Below are positions 1 through 43,940 of a stretch of DNA of 43,940 nt, in pieces. Position 1 is the stretch's first letter; every line of letters begins with the position of its first letter. This DNA is from Candidatus Micrarchaeota archaeon (GTDB taxonomy: Archaea > Micrarchaeota > Micrarchaeia > Burarchaeales > JAKAKT01), in the NCBI GenBank assembly GCA_964649265.1, contig CAZYPB010000003.1, forward strand, positions 1 to 43,940, given 5' to 3'. The position numbers and the translations under genes were made by a program. Under the pieces are notes generated by a model, which was not told the DNA's origin, ran no database searches, and saw only the letters and a program-made list of their open reading frames with translations.

Positions 1-61
1 ATCGGGTCATCGGTCAAAAAGGCGTCCATTAGCTTGACTGGCTCTTTTCCATACTTTTCCT

Positions 62-964
62 TCAGTTGTTGAATGTCTCTCCTAGCTCGCAGCCCCAATG
101 GCCGCAGAACGGGTGAACGGTTGTTTCATTATATATTATATTTCCGGAAACTGTATCGAAAACACATTCTCCCTGCATCCAAGGCTTTCCTGAATTTGCA
201 AGTGGGGGCATTCCTCCTGCTGAGTCGGAATTGGAACTGTCTATAGTTGCATTTATTACGCAAACCCCGCCTATGCACACATCAACATGACATTCATCCC
301 AGTAATGCGGCTCGAATACCTCTTCCTCTATAGAACAAGGTTTTCCTGTGAATGCCTCGGAATCATAAACACATACCTTTTGGTCAGGGTCGCAATAATA
401 CAATACGCATGGTTTCTGCTCCCTTGTTAATGGGCCCGCTGGCCTTAAACCGCCGCAGTCCTCATCAACTGTTTCCAATTCGCATGTTGGGCAGGCACCG
501 CAATCAGCAAAGCAATTGGTGCATGTCTCGCTTCCTGCACACACACCATTTCCACAATTCCTGCAATCAGAAGGACAGTTCGTAGGATCTTCGGATCCTT
601 CGCAGAATCCATCCCCGCAAACAGGAGCGCATGCACCACATGCTGCTGGTTCGTTTCTGCAGTCATCCCCGCTTACTGCAAGACATGCTCCGTCAGTATG
701 GCAGTTGCGGCAATCAGAAGCGCATGTAACGCAGTTTTCATTTGCCCCACACCCGCCATTAAAATTGCATGTGCAGTCAGGGCATCCAGTGCCTTCTGAA
801 GGAAACCAAGTAGTTTCTGTTGCATCGGGGTTGCAAATTCCGTCTGCTGCCCCTCCTTCACATGTTGCAGCTTGAGCAAAAGAGATGCCAGAGAATACGA
901 ACATAAGGAAAAATATTACTGAGATAACCCCCTTTCTAGCCAGCACAATATACAATAAATGCAA
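62..964 (-). CDS. secreted cysteine-rich repeat protein (hypothetical)
   Basis: 300-aa ORF. Hydrophobic signal-like N-terminus (VISVIFFLMFVFSGISFAQA). Very Cys-rich body with modules CGDGFCEGSEDPTNCPSDC and CGNGVCAGSETCTNCFADC that recur in the 40336-42108 protein. No enzymatic motif seen. Confidence 0.6.
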   Translation of the reverse strand: MHLLYIVLARKGVISVIFFLMFVFSGISFAQAATCEGGAADGICNPDATETTWFPSEGTGCPDCTCNFNGGCGANENCVTCASDCRNCHTDGACLAVSGDDCRNEPAACGACAPVCGDGFCEGSEDPTNCPSDCRNCGNGVCAGSETCTNCFADCGACPTCELETVDEDCGGLRPAGPLTREQKPCVLYYCDPDQKVCVYDSEAFTGKPCSIEEEVFEPHYWDECHVDVCIGGVCVINATIDSSNSDSAGGMPPLANSGKPWMQGECVFDTVSGNIIYNETTVHPFCGHWGCELGETFNN

Positions 965-1032
965 CTGCTTTTTAATCTTTCTTTTACGCGTGTGAGAGAA
1001 AGCTTATAAAACAGGGTTGGTTAAAAAAAAAT

Positions 1033-4000
1033 ATGCGGAGTGGAATTGTTCTCTCCTTGGTATTTTTGCTTGTTTTATCAGCACCCGCCATAGCTCAGAT
1101 GTGTCCTGTTGAGAGGGTTCCAACTGAATTGGATATGTCCGTTGACAGGAATATTCAGTCCGGGGTTCTAACTGCAACTGCAAAACTCTCGGGAATCGAC
1201 CTTGTTGGGAAAGCAGCTGCTCCGCTTCCTCTAGAAGAGATATATTTTCAGGAATGTTTGGTTGGGAATTATACAGCTGCAACATGCCCTGCGAGTGCGC
1301 ATACCTGCGCAGGTCCTCCTCAAGATTATTGGGAATGCACAACTGGTTGCTGCAGATCGAACATAGTGAAGAAGACTGATGCTGATGGAATTGCAATTGC
1401 TCTTTTCCCATTGGATAATGAGACAATAATTGTTGGTGCTTACATGGGCGGGGATGTTTACCTCCCGAGTAACAGCACTGCAAGTTACCTTTATCCCCCT
1501 CTTTTCGGAAGCCTTGGGATAACCGCGTGCTTCCCTCTTTTCCTAATATTAGGTTTACTCATAATGTCAATGAATGCAATGGGCCAGAGTCCATTGAGGG
1601 CATTTGACTTCTCCTCACTCAGAGCACCCAGAGCGAGGATGAGAGGGGCGACTGCGTTGGTTGTCGGAACAGGGGTGATTGCAGGAGCAATTGCAGCAGG
1701 TAAGGCAATAGGAAAAGCAGGTGAACTTAAGAAGATGGAGAAAGAGGGATTGATAGCGAAAAACAAGGAGACTGGCAGGTATGAAGAAACTGATAAAGGT
1801 AAGAAAGCGGGCATTGCATTAGCTGATGGGCCCGGAGGAACACAGACAGTTCATGATAGAAAGGCAAATCTAAAGAAACTTGAGAAAGAAGGGCTTATTA
1901 GAAAGAACACAGTAACTGGAAAATATGAAATTACAGAGGCTGGGAAAAAAGCAGGGATAGGAACTTTCAAAACAAACACAGGTACAACTAGGTTTTATAG
2001 ATCAATCACAGACAAGGATGGAAATGTAGCTTATGGTTTTGGGAAGGGACATATTAAAGGAAGAGGTGTTTTCGGAAAAGTTATTGATGGTGTTCAATAC
2101 ACTGCTGGTGCTGGATTTGCGAGAAATATGAATCTCACTGGTGGACCTGTTTGGGGAGCTATTGGGGATGGTGCTAAGGCTGGAGCAAAAGTGGTTGCAA
2201 AAGGAGGAGAAACTGTAGTAAATGCACCAGTTGGGGTTGCAACAGGTGGAAAAACAAATCTAGTTAAGTTAGTCGGAAAAGGATTGAAGGGTGCATGGAG
2301 AGGAGTTAGCTCTGCTGCCAAATGGACAAATAAATCACTTGGGGGAGTTCCTAAATTCATTGTTTGGACTGCTCCAAAAGGAGCATATGGTGTTGCCTCT
2401 GGTGATAGAGCTATTGCAATAGATGTTAAGAAAATGAAGAAACCCTGGAAAGCAGTTTCTGTTCCCAAGGCAACTGACATAGGCTTTGGTGTATCTGGGA
2501 AGAGAGCAGAAGCCGTAAAGAACCATAGTCTTTTTAGTATCTATTCAGGTTTGGTTGGAAGCGGAGAGGTTTCAGATTTAAGTGAAATAAAAGATCAGTT
2601 GAAAATAAGAGAGAATGAACTGGTAAGACTTCAAACACAGGGATTTGTTGCTAAGAAGAATGGTAAATGGGTTCTCACAAAATTAGGGGAAGAAAAATCC
2701 AGTAGAGCAAAAGATATGGTAAATGGAAAAATAATTGTTGATAGGAATGGGAATGAAAGGCATATGAGGGGCGTCGGTGGGTTGAGCTTCTCTGTTTTAG
2801 AAGGAATAGCAGATTTAGATGGGAAGAACGTTCACCAAAGTGCTAGTGGGGTTCCATTTGATTTAAGCTCAGGAATGTTTTCTGGAAGTCCGGGCAAAGG
2901 AGTCGTTGTAGAAAGGTATGGGAAAATAAAGGAAGTTGATGGACAGTATGTGATTCAAGCACCTCCGACTCCAGGAACAACTACTGTTGCTTTGATGAGC
3001 GCACTAAGTGTTATTGGTCCTCAGGGATCTCTATTTGGATCTGCCTATGTGATGAAATTCGGTAGGATAGATGAGATAGGTGGGAGTACTTTTGGGGGAT
3101 CCCTTAGGGTTGCAGGCGGGGGAGGAGCATCTGCAGCTGGCTATGAGTTAACGGATGACGAAAAGAATGAATTGAAAAAAGTAGAGAAAACGTTGAGTCC
3201 TGAGAATCTTGAAGCGACAACAAATAATCCTGCAGCGTGGACTGACCCAACAATAATGGCACTAATGCAATCAGGAGCCATAGACCCAAGTAAAATAGTT
3301 GCAATGGGTAGAAACACACAAATACAGGGATACAGACAAGCTGGTTTGATCATGAATGAAGATCAGCTTAGGGCAATGGAAGTTGCACATGAAAAAGCAA
3401 GTTCTTTGAAAGGTAATGATTATGTTTCTTCTTTCACGGATCAGCTTAGACAGGGAGTTACATTAAATGATGAAACCCATGTTCAGTTTAGTGATAGGCA
3501 AGTTCAAACAATTAATTTAGCACTTAACAGACGCAACAAGGAGGAAAGTCTTAATGCAATAGACACGTATTACTCAGGAACTGCAGACCTCCCCAGACAG
3601 GAAAGAGAAATGCGAGACATGGCTACTGAAATGAATATGCATGAGATCAGAGGGAGAGGAACCAGTCTAGGACACATGGCACAGGACAGAGAATTTCATC
3701 AGAAAATACGAGAACGCCTAGATACTGAATCCCAGATAAGAGATGCAGAGAGATTGGATACGCAAACCCCCTGGCTAAAGAAGACATATTCCATAATGAG
3801 TGCAAGCGGACAGGAAGCACATGACGTTAGATTCAGGACAAATAACTTGATAAATGAGTTACGAACTGAAAACAAGGCATTCGAAAATCTTCGATATGCT
3901 GAAGATAGGATGAGGGGAACTCAGGCAATATCTAAAATCAGACAGGATAGAGCTCAACTTAATTCTGACATAGAAAAGTTAAATGCAAATATAGACAATA

Positions 4001-4491
4001 CGGGTGCAGCAATGGATGCTCACCCTGTCGGAAGCCCTGAATTTAATTCTGCCAATGATGAATTCACTAAAAAGATGTGGGAATTGCACGGGGAGGGTGG
4101 AAAAACCACTGAGATGGAGCAACTAAACCAAAACGCAAGAGAAGCAACAAATCATATTGATAACCTATGGCTCAGAAGACACCACAATGAAGAGAAGAAT
4201 ATAGATAACGCACCGAGTTATATTGATAATATTAATAACAATGCGCAACAAGTTGGAACGTCTGCTTTCTTGCACCTGAATTCCACGCAACAAGGAAACG
4301 AACTCTATTCTTCAATTAACAATATGGCTAGAGAAGAGATGTTGGAAGAAGTTGAAGAGAAGATGTCTGACGAACTGCAAAGAATTCGCGAAAGAACTGC
4401 AGATGTAAGAACATTAGGAGATACGCCTGCAGTTAGAGATTATGTTGTTAAGAAAAAACTTGATGAGAAAACAGAAGGAACCTATTCATAA
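1033..4491 (+). CDS. large membrane-anchored protein, unknown function
   Basis: 1152-aa ORF. Signal-like helix (IVLSLVFLLVLSAPAIAQ), Cys-containing ectodomain, hydrophobic helices (ACFPLFLILGLLIMSM; ALVVGTGVIAGAIAAG). Two tandem ~30-aa repeats, a Gly/Ala/Lys-rich segment and a long charged helical C-terminus. No family recognised. Confidence 0.65.
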   Translation: MRSGIVLSLVFLLVLSAPAIAQMCPVERVPTELDMSVDRNIQSGVLTATAKLSGIDLVGKAAAPLPLEEIYFQECLVGNYTAATCPASAHTCAGPPQDYWECTTGCCRSNIVKKTDADGIAIALFPLDNETIIVGAYMGGDVYLPSNSTASYLYPPLFGSLGITACFPLFLILGLLIMSMNAMGQSPLRAFDFSSLRAPRARMRGATALVVGTGVIAGAIAAGKAIGKAGELKKMEKEGLIAKNKETGRYEETDKGKKAGIALADGPGGTQTVHDRKANLKKLEKEGLIRKNTVTGKYEITEAGKKAGIGTFKTNTGTTRFYRSITDKDGNVAYGFGKGHIKGRGVFGKVIDGVQYTAGAGFARNMNLTGGPVWGAIGDGAKAGAKVVAKGGETVVNAPVGVATGGKTNLVKLVGKGLKGAWRGVSSAAKWTNKSLGGVPKFIVWTAPKGAYGVASGDRAIAIDVKKMKKPWKAVSVPKATDIGFGVSGKRAEAVKNHSLFSIYSGLVGSGEVSDLSEIKDQLKIRENELVRLQTQGFVAKKNGKWVLTKLGEEKSSRAKDMVNGKIIVDRNGNERHMRGVGGLSFSVLEGIADLDGKNVHQSASGVPFDLSSGMFSGSPGKGVVVERYGKIKEVDGQYVIQAPPTPGTTTVALMSALSVIGPQGSLFGSAYVMKFGRIDEIGGSTFGGSLRVAGGGGASAAGYELTDDEKNELKKVEKTLSPENLEATTNNPAAWTDPTIMALMQSGAIDPSKIVAMGRNTQIQGYRQAGLIMNEDQLRAMEVAHEKASSLKGNDYVSSFTDQLRQGVTLNDETHVQFSDRQVQTINLALNRRNKEESLNAIDTYYSGTADLPRQEREMRDMATEMNMHEIRGRGTSLGHMAQDREFHQKIRERLDTESQIRDAERLDTQTPWLKKTYSIMSASGQEAHDVRFRTNNLINELRTENKAFENLRYAEDRMRGTQAISKIRQDRAQLNSDIEKLNANIDNTGAAMDAHPVGSPEFNSANDEFTKKMWELHGEGGKTTEMEQLNQNAREATNHIDNLWLRRHHNEEKNIDNAPSYIDNINNNAQQVGTSAFLHLNSTQQGNELYSSINNMAREEMLEEVEEKMSDELQRIRERTADVRTLGDTPAVRDYVVKKKLDEKTEGTYS

Positions 4492-4499
4492 GTGATAGT

Positions 4500-6608
4500 A
4501 TGTTGTTAGTAAGACCAGATGTGGAGGAAAGGCTCAGGAGCGAACTAGCCCTGCTCAGGGAAAAGGCCTCACTCATGGATTCAGATGTTGCAGATAGGAA
4601 ATTGAAGCGGGCAGATGAGCTTGAGAGGAAACTAGATGCATTCAAGCAGCGCGATGAATTCAAGAAAATCTCAGAAGAGTACTGGTCAGACAATGATGTT
4701 CAGCTCTCAACGATGTCAAGTATTTTTGATGAGATAAGCGAGGAGATAGAGAGGATAAACTCTTCGCTTGAGCAGGCGCAGAAGATGAAGAAGAGGAGCC
4801 TCGTTCTCAAACTGCAGAAAAAGGGAAAGGAACTGGATTCTGCACTGAGAAATATTTTTGAGTTCGTTCCATGCGGGGGAAGGACTGGAGGATATGTTAA
4901 GGACGTCTGCGGTGCATGGGCAAAACAGCAGGAAACGAAAAACAGGCTGGAGAGTTTAAGAGAAATAATGGAAAAACATGAGGAAACGGGTATTCCAATT
5001 GAAAAGAGATTAGCTGCAGCTACTAAAAGATTAGAGAGGATTGAGGGTGATTTCAAGAAAAAGAATGCAACTGCTTCTGATGTTCAAACTCAAAGAAACA
5101 GAGTTAAGGAAGTGGAAGAGCAGAAAGCAGCGTTTGAGAGAGAATTAAGTGAGAAAAAACAGAGACTCGCCAGTATGGAGAAATCCTTTGCTGAACTGCA
5201 TGAGAACATTACTAAGACTATTGTGAAACTTTCGAGAATGTCTGAGACAAACAGGTTGTCAGAAGGAGCTGGAACTCCACTTAAAAACATGTATTTGGGA
5301 CAATCGCTTCCGCGAGTCAGGAGGATGATTGGAACTGCTGTTAGAACACTTCCGCGAAAATTACTTGATGATGCTCAGATTGCATCTGTAAAGAAGTATG
5401 AAGAGATCCACTCGAAAGTGGATGAATCAATATTGAAAGCAAAGAACAGTGCAAGGGGAAAACGCTCAAAGGAAGCAGTAGAGGCACTTATGAATGGAGC
5501 AGTTGATCATGATTCAGAGGAGATTAAGCACTGCGCTCAGCTTCTTGAGGATGGGGATATACACCTTGCTGAAAGGGCCGTTGAGCATGCATTCAAAACA
5601 GGGAACATACACCAATACATAAAGGAAGAGCTAATGGGAATCATAAAGGAGATTGAGAAAGAATACGATAAAACGGGGGATGTTTCCAAATTCGAAGGGG
5701 AGCTTAGAAGCGCTGGGAATGCAATGTACTCAACAAGGATAGATGTGATGAGATTCGATTATATTGCAAGCGGAGTCCACTCCCCCAGGATATTCTGGGA
5801 GGATGCAGTTCTTACTTACAACTGGCTTGAAAGCATTGGTATCCTTTTTGAGGAAAGTTTGAAAAAAAATATAGAGAATTCCAGGGGAAAACCTGAATTC
5901 ATGAAAATAGCAAATGTTAATGGATTCACTCCTGAGCAGAAAGAGAATGCAGCTGATCTTATGAACATGCTTTCATTTGAAAGGGAGCTTCTTAAGAAAT
6001 TGAGAAACTCAGAAATTGTAGAGAGAGTGAGGAGATCAGAGGAAAGCATTTCGAGCCTTATAATGGCAAAGGGATTCTTTGATAATCCAATTTTCCTTAA
6101 GAATTTAGAAGAAGGGGAAGAGCATGCAGTTAATATAAAGGAGAGAATATTTGCAAGGGCAGGAGATAACCTTGATGCAATAGAGATATACTTTGACATT
6201 GCAAGAAAGAGAGAATTACTTGGGGAACTTCAAACAGATATGAGTGATGCTGCTGAGGCATTGGGGCAAGTGAAACAATTATGTAATGAAGTTGGGGAAC
6301 TTAAGAAGAGTATTGCGCAGAGCAAAGCAAACAAGGCAATTACTTTGAAGATATCTCTTGGAAGAAAGATAAAGGAACTCGAGGATGTTGTTGAGAGGAT
6401 AATTGGCCAGCACCTCGATGAGGAGGCAATTGCGCAGATATCAGATCCTAAGAAAAGTGGAAAGAAACTCTACGCTGAGATAACCAATATGCCTCTTGTT
6501 GCGCAGGCAGTTAAGAACAGAGTTAATGAAGAGAGAGAGATACTCTCAAAACTTATTGAGAAACCTGAAGAGATGAGTACTCCAATTAACGATATGGCCG
6601 CTGCTTGA
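4500..6608 (+). CDS. coiled-coil protein, unknown function
   Basis: 702-aa ORF starting a few nt after the upstream stop, so probably co-transcribed. E/K/R/L-rich heptad-like composition throughout. No catalytic motif. Exact start uncertain. Confidence 0.6.
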   Translation: MLLVRPDVEERLRSELALLREKASLMDSDVADRKLKRADELERKLDAFKQRDEFKKISEEYWSDNDVQLSTMSSIFDEISEEIERINSSLEQAQKMKKRSLVLKLQKKGKELDSALRNIFEFVPCGGRTGGYVKDVCGAWAKQQETKNRLESLREIMEKHEETGIPIEKRLAAATKRLERIEGDFKKKNATASDVQTQRNRVKEVEEQKAAFERELSEKKQRLASMEKSFAELHENITKTIVKLSRMSETNRLSEGAGTPLKNMYLGQSLPRVRRMIGTAVRTLPRKLLDDAQIASVKKYEEIHSKVDESILKAKNSARGKRSKEAVEALMNGAVDHDSEEIKHCAQLLEDGDIHLAERAVEHAFKTGNIHQYIKEELMGIIKEIEKEYDKTGDVSKFEGELRSAGNAMYSTRIDVMRFDYIASGVHSPRIFWEDAVLTYNWLESIGILFEESLKKNIENSRGKPEFMKIANVNGFTPEQKENAADLMNMLSFERELLKKLRNSEIVERVRRSEESISSLIMAKGFFDNPIFLKNLEEGEEHAVNIKERIFARAGDNLDAIEIYFDIARKRELLGELQTDMSDAAEALGQVKQLCNEVGELKKSIAQSKANKAITLKISLGRKIKELEDVVERIIGQHLDEEAIAQISDPKKSGKKLYAEITNMPLVAQAVKNRVNEEREILSKLIEKPEEMSTPINDMAAA

Positions 6609-7554
6609 GCTTTCTTTTTTTAAGTGAATTCTCATCCCTGCAAAGAAGTACAACCCTGCTTGGTAAATGCTCCTCGGAAACCATGTAACCAGTTAGTTCT
6701 GCGAGTTTTTTTGAGAACTCTGCGATCTCATCGTGCTTAATCATTGAATCAAGCGAAAGATTTCTTCCTGGTTCCCTTGAGCCTCCGACAAACATGAAGC
6801 TCTTAACCTCAACATAATCTGGCGATGCTTTCTCAATCTGTTTTGCGTATCCTTTTGCATTATTGAAGTTTAGGTCCCGTGCAAGAGTCATCCTTAGGAC
6901 TGTCCTTGTTTTTGCGCTTTGCATGAATTCCAGTGATTGCTCTATTCTGCTCCAACCATCCTTTATCCATGGTCTGCAGACTCGATTGTAATTCTCTTTA
7001 TCTGGAGACACCATGGAAATATAGAGTTGTGTTGGGAGAGTCTTTAGGTTCTCAAGCGCTTTCGGGTAGGTTCCATTAGTAACTAGGAATGTCGTCATCT
7101 CCTGTTTTGAGAACTCCTTTAGTAAATCGGATAAATATGGGTAGAGAGTTGGTTCGCCTGCAAGACTTAAGGCAACCTGGGATGGTTGCTTGGATTCCAG
7201 CCACATCTCTTTCTCAACCTTCCCATTTCCCCCATAACCCGAGGTGATTCTATCCTGTTCCCTGAGCATTCCCTCAACAATTGAAAAGGGTTCATCCCAT
7301 TTGTAATCCTTTCCTGGCAATTCCTCATCCTTTAGTTGCGTTCTCCAGCAGAAAGTGCATGCATGTGAGCAGAACTGGAGAGAAGGAGTGCACTGCATGC
7401 ACCTGTGGCTCTGTATTCCATAGAAAGTGTTCTTATAGCAGAAGCGTTTCTTTGTTAGTGCTTCCTTTAGCCATTTGCACCTCTTAACTGCTGAATGCTC
7501 CCCTACAATGTGATAGCCCTGCTTTGTCAGTTTTGCTTTGAAATCAGAGTCCAT
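6586..7554 (-). CDS. taw1: tRNA 4-demethylwyosine synthase (radical SAM, Taw1/TYW1 family)
   Basis: 322 aa. N-terminal GYHIVGEHSAVKRCKW..., then FYGIQSHRCMQCTP and the radical-SAM cluster CSHACTFCWR, typical of archaeal Taw1. Confidence 0.85.
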   Translation of the reverse strand: MDSDFKAKLTKQGYHIVGEHSAVKRCKWLKEALTKKRFCYKNTFYGIQSHRCMQCTPSLQFCSHACTFCWRTQLKDEELPGKDYKWDEPFSIVEGMLREQDRITSGYGGNGKVEKEMWLESKQPSQVALSLAGEPTLYPYLSDLLKEFSKQEMTTFLVTNGTYPKALENLKTLPTQLYISMVSPDKENYNRVCRPWIKDGWSRIEQSLEFMQSAKTRTVLRMTLARDLNFNNAKGYAKQIEKASPDYVEVKSFMFVGGSREPGRNLSLDSMIKHDEIAEFSKKLAELTGYMVSEEHLPSRVVLLCRDENSLKKRKLKQRPYR

Positions 7555-7589
7555 GCAGTAAGTTTAATTGGAAAAAAATAAAAAGAAGG

Positions 7590-8759
7590 TCAGCTGTTCT
7601 CACAGCCATTTGAGAGCATTGTTGCGAAGTCTTTTCCTTTCTCCTCGAAGAATCTCTTCTTTAGTCTGTTCTCGGCTTCCGCTTTCCCGATTTTCTTTAT
7701 GAGTGCTTGCGCTTTGTCTGCTCCCTGAGATTTCTTTACCTCTAAGTATTCCTTGTACTGTGGGTTCAGCTCCAGGTAACCTGGGTAGTATGTCTCGCAG
7801 AGGTTAAGCACCTGAATGTAGACACTTGCTGCTATCCCCACTGTTTTTGCAACATGTGTACTCACAGCATCCTCCTCAACTGCCCTGAATTGGTCCTGCT
7901 CATCTTTCTTCTTCTCCTGGAACCCGTTCTTTGTTTTCTCTTGCCTCTTGTTTAGTAGCCTGTTCATCAGCTTCCTAACCCCGAGCACAGCCCCTGCAAG
8001 GAGTGATGCTCCGGTTACATAGAACAGGTGCTCTATGTCCTGCACTTTTGGATAGTAGGTAGCAGCCAGGTTCATAATCTCTGTTTTAAGTGTTGCTATT
8101 GCAGTTACTGAGACTCCTAAGGATGCCAGCCATGCAGTGACTGATGGAAGCGTTTTCACTGTCTTTGATTTCTCCAGGTATTCCAGGCGCATGTCCCGTA
8201 TATCCCTGTGGTGGTGTATGTTGTCCTTTGTGCATTCTGCTGTTATCTCCAGTTTCCTGTTGAGCAACTTGTTTGATTCCCCTATAGCTATACCTGAAGT
8301 TATTATCAGTGTTCTCACTGCTTGAATGAACGAGCGGGCCCTTTCATCTCGCCTATAGTTCTTATCCAGGTCCGCAAGCTCGTCCATTGCCTTATGGGAG
8401 ATTTTTCTCTTATCGGCATCAGATGATGAGACTCGAGAAATAACAAGCGTGTACCCCAGGGCAGCCAATGGAGTTATTGGTGGGTACTCTGCTTTCTCTG
8501 TTTCCTTCTTCCCAGGTTGCTTTTTTTCTACTTTATTAGCCGTGCTAGGCGTTTTCGGGGTTGCTGGCTTCTTTGGCTTTTTCTCTGGCTCTTTCTTTCT
8601 TGAGCCATTTCCGCCACTAGGGCTATCCATCTTAGCTTTTGGCAGCATATCCGTAACAACGCTGTCGCTGAACAAAGAGACCAATGGGCCTGGAAAGGAC
8701 CTCCTGTAAACGAACCCCCCTTCGTTATCTGTCCCGGTTAAAGGGACTATTGTTTTCAT
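7590..8759 (-). CDS. hypothetical membrane-associated protein
   Basis: ORF track gives 7590-8834. I prefer the ATG at 8759 (MKTIVPLTG...) because 8760-8834 lies in a GC-rich structured non-coding-looking island. Lys/Pro-rich linker (KKEPEKKPKKPATPKTP) and hydrophobic helices. No family recognised. Confidence 0.5.
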   Translation of the reverse strand: MKTIVPLTGTDNEGGFVYRRSFPGPLVSLFSDSVVTDMLPKAKMDSPSGGNGSRKKEPEKKPKKPATPKTPSTANKVEKKQPGKKETEKAEYPPITPLAALGYTLVISRVSSSDADKRKISHKAMDELADLDKNYRRDERARSFIQAVRTLIITSGIAIGESNKLLNRKLEITAECTKDNIHHHRDIRDMRLEYLEKSKTVKTLPSVTAWLASLGVSVTAIATLKTEIMNLAATYYPKVQDIEHLFYVTGASLLAGAVLGVRKLMNRLLNKRQEKTKNGFQEKKKDEQDQFRAVEEDAVSTHVAKTVGIAASVYIQVLNLCETYYPGYLELNPQYKEYLEVKKSQGADKAQALIKKIGKAEAENRLKKRFFEEKGKDFATMLSNGCENS

Positions 8760-8771
8760 CTCTGTTCGGTC

Positions 8772-8915
8772 AACACGTACTTGGGGACTTCCAAACTTGT
8801 GTGCACGGGTTATCGCCCGTGGTCTGCGACCCATACAGCCCCCCTTTCACCCTTACCATGGGAGACATCATACGTGCCACCTCCTCCGCATGCGCTATTG
8901 CGCATCCAAGACCGT
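8772..8915 (-). ncRNA. candidate structured RNA or 5' leader (unclassified)
   Basis: About 58% GC by hand count over 8781-8930, above the AT-rich surroundings. Nested helices: 8772-8779 with 8871-8878, 8783-8789 with 8837-8843, hairpin 8804-8821 (CACGGG-N6-CCCGTG). The three non-Watson-Crick positions are G-U only on the minus strand. The 5' end is a guess. Confidence 0.3.
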
Positions 8916-8999
8916 TACCTTAGGGGTGCCATTAAGATATATGTCTTCGCCAGGTTATTTTATGCAAAAAACAATTCATTTATATACCCTAAGCGATAT

Positions 9000-10004
9000 A
9001 TGGTGAATATGGACTGGGAGATTGATAGTAAAGATAGAGCAATCCTTTATCACCTGGATAGGGATTCCCGTCAACCAATCTCAAAAATCTCCAAGAAAGT
9101 GAAACTGAACAGGGAGGTCGTAAGGTATAGGATAGACAGGATGCTGAAGGATGGAATAATTCAGAAGTTTCTTACCTTTGTTTCGGTTCCTCGTTTGGGG
9201 TACATGCCGACGATGTTTTTTATGAGGTTCCAGAACACGAGTGCTAAAGACGAGGAGGAAATAGCCAAATATCTGAATGAGAAGAAGAATGTCGTTTGGC
9301 TTGGGAGCACCCATGGAAGGTTTGACATGGGCTTTGTCATGTGCGCTAGGAGCATTAAGGAGATCTCTGATTTCATTGCTGATTTCCGGGATAAATACAG
9401 GAGGTTCATAAGTGATTTTTCAATGACCAACATAGTTCTCGCCTGGAGGTTTCCGAGGAAATACCTTGTTGAGGAAACGGATAGGGACATTAGGAAAGCA
9501 GAATCATTGGGGAAGATCCATTACAAGGATACTCATTTGGATGAAGTGGATAAGGCAATAATTATTGCACTTGGGGAAGATGGAAGGATGAAAGCTGTTG
9601 ATGTTGCGAGAAAAGCTGGAATCTCTGCAGATGCAGTTGCGGACAGGATAAAGAAACTTAAGAGAACCGGGACAATAGAGAACTCAACAATTGTTCTAGA
9701 TAACATGGCACTGAAGAGAAGGTTCTTCAAGACATTCATTACGTTCCACAATATAAAGAAAATAGAGAAGAGATTCCTTAATTACTGCGATGAACACCCT
9801 AATGCAGTCCAGATTAAGAGGGTTCTTGGGCCTTGGGAATACGAGGTCGATCTGGAATTACAGGATGAGATGGAGCTAAGGGCAACAGAAGCCGATTTCA
9901 AGGAGAAGTTCAAGGATGCTGTAAGGTCAACCTCGTTCGTTAGTGTTCACAAAATCCATAAGTTCGATATGGGCGGCTTCCTGAAAAAAGATGAGGAAGA
10001 CTAG
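9000..10004 (+). CDS. Lrp/AsnC-family transcriptional regulator, duplicated (two HTH plus ligand-domain halves)
   Basis: DSKDRAILYHLDRDSRQPISKISKKVKLNREVVRYRIDRMLKDGIIQKF and a second copy DEVDKAIIIALGEDGRMKAVDVARKAGISADAVADRIKKLKRTGTI. Track ORF starts at 8781, but the first 73 codons look non-coding. Start taken at ATG 9000 (alternative 9009). Confidence 0.8.
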   Translation: MVNMDWEIDSKDRAILYHLDRDSRQPISKISKKVKLNREVVRYRIDRMLKDGIIQKFLTFVSVPRLGYMPTMFFMRFQNTSAKDEEEIAKYLNEKKNVVWLGSTHGRFDMGFVMCARSIKEISDFIADFRDKYRRFISDFSMTNIVLAWRFPRKYLVEETDRDIRKAESLGKIHYKDTHLDEVDKAIIIALGEDGRMKAVDVARKAGISADAVADRIKKLKRTGTIENSTIVLDNMALKRRFFKTFITFHNIKKIEKRFLNYCDEHPNAVQIKRVLGPWEYEVDLELQDEMELRATEADFKEKFKDAVRSTSFVSVHKIHKFDMGGFLKKDEED

Positions 10005-10334
10005 GTGCACTTGTTTTTAATTTCAAACCCATCGGGAAGAGCATCGGGGCCGAACCGGTTGGAAAAGGTTGCTATGAAAACGATTTCACTCAATGAAAGT
10101 TCCGAAGCATAGGGAGAGTTGGATACGAATGCGAGGTATGCTTTATTTGAAGTGAGGTCATCGGCAGTCCCACCCACTTGAGTATCGAAAGCCTTCGGTT
10201 CTCCGGCATTTATCCATCCCTGCTTGTCCTGGCTTGCCAGAGCGGAAACGGTCGAAATTCCTTTGCCTGGACAAATAGAGAGAAAAGTAAAACTAGGATG
10301 AATAACTTGAAAAGACGGTTACCCCCCAAAGCAT
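10001..10334 (-). pseudogene. small lipoprotein-like gene with frame breaks in the signal-peptide region
   Basis: About 100 codons are open with no start codon (SFTFLSICPGKGISTVSALASQDKQGW...FEIKNKCT*). An ATG at 10334 and a hydrophobic segment (KLFILVLLFSLF) lie in two other frames. The breaks coincide with a C6/G6 run (10322-10327) and T-runs. Confidence 0.35.
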
Positions 10335-10369
10335 CACCGGATTATGTAGGGTGAGAAAAATATTAATAC

Positions 10370-10810
10370 CTACTGATTGTAGCAAACTCTTCTGGATATT
10401 TCATCATCTATTTTTTCACACAATGAATGATTCTTTGATTCTATGGCAACGTGAACATAGCAATTTTGTCTCCTGCTCTCAATATCTATTTTTTCACAAA
10501 CAGATATATCAAGATTCTCAATTGCTACAAACCAATAACAGGAGTACTTCTTTCTTTCTGTATCATCCCACATATGGTTTCATTGTTTGTTCTTGCCGCT
10601 ATCTTCGTATAGCAGTTGTCCTTCAGTTCCTCCGTGGATTCCCCTTCGCATTTCGCGGGATCGTTTATCGGGGCAATAATCTCCATGTAACAGTCAATTT
10701 TATCTGAATTGTCCGGGAGGCTGTTGCACCTGTCCATTTCTGGAGTTAGGCAGCTGCTCCGAAAAACACCAGTATTGTAGCAACCAGCGGCAAGAATTTC
10801 ATCCAATCAC
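10370..10810 (-). pseudogene. secreted Cys-repeat protein gene, frameshifted at least twice
   Basis: Track ORFs 10525-10806 and 10370-10573 carry the same repeat (CY..IA....C(E/G).I...) in different frames and overlap at an A-rich run (10545-10562). An ATG-led signal peptide (MKFLPLVATILVFFGAAA, ATG at 10802) sits in a third frame, breaking near the T5/A5 run at 10762-10766. Confidence 0.45.
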
Positions 10811-10867
10811 TAAAATTTCTACTCAATGGGAGGTTTTAATGGTTTGGGATCAAAGAAACAACCCATG

Positions 10868-11989
10868 CTAACCAACGCATTCATTGATTATATCGACTGC
10901 TTTTTTTAGTTTCTTTGAATCGGTAGCAAAAGTAAACCTAACATATTTTTCATAATCTTTTCCAAACAAAAATCCGGGGATACACGTGACTCCTCTCTCA
11001 GCTATATTTTGAAAGAATTTCGTTCCGTTGACCTCAATTTTGCTTACATCCGTAAAAAGATAGAATGTCCCTTGAGGTTTTTTAAATGAGAATTGTTTCG
11101 ATAACCTGGAGCAAATAAGTTCTCTGTTTCTTTCGTAGTGATCAATACGTTTTTTCACTGAGCTTTGTGGTTCTTCAAGAGCAGCATAAATTGCACTTTG
11201 GACAAACGGGGAAACCCCCGTAGTTATGTCTGTTTGGAGAGTTTCCATGGAATTAACCAATTCCCTAGGGCCAGATAAATAGCCTGCTCTCCAACCAGTC
11301 ATGCAGTGATTTTTTGCGAGACTATATATGCTTACTGTTTTTTCAGGAATTATGGAGCCTGGAGAAAAATGTTTGTTAGAATCGAAGACTATTGTTTCAT
11401 ATGCTTCATCTGAAATCAATGTAGCGTTCGATTTCGAGATTATGTCGGTAAATTCTGAAATCTCATTTTTTTGTATTACTTTGCCAGAGGGATTATTCGG
11501 GGAATTAAGAATAACTGCGCTTGTGCGTTTAGTTATTTTTTGCTCTATGGAAGTGATATCTGAACCAATAGAAAAATCGTATGGAACGGGGATTCCTCCT
11601 GCTCCTCTTACTATCGAAATAAATGGATCCCAAGTAGGATAGGGAACAAGAACTTCATCCCCTGGTTTTACAAGGGTGTTAATGGCGAGATAAACGCCCA
11701 TCTTTCCGCCGTTGGTAATAAGGACTTCTTCGGGTGATGAAGATATCTTGTTTTTATATGAGAGCTTCTCAACTACTTTTTCCCTAAGATTCTCGTTTCC
11801 TTTAGGATGAGGATAACCGTTTGATTTGTTCAAAATATGTTCTATTGCCGCATCTTTGATTTCTTTTGGAGTATCGAATCCGGGTTCGCCTATGCCCAAA
11901 TTTATTATATTCTTGTTTTTGAGTACGTCGAAAAATAAAGATTTATGGGAAGAACTTTTTTCGTTTGGCCTTTCCTTTTTTGGATCCAT
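10868..11989 (-). CDS. class I/II PLP-dependent aminotransferase
   Basis: 373 aa. LGIGEPGFDTP, NSPNNPSG, and a PLP-lysine context SLAKNHCMTGWRAGY, typical of aspartate/aromatic aminotransferases. Confidence 0.85.
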   Translation of the reverse strand: MDPKKERPNEKSSSHKSLFFDVLKNKNIINLGIGEPGFDTPKEIKDAAIEHILNKSNGYPHPKGNENLREKVVEKLSYKNKISSSPEEVLITNGGKMGVYLAINTLVKPGDEVLVPYPTWDPFISIVRGAGGIPVPYDFSIGSDITSIEQKITKRTSAVILNSPNNPSGKVIQKNEISEFTDIISKSNATLISDEAYETIVFDSNKHFSPGSIIPEKTVSIYSLAKNHCMTGWRAGYLSGPRELVNSMETLQTDITTGVSPFVQSAIYAALEEPQSSVKKRIDHYERNRELICSRLSKQFSFKKPQGTFYLFTDVSKIEVNGTKFFQNIAERGVTCIPGFLFGKDYEKYVRFTFATDSKKLKKAVDIINECVG

Positions 11990-11998
11990 CAGTAAAAC

Positions 11999-13045
11999 CT
12001 ATTTCTCTATTGGCAGATTCTTCCAATATTCCTTTCTCTTCTTTGGATCTGAAAGCATTTTTGCCTTCTCGTTTTTCTTTTTTATTTCATCCCTAAGTGG
12101 TTTGCATAACTTTTTGTATTCATCAAACGGCTCGTCAGAATTGTTGTTTATTGCAGACGCCGCATTTATCCCGCTCCTAATAGCATAGCTTATTCCTTCT
12201 CCCGTACTTGGACTTATTAGACCTGCTGCTTCCCCGGTTACAAGTACATTCTTTTCTCCAAGGAATATCTCTTCTTCTCCCCTTGGACGAAGGATAACCG
12301 CTGCCTCAACCCTGCCCGAAGTTCTCAATGATAATTTCTGCCATATTTTCTTTTTGAAGTAATCAAATTGCACATAGCTTCCCAATGGAATTGCAGAACC
12401 TACGATTGTAAATGACCTTTTTGGAATAATCCAGGAATAGAAATCAGTAATTGCGTTATCGAAAATGAATGTTGCATAATCTTCAGGTGTTTTCTCAACT
12501 GGCTCCTGAATCGCAAGGTATTTTTGTACGTCATTCTTAGCCAAAGTTCTTCTAACTAGAGACTCATGGCCGTCGGCAGCTATGACTCTCTTTGCTTTTA
12601 TCACTTTTTTAAAGTCTCTCAGAATTGTTAGTTCTGTATGATCCTTCTTTTGTTCTATTTTAGTAAGCTTTGTTTCAGTTAAGTAGCGCGCAGGAGAATT
12701 TTTCATCAATTGAAAAACCCAGTAATCGAATCTTTCCCTTGAAACATTGTAGAATCCTCTTTTTGTTTTTGATTCAAGGTTATTATCCCAATCAAGATAA
12801 TGCAAAGAGAGTCTTTTTGGAGATGTGAAAACAGCTTCGGGGGGGTGGAATTTCTTAAGAGCTTCCATGGATTCCTGAACAAGCATTCCGCCGCAGGGTT
12901 TGCTTCTTGGGAAAACATTCCTATCCAGAATAAGTGTTTTATAATCATCGGTAAGGGTCTTAGCTGCAAAGCAGCCTCCTGGGCCTGCTCCAATAATAAC
13001 TACGTCATACTCTTGCGCGAGTTGATTGAAAGGTATTTCTAGCAT
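11999..13045 (-). CDS. geranylgeranyl reductase-family FAD-dependent oxidoreductase
   Basis: YDVVIIGAGPGGCFAA dinucleotide fold, RSKPCGGML, and C-terminal VTGEAAGLISPSTGEGISYAIRSG. Confidence 0.8.
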   Translation of the reverse strand: MLEIPFNQLAQEYDVVIIGAGPGGCFAAKTLTDDYKTLILDRNVFPRSKPCGGMLVQESMEALKKFHPPEAVFTSPKRLSLHYLDWDNNLESKTKRGFYNVSRERFDYWVFQLMKNSPARYLTETKLTKIEQKKDHTELTILRDFKKVIKAKRVIAADGHESLVRRTLAKNDVQKYLAIQEPVEKTPEDYATFIFDNAITDFYSWIIPKRSFTIVGSAIPLGSYVQFDYFKKKIWQKLSLRTSGRVEAAVILRPRGEEEIFLGEKNVLVTGEAAGLISPSTGEGISYAIRSGINAASAINNNSDEPFDEYKKLCKPLRDEIKKKNEKAKMLSDPKKRKEYWKNLPIEK

Positions 13046-13105
13046 TAAATTACCAATAGTATTGAGAATAATTCATTTAAATACTAGTAGTTTATTATTG
13101 ATATT

Positions 13106-14284
13106 GTGAAGCATAAATATGACGTTATAGTGGTTGGAGCCGGGCCCGCTGGATCTTCTTGCGCAGGGGAATGTGCCAAAAGAGGATTAGATGTACTTTT
13201 GATTGAAAGAGACCAGTACCCAGGAAAAGGTAATGTTTGTGGAGGATTGCTCCCCCCGAGCATCTTAAAACAATTCAAAATTCCAAGTAAAATAATTTTA
13301 AGAAAGATAAGAGGATACAAAATTTTTTCTCCTAGTGGAAAGGAGGTAAAGATAAATTTTTCTAAAAAAGGAGCAATAACCTCAAGACAACTGTTAGATG
13401 ATTTTCTAGCTAAAGATGCAGTTAAACATGGGGCGGAGCTTATGACCTCATGTAATGTGGAGGATGTTAGCATACGTGGATCCCGTGCTAGAACGATGTG
13501 TGTAAACAACAGGAAGAGGATGTATTTTGAGTCGGACTGTGTGGTAGCTGCAGACGGACCCCTCTCCAACATAACGAAAGGGATTCTTGGGGACATATAC
13601 TCTGGAAAAAAGATGATAATTGCAATGCAAGAGCATTACAAAACAAAGAAAGGATACGATTATTCATACTTCAAAGTCTTCCATGATCCTGCCCTAGGAT
13701 ATGGGTTAGGTTGGCTATCACCAAGAAAAAATGACGTTGTTTTAGGTGCAGGAGTTTTGACAGGAGATGGAAAAAACCTAAGAAAACGTTTTGATGAATT
13801 CAGAGGCCATCATAGGATAATGGAACGTGTTGGTTCTGAGGTTCCACACAAGAAAGAAGGAGGACTTATTCCATTTGATGAATTTCCCAGGAAATTATAT
13901 GCAGATAGATTTATGGCAATAGGGGATGCTGGCATGTTATGTAATCCATTCTCAGGGGATGGTGTCCACTATGCACTGGAATCTGGACTTTTTGCAGCAG
14001 AAACGATAGCTGGATCAACTAGATATAGTGAAAAAGAATTCAGACTATACCAGGATTTAATTGAAGAACATTACAGGGAAGTTTTTACAATATGTCATGG
14101 GCTTCAGAAACAGATGTTTTCGTCACATAAATTTGCAGAACAATCTTTATCAAATGCAGATGAAAAGTTCGTCAATTTCTTAGATCGTATAATATGGAAC
14201 AAAAAAATAAAGCGATTGAACAATACAGAAAAAATAGAATTGATGATAAATGTTATTAGGGGAAAAATAAGAGAATACCTATAG
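13106..14284 (+). CDS. geranylgeranyl reductase-family FAD-dependent oxidoreductase
   Basis: YDVIVVGAGPAGSSCA, GKGNVCGGLLPP, AIGDAGMLCNPFSGDGVHYALESG. Divergent from the paralog at 11999-13045. Confidence 0.8.
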   Translation: MKHKYDVIVVGAGPAGSSCAGECAKRGLDVLLIERDQYPGKGNVCGGLLPPSILKQFKIPSKIILRKIRGYKIFSPSGKEVKINFSKKGAITSRQLLDDFLAKDAVKHGAELMTSCNVEDVSIRGSRARTMCVNNRKRMYFESDCVVAADGPLSNITKGILGDIYSGKKMIIAMQEHYKTKKGYDYSYFKVFHDPALGYGLGWLSPRKNDVVLGAGVLTGDGKNLRKRFDEFRGHHRIMERVGSEVPHKKEGGLIPFDEFPRKLYADRFMAIGDAGMLCNPFSGDGVHYALESGLFAAETIAGSTRYSEKEFRLYQDLIEEHYREVFTICHGLQKQMFSSHKFAEQSLSNADEKFVNFLDRIIWNKKIKRLNNTEKIELMINVIRGKIREYL

Positions 14285-14293
14285 GTATGAAAC

Positions 14294-15409
14294 ATGATAA
14301 AAACAGTGGACCCAATTAAGGACTGGTTCATAAAAAAGGTTGTTTTACCTAGATCGTTTGTTATTAATTCTCCTGGATTTATCACTGGAAGATATATCGA
14401 AATCGTGGGGATAGGACATTTTTCAAGACATATCTTTCTCCCAGAATCGTTTATAGTAGATTTTGAAAAAAAGGTATATGAAAAGAAAGGGGATGAAGGA
14501 CTACGAGAACTTTATAAAATCGCAAAATCAGCTACTTGGAGATTTTCTAAAATAATGGGGATACCAACCAAAAGTAAGCAGCCGATAGAAAAAGTAGCAC
14601 CACTTCTTTTCAAATTTTTAGAGACGATGTACGCAAAGGAAATCAAAACGGATGTAAACGTAGAAAAAAGATTATTAAAAATGAAAGCAAATGAGATGGC
14701 AGTATATCGCAAAAACGGTTTAGGCTATTTTCTTCCATTGGGGTGTCTTTCAGGTCTTTGGTCGTATGTGACAGAAGATAAAAGCATAGAAGCAGAGCAT
14801 AAAGATCTTCATAATAAAGAGCACGGCGAATGCGTACTCCGTGCTGGCCCAAAAGATTTGCTAGAGAATCCGATTGTGGCAGACGAGTTTGACACATATG
14901 AAGAAGCTTCTGGCTATTCGTCAATGAATGCTCCAACTCCAATAAAAAGCCTAAGTTTGGAGGAGCTGATAAATAACTATTACTTCAAATATAACTCTGG
15001 TCTTTTGGAGATGTGGGGAGAGAGGTTTTTTCCATTTGAGTTAGGGTACATTTTTATTCTGGAGAATCAGATGAAAAAGATGGGATTAGATGACGTTATT
15101 TATGATTGCTCTTTTGATTTTTATAAGAAATTCGCAAATAACCTAGAAAAGAAAACGCTTACTTTTTCTGACTCATTTATGTGTGCTTTAGGGTGGGGCA
15201 AGATAAGTACTTTTAGCGGAGACAAAATAAAGGTCCAGATAGAACATTATCCTTGGTGTAAAATGTTCGATAAAAATGGAAGTTTTCCCATAATAAGTGG
15301 ATCACTGTCTGGACTCTGTTCAGGCATAAAAAACAGGGAAATAAAGCTTGAAGCCAAAAAAAGCATCTTACTAGATAAGGCGACTTTAGTTCTTGAGGAG
15401 AGAAAGTGA
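14294..15409 (+). CDS. hypothetical protein, possibly a tandem V4R-like small-molecule-binding domain
   Basis: 371-aa ORF, 9 nt after the GGR stop and overlapping the UbiA start by 4 nt. Two halves with V4R-like patterns (LPLGCLSGLWSYV...ECVLRAGP; CALGWGKIS...ISGSLSGLCSGI). The domain call is pattern recognition only. Confidence 0.55.
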   Translation: MIKTVDPIKDWFIKKVVLPRSFVINSPGFITGRYIEIVGIGHFSRHIFLPESFIVDFEKKVYEKKGDEGLRELYKIAKSATWRFSKIMGIPTKSKQPIEKVAPLLFKFLETMYAKEIKTDVNVEKRLLKMKANEMAVYRKNGLGYFLPLGCLSGLWSYVTEDKSIEAEHKDLHNKEHGECVLRAGPKDLLENPIVADEFDTYEEASGYSSMNAPTPIKSLSLEELINNYYFKYNSGLLEMWGERFFPFELGYIFILENQMKKMGLDDVIYDCSFDFYKKFANNLEKKTLTFSDSFMCALGWGKISTFSGDKIKVQIEHYPWCKMFDKNGSFPIISGSLSGLCSGIKNREIKLEAKKSILLDKATLVLEERK

Positions 15410-16290
15410 AAATAGAAACCTTTTCAGATCTTAAGATTGCCCTTAACCAGGCATTAATACCCATGATATTAGTAGTGGTCATCCCAAGTACATTCGTAGG
15501 ATTTACTATCTCTGGAAGTTCAAGCCTGATTGGGCTTATGGTTGGGATATGGATAATTGCAACTATAGATATGGGGGGGAACGCATTAAACAATTACATG
15601 GATTGGGAGATCGACAAAAGGAACAAAAAGAGATTAGAATTACATAGAATGCTTACAAAAACAGAATTACTCTATTTGTCTTTTTTCTTGTTTCTTTGTT
15701 CTTTCCCTTTCCTCTTATCGGGAAATGACTATCTGAAGGCCGTAATATTAGTAGGATACGTGGTTGCTGTAGGATATTCTGTAGGGCTAAAAGCTAAGGA
15801 CAGAATAATATTGAACTATGCGAACATAGCCTTGTTTTATGGACCCTTTGCTTTTCTATATGGATATTTTGCTTCCACAGGGGATATATCTGCCTTAATT
15901 GAAAACATATGGATACCGATCTTTTTGTTTTTGGTTGATATGGGTTTCTCCGTAACAAAGGACTATGAAGATGTCGAGGGGGATGAGGCATTAGGGAAGA
16001 TAACAATGCCAGTTAAATTTGGTAAAAAAAACTCATTAATCTACCAGTTATTTGTCATAAGTTTAGCTTTCCTTATGGTAGTTTTCCTTTTTGCCATTAA
16101 AAAAATTAATCCATATTATCTGAGTGTCTTGCTTTCATATACGATAGCAATCTATTGTCTCCTAAAAGTAAAAAACACTGAAAATAAGAAAGAATATCAC
16201 AATGCTCACAATATAATCAGATTAAACGCACTCTTATCTAGGTTTATAATCGCCGGAATAGCGTGGGCATTGAGTTCAGAGATCGTTTAA
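15406..16290 (+). CDS. UbiA-family prenyltransferase (integral membrane)
   Basis: GTG start overlapping the upstream stop (GTGA). Asp-rich motifs NALNNYMDWEIDKRN and KDYEDVEGDE, and multiple hydrophobic helices. The usual RP..G after the first motif is not evident. Confidence 0.8.
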   Translation: MKIETFSDLKIALNQALIPMILVVVIPSTFVGFTISGSSSLIGLMVGIWIIATIDMGGNALNNYMDWEIDKRNKKRLELHRMLTKTELLYLSFFLFLCSFPFLLSGNDYLKAVILVGYVVAVGYSVGLKAKDRIILNYANIALFYGPFAFLYGYFASTGDISALIENIWIPIFLFLVDMGFSVTKDYEDVEGDEALGKITMPVKFGKKNSLIYQLFVISLAFLMVVFLFAIKKINPYYLSVLLSYTIAIYCLLKVKNTENKKEYHNAHNIIRLNALLSRFIIAGIAWALSSEIV

Positions 16291-17025
16291 TTATTCTTTC
16301 TCCACCACTATTCCTTTCTCAGTCATGGAGAATGATTTGGTTTCTAAATCGTTGTTTGTTGAGCGCATCTTCTTCACTGCAAGGGTTCTCTTGTTCAATG
16401 CTTCCAGCCACGATACCTTAATCACTCCATCGCAAACGAAGGATGAGATTGTGTCTCGTGAAAGGTAGTTCGTGTTCTCGGGCATCTCTGCTGTCAGAAG
16501 GGCTGTCCCCCCCCATGAGCGGATGTTTCCTATTGTTGTTAGGACTGATGCACGAGTTGCCGCCTCCTCTGAGATCATGCTGCTTGCTGAGTCCATCTTC
16601 ATCCCTGTGCTCGAGGCCAAATCCAGGCGCGAGTTCATCTCTAAGTAAACTAAAAGAACTGAGAGAGAGTCAATAACTATCCTGTCGGGTTTGAAGGAGT
16701 GTGCTATTTTTGACATCTCCGCATTAACATTCACTACATTTGTTTTCGGCATATTAAAGCAGAGTATCTTGAAATTACCGTTCTTCTCTTGTTTCTCTAG
16801 GTCCCAGCCGAACTGCTTTGCCTGATCAAGGATGCTCTGCCTGTTCTCCTCAAAGGATATATAGAGGGATTTCTCCTTGTTCTTTGCTCCTTGAACCAAG
16901 TACTGAAGGGCAAAGATAGTTTTACCGCTTCCCGGTGAACCTGATATGAGTACAACTGAACCCTTTGGAAAACCTCCTTCTATTAAAGTATCAAGGCCAG
17001 TTACGCCTGTTTTGACTCTATCCAT
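16291..17025 (-). CDS. single-domain KaiC/RecA-like ATPase
   Basis: TGVTGLDTLIEGGFPKGSVVLISGSPGSGKT (Walker A) and PDRIVIDSLS (Walker B-like). 244 aa. Confidence 0.8.
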   Translation of the reverse strand: MDRVKTGVTGLDTLIEGGFPKGSVVLISGSPGSGKTIFALQYLVQGAKNKEKSLYISFEENRQSILDQAKQFGWDLEKQEKNGNFKILCFNMPKTNVVNVNAEMSKIAHSFKPDRIVIDSLSVLLVYLEMNSRLDLASSTGMKMDSASSMISEEAATRASVLTTIGNIRSWGGTALLTAEMPENTNYLSRDTISSFVCDGVIKVSWLEALNKRTLAVKKMRSTNNDLETKSFSMTEKGIVVEKE

Positions 17026-17031
17026 ACCAAA

Positions 17032-17748
17032 TCACCCTTTTACAATCATAATCCCGTCCTCCCCGATATTTATGGTTTTCGGAAGGACATCGTGTCTTGT
17101 TGAACGCATCTTACCTATTGTAAGAGTGCGCTTTCCTATAGACTCTACTCTGGAAAGTTTCATAACACCATCGCATATGAATTCAGAAACAGTATCCCTT
17201 GAGTACCAGGAGCTCCCCTCCTGCAACTCCGAGGTGAGCAGTGCAGTCAACTTGTAGCTGCGGACTCGCTCAACCAAATCTGCAACTGCCTTTCTCCTTA
17301 TTGACTCGTAATGCTTATCTGAGACACTTAGCATCTGCATTGTTTTGGAGTGGACAAGAACGTCTGCATAAACCTGGAGAGTTGTTATGGAATCAAGAAC
17401 TAACCTCTGGGGCTGGAACTTTCCAACCAAATCGTCTATTTCAGCAAGTATCTTCTCTATGCTCGTGTGCCCTAGGAGCAGAGTGACTACGCGAAGCTTG
17501 TTCTCTTTCTCGAGTGCAGCAAGGTCCCAGTTAAACCTGGCAGCTTGCTCGAAAATAAGGTCGCGCGTTTCCTCAAAAGTGATGTATAGGCCTCTTTCCC
17601 CAAGTTCTGCTCCTTTTTTCAGGAATTGAAGTGTGAAAATTGTCTTTCCTGTTCCTATTGAGCCTGAGACAAGGGTTACCGTGTTTCTGGGTACTCCTCC
17701 CTCGGTAAGCTCATCTAAGCCCTCTATGCCAGTATTGGCTCTCTCCAT
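17032..17748 (-). CDS. single-domain KaiC/RecA-like ATPase
   Basis: TGIEGLDELTEGGVPRNTVTLVSGSIGTGKT and PQRLVLDSIT. 238 aa. Directly upstream of its paralog with a 6-nt gap. Confidence 0.8.
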   Translation of the reverse strand: MERANTGIEGLDELTEGGVPRNTVTLVSGSIGTGKTIFTLQFLKKGAELGERGLYITFEETRDLIFEQAARFNWDLAALEKENKLRVVTLLLGHTSIEKILAEIDDLVGKFQPQRLVLDSITTLQVYADVLVHSKTMQMLSVSDKHYESIRRKAVADLVERVRSYKLTALLTSELQEGSSWYSRDTVSEFICDGVMKLSRVESIGKRTLTIGKMRSTRHDVLPKTINIGEDGIMIVKG

Positions 17749-17814
17749 AATAAACGGTTATGTTCTGGTAGTATTTAAAGCTTCTTTCGAAGTGCTATCC
17801 TTAAATACTCAGAA

Positions 17815-18084
17815 ATGCATAATATAATCATGCACATGGCAACGCGAATGCAGCACGGAAAGAAGGCTTCCCTAGATTTTGCTATGCGCGCCCAGTGGAG
17901 AAGGGAGGTGTTGCCAGGACAGATAATGAAAGAGAATATGGGAGAGACACCCCAGGCAATAATGCTAAGGAGAGTTTCAGTTAAGTTCACTTCTTTGAGT
18001 AAGGCTAAACTAAGGGAGGAACGGGAGAAGAAAGCAAGAGAAGTGCCTGGAAAGAGTACTCTCAACTATGCTTTAGCTGCTTAG
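17815..18084 (+). CDS. hypothetical small basic protein
   Basis: 89-aa ORF with K/R/E-rich composition. TATTTAAAG at 17771-17779 could be its TATA box. An overlapping antisense ORF looks less protein-like. No homology recognised. Confidence 0.3.
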   Translation: MHNIIMHMATRMQHGKKASLDFAMRAQWRREVLPGQIMKENMGETPQAIMLRRVSVKFTSLSKAKLREEREKKAREVPGKSTLNYALAA

Positions 18085-18602
18085 CGCTTTCTGGCTGTTG
18101 CCTGCTCAAGCATCTTCTTTATGTCATGTCTTCGTACGGGGGCCTTTTCCGTCCTTTTTTCTGGATGCTTTCCTTTGAAAAGGGACTTTTTCTTTTGCTC
18201 ATCCTGTATGTAGACACCTTTTTTGTAGAGAAGTGCTCTTAGATCCACTTTGATTTTGTTTGAATGGGCAATAAGGCCATTCATATTCCCTGCTTCGCAC
18301 AGCTTTACCATTGTTGCAATGTATGTATCGTACTTGTCAATTATTTTCAGGAATTCCTTGTAATGCTTGCCATGGTGCAATCTGTCCACTTCTGCTGTCT
18401 CTTTTTCTAGCATCTCATTAAGTATTGAGATCGTTATCTCCAGGGAGAGTGAGATTGCCTTTCTCTGCGTGCTCCCATGGAGTTCGGCAATTCTGCAATT
18501 TAGTGAAGCAAATGGTTTTCCAAAAGCAGATAATGTACTTGGGAGGTACATTTGAGGGGAATTGGTTTTGAGTTTTTTGGGTTTCACGGAATCCCTTTTC
18601 AT
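18081..18602 (-). CDS. hypothetical helical protein
   Basis: Track ORF extends to 18716, but 18629-18728 is a GC-rich structured element. Start placed at ATG 18602 (alternative ATG 18551, MYLPSTL...). No family recognised. Confidence 0.5.
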   Translation of the reverse strand: MKRDSVKPKKLKTNSPQMYLPSTLSAFGKPFASLNCRIAELHGSTQRKAISLSLEITISILNEMLEKETAEVDRLHHGKHYKEFLKIIDKYDTYIATMVKLCEAGNMNGLIAHSNKIKVDLRALLYKKGVYIQDEQKKKSLFKGKHPEKRTEKAPVRRHDIKKMLEQATARKR

Positions 18603-18628
18603 TTTTTTCTTTGGGGGTGAATTTAAGT

Positions 18629-18728
18629 GGGCGCTGGGAGGGGGGTATGGGGCCGAGTTCTCAAAAGTAAAGCCTAATCTAGGCCTTATAACGCCTATTC
18701 GAGGCCCTCTAGTCATTCCCAGTCGCCC
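18629..18728 (+). ncRNA. candidate structured RNA (~100 nt), weakly 5S-rRNA-like, class unresolved
   Basis: Terminal helix GGGCGCTGGGA (18629-18639) with TCCCAGTCGCCC (18717-18728, one bulge). Helix TATGGGGCC (18646-18654) with GGCCTTATA (18682-18690) has two G-U pairs only on the plus strand. Hairpins GCCT-AATCT-AGGC and GCCT-ATTCG-AGGC. CCGAGTTCTCAAAAGTAAAGCC resembles 5S loop-C CCGAAC..GAAGUUAAGCC. Confidence 0.35.
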
Positions 18729-19038
18729 TGTTCTTAAATTTATAGTCCTAGTATAAAAAGGTTTCTAGGTTTTCTCTTTAAGGGCTTTTTCAGCTGATCT
18801 TACCTCTTGGTTGAAATTAACTCCATCCTGGAATTCCCTGTTGAACCTATTTCTGGCTGTATCTGCATTCCGCATCCAAGAGGAGTGCTTTCCTCTTTGG
18901 TTATTTGTTATTTTCTTTTTCGGTGTTCTGTTATGGCCAAGCATAATGCATCAACTGCTCTAGGGTCAGTAACAGCCCTCCCACGACATTTTATTATGTG
19001 TTTTTTGCTAGTTAAAGCTTCGTATTTTAAGCTTTTTG

Positions 19039-19992
19039 CTAAGAAGAAGGCTTCTCAGGAATCCCCTTAAGTATGCTAAGTGCAGTCTCTATTTTCTTGA
19101 GCAGAAGAACAGACAGGTTTTGGGACCCATAGAACCCAAGTAATGCCCCTATCTCATTCTTATCCTCTTTGCCCATCTCAGAAGAAGAGAGTACACAACC
19201 GCACAATATCCTAGGGTAATTGATGCTTGCCCTTGAAACACTGCTTTTTAATTCAAAGAAATCACTTTTCGCCTGCTCTCTTTCCCCGGATTCAAGAATG
19301 CAGAATGCCTTTATGCTTCTTGCCAAAACATAGGTTCTGTCTGAATAGTTGTTGTCACTTTCAGGGTAAGTTGAGAGAAGCGAACCAAGTACTCCTATTG
19401 CACCGTTTGGTTTACCATCCTTTCGGAGTGCCTCTGCGCGAATCAGTGATACTTCTCCGAATTGTGTTATCTCCTTTGGCGCACTTTCGAAAATCTTCTC
19501 TATTTCCGAGAACTTTCCGCAGGAGTGATAGCAATGCGACATTGCCCTGTAAACAGAGAGGTTAGCGGATTTGTCCCTCACAGCCAGATCGAAAACCTCC
19601 CTTGCCTTTTCTGGTTTCTCTGCCAATTCATATGAGAAGAGCATTGTGTTGTAGATTGTTGGGCATGCTCCCAATCTGGGAACTGCGTCGTCGAAAATTT
19701 CCCGAGCTCTCTCAACTTCTCCTTTTTTGGAATACAGTTTTATAATTGCCCTTAGTGCAGAAATGTGATTTGGGTGAGAAGATAATACTTGAAGAAGAAT
19801 TTTCTCAGCTTTCGGGAGCTCCCATCTGCTCATGTGTTTTTCAGCTGTTTTCACAGAAGCCTCTGGGTTTCGTGAGTTTCCCCAAAAACTCCTGAAAAAA
19901 CCGGATGGGTTGTGGTTTTTCCTTGTTTTACGGTTGTCCCCCCTGGAGTTCATGCCTTTTCCCAAGAACATAGTGAATATATAGGAGTTCAA
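19039..19992 (-). CDS. helical-repeat protein (TPR/PPR-like)
   Basis: 317 aa. Consecutive ~34-35-aa units such as TIYNTMLFSYELAEKPEKAREVFDLAVRDKSANL and SVYRAMSHCYHSCGKFSEIEKIFESAPKEITQFG. Confidence 0.65.
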   Translation of the reverse strand: MNSYIFTMFLGKGMNSRGDNRKTRKNHNPSGFFRSFWGNSRNPEASVKTAEKHMSRWELPKAEKILLQVLSSHPNHISALRAIIKLYSKKGEVERAREIFDDAVPRLGACPTIYNTMLFSYELAEKPEKAREVFDLAVRDKSANLSVYRAMSHCYHSCGKFSEIEKIFESAPKEITQFGEVSLIRAEALRKDGKPNGAIGVLGSLLSTYPESDNNYSDRTYVLARSIKAFCILESGEREQAKSDFFELKSSVSRASINYPRILCGCVLSSSEMGKEDKNEIGALLGFYGSQNLSVLLLKKIETALSILKGIPEKPSS

Positions 19993-20006
19993 AAATTTAT
20001 AAGTAT

Positions 20007-20312
20007 TCAGAAGAAGTAAGAGCTTCTGCAGCGCTCGTTGTGAATCTCATCCTTAATTAGTTTCGAGAGAAGAGATACCTCAGGAACTCCCACAAAAGCA
20101 ACCTTTCCATTTATTGTAAATGCTGGCGTTGAATCAAGGCGGTAGGATTCTGCCATGTTCTCCCCCTCGGGAGTTACTATGCTTACCTCGCGTATGCATA
20201 CTTGTGCCCCATATTTCTTTGTTGTTACTTTTCTAGCTATTTTTACAGCTTTAGGGGAATAGGGGCAATTGGGAGATGTGATCACATTAATATAGATTGG
20301 TTCCATGGTCAC
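20007..20312 (-). CDS. small thioredoxin/glutaredoxin-fold protein with a CxxS site
   Basis: 101 aa. ITSPNCPYSPKAVKIA where archaeal homologs have CPxC, and ...STPAFTINGKVAFVGVP matching the cis-Pro/beta-strand region of the fold. Confidence 0.7.
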   Translation of the reverse strand: MTMEPIYINVITSPNCPYSPKAVKIARKVTTKKYGAQVCIREVSIVTPEGENMAESYRLDSTPAFTINGKVAFVGVPEVSLLSKLIKDEIHNERCRSSYFF

Positions 20313-20353
20313 CAGTAGTATTCTTAAGTGTTTAGTATAAATGTTTTCCGGTT

Positions 20354-20920
20354 TTGTTTGGTGTTTTCATGATAATAGGCCTAACCGGGACATTTGGCGC
20401 TGGAAAAGGAGAGATCTCCAGAATACTTGTTAATTTAAAGTATGTGCACCACTCGTGCTCTGATGTACTTAGGGAGGAGCTGAGGAAACAGGGGGTTGAG
20501 GAGACAATACCCAATCTTGCTGCACTTGGGAACAGGATAAGAGAGGAGCATGGTGCAGGAGAGCTTCCAAGAAGGCTTATAAAAATAATAAGGGATAAGG
20601 GAGAGGGGAAGGCAATTGTCGACTCCATAAGAAGTGTTGGGGAGGTTGAAGAACTGAGAAAAGAGAGGGATTTTGTTCTCTTTTCAGTTGACGCTCCAGT
20701 AAGGATAAGGTATGAGAGAATAAAGAGTAGAGGAAGAGCAGGAGATAACGTGGATTTCGAAGAATTCAGTGAACAGGAAGGTAAGCAGATGAATGGGCAG
20801 GGAAGCAACCAGAACCTAAAAAAATGCATGGAGATGGCTGATTACAGTATAATGAATGATGGAACAATAGAGGATCTTGAGAAAAAGGTTAATGAGATTT
20901 TGAAAAAAGTGGGAGAGTGA
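20354..20920 (+). CDS. P-loop nucleotide kinase (CoaE/UPF0200-like)
   Basis: [15 protein letters not shown]-loop (GKG instead of GK[ST]), [29 protein letters not shown] lid-like segment, [14 protein letters not shown]. Probable start at the second ATG (MIIGLTG). Confidence 0.7.
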
Positions 20921-20924
20921 TTAC

Positions 20925-21425
20925 ATGGGAGATCCATTCAAAAGAAAAGTTAGTAAGAGGCTTAGCTGGGATGAGTATTTTCTTAAAATAGCGTTCCTTG
21001 TTGCTGAAAGATCAACATGCAGAAGGCACCATGTTGGTGCTGTCATTGTTAGGGATAGGAGAGTTCTTACAACAGGTTACAATGGAGCAGCTGCGGGAGT
21101 TAAGGACTGTATTGAGAGGGGGTGCCTGAGGGACGAGCTTGATATCCCGTCTGGAGAAAGGCATGAAGTATGCAGGGCAATACACGCTGAGCAGAATGCA
21201 ATAATACAAGCTGGGTTACATGGGATCTCAATAGAGGGGGCAACTGTTTACTGCACACATTCTCCATGCATACTGTGCGCGAAGATGCTTGTGAATTCAA
21301 GGATAAAGAGATTTGTTACTTCTGGAGAATACCCTGATAAGAACTCATTCGAACTTTTCAGGGAAGCAGGAATCACAATTGACAAAATAGAGAAACCAGA
21401 TTTAGTTATAACCTCACTTGAATAA
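20925..21425 (+). CDS. dCMP deaminase (cytidine/deoxycytidylate deaminase zinc-binding family)
   Basis: [25 protein letters not shown] and PCILCAKML zinc motifs. Confidence 0.9.
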
Positions 21426-21433
21426 GTGATATT

Positions 21434-21871
21434 ATGAGCTTCATTCACTCAAAAGCAGAAGTGCACAAGAACGCAGTGCTTGGGAAGAATGTTTACGTGA
21501 GTGCATTCGCAGTTATAAATGCAAATGAAGGGAAAGTAGAAATAGGGGATAACACAAGTGTGCAGGAGTGCTGCGTTATCCATGGGGAGAATGTGAGAAT
21601 AGGGAACAACGTGACAGTGGGCCATGGAGCAATAGTGCATGGTGCCGTTGTTGGGAATAATGTTATAATCGGAATGAACTCAACTGTTCTGGACCGTGCT
21701 GAAATAGGGGACTGGTGCATAATAGGTGCAGGAGCTGTTGTAACTGGGAGTTCTAAAATACCCAGTGGAAGCCTTGTTTTGGGAGTGCCAGGGAAAGTTG
21801 TTAGGAAACTAACTGATGAGGATAGGAAGTTCATCGTTTCTTCTTACGAGAACTATCTAAAAAAGCTTTAG
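21434..21871 (+). CDS. left-handed beta-helix (hexapeptide repeat) protein, gamma-carbonic-anhydrase-like
   Basis: 145 aa of hexapeptide repeats (IGDNTSVQECCVIHGENVRIGNNVTVGHGAIVHGAVVGNNVIIGMNSTV). Confidence 0.8.
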   Translation: MSFIHSKAEVHKNAVLGKNVYVSAFAVINANEGKVEIGDNTSVQECCVIHGENVRIGNNVTVGHGAIVHGAVVGNNVIIGMNSTVLDRAEIGDWCIIGAGAVVTGSSKIPSGSLVLGVPGKVVRKLTDEDRKFIVSSYENYLKKL

Positions 21872-23090
21872 ATTCTTTCATTAATTTTATGGCACAGTAA
21901 TTTCCGCACATTGAGCATGCTTTTGTTTTTGTTGCGCGCTCTTCGTACATCTCTCTTGCTTTTCTTGGGTTAACTGATAATGAGAACTGTCTGTTCCAAT
22001 CCAGGTTTGCCCTTGCTTCTGAGAGCTCATCATCGTGTTCCATTGATTTGAATTTCTCTATGTCAGCTGAGTGCGCAGCCAATTTAGCAGCAACAACCCC
22101 ATCAATAATATCATCCATCGTGGGAAGCCCAAGGTGCTCAGCAGGAGTAACCACACATAAGAAATCAGCACCTGCCATTGCAGCTATTGCCCCACCTATT
22201 GCAGAAGTTATGTGGTCATAGCCTGCACCTATATCTGTTGTTATTGGCCCAAGAACATAGTAGGGTGCATTAGAGCATATCCTCTTCTGCAGCCTTACAT
22301 TCTTTTGAATATGTGACAATGGCATATGTCCAGGTCCTTCGCATATAGCTGAAACTCCCATTTTATGTGCCTTTTTAACAAGTTCTCCTTGAATCTTTAG
22401 TTCGTGTATTTGCGCTTTGTCTGATGCATCAGAAAGGCAGCCAGGCCTCAGCGCATCACCAATGCTTATTGCAACATCTGAACCCTTTAGCATTTCAAGA
22501 ATGTAATCGAAATTCGTGTATAGGGGATTCTCCTTGTTGTTTCTAAGCATCCATGAGGCAAGGAAACAACCTCCTCTTGAGACAATTGGAAGTCTCCTTT
22601 TCCAGGAGTAGTTCACTCCGGTTCTAAGAACCGCAGAGTGTATTGTTAGGAAATCAGCTCCTAACTCTATGTGCTTCTCTATTGATTTGAGAATCTCCTC
22701 TTCTGAAACATCTGAGAGTTTTGTGAGTGCCATGTAAACTGGAACAGTGCCGACTGGAACAGTTGATTCTTTTACAAGTGCTTTTAGTGCATCCTCCTGA
22801 TCTGTCATGGATAGATCCATTACCGTATCCGCACCTGACTCTATTGCTGCATTAAGTTTCTCTATCTCTTTCTCAATTCCCCTGTAATCTTGGGACGTAC
22901 CTAAATTAGCATTTATCTTAGTTGAGGCAAGCTCCCCTATTGCAGATGCCTTCTCGCCCTTTCCCACAACAACTGTCCTTCCCTTTGCAACTGATTTTAG
23001 AAGTTTCTTAAGTGGAATGTTTTCCTTCTCTGTAACATCCCTAACCTCATCTGTTGCAACGCCTCTTCTTGCATCAAGTATATGGGTCAT
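21831..23090 (-). CDS. thiC: phosphomethylpyrimidine synthase ThiC
   Basis: 419 aa. TVMDLS, CEGPGHMPL, GPITTDIGAGYDHI, FLCVVTPAEHLGLP, C-terminal Fe-S motif CSMCGNYCAIK. Confidence 0.95.
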   Translation of the reverse strand: MTHILDARRGVATDEVRDVTEKENIPLKKLLKSVAKGRTVVVGKGEKASAIGELASTKINANLGTSQDYRGIEKEIEKLNAAIESGADTVMDLSMTDQEDALKALVKESTVPVGTVPVYMALTKLSDVSEEEILKSIEKHIELGADFLTIHSAVLRTGVNYSWKRRLPIVSRGGCFLASWMLRNNKENPLYTNFDYILEMLKGSDVAISIGDALRPGCLSDASDKAQIHELKIQGELVKKAHKMGVSAICEGPGHMPLSHIQKNVRLQKRICSNAPYYVLGPITTDIGAGYDHITSAIGGAIAAMAGADFLCVVTPAEHLGLPTMDDIIDGVVAAKLAAHSADIEKFKSMEHDDELSEARANLDWNRQFSLSVNPRKAREMYEERATKTKACSMCGNYCAIKLMKESKAFLDSSRKKKR

Positions 23091-23094
23091 GTTT

Positions 23095-23943
23095 TCACCT
23101 TATGAGAGAGACTGATCTCTTGCTCTTGCATATCCTTATGCTTGCATTCATTCCCATCTCATGTATTATCTGTCCATCTATAACAACATCAACAACATCG
23201 TGCTGGTATCTTGAGACTATTTTCACAATTGCCTGAACATCATCCTTCACAAGCATTGGCTTGAACCTCCTTCTGTGAGGTGCAACTGGGACTATCTCAT
23301 AATATCCTTTTTTAGAGAACTCCATCCCGCCTGCAGAGTAAGCATAACCAGTTGAGCCAAGGGGAGTTGAGAATATGACTCCATCTGCCCCGAATGTATA
23401 TTCCTTTTCTCCAAGAGATAGCTGGAATCTGAGCATCCGGTGCCTTGGATTTTTTACGCATATTTCGTTCATTGCTGGCTCTGTTTTGTATTTCCCAATC
23501 TTAGCCTCAAGCATTGGGTGCCCAATTGTCTTTGGGTTCTTTATTGCCTTCAATAGAAGAGGTTCCCAGTTCTCCTTTCTTGCATTGCACAGAAAACTTG
23601 TTTGGCTTCCTATTGCGAACACAGGCATGTTATAAAGCCCCTTGTAGAACAGCAGAGTTCCGTCTCCGCCTATGGTTATTAGAAGATCTGCCTCCTCCTT
23701 TTTGGAAACATCCTTGTATTCCATAAAATATTTCGCATCGTCCCCTATCTCATACTCGGAATCCTTTGAGCGGCTGTAGTATGTGAAGTGGGGTATCTGG
23801 CTCTCCCCCCATTTTGAAAGAAACTTATCCTGCTTATCAACTATAATAACACCGTGTTTCTTCAGGAATGCCTTAACCTCTTCCCTAAGGAGTAGTGCCG
23901 ATTTCTTTGAGGTGTTGTATCTTATCAGTGCTCGCTTTATCAT
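23095..23943 (-). CDS. nadK: NAD kinase
   Basis: LLITIGGDGTLL motif, GVIFSTPLGSTGYAYSAGG. Start placed at the ATG forming an ATGA overlap with the upstream YjbQ stop (23940-23943); the track ORF extends to 24009. Confidence 0.85.
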   Translation of the reverse strand: MIKRALIRYNTSKKSALLLREEVKAFLKKHGVIIVDKQDKFLSKWGESQIPHFTYYSRSKDSEYEIGDDAKYFMEYKDVSKKEEADLLITIGGDGTLLFYKGLYNMPVFAIGSQTSFLCNARKENWEPLLLKAIKNPKTIGHPMLEAKIGKYKTEPAMNEICVKNPRHRMLRFQLSLGEKEYTFGADGVIFSTPLGSTGYAYSAGGMEFSKKGYYEIVPVAPHRRRFKPMLVKDDVQAIVKIVSRYQHDVVDVVIDGQIIHEMGMNASIRICKSKRSVSLIR

Positions 23944-24329
23944 TTTATCACCATACATATTCTCCTTGAGCGTGGGCCATCGAAGTCGCAAAGCATTATG
24001 CTCTGCCATGTCCCAAGAACAAGCTTTCCTTCAGATATTGGGAGAACCTTTCCTGAGTGAAAGAATGCGCTTTTCAGGTGTGCTTCTGCATTGTTATCTA
24101 TACTGTTGTGAGCATAATCGCTCTTTGGGACGAATTCAGAAAAGAACCTTAGGTAATCGCTTTCAAGATTTGGTTCAAATTCCCCAACTATTATTGCAGC
24201 TGTCGCATGAGGGAGATAAACTAAACAATATCCCTCTTTAATTCCGCTCTTTGTAACTGCATCCTCAACAATGCGGGTTATATCAACTATCTCCTGGTGT
24301 GAGGATGTATTTACCGCCGCAGTATACAT
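23940..24329 (-). CDS. YjbQ/UPF0047 family protein (secondary thiamine-phosphate synthase family)
   Basis: 129 aa. EIVDITRIVEDAV, VYLPHATAAIIVGE, NNAEAHLKSAFFHSG..PISEGKLVLGTWQSI..CDFDGPRSR. Confidence 0.85.
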   Translation of the reverse strand: MYTAAVNTSSHQEIVDITRIVEDAVTKSGIKEGYCLVYLPHATAAIIVGEFEPNLESDYLRFFSEFVPKSDYAHNSIDNNAEAHLKSAFFHSGKVLPISEGKLVLGTWQSIMLCDFDGPRSRRICMVIK

Positions 24330-24359
24330 GATATCTAATTATTCAGAAAAGTATAAGAA

Positions 24360-24989
24360 TTAACTATAGGCCGTGAGTTCAGTAAGCACCGTTACGTCGT
24401 CTGTTGTATAAAGAGATTTCACAGGAACCCCTATGCTGTCAGTCATCCAATAGGAGTAAGAAGCATCGCTGCTTTTGAAAGAAAGATCGTATCTCTTAGC
24501 GGTTCCTTTATATGAAGGAACAGAGACCTGCTCTTCCCCTTTGTAATGTATTTGCGGGGCATCCCCTTGGGAGTAGAGTTCAGCTGGGCATGACTCCTCA
24601 ACCTCTATTGACTGTTCTTCATACTGGACAACTGTTTCCCTCTTAACGCATGAGCAGTCATTAAGTGAATCCCATTCCTTTGAAGTTGCATAACTTTTGC
24701 CAGTTGAGATATCGATTATCTCTATTGTTTTCAGAATTGTGCTTACTCCATTCACCTCTCCCCCCGCCTGAGTTGTAAACCTGTGCATTGCTTTCGAAGA
24801 AGATTCTGGCAGGCTTGTTGTTATCTGGTAAGTGAATGAGATATCTGGAACGCATCCGTTCAGCGTTGAGAGAGTGGGAGTATTTCCAGATTCGGTTTTC
24901 TGCCCTTCTGATGAGATCTGTGTTTCAGTCTCAGATGTACAACCTAGAAGTAAAATCAAAAGAAACAACAGAGGAAATATCCTGCTCAT
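24360..24989 (-). CDS. lipoprotein, unknown function
   Basis: Signal peptide with lipobox (IFPLLFLLILLLGC), Ser/Thr-rich linker, no recognised domain. Confidence 0.6.
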   Translation of the reverse strand: MSRIFPLLFLLILLLGCTSETETQISSEGQKTESGNTPTLSTLNGCVPDISFTYQITTSLPESSSKAMHRFTTQAGGEVNGVSTILKTIEIIDISTGKSYATSKEWDSLNDCSCVKRETVVQYEEQSIEVEESCPAELYSQGDAPQIHYKGEEQVSVPSYKGTAKRYDLSFKSSDASYSYWMTDSIGVPVKSLYTTDDVTVLTELTAYS

Positions 24990-25019
24990 GAAAAAATAAT
25001 GATCTCCATATATAATAAA

Positions 25020-26378
25020 TTAACTCATTATCTGGTCAGCTATGTTCTCTGCATCGAATGGGAGCAGGTCATCATATGCTTGGCCTATTCCAAAATAGAG
25101 AATTGGAACTCCTGTTGCCTTTGCGAGTGAGAGGGCTGTTCCTCCTTTTGCATCGCAATCAAGTTTTGTTAGTATTACTCCATCAAGGCCTATTGCACCA
25201 GAGAAGCTTTTCACCTGCTCCACAAGCGCATTCCCCGCTATGCTTTCACCTATGAATATTTTGAAATCAGGCGCAACAACTCTTGAGATCTTTTTCATCT
25301 CGTCAAGTAAGTTTCTGTTTGTCTCCTGTCTCCCTGCACTATCTATGAGAACTACATCTATGTTGTTTGCGCGAGCATAATTGACCGAATCAAAAGCAAC
25401 TGCTGTTGGGTCAGAGCCATACTTATGTTTTATTACGCGTATTCCAAGTTTCTCCCCATGTTTCTCAGCCTGCTCTATTGCAGCTGCCCTGAAAGTGTCA
25501 GAGGCAGAGAAAACGCATGAGAGATTGTTTTTCATAAACATGTTTGCAAGTTTTGCCATTGTGGTCGTCTTTCCAGCTCCATTTGGGCCTATGAGAAGTA
25601 TTTTAACTGGTTTCTCTTTGTTTTTAACTTCAGAGAGCAGATCGATTCCTTCAACTGAAAGAACGTCTATGAGGGATTCCTTTACTGAGTTCTTTATGGA
25701 TGTGCTAAGGGAATTCTTTGGAACTTTCATCCCTATGAGCTTGCTGTTTATGTCCTGAACTATGTGCTCTGCAACTTCAAAAGATACATCTGACTCGAGC
25801 AATGAGAGATTCAGGTTGTCAGTGAGTTCCTTTACGTCGCTTTCCCGTATCTCAACCTCGTTTGATATAAAGCTCCTTACCTTGCTCCCAAGGCTTAGGT
25901 TCACAGAGAAGGGTTTCTTCTCTTCTTTTTTTTCAATTTTGATTGGCCCTGGTTTCTTTTCTTCAACTGGTTTTGGTTGAATTGGTTTGGGTGTTTCCAT
26001 TGGCTTTGGTTCTTTTACTTGTTCAGTTTTTTTCTCCTCTTTTGGAATTTCAACTGATTCTTGTTTTGGAACCTCTTGAGTTATTTCATTTAGCTCGGGT
26101 TCTTTCTTCGGTTCCTCTTTAATCGGTTCTGGTGCAAGCTCTTCTACTGGTTTTTGAGGCCCCTCTTTGATTGGTTCTGAAATGGGTTCAGGTTCCTTTG
26201 GTTCGGGAATAGTTTCAACTGGTGGCTGCTCTTTTGGCTCAATGGGTTGCTCAACTACTGGCGGAGCAGGTTCGTTGGGTGGTTCAGATTTAGGTTCCTC
26301 TGGTTCTTCCTTTTTTTCTGCAATAGAAGAGATGAATGAGTTTAACTTTTTCTTGAGAAGCCCGAACATGACGATCAC
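25020..26378 (-). CDS. ftsY: signal recognition particle receptor FtsY
   Basis: C-terminal NG domain (LIGPNGAGKTTTMAKLA, DTFRAAAIEQ, DSAGRQ, TKLDCDAKGG) preceded by a long Pro/Glu/Lys-rich N-terminal region. Confidence 0.95.
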   Translation of the reverse strand: MIVMFGLLKKKLNSFISSIAEKKEEPEEPKSEPPNEPAPPVVEQPIEPKEQPPVETIPEPKEPEPISEPIKEGPQKPVEELAPEPIKEEPKKEPELNEITQEVPKQESVEIPKEEKKTEQVKEPKPMETPKPIQPKPVEEKKPGPIKIEKKEEKKPFSVNLSLGSKVRSFISNEVEIRESDVKELTDNLNLSLLESDVSFEVAEHIVQDINSKLIGMKVPKNSLSTSIKNSVKESLIDVLSVEGIDLLSEVKNKEKPVKILLIGPNGAGKTTTMAKLANMFMKNNLSCVFSASDTFRAAAIEQAEKHGEKLGIRVIKHKYGSDPTAVAFDSVNYARANNIDVVLIDSAGRQETNRNLLDEMKKISRVVAPDFKIFIGESIAGNALVEQVKSFSGAIGLDGVILTKLDCDAKGGTALSLAKATGVPILYFGIGQAYDDLLPFDAENIADQIMS

Positions 26379-26384
26379 TCAGAA

Positions 26385-26813
26385 TCAGGGGTTTATGAGC
26401 TTCTTTGCTTCTGCATCTAGTTGCTGGATCTTTTTGGATATCTCTATTATGTTGTTCTGGAATTTGTCACGAGTCTGCTCGAGCCTTGCTCTCCTGTCCT
26501 CGAGTATCTGTGCTGCTTCTGAAATCGGCTTCTCCGCTATAACATCCGATCCTATATCTATGAGAACCTTCTCGCTGTCTGTGATCTTTGCCTGTATATG
26601 TGTTCCTGCGCCCAATGGCAGTAGGACCTCCTCGTCCTTAGTGTCCCCTATGCTCTTTAGGGTTCCCTGTGCTGCACCTATCTCATTTATTGTGTCTTGG
26701 ACCGATGCAAGTTGCTGCTGCATAAGCTGCCCCTGCTGCTGGTATGCCTGAATTTCGTATGCGATGCGGTTAAGATCATCCTCGTTTTTGGTCTTCGCCA
26801 TTTTCACCACCAA
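26385..26813 (-). CDS. pfdA: prefoldin alpha subunit
   Basis: 142 aa, coiled coil - beta hairpins - coiled coil layout (VLLPLGAGTHIQAKI...VLIDIGSDVIAEK). Conserved archaeal position between LX and ftsY. Confidence 0.85.
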   Translation of the reverse strand: MVVKMAKTKNEDDLNRIAYEIQAYQQQGQLMQQQLASVQDTINEIGAAQGTLKSIGDTKDEEVLLPLGAGTHIQAKITDSEKVLIDIGSDVIAEKPISEAAQILEDRRARLEQTRDKFQNNIIEISKKIQQLDAEAKKLINP

Positions 26814-26816
26814 GAC

Positions 26817-26993
26817 CTATTTGACTTCCTCAACTTTAATAACCTTGACCTTGGATCTTCTTAGGCCGTGCTTGCTCCCCATATCAGAATACAATCTCTC
26901 GAGTGCTATCTTCCGGGTTTCAGCCTCTATCTCTTTTGAGAATAGTCTTGCCTTTGGTTTTATTTCCATTTTTCCTGTAATTACGAATTTCAT
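26817..26993 (-). CDS. rplX: 50S ribosomal protein LX (eL20)
   Basis: Not in the ORF track (58 aa). My translation: MKFVITGKMEIKPKARLFSKEIEAETRKIALERLYSDMGSKHGLRRSKVKVIKVEEVK*. Matches the LX pattern (...FSKEIEA...A.E..YS.LGSKH...R..I.I..VEEV) and the conserved position upstream of pfdA. Confidence 0.8.
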   Translation of the reverse strand: MKFVITGKMEIKPKARLFSKEIEAETRKIALERLYSDMGSKHGLRRSKVKVIKVEEVK

Positions 26994-26997
26994 ACTA

Positions 26998-27327
26998 TCA
27001 CCTTATTTTTGTTCCTGATGGAACATCCTTATCAACAGTAAGTAGCGAAACCTCTGATGCATCTGCTGCTAAAAGCATTCCCTGTGACTCCAGTCCCCTT
27101 ATCTTCTTTGGTTCTAGGTTTGTCAACACAACTATCTTCTTTCCCACCATCTCCTCAGCCTTGTACTGTGGTGCAAGTCCTGCAATAAGCTGCCTCTTCT
27201 CGCTCCCAACATCAACTGTTAGTTTTAGGAGTTTGTCTGCCCCTACAATTGGCTCTGCAGACTCCACAAGTCCTACAACCAGATCAAGTTTTGCAAAGTC
27301 ATCATATTGTATTGTCATGCAATCCAC
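26998..27327 (-). CDS. tRNA-binding domain protein (Trbp111/CsaA/MetRS-C-terminal-like)
   Basis: FAKLDLVVGLVESAEPIVGADKLLKLTVDVGSEKRQLIAGLAPQY...GKKIVVLTNLEPKKIRGLESQGMLLAA. Confidence 0.85.
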   Translation of the reverse strand: MDCMTIQYDDFAKLDLVVGLVESAEPIVGADKLLKLTVDVGSEKRQLIAGLAPQYKAEEMVGKKIVVLTNLEPKKIRGLESQGMLLAADASEVSLLTVDKDVPSGTKIR

Positions 27328-27337
27328 CTCACAAATA

Positions 27338-28000
27338 TCAATCTATGAATCCAAGTGCTTCATCTATTCTGTGGAACTCAAATCCTCCAGTCTGTTCACC
27401 AGAAACATAACCCTTTGAATTAGCTAGCATGCATATACCTACGAACGGAACGCCCATGTTCGCTGTCCCTATTCCTCCCTTCAACCCAAGAAGCTCCTCC
27501 ATTCTTTCGAGCTCTTCTCCTGCATTATTGTGTAAGAGAAATCCCTTGTTTGTTAGAACACACGCAGAACCAACTGTTTTGTAACTTGCAATAGGGGTTT
27601 GAATAACCTCAATCCCAAGGCATTCCTCAATTCCCTTTATCTGCTCTTTAGGCATCTCAGGGTTTGCCAAACCTATCTTATCGTTCACCACAAGGTTGTT
27701 TCCAATTGCCGTGAATCTTCCCTGAAGTAAGTATGTGTTAAGCCCGTTTTCCTCAGCTATTTTAACCTCTTCTTTGAAAACGAATTCCGGGAATACTGCT
27801 CCTTTTGAATTTGCAGCCATGAATAATCCTACTAAATCGGAGCCACTCACTGAAAAACGAGTTGTCTTATTCCCCAGAACTTCCCCGCATATTTTGGAAT
27901 GCTTTTCCTGGGGATTCCCTAAAAAAGTTATTTTATCCGTGGTGCAACCGAACGCACCTACAAATACATTTCCATAGTGGGCAGAACTACCTGAATGCAT
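27338..28000 (-). CDS. eif6: translation initiation factor 6 (aIF6)
   Basis: 220 aa with pentein-repeat-like segments (NVFVGAFGCTTDKITFL, GSDLVGLFMAANSKGAV, AIGNNLVVNDKIGLANP, GSACVLTNKGFLLH, VPFVGICMLANSKGYV). Confidence 0.9.
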   Translation of the reverse strand: MHSGSSAHYGNVFVGAFGCTTDKITFLGNPQEKHSKICGEVLGNKTTRFSVSGSDLVGLFMAANSKGAVFPEFVFKEEVKIAEENGLNTYLLQGRFTAIGNNLVVNDKIGLANPEMPKEQIKGIEECLGIEVIQTPIASYKTVGSACVLTNKGFLLHNNAGEELERMEELLGLKGGIGTANMGVPFVGICMLANSKGYVSGEQTGGFEFHRIDEALGFID

Positions 28001-28467
28001 TAGAAGCCCTCTTTCTTGTCTTGTTTAGGCGCAGCCTTCTTGTTGTTTTTCTTAGGGGATGCCTTTTTTTCTGCTGGTTTCTTTTTCTCCTCCTTTTTCA
28101 CTGGTTTCTCAGCAGGCTTATCCTCTTTCTTCTCTGCTGGTTTTGCTTTCTTTTTACTCTCCTGTTTCTTCTTTTTCTTTTCAGCTGCTTTTGCCTCTGC
28201 TTCCTTCTCTCCGACTAAATGGACATTGACCATGCCCTCCTTTGTTCTCTTTGCAGTGATCTTGATCTTTCTGGGAGGTTTCTTTATTCCTGAATACCAG
28301 ATCGCATGGTTTGTCGCAGAACTGAATTTAACAGATGACTCATCTACTTTCATGTGTCGTGAAACAAATGAACGCAATATCTTGATTGCTACTCTTGCTC
28401 TCTTTAACCTCGGTTTGTCATATGCCTTCCCAAGGGGTACCATATATACTCTTTCCAACTCTTCCAT
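28000..28467 (-). CDS. rpl31e: 50S ribosomal protein L31e with a Lys-rich C-terminal extension
   Basis: RVYMVPLGKAYDKPRLKRARVAIKILRSFVSRHMKV...NHAIWYSGIKKPPRKIKI core, followed by about 70 aa of K/E/A/P-rich tail. Confidence 0.9.
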   Translation of the reverse strand: MEELERVYMVPLGKAYDKPRLKRARVAIKILRSFVSRHMKVDESSVKFSSATNHAIWYSGIKKPPRKIKITAKRTKEGMVNVHLVGEKEAEAKAAEKKKKKQESKKKAKPAEKKEDKPAEKPVKKEEKKKPAEKKASPKKNNKKAAPKQDKKEGF

Positions 28468-28475
28468 TAACTCAC

Positions 28476-28640
28476 CTATTTGGTTTTCAGTTTAAGTTTT
28501 CTAGTTCTCCAATTCCTTCTGTTTGGGTTTGATTGGATGTTCCTATTAGTTTTCGCTATTACGAATACGGGAAGGCGCCTGTTCTTCTTGGCTTCACTTC
28601 CTAGGATCTTCTTCCTTTCTGATGATTTGGCTTTGCTCAT
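28476..28640 (-). CDS. rpl39e: 50S ribosomal protein L39e
   Basis: Not in the ORF track (54 aa). My translation: MSKAKSSERKKILGSEAKKNRRLPVFVIAKTNRNIQSNPNRRNWRTRKLKLKTK*. Matches the L39e pattern (...KKNRR.P.WVI.KTNR....P.RR.WRR.KLK). Confidence 0.85.
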   Translation of the reverse strand: MSKAKSSERKKILGSEAKKNRRLPVFVIAKTNRNIQSNPNRRNWRTRKLKLKTK

Positions 28641-28648
28641 TTAACCAC

Positions 28649-28948
28649 CTATTTCCTCTTGAATGAGATCGTTGTCTCTGGTTTATCCGGTGTTACCCTA
28701 ATTAACAGTTTCTTGAACTGCTGATCCGTTATCTTTCCATTCAACTGTTTGCTTTGGTAGAGTTGTGCGAGAAGAGAAACAATCTGCTGGTACATCTCAG
28801 GGTTCGAGAGGCGGATGTTCATTGCTCTTTCATATGCCTCTGAGTCTAGAATGTGCTTGAGCACTGTTTTCATCTGAGCCTCGAGCTGCTGTGCTTTCAT
28901 CATTCTCGAGTACTCTTCCTGCATCCTCCTTTTTCTCAACTCATCCAT
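28649..28948 (-). CDS. PDCD5/TFAR19-related DNA-binding protein
   Basis: MDELRKRRMQE...QLEAQMKTVLKHILDSEAYERAMNIRLSNPEMYQQIVSLLAQLYQSKQL.GKITDQQFKKLL. Start moved to the internal ATG at 28948 to avoid overlap with rps19e. Confidence 0.8.
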   Translation of the reverse strand: MDELRKRRMQEEYSRMMKAQQLEAQMKTVLKHILDSEAYERAMNIRLSNPEMYQQIVSLLAQLYQSKQLNGKITDQQFKKLLIRVTPDKPETTISFKRK

Positions 28949-28964
28949 TTCTTCGGACACACTC

Positions 28965-29378
28965 TCACCCTTTCGCTTCTTTTGCAGCTGAGTCCAGAAG
29001 TGCTCTTCCCTTTCCGGAAATGTTTCTTCCTGTCTTTCCTTTTTCAATATAACCTGCTTTCTCAAGCTGCTGCAGTGCCCTTCGGATTATCGCTCCGCCT
29101 GCATCTGCATGCCTCTCTGGCTTTGCCCCCCTGTTCTTCCTTCCTCCGTAGTGCGTCCTTAATCTTGCAACCCCGGTCTCTCCATGAACATACATGTTCC
29201 TCAAGAGAGAAGCGCATCGCACATACCAGAAATCCTTTCTATGAGGAGCCCTCTCCACATGGGTGCCTGTTTTTGAATAGGAAAGCCATTTTGGAGGAGT
29301 GATCTCATGCACGTCCTTGAGCTTATCCGCAGCCTTGTTTATGAGCGCGTTAGCAGGTACGTCGTAGACTGTTACCAA
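28965..29378 (-). CDS. rps19e: 30S ribosomal protein S19e
   Basis: VYDVPANALINKAADKLK...PPKWLSYSKTGTHVERAP...FWYVRCASLLRNMYVHGETGVARLRTHYGGRKNRGAKPERH..AGGAIIRRALQQLEKAGYIEK. Confidence 0.9.
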   Translation of the reverse strand: MVTVYDVPANALINKAADKLKDVHEITPPKWLSYSKTGTHVERAPHRKDFWYVRCASLLRNMYVHGETGVARLRTHYGGRKNRGAKPERHADAGGAIIRRALQQLEKAGYIEKGKTGRNISGKGRALLDSAAKEAKG

Positions 29379-29465
29379 AATCTCACCTCAATAAGATACT
29401 CTTCACGTTAATAATACGCGTAGAAACCCCTTAAAAGCATCCTACCTTTATCCATAAACACTATT

Positions 29466-29789
29466 TTAAGCTTTTCTATAAGGGAATCTCTTGACCTCCC
29501 CGCAAGAGCATGTATATTCCACACACTTGTGCCTTGAGTTAAGCTTTACTTTCAGATTGTAGCCTGAAATCAATGGGGAGCTGCATTTCTTACAATAGGA
29601 GACCTTGAGCTTCTTTGGGAACCGTACTAAATAGCGCATTCCTATTTTTTTTGCAAGCTGAATGTATCTCTTTGCGCGTTCCGGGTGTGTTTTTGCATTT
29701 TCCTGAGCATTCCTGAAGAGTACCTCTATCCTTTCCTTTGCAATCTGCTTAACAAGTTTTGGCTTTGATCTTCTGTCTCTTGAAGGCAT
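29466..29789 (-). CDS. rnp4: RNase P protein component 4 (Rpp21/Rnp4)
   Basis: IAKERIEVLFRNAQENAKTHPERAKRYIQLAKKIGMRY.V.FPKKLKVSYCKKCSSPLISG.N.KVKL......VEYTCSCGEVKRFPY zinc ribbon. Confidence 0.85.
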   Translation of the reverse strand: MPSRDRRSKPKLVKQIAKERIEVLFRNAQENAKTHPERAKRYIQLAKKIGMRYLVRFPKKLKVSYCKKCSSPLISGYNLKVKLNSRHKCVEYTCSCGEVKRFPYRKA

Positions 29790-29791
29790 GC

Positions 29792-30199
29792 TTATTCCTC
29801 TGGGATTATGGGAGCGATCCAGATATTTGCTTTCTCTGTTTTGAAAAGAGCAGGTGCCTTTCCCTTTTTACCCATAAGAATAGGATATTTCCAGCCGAAT
29901 GCACCAGTAACTGCGTTGAAGTGTCTTTTTGGGAATATGTTACGGGCATCCCCTATCGTTGCGCTCTGGAAAAGCAGGTCTTTTTTCTTAATTTCCACCA
30001 TCTTTGATTCATGGAAAAGATGCCTGTTCCTTGGAGTTATTGCTATTACATTATCCTTTGAGTAGACAATCCTTCTTAGGGAATTGAACGAGAAGGGTTG
30101 CCCTAATTTCACCTCTATTTTCTTTGCAGTTAACTCTAAATTCTCCCTCTCTTTTTTGGAAAGCTCGTCTCTCTTAAAAATCCAATCCAGTAATTTCAT
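29792..30199 (-). CDS. hypothetical protein
   Basis: Track ORF runs to 30250 but overlaps the 3' part of the tRNA gene. Start moved to ATG 30199 (MKLLDWIF...), just after the tRNA oligo-T tract. No family recognised. Confidence 0.55.
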   Translation of the reverse strand: MKLLDWIFKRDELSKKERENLELTAKKIEVKLGQPFSFNSLRRIVYSKDNVIAITPRNRHLFHESKMVEIKKKDLLFQSATIGDARNIFPKRHFNAVTGAFGWKYPILMGKKGKAPALFKTEKANIWIAPIIPEE

Positions 30200-30216
30200 A
30201 AGAACACCAAAAAAGA

Positions 30217-30358
30217 TGGGCCCGGGGCGATTCTCAGGACCCCCATTCAAAAGAAAAGGGATTTCGGTTTGAACGCCCGACCTACAGCTTGCCTAGATAC
30301 GTTGTGCTAGAACGTGTCGTATAAGACTGCCGCTCTAACCAGGCTGAGCTACGGGCCC
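30217..30358 (-). tRNA. tRNA-Ile (anticodon UAU) with two introns
   Basis: 142 nt, 75 nt after removing introns. GGGCCCG/CGGGCCC acceptor, A73, GCTC..GAGC D-stem, GCAGT/GCTGT anticodon stem, loop CT-TAT-A. Anticodon-loop intron about 30290-30319 with BHB (CTTA:TAGG central helix). T-loop intron about 30231-30267 between TTCAAA and T-CGCCC. TTTTTAATATTT about 30 nt upstream; T6 tract follows. No encoded CCA. Confidence 0.85.
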
Positions 30359-30443
30359 ACGTGGACTTAGTTAAGGAGATCAAATATTAAAAACCATTCG
30401 TTAGGAGATATGTTTATTATTCTTTTAACCTACTCTTTAGCTC

Positions 30444-31775
30444 ATGGACTTGGGAGCAGGCCTTAGAAAGGCATTGGCTAAGATTACTGGGGCAGCCCTT
30501 ATCGATGAGAAATCAGTTAAGGAGCTTATTAAGGAGCTTCAGAGGGTACTTATAGCTAATGATGTTGAGGTTAAACTTGTTTTCGAGCTCTCAAAGAGAA
30601 TTGAGAAGGAAGCGCTTGATAGGAAGCAACTCAAAGGTGTAAACACTAAGGAGCATGTTGTTAAGGTTGTCTATGATGAGCTAACGAAGCTTATGGGGGA
30701 GAAGCACGAACCAAAATTAGGGAAGCAGAGAATCCTTTTACTTGGGCTTTATGGTTCTGGGAAAACAACTTCTGTTGGGAAACTTGCTCATTTCTATAAG
30801 AAATCAGGTCTCTCTGTTGGAGTTGTTTGCTGCGATACTGACAGACCTGCCGCCTATGAACAATTAGAGCAGGTTGCGAAAGGAGCAAAAGCTGTTTTTT
30901 ATGGGCAGAAGGGAGAGAAGGATTCTGTAAAAATAGCAAAGGATGCAATGGGTAAAGCTGAGGAGGATGTTCTTATATTTGACTCTGCAGGTAGAAATGC
31001 TTTCAATAATGATTTGAAAGAGGAGCTAAAAGGAATCGATGCAGTTGTCAAACCAGATGAGCGTTTCCTTGTTGTTAGTGCGGATATTGGACAGGTTGCC
31101 GGGAGGCAGGCGAATGAATTCAACAGCGCTGTTCCTGTTACTGGGGTTATAATTACTAAGTTGGATGGAAGTGGAAAGGGAGGTGGTGCCCTTAGCTCTG
31201 TTGCAACAACTGGGTCGCAGGTCTCTTTCATTGGAATTGGGGAGAAACTAGGAGATTTTGAGGTATTTGATGCAAAGAAATATGTCGGAAGGCTTCTTGG
31301 ATTCCCTGATTTGGAGAGCCTTATTGAGAAAGTGAAGGAGATAAGTGAGCAGGAAGACATCAAACCAGACCAGATGATGGATGAGAAGTTCACAGTAAAA
31401 ACGTTCTATGAACAACTGAAAGCTGCAAAAAAACTGGGTCCACTTAAGAATGTTTTCGGAATGCTTGGCATGGTTGATATTCCTAAAGATCTGATGGAGC
31501 AGAGTGAGGAGAAGCTGAAGAACTACGAAGTGATAATTGCTTCAATGACAGAAGAGGAGAGGGAGAACGCTGATCTGATAAAGAAGAATAAGAGCAGACT
31601 TGAGAGAATTGCTAAAGGTTCTGGAACAAAGCCTGAGGATGTGAAGGAACTTCTTTCCCGCTTTGGACAGATGGAGAAAATGTTGAAGGCATTCAAGCAC
31701 AACAGAGGCTTCAGGAAGAAGATGGAGCAATTCATGAAAAAAGGAGGAGGAGCGAATCTCCCACCTCAGATGTGA
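30444..31775 (+). CDS. srp54: signal recognition particle protein SRP54
   Basis: GLYGSGKTTSVGKLA, DTDRPAAYEQL, DSAGRN, TKLDGSGKGGGALS, Met/Lys-rich M domain. Confidence 0.95.
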   Translation: MDLGAGLRKALAKITGAALIDEKSVKELIKELQRVLIANDVEVKLVFELSKRIEKEALDRKQLKGVNTKEHVVKVVYDELTKLMGEKHEPKLGKQRILLLGLYGSGKTTSVGKLAHFYKKSGLSVGVVCCDTDRPAAYEQLEQVAKGAKAVFYGQKGEKDSVKIAKDAMGKAEEDVLIFDSAGRNAFNNDLKEELKGIDAVVKPDERFLVVSADIGQVAGRQANEFNSAVPVTGVIITKLDGSGKGGGALSSVATTGSQVSFIGIGEKLGDFEVFDAKKYVGRLLGFPDLESLIEKVKEISEQEDIKPDQMMDEKFTVKTFYEQLKAAKKLGPLKNVFGMLGMVDIPKDLMEQSEEKLKNYEVIIASMTEEERENADLIKKNKSRLERIAKGSGTKPEDVKELLSRFGQMEKMLKAFKHNRGFRKKMEQFMKKGGGANLPPQM

Positions 31776-32828
31776 TTACCAGTAGTCACTTATGAAAGGA
31801 TGTCTAACATTAATTACATCCAGTTCTTTGCAAATTGCATCTGTTTTTAGAAACTCTGCCAGACTGGGTTTTGTTCTACCATTATCCCCTGAGATGAATT
31901 CCTTTACATAGGTTCCTGCTTCTGTGCTCATCTTAATCTCAAGCATATCTTCGGAGATTTTCTTGCATTCCAGATTAAGAATCTTTCTAACTCTTACAAG
32001 ATCTGCTCTTCTGTGGATGACTCGTTTGGGAGTTTTCTGGTATAGAGTCAGTTTTGTTGGAATTTCAGATAAATCCTTTTCAGAGAATGGAGCCGATGTT
32101 TGAACAAGCGCTCTGTAGGATTTCTCAAGTCTTGCTTTCTTAACTCTCTCTACAATTGAGCTATTCTCGTATTTCAGATTAAAAATCTCAACCTTTCCCT
32201 TTGCACTTTTGTTTACTTTTTTTCCAAGGAACCCCAAATTCAACTTTCTTCTCTTTGGAGAGATAAGCTCGAGAACGAATGGTCTTCCCTCTCCAAGCAT
32301 AAGAGCATCTATGTCCTCTCTCCCAGCTCCATGGAATTTGGAATCGGTTGCATCGAATTCCCTTAAGAATTGCTCTGAAAATACATCTTCAATTGAGAGG
32401 TGCTTTACCTTTGTTCCTCCGCATTTCTCACATCCGTTTTTGCAGTAACATGGCCATTTTGTCTGCGCTAACTCCCTTGAAAATTTTCTGTAATGCCCAT
32501 AGATGAACACTGAGGAACTTGAGATCTCAACCCTGTTGTTTGTGAAGTCAAACAGAATGTTTATGTCCGGCTCTTCCCGGGTGAATTTTTTTCCACTTTT
32601 CTCAGAGAACTTACTCACAAGCTCCCTATTTAGCTCTGTTTTAGTCGAAAGTGCATTTGAGAGCCCTTCTTTGTCCCACTTCTCTTCTTGCTCCAATTCT
32701 AGCACTCTTGGAATTGATGAGGAGATTGAAAACTTCGAGAATTCGAAACCCTCTGCTTCGCTCAGGGCTTTCTCTATTAATTCATCTAAATTAGCCAAGC
32801 CATATCTGGAAGTCAACTTTATCTCCAT
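31776..32828 (-). CDS. pus10: tRNA pseudouridine(54/55) synthase Pus10
   Basis: 350 aa. Cys cluster WPCYCKNGCEKCGG, catalytic region GAGREDIDALMLGEGRPFVLEL, C-terminal TYVKEFISGDNGRTKPS. The start overlaps the upstream gene by 38 nt and may lie further in. Confidence 0.85.
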   Translation of the reverse strand: MEIKLTSRYGLANLDELIEKALSEAEGFEFSKFSISSSIPRVLELEQEEKWDKEGLSNALSTKTELNRELVSKFSEKSGKKFTREEPDINILFDFTNNRVEISSSSVFIYGHYRKFSRELAQTKWPCYCKNGCEKCGGTKVKHLSIEDVFSEQFLREFDATDSKFHGAGREDIDALMLGEGRPFVLELISPKRRKLNLGFLGKKVNKSAKGKVEIFNLKYENSSIVERVKKARLEKSYRALVQTSAPFSEKDLSEIPTKLTLYQKTPKRVIHRRADLVRVRKILNLECKKISEDMLEIKMSTEAGTYVKEFISGDNGRTKPSLAEFLKTDAICKELDVINVRHPFISDYW

Positions 32829-33435
32829 CCTTGAGTCTCAGTTTCTTTCTAAGGTTATCCTTTGATATTATCTCCAGTATATCCAGCCCGTAGTGTGAGC
32901 GTGAGGGAAGAACAACGTATCCCTTCACTTTCTTATCTATTATGCATGGGAAGCATTTGAGTTCTCCGAGTATCCTGCCATTGTGTGAGAATCCCTCTAT
33001 AACAAGGCCTCTCCTGTCTGATAGTATGAGTTTTGCTTCAAGATCGTTTATTTTCACATTCAGAGTTCCAGGGTATGGAACAACCCCAAGTTTCTCGTTA
33101 AATTGCTTTTTGTACCTGGATATTCCCATATAATATTTTCCATCCCGCATGCCGGAGATTACTTCTCCTTTCAATCTCAGCTTCCTTTTCGCATCCAATG
33201 AACCCAAAAGCATCTCACTCAGGGATTTCAGTTCATCCATTGATTTATGAGTTAGCTTTATTCCAGATCTGTCGCGCTCTATGAATCCATCCTTCTCGAA
33301 GTTTATAAGCCAGCGCGATGCTGTCTGCTGGGAAACACCCATGGTCTTTGCTAGATCACTTGTTGATGCATTGATATGCTTCTCATGTGCCCCCATCTTA
33401 AGAAGAGTGAAGATGAGCTGGTAGTTTATTTCCAT
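32791..33435 (-). CDS. ribK: HTH-fused CTP-dependent riboflavin kinase (RbkR/RibK type)
   Basis: N-terminal wHTH (TSDLAKTMGVSQQTASRWLINFEKDGFIERD). C-terminal archaeal riboflavin kinase motifs GEVISGMRDGKYYM..YKKQFNEKLGVVPYPGTLNVKI and LEIISKDNLRKKLRLKDGDKV. Confidence 0.85.
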   Translation of the reverse strand: MEINYQLIFTLLKMGAHEKHINASTSDLAKTMGVSQQTASRWLINFEKDGFIERDRSGIKLTHKSMDELKSLSEMLLGSLDAKRKLRLKGEVISGMRDGKYYMGISRYKKQFNEKLGVVPYPGTLNVKINDLEAKLILSDRRGLVIEGFSHNGRILGELKCFPCIIDKKVKGYVVLPSRSHYGLDILEIISKDNLRKKLRLKDGDKVDFQIWLG

Positions 33436-33488
33436 ATATGGGTAATTACTTATGAAAGGAATTTAAATAATTGCACATATAGGTAAAG

Positions 33489-33551
33489 TGCCTGTGATGA
33501 TATGAACAACCGCTGAGATACTCACTGATGAGGCTGACAGAATCTGAGGCA
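33489..33551 (+). ncRNA. C/D box sRNA (2'-O-methylation guide)
   Basis: Terminal stem TGCC/GGCA. C box GTGATGA (33494-33500), 12-nt guide TATGAACAACCG, D' CTGA (33513-33516). C' TGATGA (33526-33531), 12-nt guide GGCTGACAGAAT, D CTGA (33544-33547). Fills the 117-nt intergenic gap. Confidence 0.8.
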
Positions 33552-33552
33552 T

Positions 33553-34251
33553 TTATCCTTCTTGGTTCTCAATCTTCGGTTTTCCAAAATCAGATATTGC
33601 ATCCCTAGCTCTTCCTAACAAGCCTCTGTCTTTCTCTGCTCTTCTTGCTCCTTCTTCATGCATTGCTCGTATGCGTTCTGACTCGCCTGATTGAAATATT
33701 ACGTCGCCACCCTCAGAAGAAGTGTTTCCCCTATCAAGTAGATATGAGACAGGATTTCCTTCCCCAAAAACTTTAGTCATTAATGCTGAGACTCTTCCTG
33801 TTTTCTTTCTTCCGCCTGTTTCCATTGCATCGTAGAATTTACTTTCAGAATCAGTTATAATACCTGATGAACTACCTTCATTTGAGACCATTGTGTCTGA
33901 GTGGGATTCTGCATGTTCTGGTTGGACATCACCACTTGCAACTGGTGTTGTCTTGTTTCTCCCAAGTTTAGAGGCCACCCATCTTCCCCTTTCCTTCCAT
34001 TTCTCTTTTTTCGCTTCTCTCTCAGCAGCAAGCACAGGGTCGTTTCTTTTCTCTATCTTTGCCTTTGCTAAATCTACTTTCGCCCGGATTTCATCGGCTG
34101 CTGCACTGGTTGTTGCAGCCTTTAGGTTGCGGATATCTGCCTCGCTACGCAAGTGGCCGGCCATAAACAATTTGAATCCACCGCCAGAATCGCCATTAGT
34201 AGTGGGTTCTCCCCTCTTATGCTTGGCCATATGTTCTTGGAAAAGACTCAA
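33553..34251 (-). CDS. hypothetical protein (charged, low complexity)
   Basis: 232-aa ORF. K/E/R/A/G/S-rich with a central helical EREAKKEKWKERGRW segment. Preferred over the overlapping plus-strand ORFs by composition. No family recognised. Confidence 0.45.
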   Translation of the reverse strand: MSLFQEHMAKHKRGEPTTNGDSGGGFKLFMAGHLRSEADIRNLKAATTSAAADEIRAKVDLAKAKIEKRNDPVLAAEREAKKEKWKERGRWVASKLGRNKTTPVASGDVQPEHAESHSDTMVSNEGSSSGIITDSESKFYDAMETGGRKKTGRVSALMTKVFGEGNPVSYLLDRGNTSSEGGDVIFQSGESERIRAMHEEGARRAEKDRGLLGRARDAISDFGKPKIENQEG

Positions 34252-34265
34252 GATATATCACCAGA

Positions 34266-34886
34266 TTATGCGAATGCTCTTGCGCGGTTTCCTGCTTTGA
34301 ATGATCTGTTCTGGGCTTTTGTATTTGGCTTCATTTTGTTTACTGCAGCCATGTGTGATCTCTTATCCTGCTTTCCTAAAGATGCAAATGTTGCAGAATC
34401 TGTATTCTTCTTTCCAGGTATTGTTGCATCCGGAAGAATCGAGGTTGAACCAAATCTGAATTTCTTGTCTTCTTTTTTGTCTGGCTGCTTGTCTTTCCCA
34501 CCTGAATCGCCCTCACTGAATGCATTTATCGCACCAACAACAACGCTCCCTAGTGCCTTTCCTGCACCGATGTATACAGTCATTACATCCTCGGCACCAG
34601 CAGTTACGCTGTTCTGGAAGTGTTCTGCAGCAGGGGTATCTGAAACAATAGCCCCCCCAATACTAAACCCGCCATTCTCATATGTCCCACTTTCAGTAGT
34701 AACCATTCTTACGGCTGTGTCTGCAGCAGTGCCCACAAGCCCCACAAAAATAAGTGAAACCGCTGCGTTTGCTGCCCAGTCAGTTACTCCATTAACTGGC
34801 TGCACAAATAGAGTCTTCGCCAGAAAACTCAGATGTCCTGTTACGTGTGCTTTAGTTGCACTTGCACCTGCTCCTATTACTCCCAT
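34266..34886 (-). CDS. hypothetical protein with Gly/Ala-rich hydrophobic N-terminal half
   Basis: 206-aa ORF. GGTGG-like motif just upstream of the ATG. G/A/V-rich segments (AVSLIFVGLVGTAADTA; IGAGKALGSVVVGAINA), then a Lys-rich tail. The antisense 283-aa ORF is S/P/F/L-rich and looks spurious. Confidence 0.45.
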   Translation of the reverse strand: MGVIGAGASATKAHVTGHLSFLAKTLFVQPVNGVTDWAANAAVSLIFVGLVGTAADTAVRMVTTESGTYENGGFSIGGAIVSDTPAAEHFQNSVTAGAEDVMTVYIGAGKALGSVVVGAINAFSEGDSGGKDKQPDKKEDKKFRFGSTSILPDATIPGKKNTDSATFASLGKQDKRSHMAAVNKMKPNTKAQNRSFKAGNRARAFA

Positions 34887-35175
34887 TCATACCACCCACA
34901 ATCTCCATTTTTTTCAAACATTATTTTTCTCTCATATGGCCCGTATCCTAATATTTTTTGAAACACAACGCGTTGCAGGAAACCTGAAAGCGCTTAGCCA
35001 ATAATAAAGAGAAAAATGGCCTGAGCTGACTTAAATGACAAACCAAATTTGTCACTTATTTCAAAGCTCATGAAGCAAATAATATAGCAAAAGTCATATA
35101 TAAGCTTAACTGTTTTAAGGAGAATCAACAGAATGACCAAAAAGGGACATAAACCTTTCTGAACCCAAAGGATTC

Positions 35176-35523
35176 ATGGTAAAACAGGTTATTGTAACGA
35201 GGACAGATCTAAAGCTTGGAAAAGGAAAGCTTGCTGCCCATGTTGCCCATGCTTCACTTGAAGGTTATAAGAAAGTTAGGGGAAAAGACCCGGAATTAGT
35301 TAAAGAGTGGGAGGAGGAAGGGCAGAAGAAGATAGTTGTTAAAGTGAAGGATGAAAAGGAGATGCTTGAGCTTTTCGAAAGAGCTAAAAGAGAGGTTCCT
35401 GCTGCCCTCATAAAGGATGCTGGGCATACGCAGATACCTCCTGGGACACTTACCTGTCTTGTTCTTGGACCTTGGAAAGATGAAGAACTTGATAAGTTTA
35501 CAAATGGCCTGAAGTTACTCTGA
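35176..35523 (+). CDS. pth2: peptidyl-tRNA hydrolase, archaeal type (Pth2)
   Basis: KQVIVTRTDLKLGKGKLAAHVAHASL...KIVVKV.DEKEMLEL...A......ALIKDAGHTQIPPGTLTCLVLGP. Confidence 0.9.
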   Translation: MVKQVIVTRTDLKLGKGKLAAHVAHASLEGYKKVRGKDPELVKEWEEEGQKKIVVKVKDEKEMLELFERAKREVPAALIKDAGHTQIPPGTLTCLVLGPWKDEELDKFTNGLKLL

Positions 35524-36006
35524 TTATCTGTCGAAGAAAATTGATTTCCCGGTTCCTGCAATTGGTATTGCAACAACAAGAGGAGCATCCAGTATTTTTA
35601 ATTTGGAAGCAATTACTCCTGCTCTCCACATCACTCTGTTGTCTGCATTATGGAGTGAGGCTGTTTTTGCAGCTGAACCCAAAGCAATTCCCAAATCAAT
35701 TAATCTCATTGGTGAAACCTTTCCTTTCAAATCAGGGTCCATTGTTGAAACATCCACCTCGCCCCTTAGTAACTCGTCTTTCCCCAATTCTTTAACTCCG
35801 ATTAAAACTAATTTGGAAGCATCCCGGATATTCTGAGCATCCCTTTTCCAACCGCTGCTTTCCCTGCTCTCCATCCCATCGGCAATCCTCTTCTTCTCCT
35901 TTTCGGATGCTACTTTGTATTCAAGTAAATCGTTTCCAACTGCTTTTGGAGCTGTTTTTGCAGAAAGAAGCATCAATTCGGAAACTGTTTTCAGCGCATT
36001 CTCCAT
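35524..36006 (-). CDS. hypothetical protein, possibly DUF2148/COG4739-like
   Basis: Start moved to ATG 36006 (MENALKTVSELMLLSAKTAPKAVG...) because upstream codons overlap the next gene. IDLGIALGSAAKTA and ADNRVMWRAG resemble that family from memory. The usual Cys cluster is not evident. Confidence 0.45.
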   Translation of the reverse strand: MENALKTVSELMLLSAKTAPKAVGNDLLEYKVASEKEKKRIADGMESRESSGWKRDAQNIRDASKLVLIGVKELGKDELLRGEVDVSTMDPDLKGKVSPMRLIDLGIALGSAAKTASLHNADNRVMWRAGVIASKLKILDAPLVVAIPIAGTGKSIFFDR

Positions 36007-36010
36007 AACA

Positions 36011-36331
36011 TCACCCTCTACACATATTATGCCTACTGCATTCCTTAAGGAGTTTACTGCATTCCTCAGTATCATGACTTGGTCTGCATGAGAGGTAGAA
36101 CTCCGCTTTCTTATCCATATAGTAATCGTGGTGATCATAGGAAGCGAAAACAAGTCTGTAGCCTGAGGGGCATTTGAAAACTCCAATTATTGTTGAATTA
36201 AATGGGTCTCCGGGGTATGTTTTATCGCAATAATCCCTGAACATATTGAAATCTGTCTGCCTTTCCTCGTGTTGTGCTTGGAACGAACAGCCGTAAAGCA
36301 AGAATATGATTCCAAGTGAAAGCAGCCTCAT
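36011..36331 (-). CDS. small lipoprotein, unknown function
   Basis: MRLLSLGIIFLLYGC lipobox. 106 aa with several Cys in the mature part. Confidence 0.55.
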   Translation of the reverse strand: MRLLSLGIIFLLYGCSFQAQHEERQTDFNMFRDYCDKTYPGDPFNSTIIGVFKCPSGYRLVFASYDHHDYYMDKKAEFYLSCRPSHDTEECSKLLKECSRHNMCRG

Positions 36332-36356
36332 TGTAATTATTTAGGAACCATCAAGG

Positions 36357-36364
36357 TATTTAAA
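36357..36364 (+). promoter_or_regulatory. TATA box for the RNase P RNA gene
   Basis: TATTTAAA centred about 26 nt upstream of the predicted 5' end at 36387. Confidence 0.5.
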
Positions 36365-36386
36365 CCCTGGGAGAGCAACTAATAAT

Positions 36387-36633
36387 GGAGTGGATGGCCG
36401 GCAGTCACTTGCTTAAAGCAGGAGGAAGCTCTGCCCATCGTGAAAGCTTCGAAGGGTTTAAGGCCCAAAGCAGGAACAGAAACGAACTCCCTTACGGGGA
36501 TGAGGATGAAGAAATGAGACTCGTGAGGTGCAGATGAAACGACTTGCTGTGAAGCGCTATGTGCGATGCAAGGCATTAAGCCGCTAAGTCGAATACTGTC
36601 AAAAACAGAAGGCAGGCTATGGCCACCCACTCT
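36387..36633 (+). ncRNA. rnpB: RNase P RNA (compact)
   Basis: P1 GGAGTGGATGGCC (5') with GGCCACCCACTC (3'). P4 5' strand GGAGGAAGCTCTGCC (compare GGAGGAAAGUCC) pairing with ACAGAAGGCAGGCTATGG (compare ACAGAACCCGGCUUAU), leaving one bulged U. GCAGGAACAGAAACG; GATGAGGATGAAGAAATG (compare GGUAAGGGUGAAA); GTGCAGATGAAACGACT (compare AGAUGAAUGACU). The track ORFs here are spurious. Confidence 0.85.
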
Positions 36634-36639
36634 TCCTAC

Positions 36640-37338
36640 TTACAGCTCATCGAATAATGGATTATCGGGGAATACTTCAATTCCTTTTTTACCAAAAGCT
36701 AATGGGCATGGTTTGTCTATGTGCTCTGTTCCCCTTGCTTTGATTACCTCTACTCCCCTTATTCTGTTGTTCTTCACTCTTCTGTTGTAAACTAAAATCA
36801 GTTCATCGGCAAGGAAATCAACTATTGGGTACTGCCTGTATCTCCTGCTATATTCATTTATCATGAGCGTTGTGCAACCTAGCTTTCTAAGTGATTCGAA
36901 GAGCTCTCTTAGAGCTATCCTCTGCCTGTAAAGATTTTCGAAAAGCATTGAGTATGCTGTGAGTGAATCTATTACAACTCTCTTTGCTCCAATACTCTTT
37001 ATTGTATCAAAAGTCATTCCCACATCAATGTGGAAAAGTGTCTCTGCTTTAAGACTTCTCGCATCCACTAATCTGAACTTATCCTCATGCTCTAGTTTCC
37101 TGAAATCCCACCCATACTGCTGTGAGTGTTTGTAAAGCATTTCCATTGGTTCTTCGAATGAGATGAATATTCCGGGTTCGTCGTGTTCCGTTGCCCCATT
37201 GTAAATGTATTGGAGTCCCATGGTAGTCTTTCCAGAACCGGGATCCCCAGAAATCAAGACAATACTGTGCTTTTCATAACCGCCTTTAAGAAGCTGATCC
37301 AGGCCTTTGATTCCAGTCGGTACTTTTTCTATTTTCAT
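36640..37338 (-). CDS. single-domain KaiC/RecA-like ATPase
   Basis: TGIKGLDQLLKGGYEKHSIVLISGDPGSGKT and AKRVVIDSLT. 232 aa. Third paralog in the window. Confidence 0.8.
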   Translation of the reverse strand: MKIEKVPTGIKGLDQLLKGGYEKHSIVLISGDPGSGKTTMGLQYIYNGATEHDEPGIFISFEEPMEMLYKHSQQYGWDFRKLEHEDKFRLVDARSLKAETLFHIDVGMTFDTIKSIGAKRVVIDSLTAYSMLFENLYRQRIALRELFESLRKLGCTTLMINEYSRRYRQYPIVDFLADELILVYNRRVKNNRIRGVEVIKARGTEHIDKPCPLAFGKKGIEVFPDNPLFDEL

Positions 37339-37408
37339 AAAAACATACCCCCAAAGAAATTATAGAGGGCACTATTTTTAACCTTTACACCTCTAAATAA
37401 ATTCACGT

Positions 37409-37614
37409 GCCAAGGTAACTCAGTTTGGTTAGAGTGCCAGACTCATAAGCTTAGCTTCTTGAGTGATGAGCTTCATGCGATGATATAAGGTCACTCTGCC
37501 AGGTGTAATCTGGAAGCCGCGGGTTCAAACGAAATCCCTTTTCTTTTGGAAAGAAAGGTCTCTCGACACCCCAAAAGAAACGAAAAGGCATTTCTGAAAA
37601 TCCCGCCCTTGGCA
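37409..37614 (+). tRNA. tRNA-Met (anticodon CAU; elongator-type; Ile2 not excluded) with two introns
   Basis: 206 nt. GCCAAGG/CCTTGGC acceptor, A73, ACTC..GAGT D-stem, CCAGA/TCTGG anticodon stem, loop CT-CAT-A. About 60-nt anticodon-loop intron (about 37448-37507; junction ambiguous because of a shared TAA). 71-nt T-loop intron 37530-37600 with a perfect BHB. No A1:U72 or GGG/CCC initiator signature. Confidence 0.85.
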
Positions 37615-37617
37615 TCC

Positions 37618-37627
37618 TTTTGTTTTT
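37618..37627 (+). terminator. oligo-T tract after tRNA-Met
   Basis: TTTTGTTTTT begins 4 nt after the discriminator base, the typical archaeal termination signal. Confidence 0.4.
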
Positions 37628-37749
37628 GAATAGATTTAGATTGTTAGAGTGCCCCCAGTATTGTTATGTGTGTATGTCATCCCAAAACTCTTTGGAATTT
37701 GCATAGAAAACAAGCATTGCATTATGTGAAAAACATCATTTAAAGCTTC

Positions 37750-38376
37750 TTATTCATCTATCAATTTAGATAATTTTTGAATGAGCGCATCTTTCTGTAG
37801 TCTATCATTTTCCTCTAGAAGTTGTTGAGCTTCAAACTTTGAAGTCATTGTTTCTAAATTGCCTTTCATTGCCTTTGTGAATTGGAGGTAACTCTCCTTC
37901 AGATCTTTGAGTTCAGTTAGGATTTGATCTGCATCCAATTCCCTTGTCTCTATCTCTTCTTTGTTACGGATAACATAGGATTCGAAATCAGAAAGATGTT
38001 TAAAAGCTGGTTCTGCAAAATTTGAGTATCTCTCCCCAAATGCAAGGTATGCCTTGTAATTCTCGTAATTTGAGTCTGCGTTAAAATTTTCTATTATCTG
38101 AGTGCCCTCCTCCCCAAATGATACGAGAGTTCTGACATCGGAATTAACTGTTTCAAAATGGGAATTGTAAACCTCAACAAAGTTCTCTTGAACTTCTTCC
38201 ACATGCGAGGTATTCTCTGTTGAGTTATATATTGAGGGCGTTTTGGTTATCACTGGCTCTTGCTTAGAGTTCTCTTCAGAACTAGTTGTTTGAGTTTCAG
38301 TGCAGCCCACTAAAGCTAAAGAGAATAAAAGAAAAAACAGACATGAGATTCTAATAATTTCAACTATTTTTTCCAC
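37750..38376 (-). CDS. lipoprotein, unknown function
   Basis: ISCLFFLLFSLALVGC lipobox, Ser/Thr/Glu-rich linker, helical C-terminal part. Overlaps the upstream gene by 17 nt. Confidence 0.6.
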   Translation of the reverse strand: MEKIVEIIRISCLFFLLFSLALVGCTETQTTSSEENSKQEPVITKTPSIYNSTENTSHVEEVQENFVEVYNSHFETVNSDVRTLVSFGEEGTQIIENFNADSNYENYKAYLAFGERYSNFAEPAFKHLSDFESYVIRNKEEIETRELDADQILTELKDLKESYLQFTKAMKGNLETMTSKFEAQQLLEENDRLQKDALIQKLSKLIDE

Positions 38377-39136
38377 CTGTGTTGTTGTTCATTGGCCCGT
38401 TGCCATTTGTGTTGTTGTTTGCATTGTTCAAGCATGCTTTCTCCGTGCATGCAGTTCCTGAACCGGTGCATTTACAGGTGTTACAGCCATCTTCTGCATT
38501 CCATCTCTCACCAAACTTATGGCCATTGCATTCCCTGACCCTGTTCTTAACTCGGTTGACTTCCTTTTCCTTGATGTCTTTTCCAATAACGCCACTCTTT
38601 CCGACAACGGGTAAGAGATTATACTCTCTCTTATTGCCTTTTCTTACAACATTGATATCGAAAACAAATTCAGTTACATTCCCAACATCGAATGGCTTGA
38701 TTATGTGAAGTTTGTTGCTCGGGACATTTACAAGCACCATCTCCCCGTCAACGATTCCAACGGTCCCGTTAACATGGAGCTCTATTTTTGTGTATTTTCC
38801 AGGTTCAAGGTATAATGAAGCTATCTCAGTAATGTTCTCATTGACAAGTTGGGTAAGATCAATAGAAACACCACTTAGCTCTACTTCCTCAAATCCTCCT
38901 TCTCCGGGTTCGAAAATCCTCGCTTTTGAGAAGCTTACTGTAAGGCTTTCGAAATCACCTATGTCTGCAGGTGCATCAGAAACAAATAATTTGAAATTGT
39001 CTCCCAAAACTGTTTTTTTACTTCCACTAGTTTGCTCTGTTCCGCTTGTTTTAGCTGTTTCCGCAGTGCCCGCACAACCAAAGAAAAGCATAGAGAATAA
39101 AATAATCGATATAATCTCAATCTTCATACGCACCAC
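38360..39136 (-). CDS. DUF4382-like lipoprotein with a C-terminal Cys-knot-like module
   Basis: IILFSMLFFGC lipobox. FVSDAPADIGDFESLTVSFSKARIF...DLTQL...LEPGKYTKIELHV...VNVPSNKLHI...FVFDINVV...YNLLPV pattern (DUF4382, from memory). C-terminus CNGHKFGERWNAEDGCNTCKCTGSGTACTEKAC plus an Asn-rich tail. Confidence 0.7.
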   Translation of the reverse strand: MVRMKIEIISIILFSMLFFGCAGTAETAKTSGTEQTSGSKKTVLGDNFKLFVSDAPADIGDFESLTVSFSKARIFEPGEGGFEEVELSGVSIDLTQLVNENITEIASLYLEPGKYTKIELHVNGTVGIVDGEMVLVNVPSNKLHIIKPFDVGNVTEFVFDINVVRKGNKREYNLLPVVGKSGVIGKDIKEKEVNRVKNRVRECNGHKFGERWNAEDGCNTCKCTGSGTACTEKACLNNANNNTNGNGPMNNNTGGKNS

Positions 39137-39170
39137 ATGCCAATCTCTAGTTTAATCAAATATTTATAAT

Positions 39171-39595
39171 CTACTGTTTCTTTTTCCTCCTGCGTTTTTT
39201 TGGTTTTTCTTCCTCTAAAAGACCTTGCTCATCTAAACCTATGTGTTGGCCTATTCCGTAGTAAAGTGTTGCTAGAAAGATAAAACCACCAAGAACTATG
39301 TAGATGACGTTACTTTCCCCTAACCCGCCCAATAACCATGCAGGGGATGCAAAATAACGAATGCATAGATTGCAATTGTTATTAGAAGGAATATGAGGCT
39401 CCAGAAGCTTATGTCCTTCCCCAAAATGAGCTTTAGTGAGATTGCAAAACCAACGAAGAATCCGAGTATTGGGAGAAATATATTCAGTATTGCCCCGCCA
39501 ACACAACCTGCAAGAACAAATTTACTTAAAATAAAGAGATAAGAAAGAAATGTATAGATAACGTGCGTAAGGAAGTTGATGGTCCCAGTTATCAA
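39171..39595 (-). pseudogene. multi-pass membrane protein gene interrupted by a frameshift
   Basis: Track ORFs 39320-39595 (TTG start; 3 hydrophobic helices; ends ...HPLHGYWAG*) and 39171-39506 (tail ...AWLLGGLGESNVIYIVLGGFIFLATLYYGIGQH..KKRRRKKKQ*) join into one ORF if one C is added to the CCCC run (plus-strand G4 at 39343-39346). Confidence 0.45.
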
Positions 39596-39941
39596 AGATG
39601 AATTGAAAAGAAGAGTTCTAACCGAAATAGCAGTTTTCCTAATTGCACTTTTTTCTATTCTTTACCTTTGGAATGAAGTAACTCTGCTTACTGTAATCGC
39701 AATTGCCATTTATGGTGTTGCTGATAGGGTTTGACATGAGAAGAATGATTACATTATTTATATTGTGGGAGCTCTGCTTGGGACATTCGCTGAGATACTT
39801 TCAATTGAGTATGGTGTTTGGAGTTACGCAAAACCGAGTTTCTTGGGGGTTCCCATTTGGCTTCCTTTTATGTGGGGTCTTGCGATAGTTCTTGTAACGA
39901 AGGTTTCCAAGAGTGCTTCCGAACTGTTAAAAACCCAATGA
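39579..39941 (+). pseudogene. small membrane protein gene with an in-frame TGA
   Basis: Hand translation in one frame: MVPVIKDELKRRVLTEIAVFLIALFSILYLWNEVTLLTVIAIAIYGVADRV-TGA(39732-39734)-HEKNDYIIYIVGALLGTFAEILSIEYGVWSYAKPSFLGVPIWLPFMWGLAIVLVTKVSKSASELLKTQ*. Hydrophobic-helix character continues across the stop. Confidence 0.45.
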
Positions 39942-40335
39942 CGAAAAATGAGCTTTTGTGAATAGAATTGTTTCTTATTTTTAGCTCCTAACCTCGAAAA
40001 ACAACTAAAAAACGAAAGCATTTTAATACTGATTGTTTTGAATCATAAGTCCCTTAGTAAGAGTGGGAGAGAAACACCTTTAGACTGAAAGATAGCGGCC
40101 AAAAGAACGCAAAGAGTTTCTCTGTAACTATGAGCGTTAGCTTAAAACTGGTGATTGGATGGATGAGCTTGAGAGGTTGGAGGAGTATCTGAAAAGTAAA
40201 GGCTATAGGATAACTGTTTCAGTTAGGCATGAATTAGGTTACATTAGAGCCCTACAACCAGAAAGCGAGTTTAATGGTTTGGTGAGAGTGGAAAGGATTA
40301 AAATGTAAATGGAGTAATTTATAATCGGTGGTTGT

Positions 40336-42108
40336 GTGAAATATGTTTTAGCCTTTCTTGTTGTTGCACTTTTGATTTTCGGATGTCCTTCTCAAGGACC
40401 TGTTTGTAATGAACCCTACATTCTGGTTGGGGATGATTGTTGTCTTGATAATGATGGAAACAATGTTTGTGATAAGGATCAGCAAACAGCCCAGCAGACG
40501 GAAAAACAGACTACTAGCCCAACATGCAATCCACCATATATTCTAGTGGGAAGCGACTGCTGTCTTGATGCAGATGATAACAAGATATGCGATTCGGATG
40601 AAACTGAACCTCAGCAAAGTGCAGAAAAAGAACCTGCGGCAAATGAACCGCAATGTGGGGCTCCATACATAATGGTTGGCAATCTCTGCTGCCTTGATAA
40701 GAATGGGAATGATATTTGTGATACCGATGAGAGTGAACCAGAGCCAGAACCCGAACCTCAGCCCCAGCAAACTGTAGCAGTGTGCGGAAATGGAGCGTGC
40801 GAATCAGGAGAGAGTTCAGTTAATTGCTGTGATGACTGTGGATGTCAGACAGGGTATTCATGTGTTTCCAACTCCTGTGAACAGGATTCGGTTTGCGGAG
40901 ATGGAGTGTGCAGTGGTGATGAGAGCTCTGATAACTGCTGCGAGGATTGTGAGTGTAATGCAGGATTCTATTGCGATGAGACATGCAAAACACAATTCCA
41001 GTTTGCACCCATGGAGTTTCAATTCGTTTTAATAGATCTATGTGGGAATGGGGTGTGTGGAGATTCTGAGGACTCAACAACCTGCTGCACTGATTGCGGT
41101 TGTCCGATAACTCATCATTGCGAGGAGAATGTGTGCGTTGAGGGAATGTACATTGCACCCATTATTATGCAGGCATATATAGTGGACGCACCTAAGGAAA
41201 CAATCATTTCTGAGGGAAGCGGTAATTACTACCCGATAATTTACGGAGATAGAATTGTTTGGCAACAATACCAAGCAGGAGGGAAACCCCAGGTTAACAT
41301 GTATGATTTGAATACTAAGACAATAAACGTGATTTCAGATACCTGGTCCTCAATGCCAGATATATGGGAGGATAAAATGGTATGGGAAGATGGGAGGAGA
41401 AGTATTGGGGACAATGTAGATGTTTACTACTTGGACTTGGGGACAACTGTTGAGGGGATGATATCCCCAAGGGAGTCATATCAAAGAACCCCGTCAGTTT
41501 ACAACAACCAGGTTGCTTGGGTCGAGCAGACAAGCAAGGGCTGGGATGCCTATGTATATGATTTCAGCGAGAGAAAGGAATACAGACTGACCAGCGATAA
41601 AGATGTCACTCAGAATCCTCCCCGCACCTGGGCAGGTTGGGTTGTTTGGAGCCAGGCAGACCATAGCAGTCCGGGGAACTCACAGTATGAGATCGTAACA
41701 TATCATCTCCCAACAAAGAAAAAGGAAACAATATACTCAACCAACTCGCCCCATGAGGTCGAATATAGTACGGGGATAGATAATGGGAGAATTGCATTCA
41801 TCGCAGGAAGCAATGGAAATGAGAAAACCTATGTTTACGATATAAGCACAAAACTACTTACCCAGGTGAGTACAATTGACAGCGATAAGAAAGAATGCTC
41901 CATACAGGAAAACAGGGTTGTGTGGGCGGATAAGAGAAATGGAAACTGGGACATCTACATGTACGATCTCTCTAGTAAAGAAGAGACTCAGATAACTGAT
42001 GATTCAACAGACCAGGAGCACCCGGATGTCTATGGGAGCACAATAGTCTACCATGGATTATCAGAAACCCAAACTGGAAAACATATATTCAAGTACGAAC
42101 TCGATTAA
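40336..42108 (+). CDS. modular surface lipoprotein: Cys repeats plus beta-propeller
   Basis: GTG start, LLIFGC lipobox. Three repeats C.(E/P/A)PYI(L/M)VG..CCLD...N..CD.D, three full CG(N/D)G.C...E....CC.DC.C modules, then about 6 blade-like repeats (RIVWQQ...VNMYDL; KMVWED...VYYLDL; NQVAWVE...AYVYDF; NRVVWADKRNGNWDIYMYDL). Confidence 0.75.
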   Translation: MKYVLAFLVVALLIFGCPSQGPVCNEPYILVGDDCCLDNDGNNVCDKDQQTAQQTEKQTTSPTCNPPYILVGSDCCLDADDNKICDSDETEPQQSAEKEPAANEPQCGAPYIMVGNLCCLDKNGNDICDTDESEPEPEPEPQPQQTVAVCGNGACESGESSVNCCDDCGCQTGYSCVSNSCEQDSVCGDGVCSGDESSDNCCEDCECNAGFYCDETCKTQFQFAPMEFQFVLIDLCGNGVCGDSEDSTTCCTDCGCPITHHCEENVCVEGMYIAPIIMQAYIVDAPKETIISEGSGNYYPIIYGDRIVWQQYQAGGKPQVNMYDLNTKTINVISDTWSSMPDIWEDKMVWEDGRRSIGDNVDVYYLDLGTTVEGMISPRESYQRTPSVYNNQVAWVEQTSKGWDAYVYDFSERKEYRLTSDKDVTQNPPRTWAGWVVWSQADHSSPGNSQYEIVTYHLPTKKKETIYSTNSPHEVEYSTGIDNGRIAFIAGSNGNEKTYVYDISTKLLTQVSTIDSDKKECSIQENRVVWADKRNGNWDIYMYDLSSKEETQITDDSTDQEHPDVYGSTIVYHGLSETQTGKHIFKYELD

Positions 42109-42698
42109 GGATATATGTTCTGGAGTTGTGTTGAGTAGCTTGGAGGCATTGTTCCAGAGATTACTGTATGGGATCCGTGCTCGGGTATTATTTCTATATT
42201 GTATTCAGACCTAGTTGGGAAATATGTTGTTGGCGGAGGCACTATATTGAATTGTACAAGTGAAGAGCCATCTATGACTGGAGCTTCCGGAGTGAACAGG
42301 TTTGTCGGGTCCCTTATTTCAGTTATATTATAGTATGAACCTGCAACAGTTGTCGTGTTGCTGTATGTCATTGTGCTCTGATTTATGTTATTGCCAATCC
42401 TCACAACAACCTGGCCTAGATCAATTCTTCCAGCACCTGCGGCTGCAGTTACGAACATTGTGAAGTTCTCAACTACATTCAAACCTGAGTCAGTTGTTCC
42501 CACTATGCTCTGAACAATAAGATTCCCTGAAACTTGCTGTATTGCCTCTTTTCCAGTTGTCATTGCTCTCTGCTGAAGTATTCCTGAGACATTTATTAGC
42601 ACAGCAGCCGCTATTGCTGCAACAAGAACCATTGCTATGAATATAATGAGAGTTCCAATACCTACTGCTCCTTTTTTTGTACTGAGCATATGCACCAC
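42105..42698 (-). CDS. flaB: archaellin (archaeal flagellin FlaB/ArlB family)
   Basis: Class III signal peptide and conserved N-terminus KKGAVGIGTLIIFIAMVLVAAIAAAVLINVSGILQQRAMTTGKEA. 197 aa. Confidence 0.85.
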   Translation of the reverse strand: MVHMLSTKKGAVGIGTLIIFIAMVLVAAIAAAVLINVSGILQQRAMTTGKEAIQQVSGNLIVQSIVGTTDSGLNVVENFTMFVTAAAGAGRIDLGQVVVRIGNNINQSTMTYSNTTTVAGSYYNITEIRDPTNLFTPEAPVIDGSSLVQFNIVPPPTTYFPTRSEYNIEIIPEHGSHTVISGTMPPSYSTQLQNIYP

Positions 42699-42792
42699 CA
42701 GTAAGCTGATAGATTATGGCATATTAAAAGCTTTGGATCTAAAAACTGAGAGAACTAATGAATATTTAAAGAATTAAGGGTTAAGTTCGGTT

Positions 42793-43707
42793 ATGTTTGA
42801 TATTGTGCTCATCCTTTTTGTATTAATAAGCTTAGGTGTCATTGCATCCAAGAGCGGAATATTCTCCCCAGAAAACAGCAGGCATTTCTCAAGATATGTT
42901 TTTTATGTTTCAGTCCCGTGCCTTATTCTGCATCTTTTTGGGAGCACAAACGTAATTGCAAAAATAAAACCTGAGGTATTGGCAATAAATCTAATACCAA
43001 CTGTCCTCATTGTCCTTCTGTTTTATTTCATAAAGGTTGTATTCAAGCCAAACCCAGAGTTTCTTTGCATGTCTGTCCTCGCAGTTATAATGCCCAGCTC
43101 TGTTTTCGTTGGATTTCCAGTTGTGGAAGTGTTGTATGGGGAGGAGGGACTTGCTCTTGCAACAATAATAGGACCACTTCATCTCATATTTACAATGCTT
43201 GTGGGAATACCCCTGATAGAGGTTCTTTTGAGTCGGAGTAGAGGAGGATTAATAAAGAGCGTAAAAAAGATAGCAAAACATCCACTCATAATAGTAATTG
43301 TTTTGGGAGTTCTGTTAAACCTGTTTGATGTCCGGCTGCCTGATGTTTTCCTTGAGCCACTTGGAAATGTTGGGAGCAGCACAACTCCAGTTGCACTCTT
43401 TGCGATGGGACTTTTCATGGGGGGAATAAAATTAAACACTAAGAAACTGAAGAATGCATTCACTCTCTCGCTTCTTAGGCTTTCAATATACCCCGTTCTT
43501 ATACTTCTGCTATATCCATTCATACAAATTGCTCCAGCTTCACTTGCTGTTTCTGTTCTTCTTGCGATGATGCCAGTGGCAATATTCAGCTTTGTGCTTT
43601 CAATGGAGTACGGACTTGACTCTGAGGCAATGTCAATTGCAATTCTGATAACAACTTTACTTGTTCCACTGCCAATATACCTGGTTACCTCTGCATTTAG
43701 GTTTTAA
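42793..43707 (+). CDS. AEC (auxin efflux carrier) family transporter
   Basis: 304 aa, about 10 hydrophobic helices, composition and length typical of AEC/malonate-transporter-type permeases. Confidence 0.8.
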   Translation: MFDIVLILFVLISLGVIASKSGIFSPENSRHFSRYVFYVSVPCLILHLFGSTNVIAKIKPEVLAINLIPTVLIVLLFYFIKVVFKPNPEFLCMSVLAVIMPSSVFVGFPVVEVLYGEEGLALATIIGPLHLIFTMLVGIPLIEVLLSRSRGGLIKSVKKIAKHPLIIVIVLGVLLNLFDVRLPDVFLEPLGNVGSSTTPVALFAMGLFMGGIKLNTKKLKNAFTLSLLRLSIYPVLILLLYPFIQIAPASLAVSVLLAMMPVAIFSFVLSMEYGLDSEAMSIAILITTLLVPLPIYLVTSAFRF

Positions 43708-43716
43708 GAAAATAGA

Positions 43717-43846
43717 TGGACCCGAGGGGATTTTCAGAATTCCCGTTGCTTTCTTTGGGGAATCAAGTTTGAACCCCTGGCCTCCTGCATTTTGGAGACA
43801 TAGAAGTCTGCGCCAAGCAGGCACGCTACCACTGCGCCACGGGCCC
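43717..43846 (-). tRNA. tRNA-Ala (anticodon GGC) with two introns
   Basis: 130 nt. GGGCCCG/CGGGTCC acceptor with the G3:U70 Ala identity pair, A73, CCTGC/GCAGG anticodon stem, loop TT-GGC-G. 21-nt anticodon-loop intron (43790-43810) with perfect BHB (TTGG:CCAA central helix, AGAC/GTCT inner hairpin). 37-nt T-loop intron (about 43731-43767) between TTCAAA and T-CCCCT. Confidence 0.85.
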
Positions 43847-43862
43847 TTGTTGACTAGTATCT

Positions 43863-43940
43863 TTAGAGACTAGGAGATATAAACACTACGTTGTCTCCAC
43901 GAACCAGCATTGTGCCGAGCTTCCTTTTGCTCTCTCCATT
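43863..43940 (-). CDS. Sm-like (LSm/SmAP) protein, C-terminal fragment (gene continues beyond the window)
   Basis: Reading in from the window edge: NGESKRKLGTMLVRGDNVVFISPSL*. Matches the Sm2 motif end (..LG.vLIRGDNvv.IsP). Confidence 0.6.
   Translation of the reverse strand, partial: NGESKRKLGTMLVRGDNVVFISPSL

Follow-up and report, generated by a model that had tools for sequence, protein, structure and literature searches.

T-loop introns in three Micrarchaeota tRNA genes and a candidate three-tract module dispersed among DPANN archaea

Non-canonical tRNA introns have been described in the micrarchaeon ARMAN-2 (Candidatus Micrarchaeum acidiphilum, Fujishima et al. 2011), together with an epsilon2 splicing endonuclease. 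According to excerpts of that report (PMC3239211), more than half of the tRNA genes are disrupted, tRNA-Ile(UAU) carries a 37/38 intron, and the endonuclease cleaved a 59/60 intron with an hBH junction in vitro; the broad specificity of this enzyme is likewise already published (excerpts of PMC3239211; structure in PMC3488258). T-loop introns at 59/60, tRNA-Ile(UAU) and a broad-specificity endonuclease have thus been known in Micrarchaeota since 2011. In Thermoproteales, transposed tRNA introns were interpreted as recent gains by transposition (Fujishima et al. 2010, as related in excerpts of PMC3239211 and PMC4090602). What the present analysis adds is the identity of the copied unit: the T-loop introns of about 24 anticodon families, in several DPANN phyla, are explained by a single structured module. 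The question of where non-canonical archaeal tRNA introns come from, long debated, thereby becomes testable in DPANN.

The DNA analyzed here (the window) is a stretch of 43,940 nucleotides from a Candidatus Micrarchaeota archaeon. It resembles ARMAN-2, as the excerpted report describes it, in phylum, in having 59/60 introns with both strict and relaxed (hBH) junctions, and in its tRNA-Ile(UAU) with a 37/38 intron. In the raw window, no tRNA was detected by ARAGORN (intron mode on or off) or by Rfam (gathering and E-value thresholds); an archaeal RNase P RNA was found by Rfam. The tRNAs were recovered through manual excision of inserts. When the T-loop inserts alone were excised, ARAGORN detected three genes, each with an anticodon-loop intron, and a generic scan for T-loop-interrupted tRNAs returned exactly these three, Met, Ile and Ala, within the window. 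In all of them excision restored the 7-nt T-loop TTCAAAT and a canonical cloverleaf with intact identity elements. An earlier note on this DNA had placed a second intron at 59/60 in each gene, with lengths of 71, 37 and 37 nt; the coordinates proved exact and the lengths were the same in our hands. The features are as follows.

37409..37614, + strand: tRNA-Met(CAU), elongator type, two introns; ARAGORN tRNA-Met(cat), 75 nt, after excision of both inserts
37448..37507, + strand: 37/38 (anticodon-loop) intron of tRNA-Met, 60 nt; ARAGORN and insert excision
37530..37600, + strand: 59/60 (T-loop) intron of tRNA-Met, 71 nt; strict hBHBh'
37530..37580, + strand: full module copy in the Met intron; covariance model R1, 61.7 bits, E = 2e-11
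30217..30358, - strand: tRNA-Ile(UAU), two introns; 75 nt as tRNA-Ile(tat) after excision of both
30290..30319, - strand: 37/38 intron of tRNA-Ile, 30 nt; anticodon-arm fold
30231..30267, - strand: 59/60 (T-loop) intron of tRNA-Ile, 37 nt; evident deletion derivative of the module
43717..43846, - strand: tRNA-Ala(GGC), two introns; 72 nt as tRNA-Ala(ggc), with G3:U70, after excision of both
43790..43810, - strand: 37/38 intron of tRNA-Ala, 21 nt; anticodon-arm fold
43731..43767, - strand: 59/60 (T-loop) intron of tRNA-Ala, 37 nt; evident deletion derivative of the module

Since every tRNA of the window was missed by standard finders, it is likely that the tRNA complements of DPANN genomes are under-called. 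For the Ile gene, the ARAGORN assignment was Ala(tgc), which is excluded by G3:C70 and by the minimum-energy fold of the anticodon arm, a strict bulge-helix-bulge (BHB) in which the intron falls at 37/38 and the anticodon is UAU. The Ala anticodon arm also folds as a strict BHB (z = -3.4). For the Met 37/38 intron, which has the same 60-nt length in relatives L001 and L039, the minimum-energy fold contains no clean BHB. The presence of ordinary 37/38 introns in the same three genes, with a strict BHB in Ile and Ala, is in keeping with an intron nature of the T-loop inserts, as is the placement of the host in a phylum with published 59/60 introns.

The earlier note had described a textbook BHB at all three T-loop sites. 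This held for Met, where the minimum-energy structure of the T-arm (z = -3.0) is the fold that had been described: GCGGG/CCCGC as outer helix (37519-37523/37602-37606), bulge AAC, central helix UUCA/UGAA (37524-37527/37595-37598), bulge AAU and inner helix GAAAU/AUUUC (37531-37535/37590-37594), the bulges lying at 37528-37530 and 37599-37601. It did not hold for Ile and Ala, whose minimum-energy T-arm folds have no strict 3-4-3 BHB (z = -1.3 and -0.6). All that remains at these junctions is the outer helix, a central helix of 4 bp (UUCA/UGAG or UUCA/UGAA) and the 3' bulge; since they have an enlarged 5' bulge or a weak inner helix, we regard them as relaxed BHB motifs. Among 46 introns of relatives, the central helix of the UUCA/UGAA type had four of four pairs in 23 and three of four in 14 (37/46 together), and the inner helix was reduced to 0 or 1 bp in 27. 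The weak inner helices of Ile, Ala and these 27 introns imply that a relaxed-specificity endonuclease would be needed. The broad endonuclease specificity suggested in the earlier note accords with the published ARMAN-2 findings.

We propose that the 59/60 inserts are spliced by way of the T-loop. The UGAA or UGAG at the intron 3' end would pair with the near-universal U54-U55-C56-A57 to form the central 4-bp helix, with A58-A59 and the first intron base as one bulge and the last two intron bases and U60 as the other. The splicing endonuclease would cut both 3-nt bulges, and a ligase would then rejoin UUCAAAU. Because the docking site would be the conserved T-loop itself, the same intron should be workable in any tRNA, and the pairing of the 3' UGAA with the universal UUCA would make 59/60 a general landing site. 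No EndA was found within the window, and EndA-like matches were obtained in two relatives only (tblastn with an approximate M. jannaschii query sequence). One of them, in relative L037, is a 164-aa single-unit ORF that lacks the catalytic His and Lys and had no catalytic partner in view. It looks like a structural subunit and, being single-unit and without these residues, is not obviously of the epsilon2 type.

The introns also share sequence. As had been pointed out in the same note, all three end in CTGA(A/G)AA just before exon T60, and the 18-nt block GAAATCCCTTTTCTTTTG is identical between the Met and Ile introns; both statements were reproduced. The terminal CUGA is dictated by BHB pairing. 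The 18-nt block extends beyond that requirement, as does the sequence shared by 67 T-loop introns, and this is the kind of evidence used for the Thermoproteales introns; the chance expectation of an 18-mer common to a 71-nt and a 37-nt sequence is about 4e-8 (estimate). The block is the 5' arm of a module of ~55 nt. Because this module occurs in the 67 T-loop introns of related genomes, the three introns are, judged by sequence, homologous beyond structural convergence.

The module combines a flanking helix, P1, with three tracts in the order Y-R-R: S1 is a run of pyrimidines, S2 is its Watson-Crick complement, and S3 is a purine tract that mirrors S2. In the Met copy, the P1 5' strand CGA and AT lead into S1 CCCTTTTCTTTT; a loop, S2 AAAGAAAGG and TCT follow, and then the P1 3' strand TCG, the linker ACA and S3 CCCCAAAAGAAA. 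This is the sole full module in the window (one pattern match versus 0.00 expected). The Ile intron retains the 5' part (P1 5' strand, AT and S1), and the Ala intron has kept no more than a tract resembling S3, CCCCAAAGAAAG, which lies in a small hairpin, and the 3' TGAA-AA. Thus, the Met intron holds the whole module, and the Ile and Ala introns are its internally deleted remnants. As a side observation, the oligo-T-rich S1 could terminate archaeal transcription inside the gene.

Two kinds of covariation were observed across module copies. In P1, all four Watson-Crick pair types occurred in each column, and 95.6% of cells were paired versus 50-66% with a slid partner. In two variable columns, S3 obeyed the mirror rule relative to S1 and S2 at 98.5%; further alleles (n = 2, n = 5, no C, two Cs) also obeyed it, giving six alleles in all. 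Among the 94 asymmetric copies, 90 fitted the parallel arrangement only, none the antiparallel only and 4 neither. Antiparallel S1-S3 pairing, which RNAfold proposed for the window copy, was therefore rejected as a general rule (0/94). Two other pairings were also discarded: a loop-tail pseudoknot, present only in the CCC/GGG subfamily and inconsistent in others, and a second hairpin (CCCC...GGGG) with S3 in its loop, found in 34 of 61 copies versus 24.8 in shuffled controls, which is not a significant enrichment. Natural signatures of a three-stranded interaction are seldom as clean as this mirror-image covariation, which suggests that the module may form a triplex. On the tRNA-sense strand the predicted triplex would be of the purine motif (A.A-U, G.G-C), which to our knowledge is poorly documented for RNA. 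On the opposite strand, a U.A-U / C+.G-C triplex, a type that is well documented, and a tandem G.A/A.G internal loop would be formed. No Rfam family matched the module on either strand, riboswitch, C/D-box and other families all being far from threshold, and an intron-encoded C/D box sRNA was rejected, as no Rfam C/D match lay in or near the T-loop intron. Searches of the literature with sequence strings and for DPANN tRNA-intron repeats returned no description of the module.

We scanned genomes for the module pattern; the relatives compared share 81-84% SRP54 identity with the window. At least 118 stretches matched, against a chance expectation of ~7 (estimate), and 109 of those listed were in DPANN or unclassified archaea; the 9 non-DPANN matches lacked S3. 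The scan yielded at least 129 distinct module copies, almost all in DPANN genomes. Among the matches listed, 67 copies lay in tRNA T-loops, and excision restored a tRNA in 46 cases, representing ~24 anticodons and 13 amino acids. The module core was near-identical in Micrarchaeota, Aenigmatarchaeota, Pace-, Woese-, Nano- and Iainarchaeota. Copies outside T-loops were found in tRNA flanks or, in antisense orientation, 4-6 nt upstream of start codons of housekeeping genes. In spacers, at least 12 copies stop 4-6 nt short of such start codons, among them those of Spt5, L19e, S6e, RpoD and an aminoacyl-tRNA synthetase. All 67 T-loop copies were in sense orientation, and the copies beside start codons were antisense in the set examined. 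T-rich tracts occur at tRNA gene ends and between co-directional genes. No transposase or consistently adjacent gene accompanied the module, the neighbors of spacer copies being unrelated housekeeping genes. A viral link was rejected, with 2 matches only among 2.9 million viral contigs. Conservation across DPANN phyla, the strict orientation bias and P1 covariation favor a functional element over junk.

The idea put forward in the earlier note, that the introns spread among tRNA genes and that this is a genome-wide phenomenon, was borne out in relatives. T-loop introns with the module number at least 8, 7 and 12 in three Micrarchaeota MAGs, one subtype is found in several tRNAs of a genome, and orthologous tRNAs differ in module subtype, and strongly in intron length, between sister genomes. 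When P1/linker subtypes were compared by inspection, the relatedness of introns did not track tRNA identity or orthology, and a single subtype was shared by 4-5 different tRNAs of one MAG. For example, the CGAA/TTCG-ATG subtype in genome CAZWEI... is present in Arg(tct) (L056), Arg(ccg) (L104), Leu(taa) (L077), L093 and L115, and the CACA/CGTG-GCGT subtype in PPR_0038 is present in Met, Ala, a second Met and Ser; conversely, tRNA-Met carries three different module subtypes in three genomes. This shuffling of subtypes among tRNAs argues for spread within genomes. Intron length is also variable. The Ile exons are 91-99% identical to their orthologs, and the Ile T-loop intron is 37 nt here, 161 nt in L006, 120 nt in L002 and 129 nt in L001. 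The Met 59/60 intron has 71 nt here versus 109 nt in L001, and the Ala 59/60 intron 37 nt versus 96 nt, with a full module, in L001. An intron may hold 0 to 2 module copies. We infer that copying between tRNA genes may be RNA-mediated or may use the conserved T-arm flanks for gene conversion, and that the family would turn over rapidly through duplication and deletion.

Our main reading, to which we assign a probability of roughly 0.7, is that the inserts are BHB introns at 59/60 that derive from one module family, that this family has spread among tRNAs, and that the module itself is an interspersed repeat. The reading builds on the observed exon/intron anatomy, homology, distribution and covariation. 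Convergence imposed by the BHB and the T-loop, in place of common descent, would account for the 3' CTGA(A/G)AA, which UUCA pairing and the bulge dictate; however, the 18-nt identity falls outside the BHB-constrained positions, and over 100 copies of a longer conserved module, some of them outside introns, open with this block, which makes such convergence very improbable. It is scarcely credible that the inserts are retained and the genes are pseudogenes, split genes or products of misassembly. Although standard finders obtain nothing from the raw sequence, the exons are intact and conserved across independent assemblies, identity elements such as Ala G3:U70 are kept, no other Met, Ile or Ala genes were seen in the region, and the same architecture recurs in ~24 anticodon families; the in vitro cleavage reported for ARMAN-2 (excerpts of PMC3239211) provides an experimental precedent.

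If the inserts are such introns, the module would persist in them because splicing removes it, and it may be a selfish or neutral repeat. With lower confidence, we consider it a structured interspersed repeat of the intrastrand-triplex type that is not needed for tRNA function. The module could instead be a functional RNA, whose hairpin and third strand form a triple helix that guides or times pre-tRNA folding or processing, or a stable small RNA or protein platform made as excised intron, trailer or intergenic RNA, introns being one delivery route. The near-identical core in six DPANN groups, the covariation of P1 and of the three tracts together, and the strict orientation relative to transcription, in T-loops and near start codons, all agree with this possibility. 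We nevertheless find it somewhat unlikely: orthologous tRNAs manage without the module, the Ile and Ala introns of the window have half lost it, its copy number per intron varies down to zero, it has neither an Rfam family nor an enriched second hairpin closing S3, and no single RNA function explains its opposite strands in the two contexts. This use of either strand relative to genes would suit a module that acts as DNA, that is, an intrastrand-triplex or H-DNA repeat, a terminator or an element at gene boundaries, which would make its locus unstable or mark the ends of transcription units, with T-loop introns, flanks and spacers as tolerated sites. The extreme length instability of module-bearing introns and the T-rich tracts at gene ends point in the same direction, as does the mirror and inverted-repeat logic found in the potential intrastrand triplex repeats of E. 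coli, which are linked to local rearrangement (PMC4666352). Yet within each context the module keeps strictly to one strand, which a property of duplex DNA alone would not lead one to expect, P1 covariation indicates a single-stranded fold, and for the E. coli motif neither a stable triplex in vivo nor activity as promoter or terminator was observed (PMC4666352), so we regard a DNA-level role as unlikely.

Returning to the interspersed repeat, we tentatively suggest that the ~55-nt module could represent a new DPANN-wide class of element, in which the helix of a hairpin is joined by a mirror-image third strand, as an intrastrand triple helix backed by natural covariation, and closed by a covarying helix, and which is mobile among T-loop introns, tRNA flanks and spacers. 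If such a fold is adopted in vivo, by the RNA or by single-stranded DNA, the module would be among the very few natural triplexes detectable by covariation alone. Archaeal tRNA intron gain would then be tied to a defined structured repeat, and the module might contribute to RNA stability or processing, or to the start of translation, in these minimal-genome organisms.

Several known elements resemble the module in part. In ENE elements (MALAT1, PAN RNA), a hairpin rich in U holds an A-rich tract in U.A-U triples, with C+.G-C interruptions, and the element of MALAT1 is linked to tRNA-like processing. The Y-Y-R tract order that ENEs require is present on the reverse strand of the DPANN module. 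However, the tRNA-sense transcript is Y-R-R (one U-rich and two A-rich tracts), which is not the arrangement of an ENE-type stability element; there is also no U-rich internal loop, and 3'-end protection is unsupported. With REP and MITE sequences the module shares a short, multi-copy, hairpin-forming nature, a location in spacers in either orientation and fast turnover. It is not a MITE, as conserved terminal inverted repeats and target-site duplications were not seen: the P1 flanks of 4-5 nt differ between copies yet remain complementary rather than duplicated, and no transposase is associated.

The bacterial PIT/TM repeats, such as an E. coli motif that is G/C-rich and 36 nt long (CCCTCGCCCCTC-loop-GGGGAGAGGG-TTA-GGGTGAGGGG; Holder et al. 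2015, PMC4666352), have the same arrangement on one strand, in which a pyrimidine tract is followed by its complement and then by purines in mirror image; they too are short, multi-copy and interspersed, and they are tied to local genomic variability. The DPANN module differs in being A/T-rich and unrelated in sequence, in its extra covarying P1, in its archaeal hosts and in its concentration in tRNA introns and flanks, and its triplex is predicted only. The ARMAN-2 introns are the closest by phylum. As described in the excerpts of PMC3239211, one ARMAN-2 tRNA has two T-loop introns (53/54 and 59/60), as does the tRNA-Met of L002. However, the 59/60 intron tested there had 13 nt, whereas those of the present lineage have 37-407 nt and are built on a conserved module, and the excerpted text mentions no shared intron sequence family or internal module. 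The Thermoproteales introns, as far as the excerpted accounts go, are similar in that related introns occupy non-canonical sites of unrelated tRNAs in hosts with relaxed-specificity endonucleases. They belong to the phylum Thermoproteota rather than to DPANN, and the unit described here is a structured module that also occurs outside introns and in several phyla.

Neither ARAGORN nor Rfam reported any tRNA in the raw window. When the T-loop inserts alone were removed, ARAGORN called all three tRNA genes, each with an anticodon-loop intron, and removal of both introns gave tRNA-Met(cat), tRNA-Ile(tat) and tRNA-Ala(ggc), every one with the T-loop TTCAAAT. The earlier note had placed an insert at T-loop position 59/60 of these genes; its coordinates were exact, excision of just those segments recovered the tRNAs, and a generic search for T-loop-interrupted tRNAs in the window found the same three and no others. 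The 18-nt block said to be identical in the Met and Ile introns, and the 3' end common to all three, were likewise seen on comparison.

T-loop introns of the window, with lengths in orthologous tRNAs of related genomes (L001, L002, L006)
37530-37600, tRNA-Met, 71 nt (L001, 109 nt)
30231-30267, tRNA-Ile, 37 nt (L006, 161 nt; L002, 120 nt; L001, 129 nt)
43731-43767, tRNA-Ala, 37 nt (L001, 96 nt)

A textbook bulge-helix-bulge (BHB) had been claimed at 59/60 for all three genes. This held for tRNA-Met, whose T-arm folded without constraint into the strict form (GCGGG/CCCGC, bulge AAC, UUCA/UGAA, bulge AAU, GAAAU/AUUUC; z = -3.0), but not for tRNA-Ile and tRNA-Ala, which have relaxed junctions: no strict 3-4-3 fold was obtained, and the outer helix, a 4-bp helix (UUCA/UGAG and UUCA/UGAA, respectively) and the 3' bulge are retained. 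At the level of sequence, the junctions qualify as those of archaeal BHB introns. The anticodon-loop introns of tRNA-Ile and tRNA-Ala folded as strict BHBs, and the anticodon of the former, at 30217-30358 (-), is therefore UAU. Such a tRNA-Ile is rare in Archaea, where AUA is usually read by an agmatidine-modified CAU tRNA. A mechanically called ORF at 29792-30250 (-) overlaps its 3' end by 34 nt; the true start is probably internal, and this ORF will be over-extended by gene callers that overlook the tRNA. The anticodon-loop intron of tRNA-Met, at 37448-37507 (+), is 60 nt long, as in the related stretches L001 and L039. It includes a C-box-like GUGAUGA and a GAUGAU motif; no clear D box, Rfam match or clean BHB (minimum-energy fold) was found in it.

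The same three tRNA genes are present on contigs bearing the closest relatives of the window's SRP54 (30444-31775), which is 81-84% identical to Candidatus Micrarchaeota MAG proteins. Exons are conserved (91-99% identity for tRNA-Ile, 87-95% for the 5' part of tRNA-Met), while T-loop introns of the same tRNAs vary greatly between relatives. The longer introns of the relatives have in common a unit of about 55 nt, hereafter the module, which is complete in the window only in the Met intron (37530-37580). In the Ile intron the module's 5' portion (P1 5' strand, AT, S1) is retained, and in the Ala intron a tract resembling S3 together with the 3' end; both introns look like longer orthologous introns that have undergone internal deletion.

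The module begins with 4-5 variable nt (the 5' strand of helix P1) and AT, followed by the tract S1 = CCC T(n) C T(m), a loop of 2-8 nt, S2 (the complement of S1, with a GG end), TCT, and the 4-5 nt 3' strand of P1, which is complementary to the first flank. After a linker of 2-5 nt comes the third tract, S3 = CCC A(n) G A(m). Across 86 aligned copies, all four Watson-Crick pair types are found in the P1 columns and 95.6% of cells are paired; sliding the partner lowers this to 50-66%. S3 mirrors S2, which makes it the parallel complement of S1, and the two variable columns obey this mirror rule in 97.7% and 96.5% of copies. Among 99 parsed copies, 90 followed the parallel rule only, none antiparallel pairing only, and 4 neither. 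Divergent copies from a covariance-model search (alleles with n = 2, n = 5, no C/G or two C/G) also obey it. We know of no process of templated copying that produces mirror images; the established structural code requiring them is the triple helix. Covariation of this kind is rare, and in the module it is the mark of a predicted three-stranded structure. A triplex of the purine motif may form on the tRNA-sense strand, with A.A-U and G.G-C triples and the third strand running antiparallel to the purine strand; its counterpart on the other strand would be the classical U.A-U / C+.G-C motif. The loop between P1 and the main helix reads U.C/C.U on the tRNA-sense strand and tandem G.A/A.G on the opposite strand (in the window, 37533-37535 with 37558-37562). 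Judged by triplex chemistry together with the G.A/A.G loop, the antisense strand would seem to fold better as RNA, yet it is the sense strand that tRNA introns transcribe. A different pyrimidine-purine-purine repeat that obeys the mirror rule (T4CT3CT3 / A3GA3GA4 / A4GA3GA4) occupies the 53/54 intron of the L002 tRNA-Met (19600-19895, -), which has introns at 37/38, 53/54 and 59/60.

An exact-pattern scan with one genome per species found the module in at least 118 stretches: at least 59 in Micrarchaeota, 18 in Aenigmatarchaeota, 4 in Pacearchaeota, 3 in Nanoarchaeota and relatives, 3 in Iainarchaeum, 2 in Woesearchaeota, 20 in unclassified archaea, 1 in Thaumarchaeota and 8 in Bacteria. The non-DPANN matches (9 among those listed) all lack S3, and we estimate that about 7 would be expected by chance. 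A profile search of all DNA retrieved, in which the sequences compared are MAG-derived, gave 129 distinct copies: 67 directly after GTTCRA in the T-loop, 7 just 3' of a tRNA end, 3 just before a tRNA and 52 elsewhere. Some copies lie in introns at other tRNA positions; in an Aenigmatarchaeota tRNA (L113, 437-643, +) there are apparently two module introns, in the D-loop and T-loop, about 150 nt apart. Excision of 57-407 nt restored a tRNA in 46 T-loop cases, representing about 24 anticodons and 13 amino acids, and three single MAGs have at least 8, 7 and 12 module-bearing T-loop introns. Under the 59/60 model, the central helix has 4/4 pairs in 23 of the 46 and 3/4 in 14; relaxed junctions are the norm, since the inner helix reaches 3 bp or more in only 8.

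Anatomy and published precedent suggest how splicing could proceed: the intron 3' UGAA would pair with T-loop U54-A57, the endonuclease would cut after A59 and before U60, and ligation would then restore the loop. Universal T-loop sequence supplies the exon half of the central helix, so that one intron is portable between all tRNAs; this accounts for the preferred 59/60 position and the wide range of host tRNAs. In a Micrarchaeota MAG, a 164-aa single-unit EndA-like protein (L037, 1554-2048, +) is encoded just 5' of a tRNA with a T-loop intron. Among solved structures it matches the M. kandleri enzyme best, and its match to ARMAN-2 epsilon2 is weak; it has the Tyr and lacks the catalytic His and Lys, and thus resembles a structural subunit, suggesting that the endonuclease of this lineage may be heteromeric. 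An EndA-like protein with two tandem units is found on an Aenigmatarchaeota contig (L070, 969-1825, -), and this phylum also has module-bearing T-loop introns (L051, L063, L091).

The proposal that these introns spread between tRNA genes gains support from module subtypes, assigned by inspection. One P1/linker subtype is shared by four or five different tRNAs of a single genome, and one tRNA carries several subtypes across genomes (tRNA-Met: window CGAA/CTCG-ACA; L001 CACA/CGTG-GCGT; L039 CTCC/GGAG-CAA). Introns contain 0, 1 or 2 modules. This shuffling and variable number therefore point to copying between tRNA genes with rapid duplication and deletion; copying could occur by gene conversion via the conserved T-arm flanks or by an RNA-mediated route. 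In one Micrarchaeota genome (MAG085), five copies (L012, L057, L059, L066, L120) have near-identical flanks (…CCTCCGCGGTTCGGTCCAT, the module, then …GGGGGAGGGTCAGGA), which suggests that they are part of a larger multi-copy repeat containing the module.

The module is confined to tRNA introns in the window and in its nearest relatives. At least 12 of the 52 copies elsewhere, mostly in Aenigmatarchaeota-like genomes, are antisense to two co-directional genes; read in the direction of the genes, the spacer is filled by the module's reverse complement, which stops 4-6 nt short of the start codon of the downstream gene (L009, L011, L024, L035, L038, L040, L078, e.g. 3749-3801, L086, L095 and others). 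The genes that follow encode unrelated housekeeping proteins (Spt5, L19e, S6e, RpoD, an aminoacyl-tRNA synthetase, an aminotransferase). In several of these spacers a downstream AGACCTT is able to pair with AAGGTCT of the module, giving an alternative hairpin. The spacer copies could serve as a terminator, ribosome-binding or regulatory unit.

We lean towards the module being a structured interspersed repeat, tolerated where splicing or spacer position renders it harmless. That it is a functional RNA, or acts at the DNA level, is an alternative kept alive by conservation across phyla, P1 covariation and a strand bias that is strict in each context. No single model of the module accounts for the opposite strands used in tRNAs and in spacers.

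Several other features of the window were recorded.

Other features of the window
1033-4491 (+), ORF, 1152 aa, and adjacent 4500-6608 (+), ORF, 702 aa: no Pfam family, sub-threshold winged-helix match only
6586-7554 (-), radical-SAM wyosine-formation enzyme (tRNA modification)
7590-8834, ORF, 414 aa: no Pfam family
31776-32828 (-), Pus10 (tRNA modification), by synteny with annotated relatives
33490-33549 (+), weak match to C/D-box sRNA family sR14 (25.2 bits, E = 0.009, below gathering score), in the spacer adjoining the riboflavin kinase gene
36388-36632 (+), archaeal RNase P RNA (94.6 bits), compact (245 nt, 288-position model), flanked by a small ORF and a KaiC-like gene; tRNA-Met lies about 800 nt away
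40336-42108, ORF, 590 aa: no Pfam family

Pus10 forms the pseudouridine at 54/55 of the T-loop, which the window's 59/60 introns interrupt.

The initial observation was confirmed and its interpretation supported. As first described, the window's introns are a further example of a published DPANN trait, since PMC3239211 reports strict and relaxed 59/60 introns for Micrarchaeota, together with one tRNA with two T-loop introns (53/54 and 59/60), tRNA-Ile(UAU), disruption of 56% of tRNA genes, and in vitro cleavage of a 59/60 hBH (relaxed BHB) intron by a Micrarchaeota epsilon2 endonuclease. It is the underlying module that gives the finding more interest. No Rfam family matched it, and no description was found in Rfam or the literature searched; identities as an ENE, a MITE or a C/D-box RNA were considered and rejected. 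This intron family behaves as do the transposed introns reported for Thermoproteales (cited in PMC3239211; reviewed in PMC4090602), but the DPANN family belongs to another phylum and has a defined module. Bacterial potential intrastrand triplex repeats (PMC4666352) follow the same three-tract logic; the sequence of the DPANN module, which is A/T-rich, is unrelated to theirs, and the module is tRNA-associated and has an extra covarying helix.
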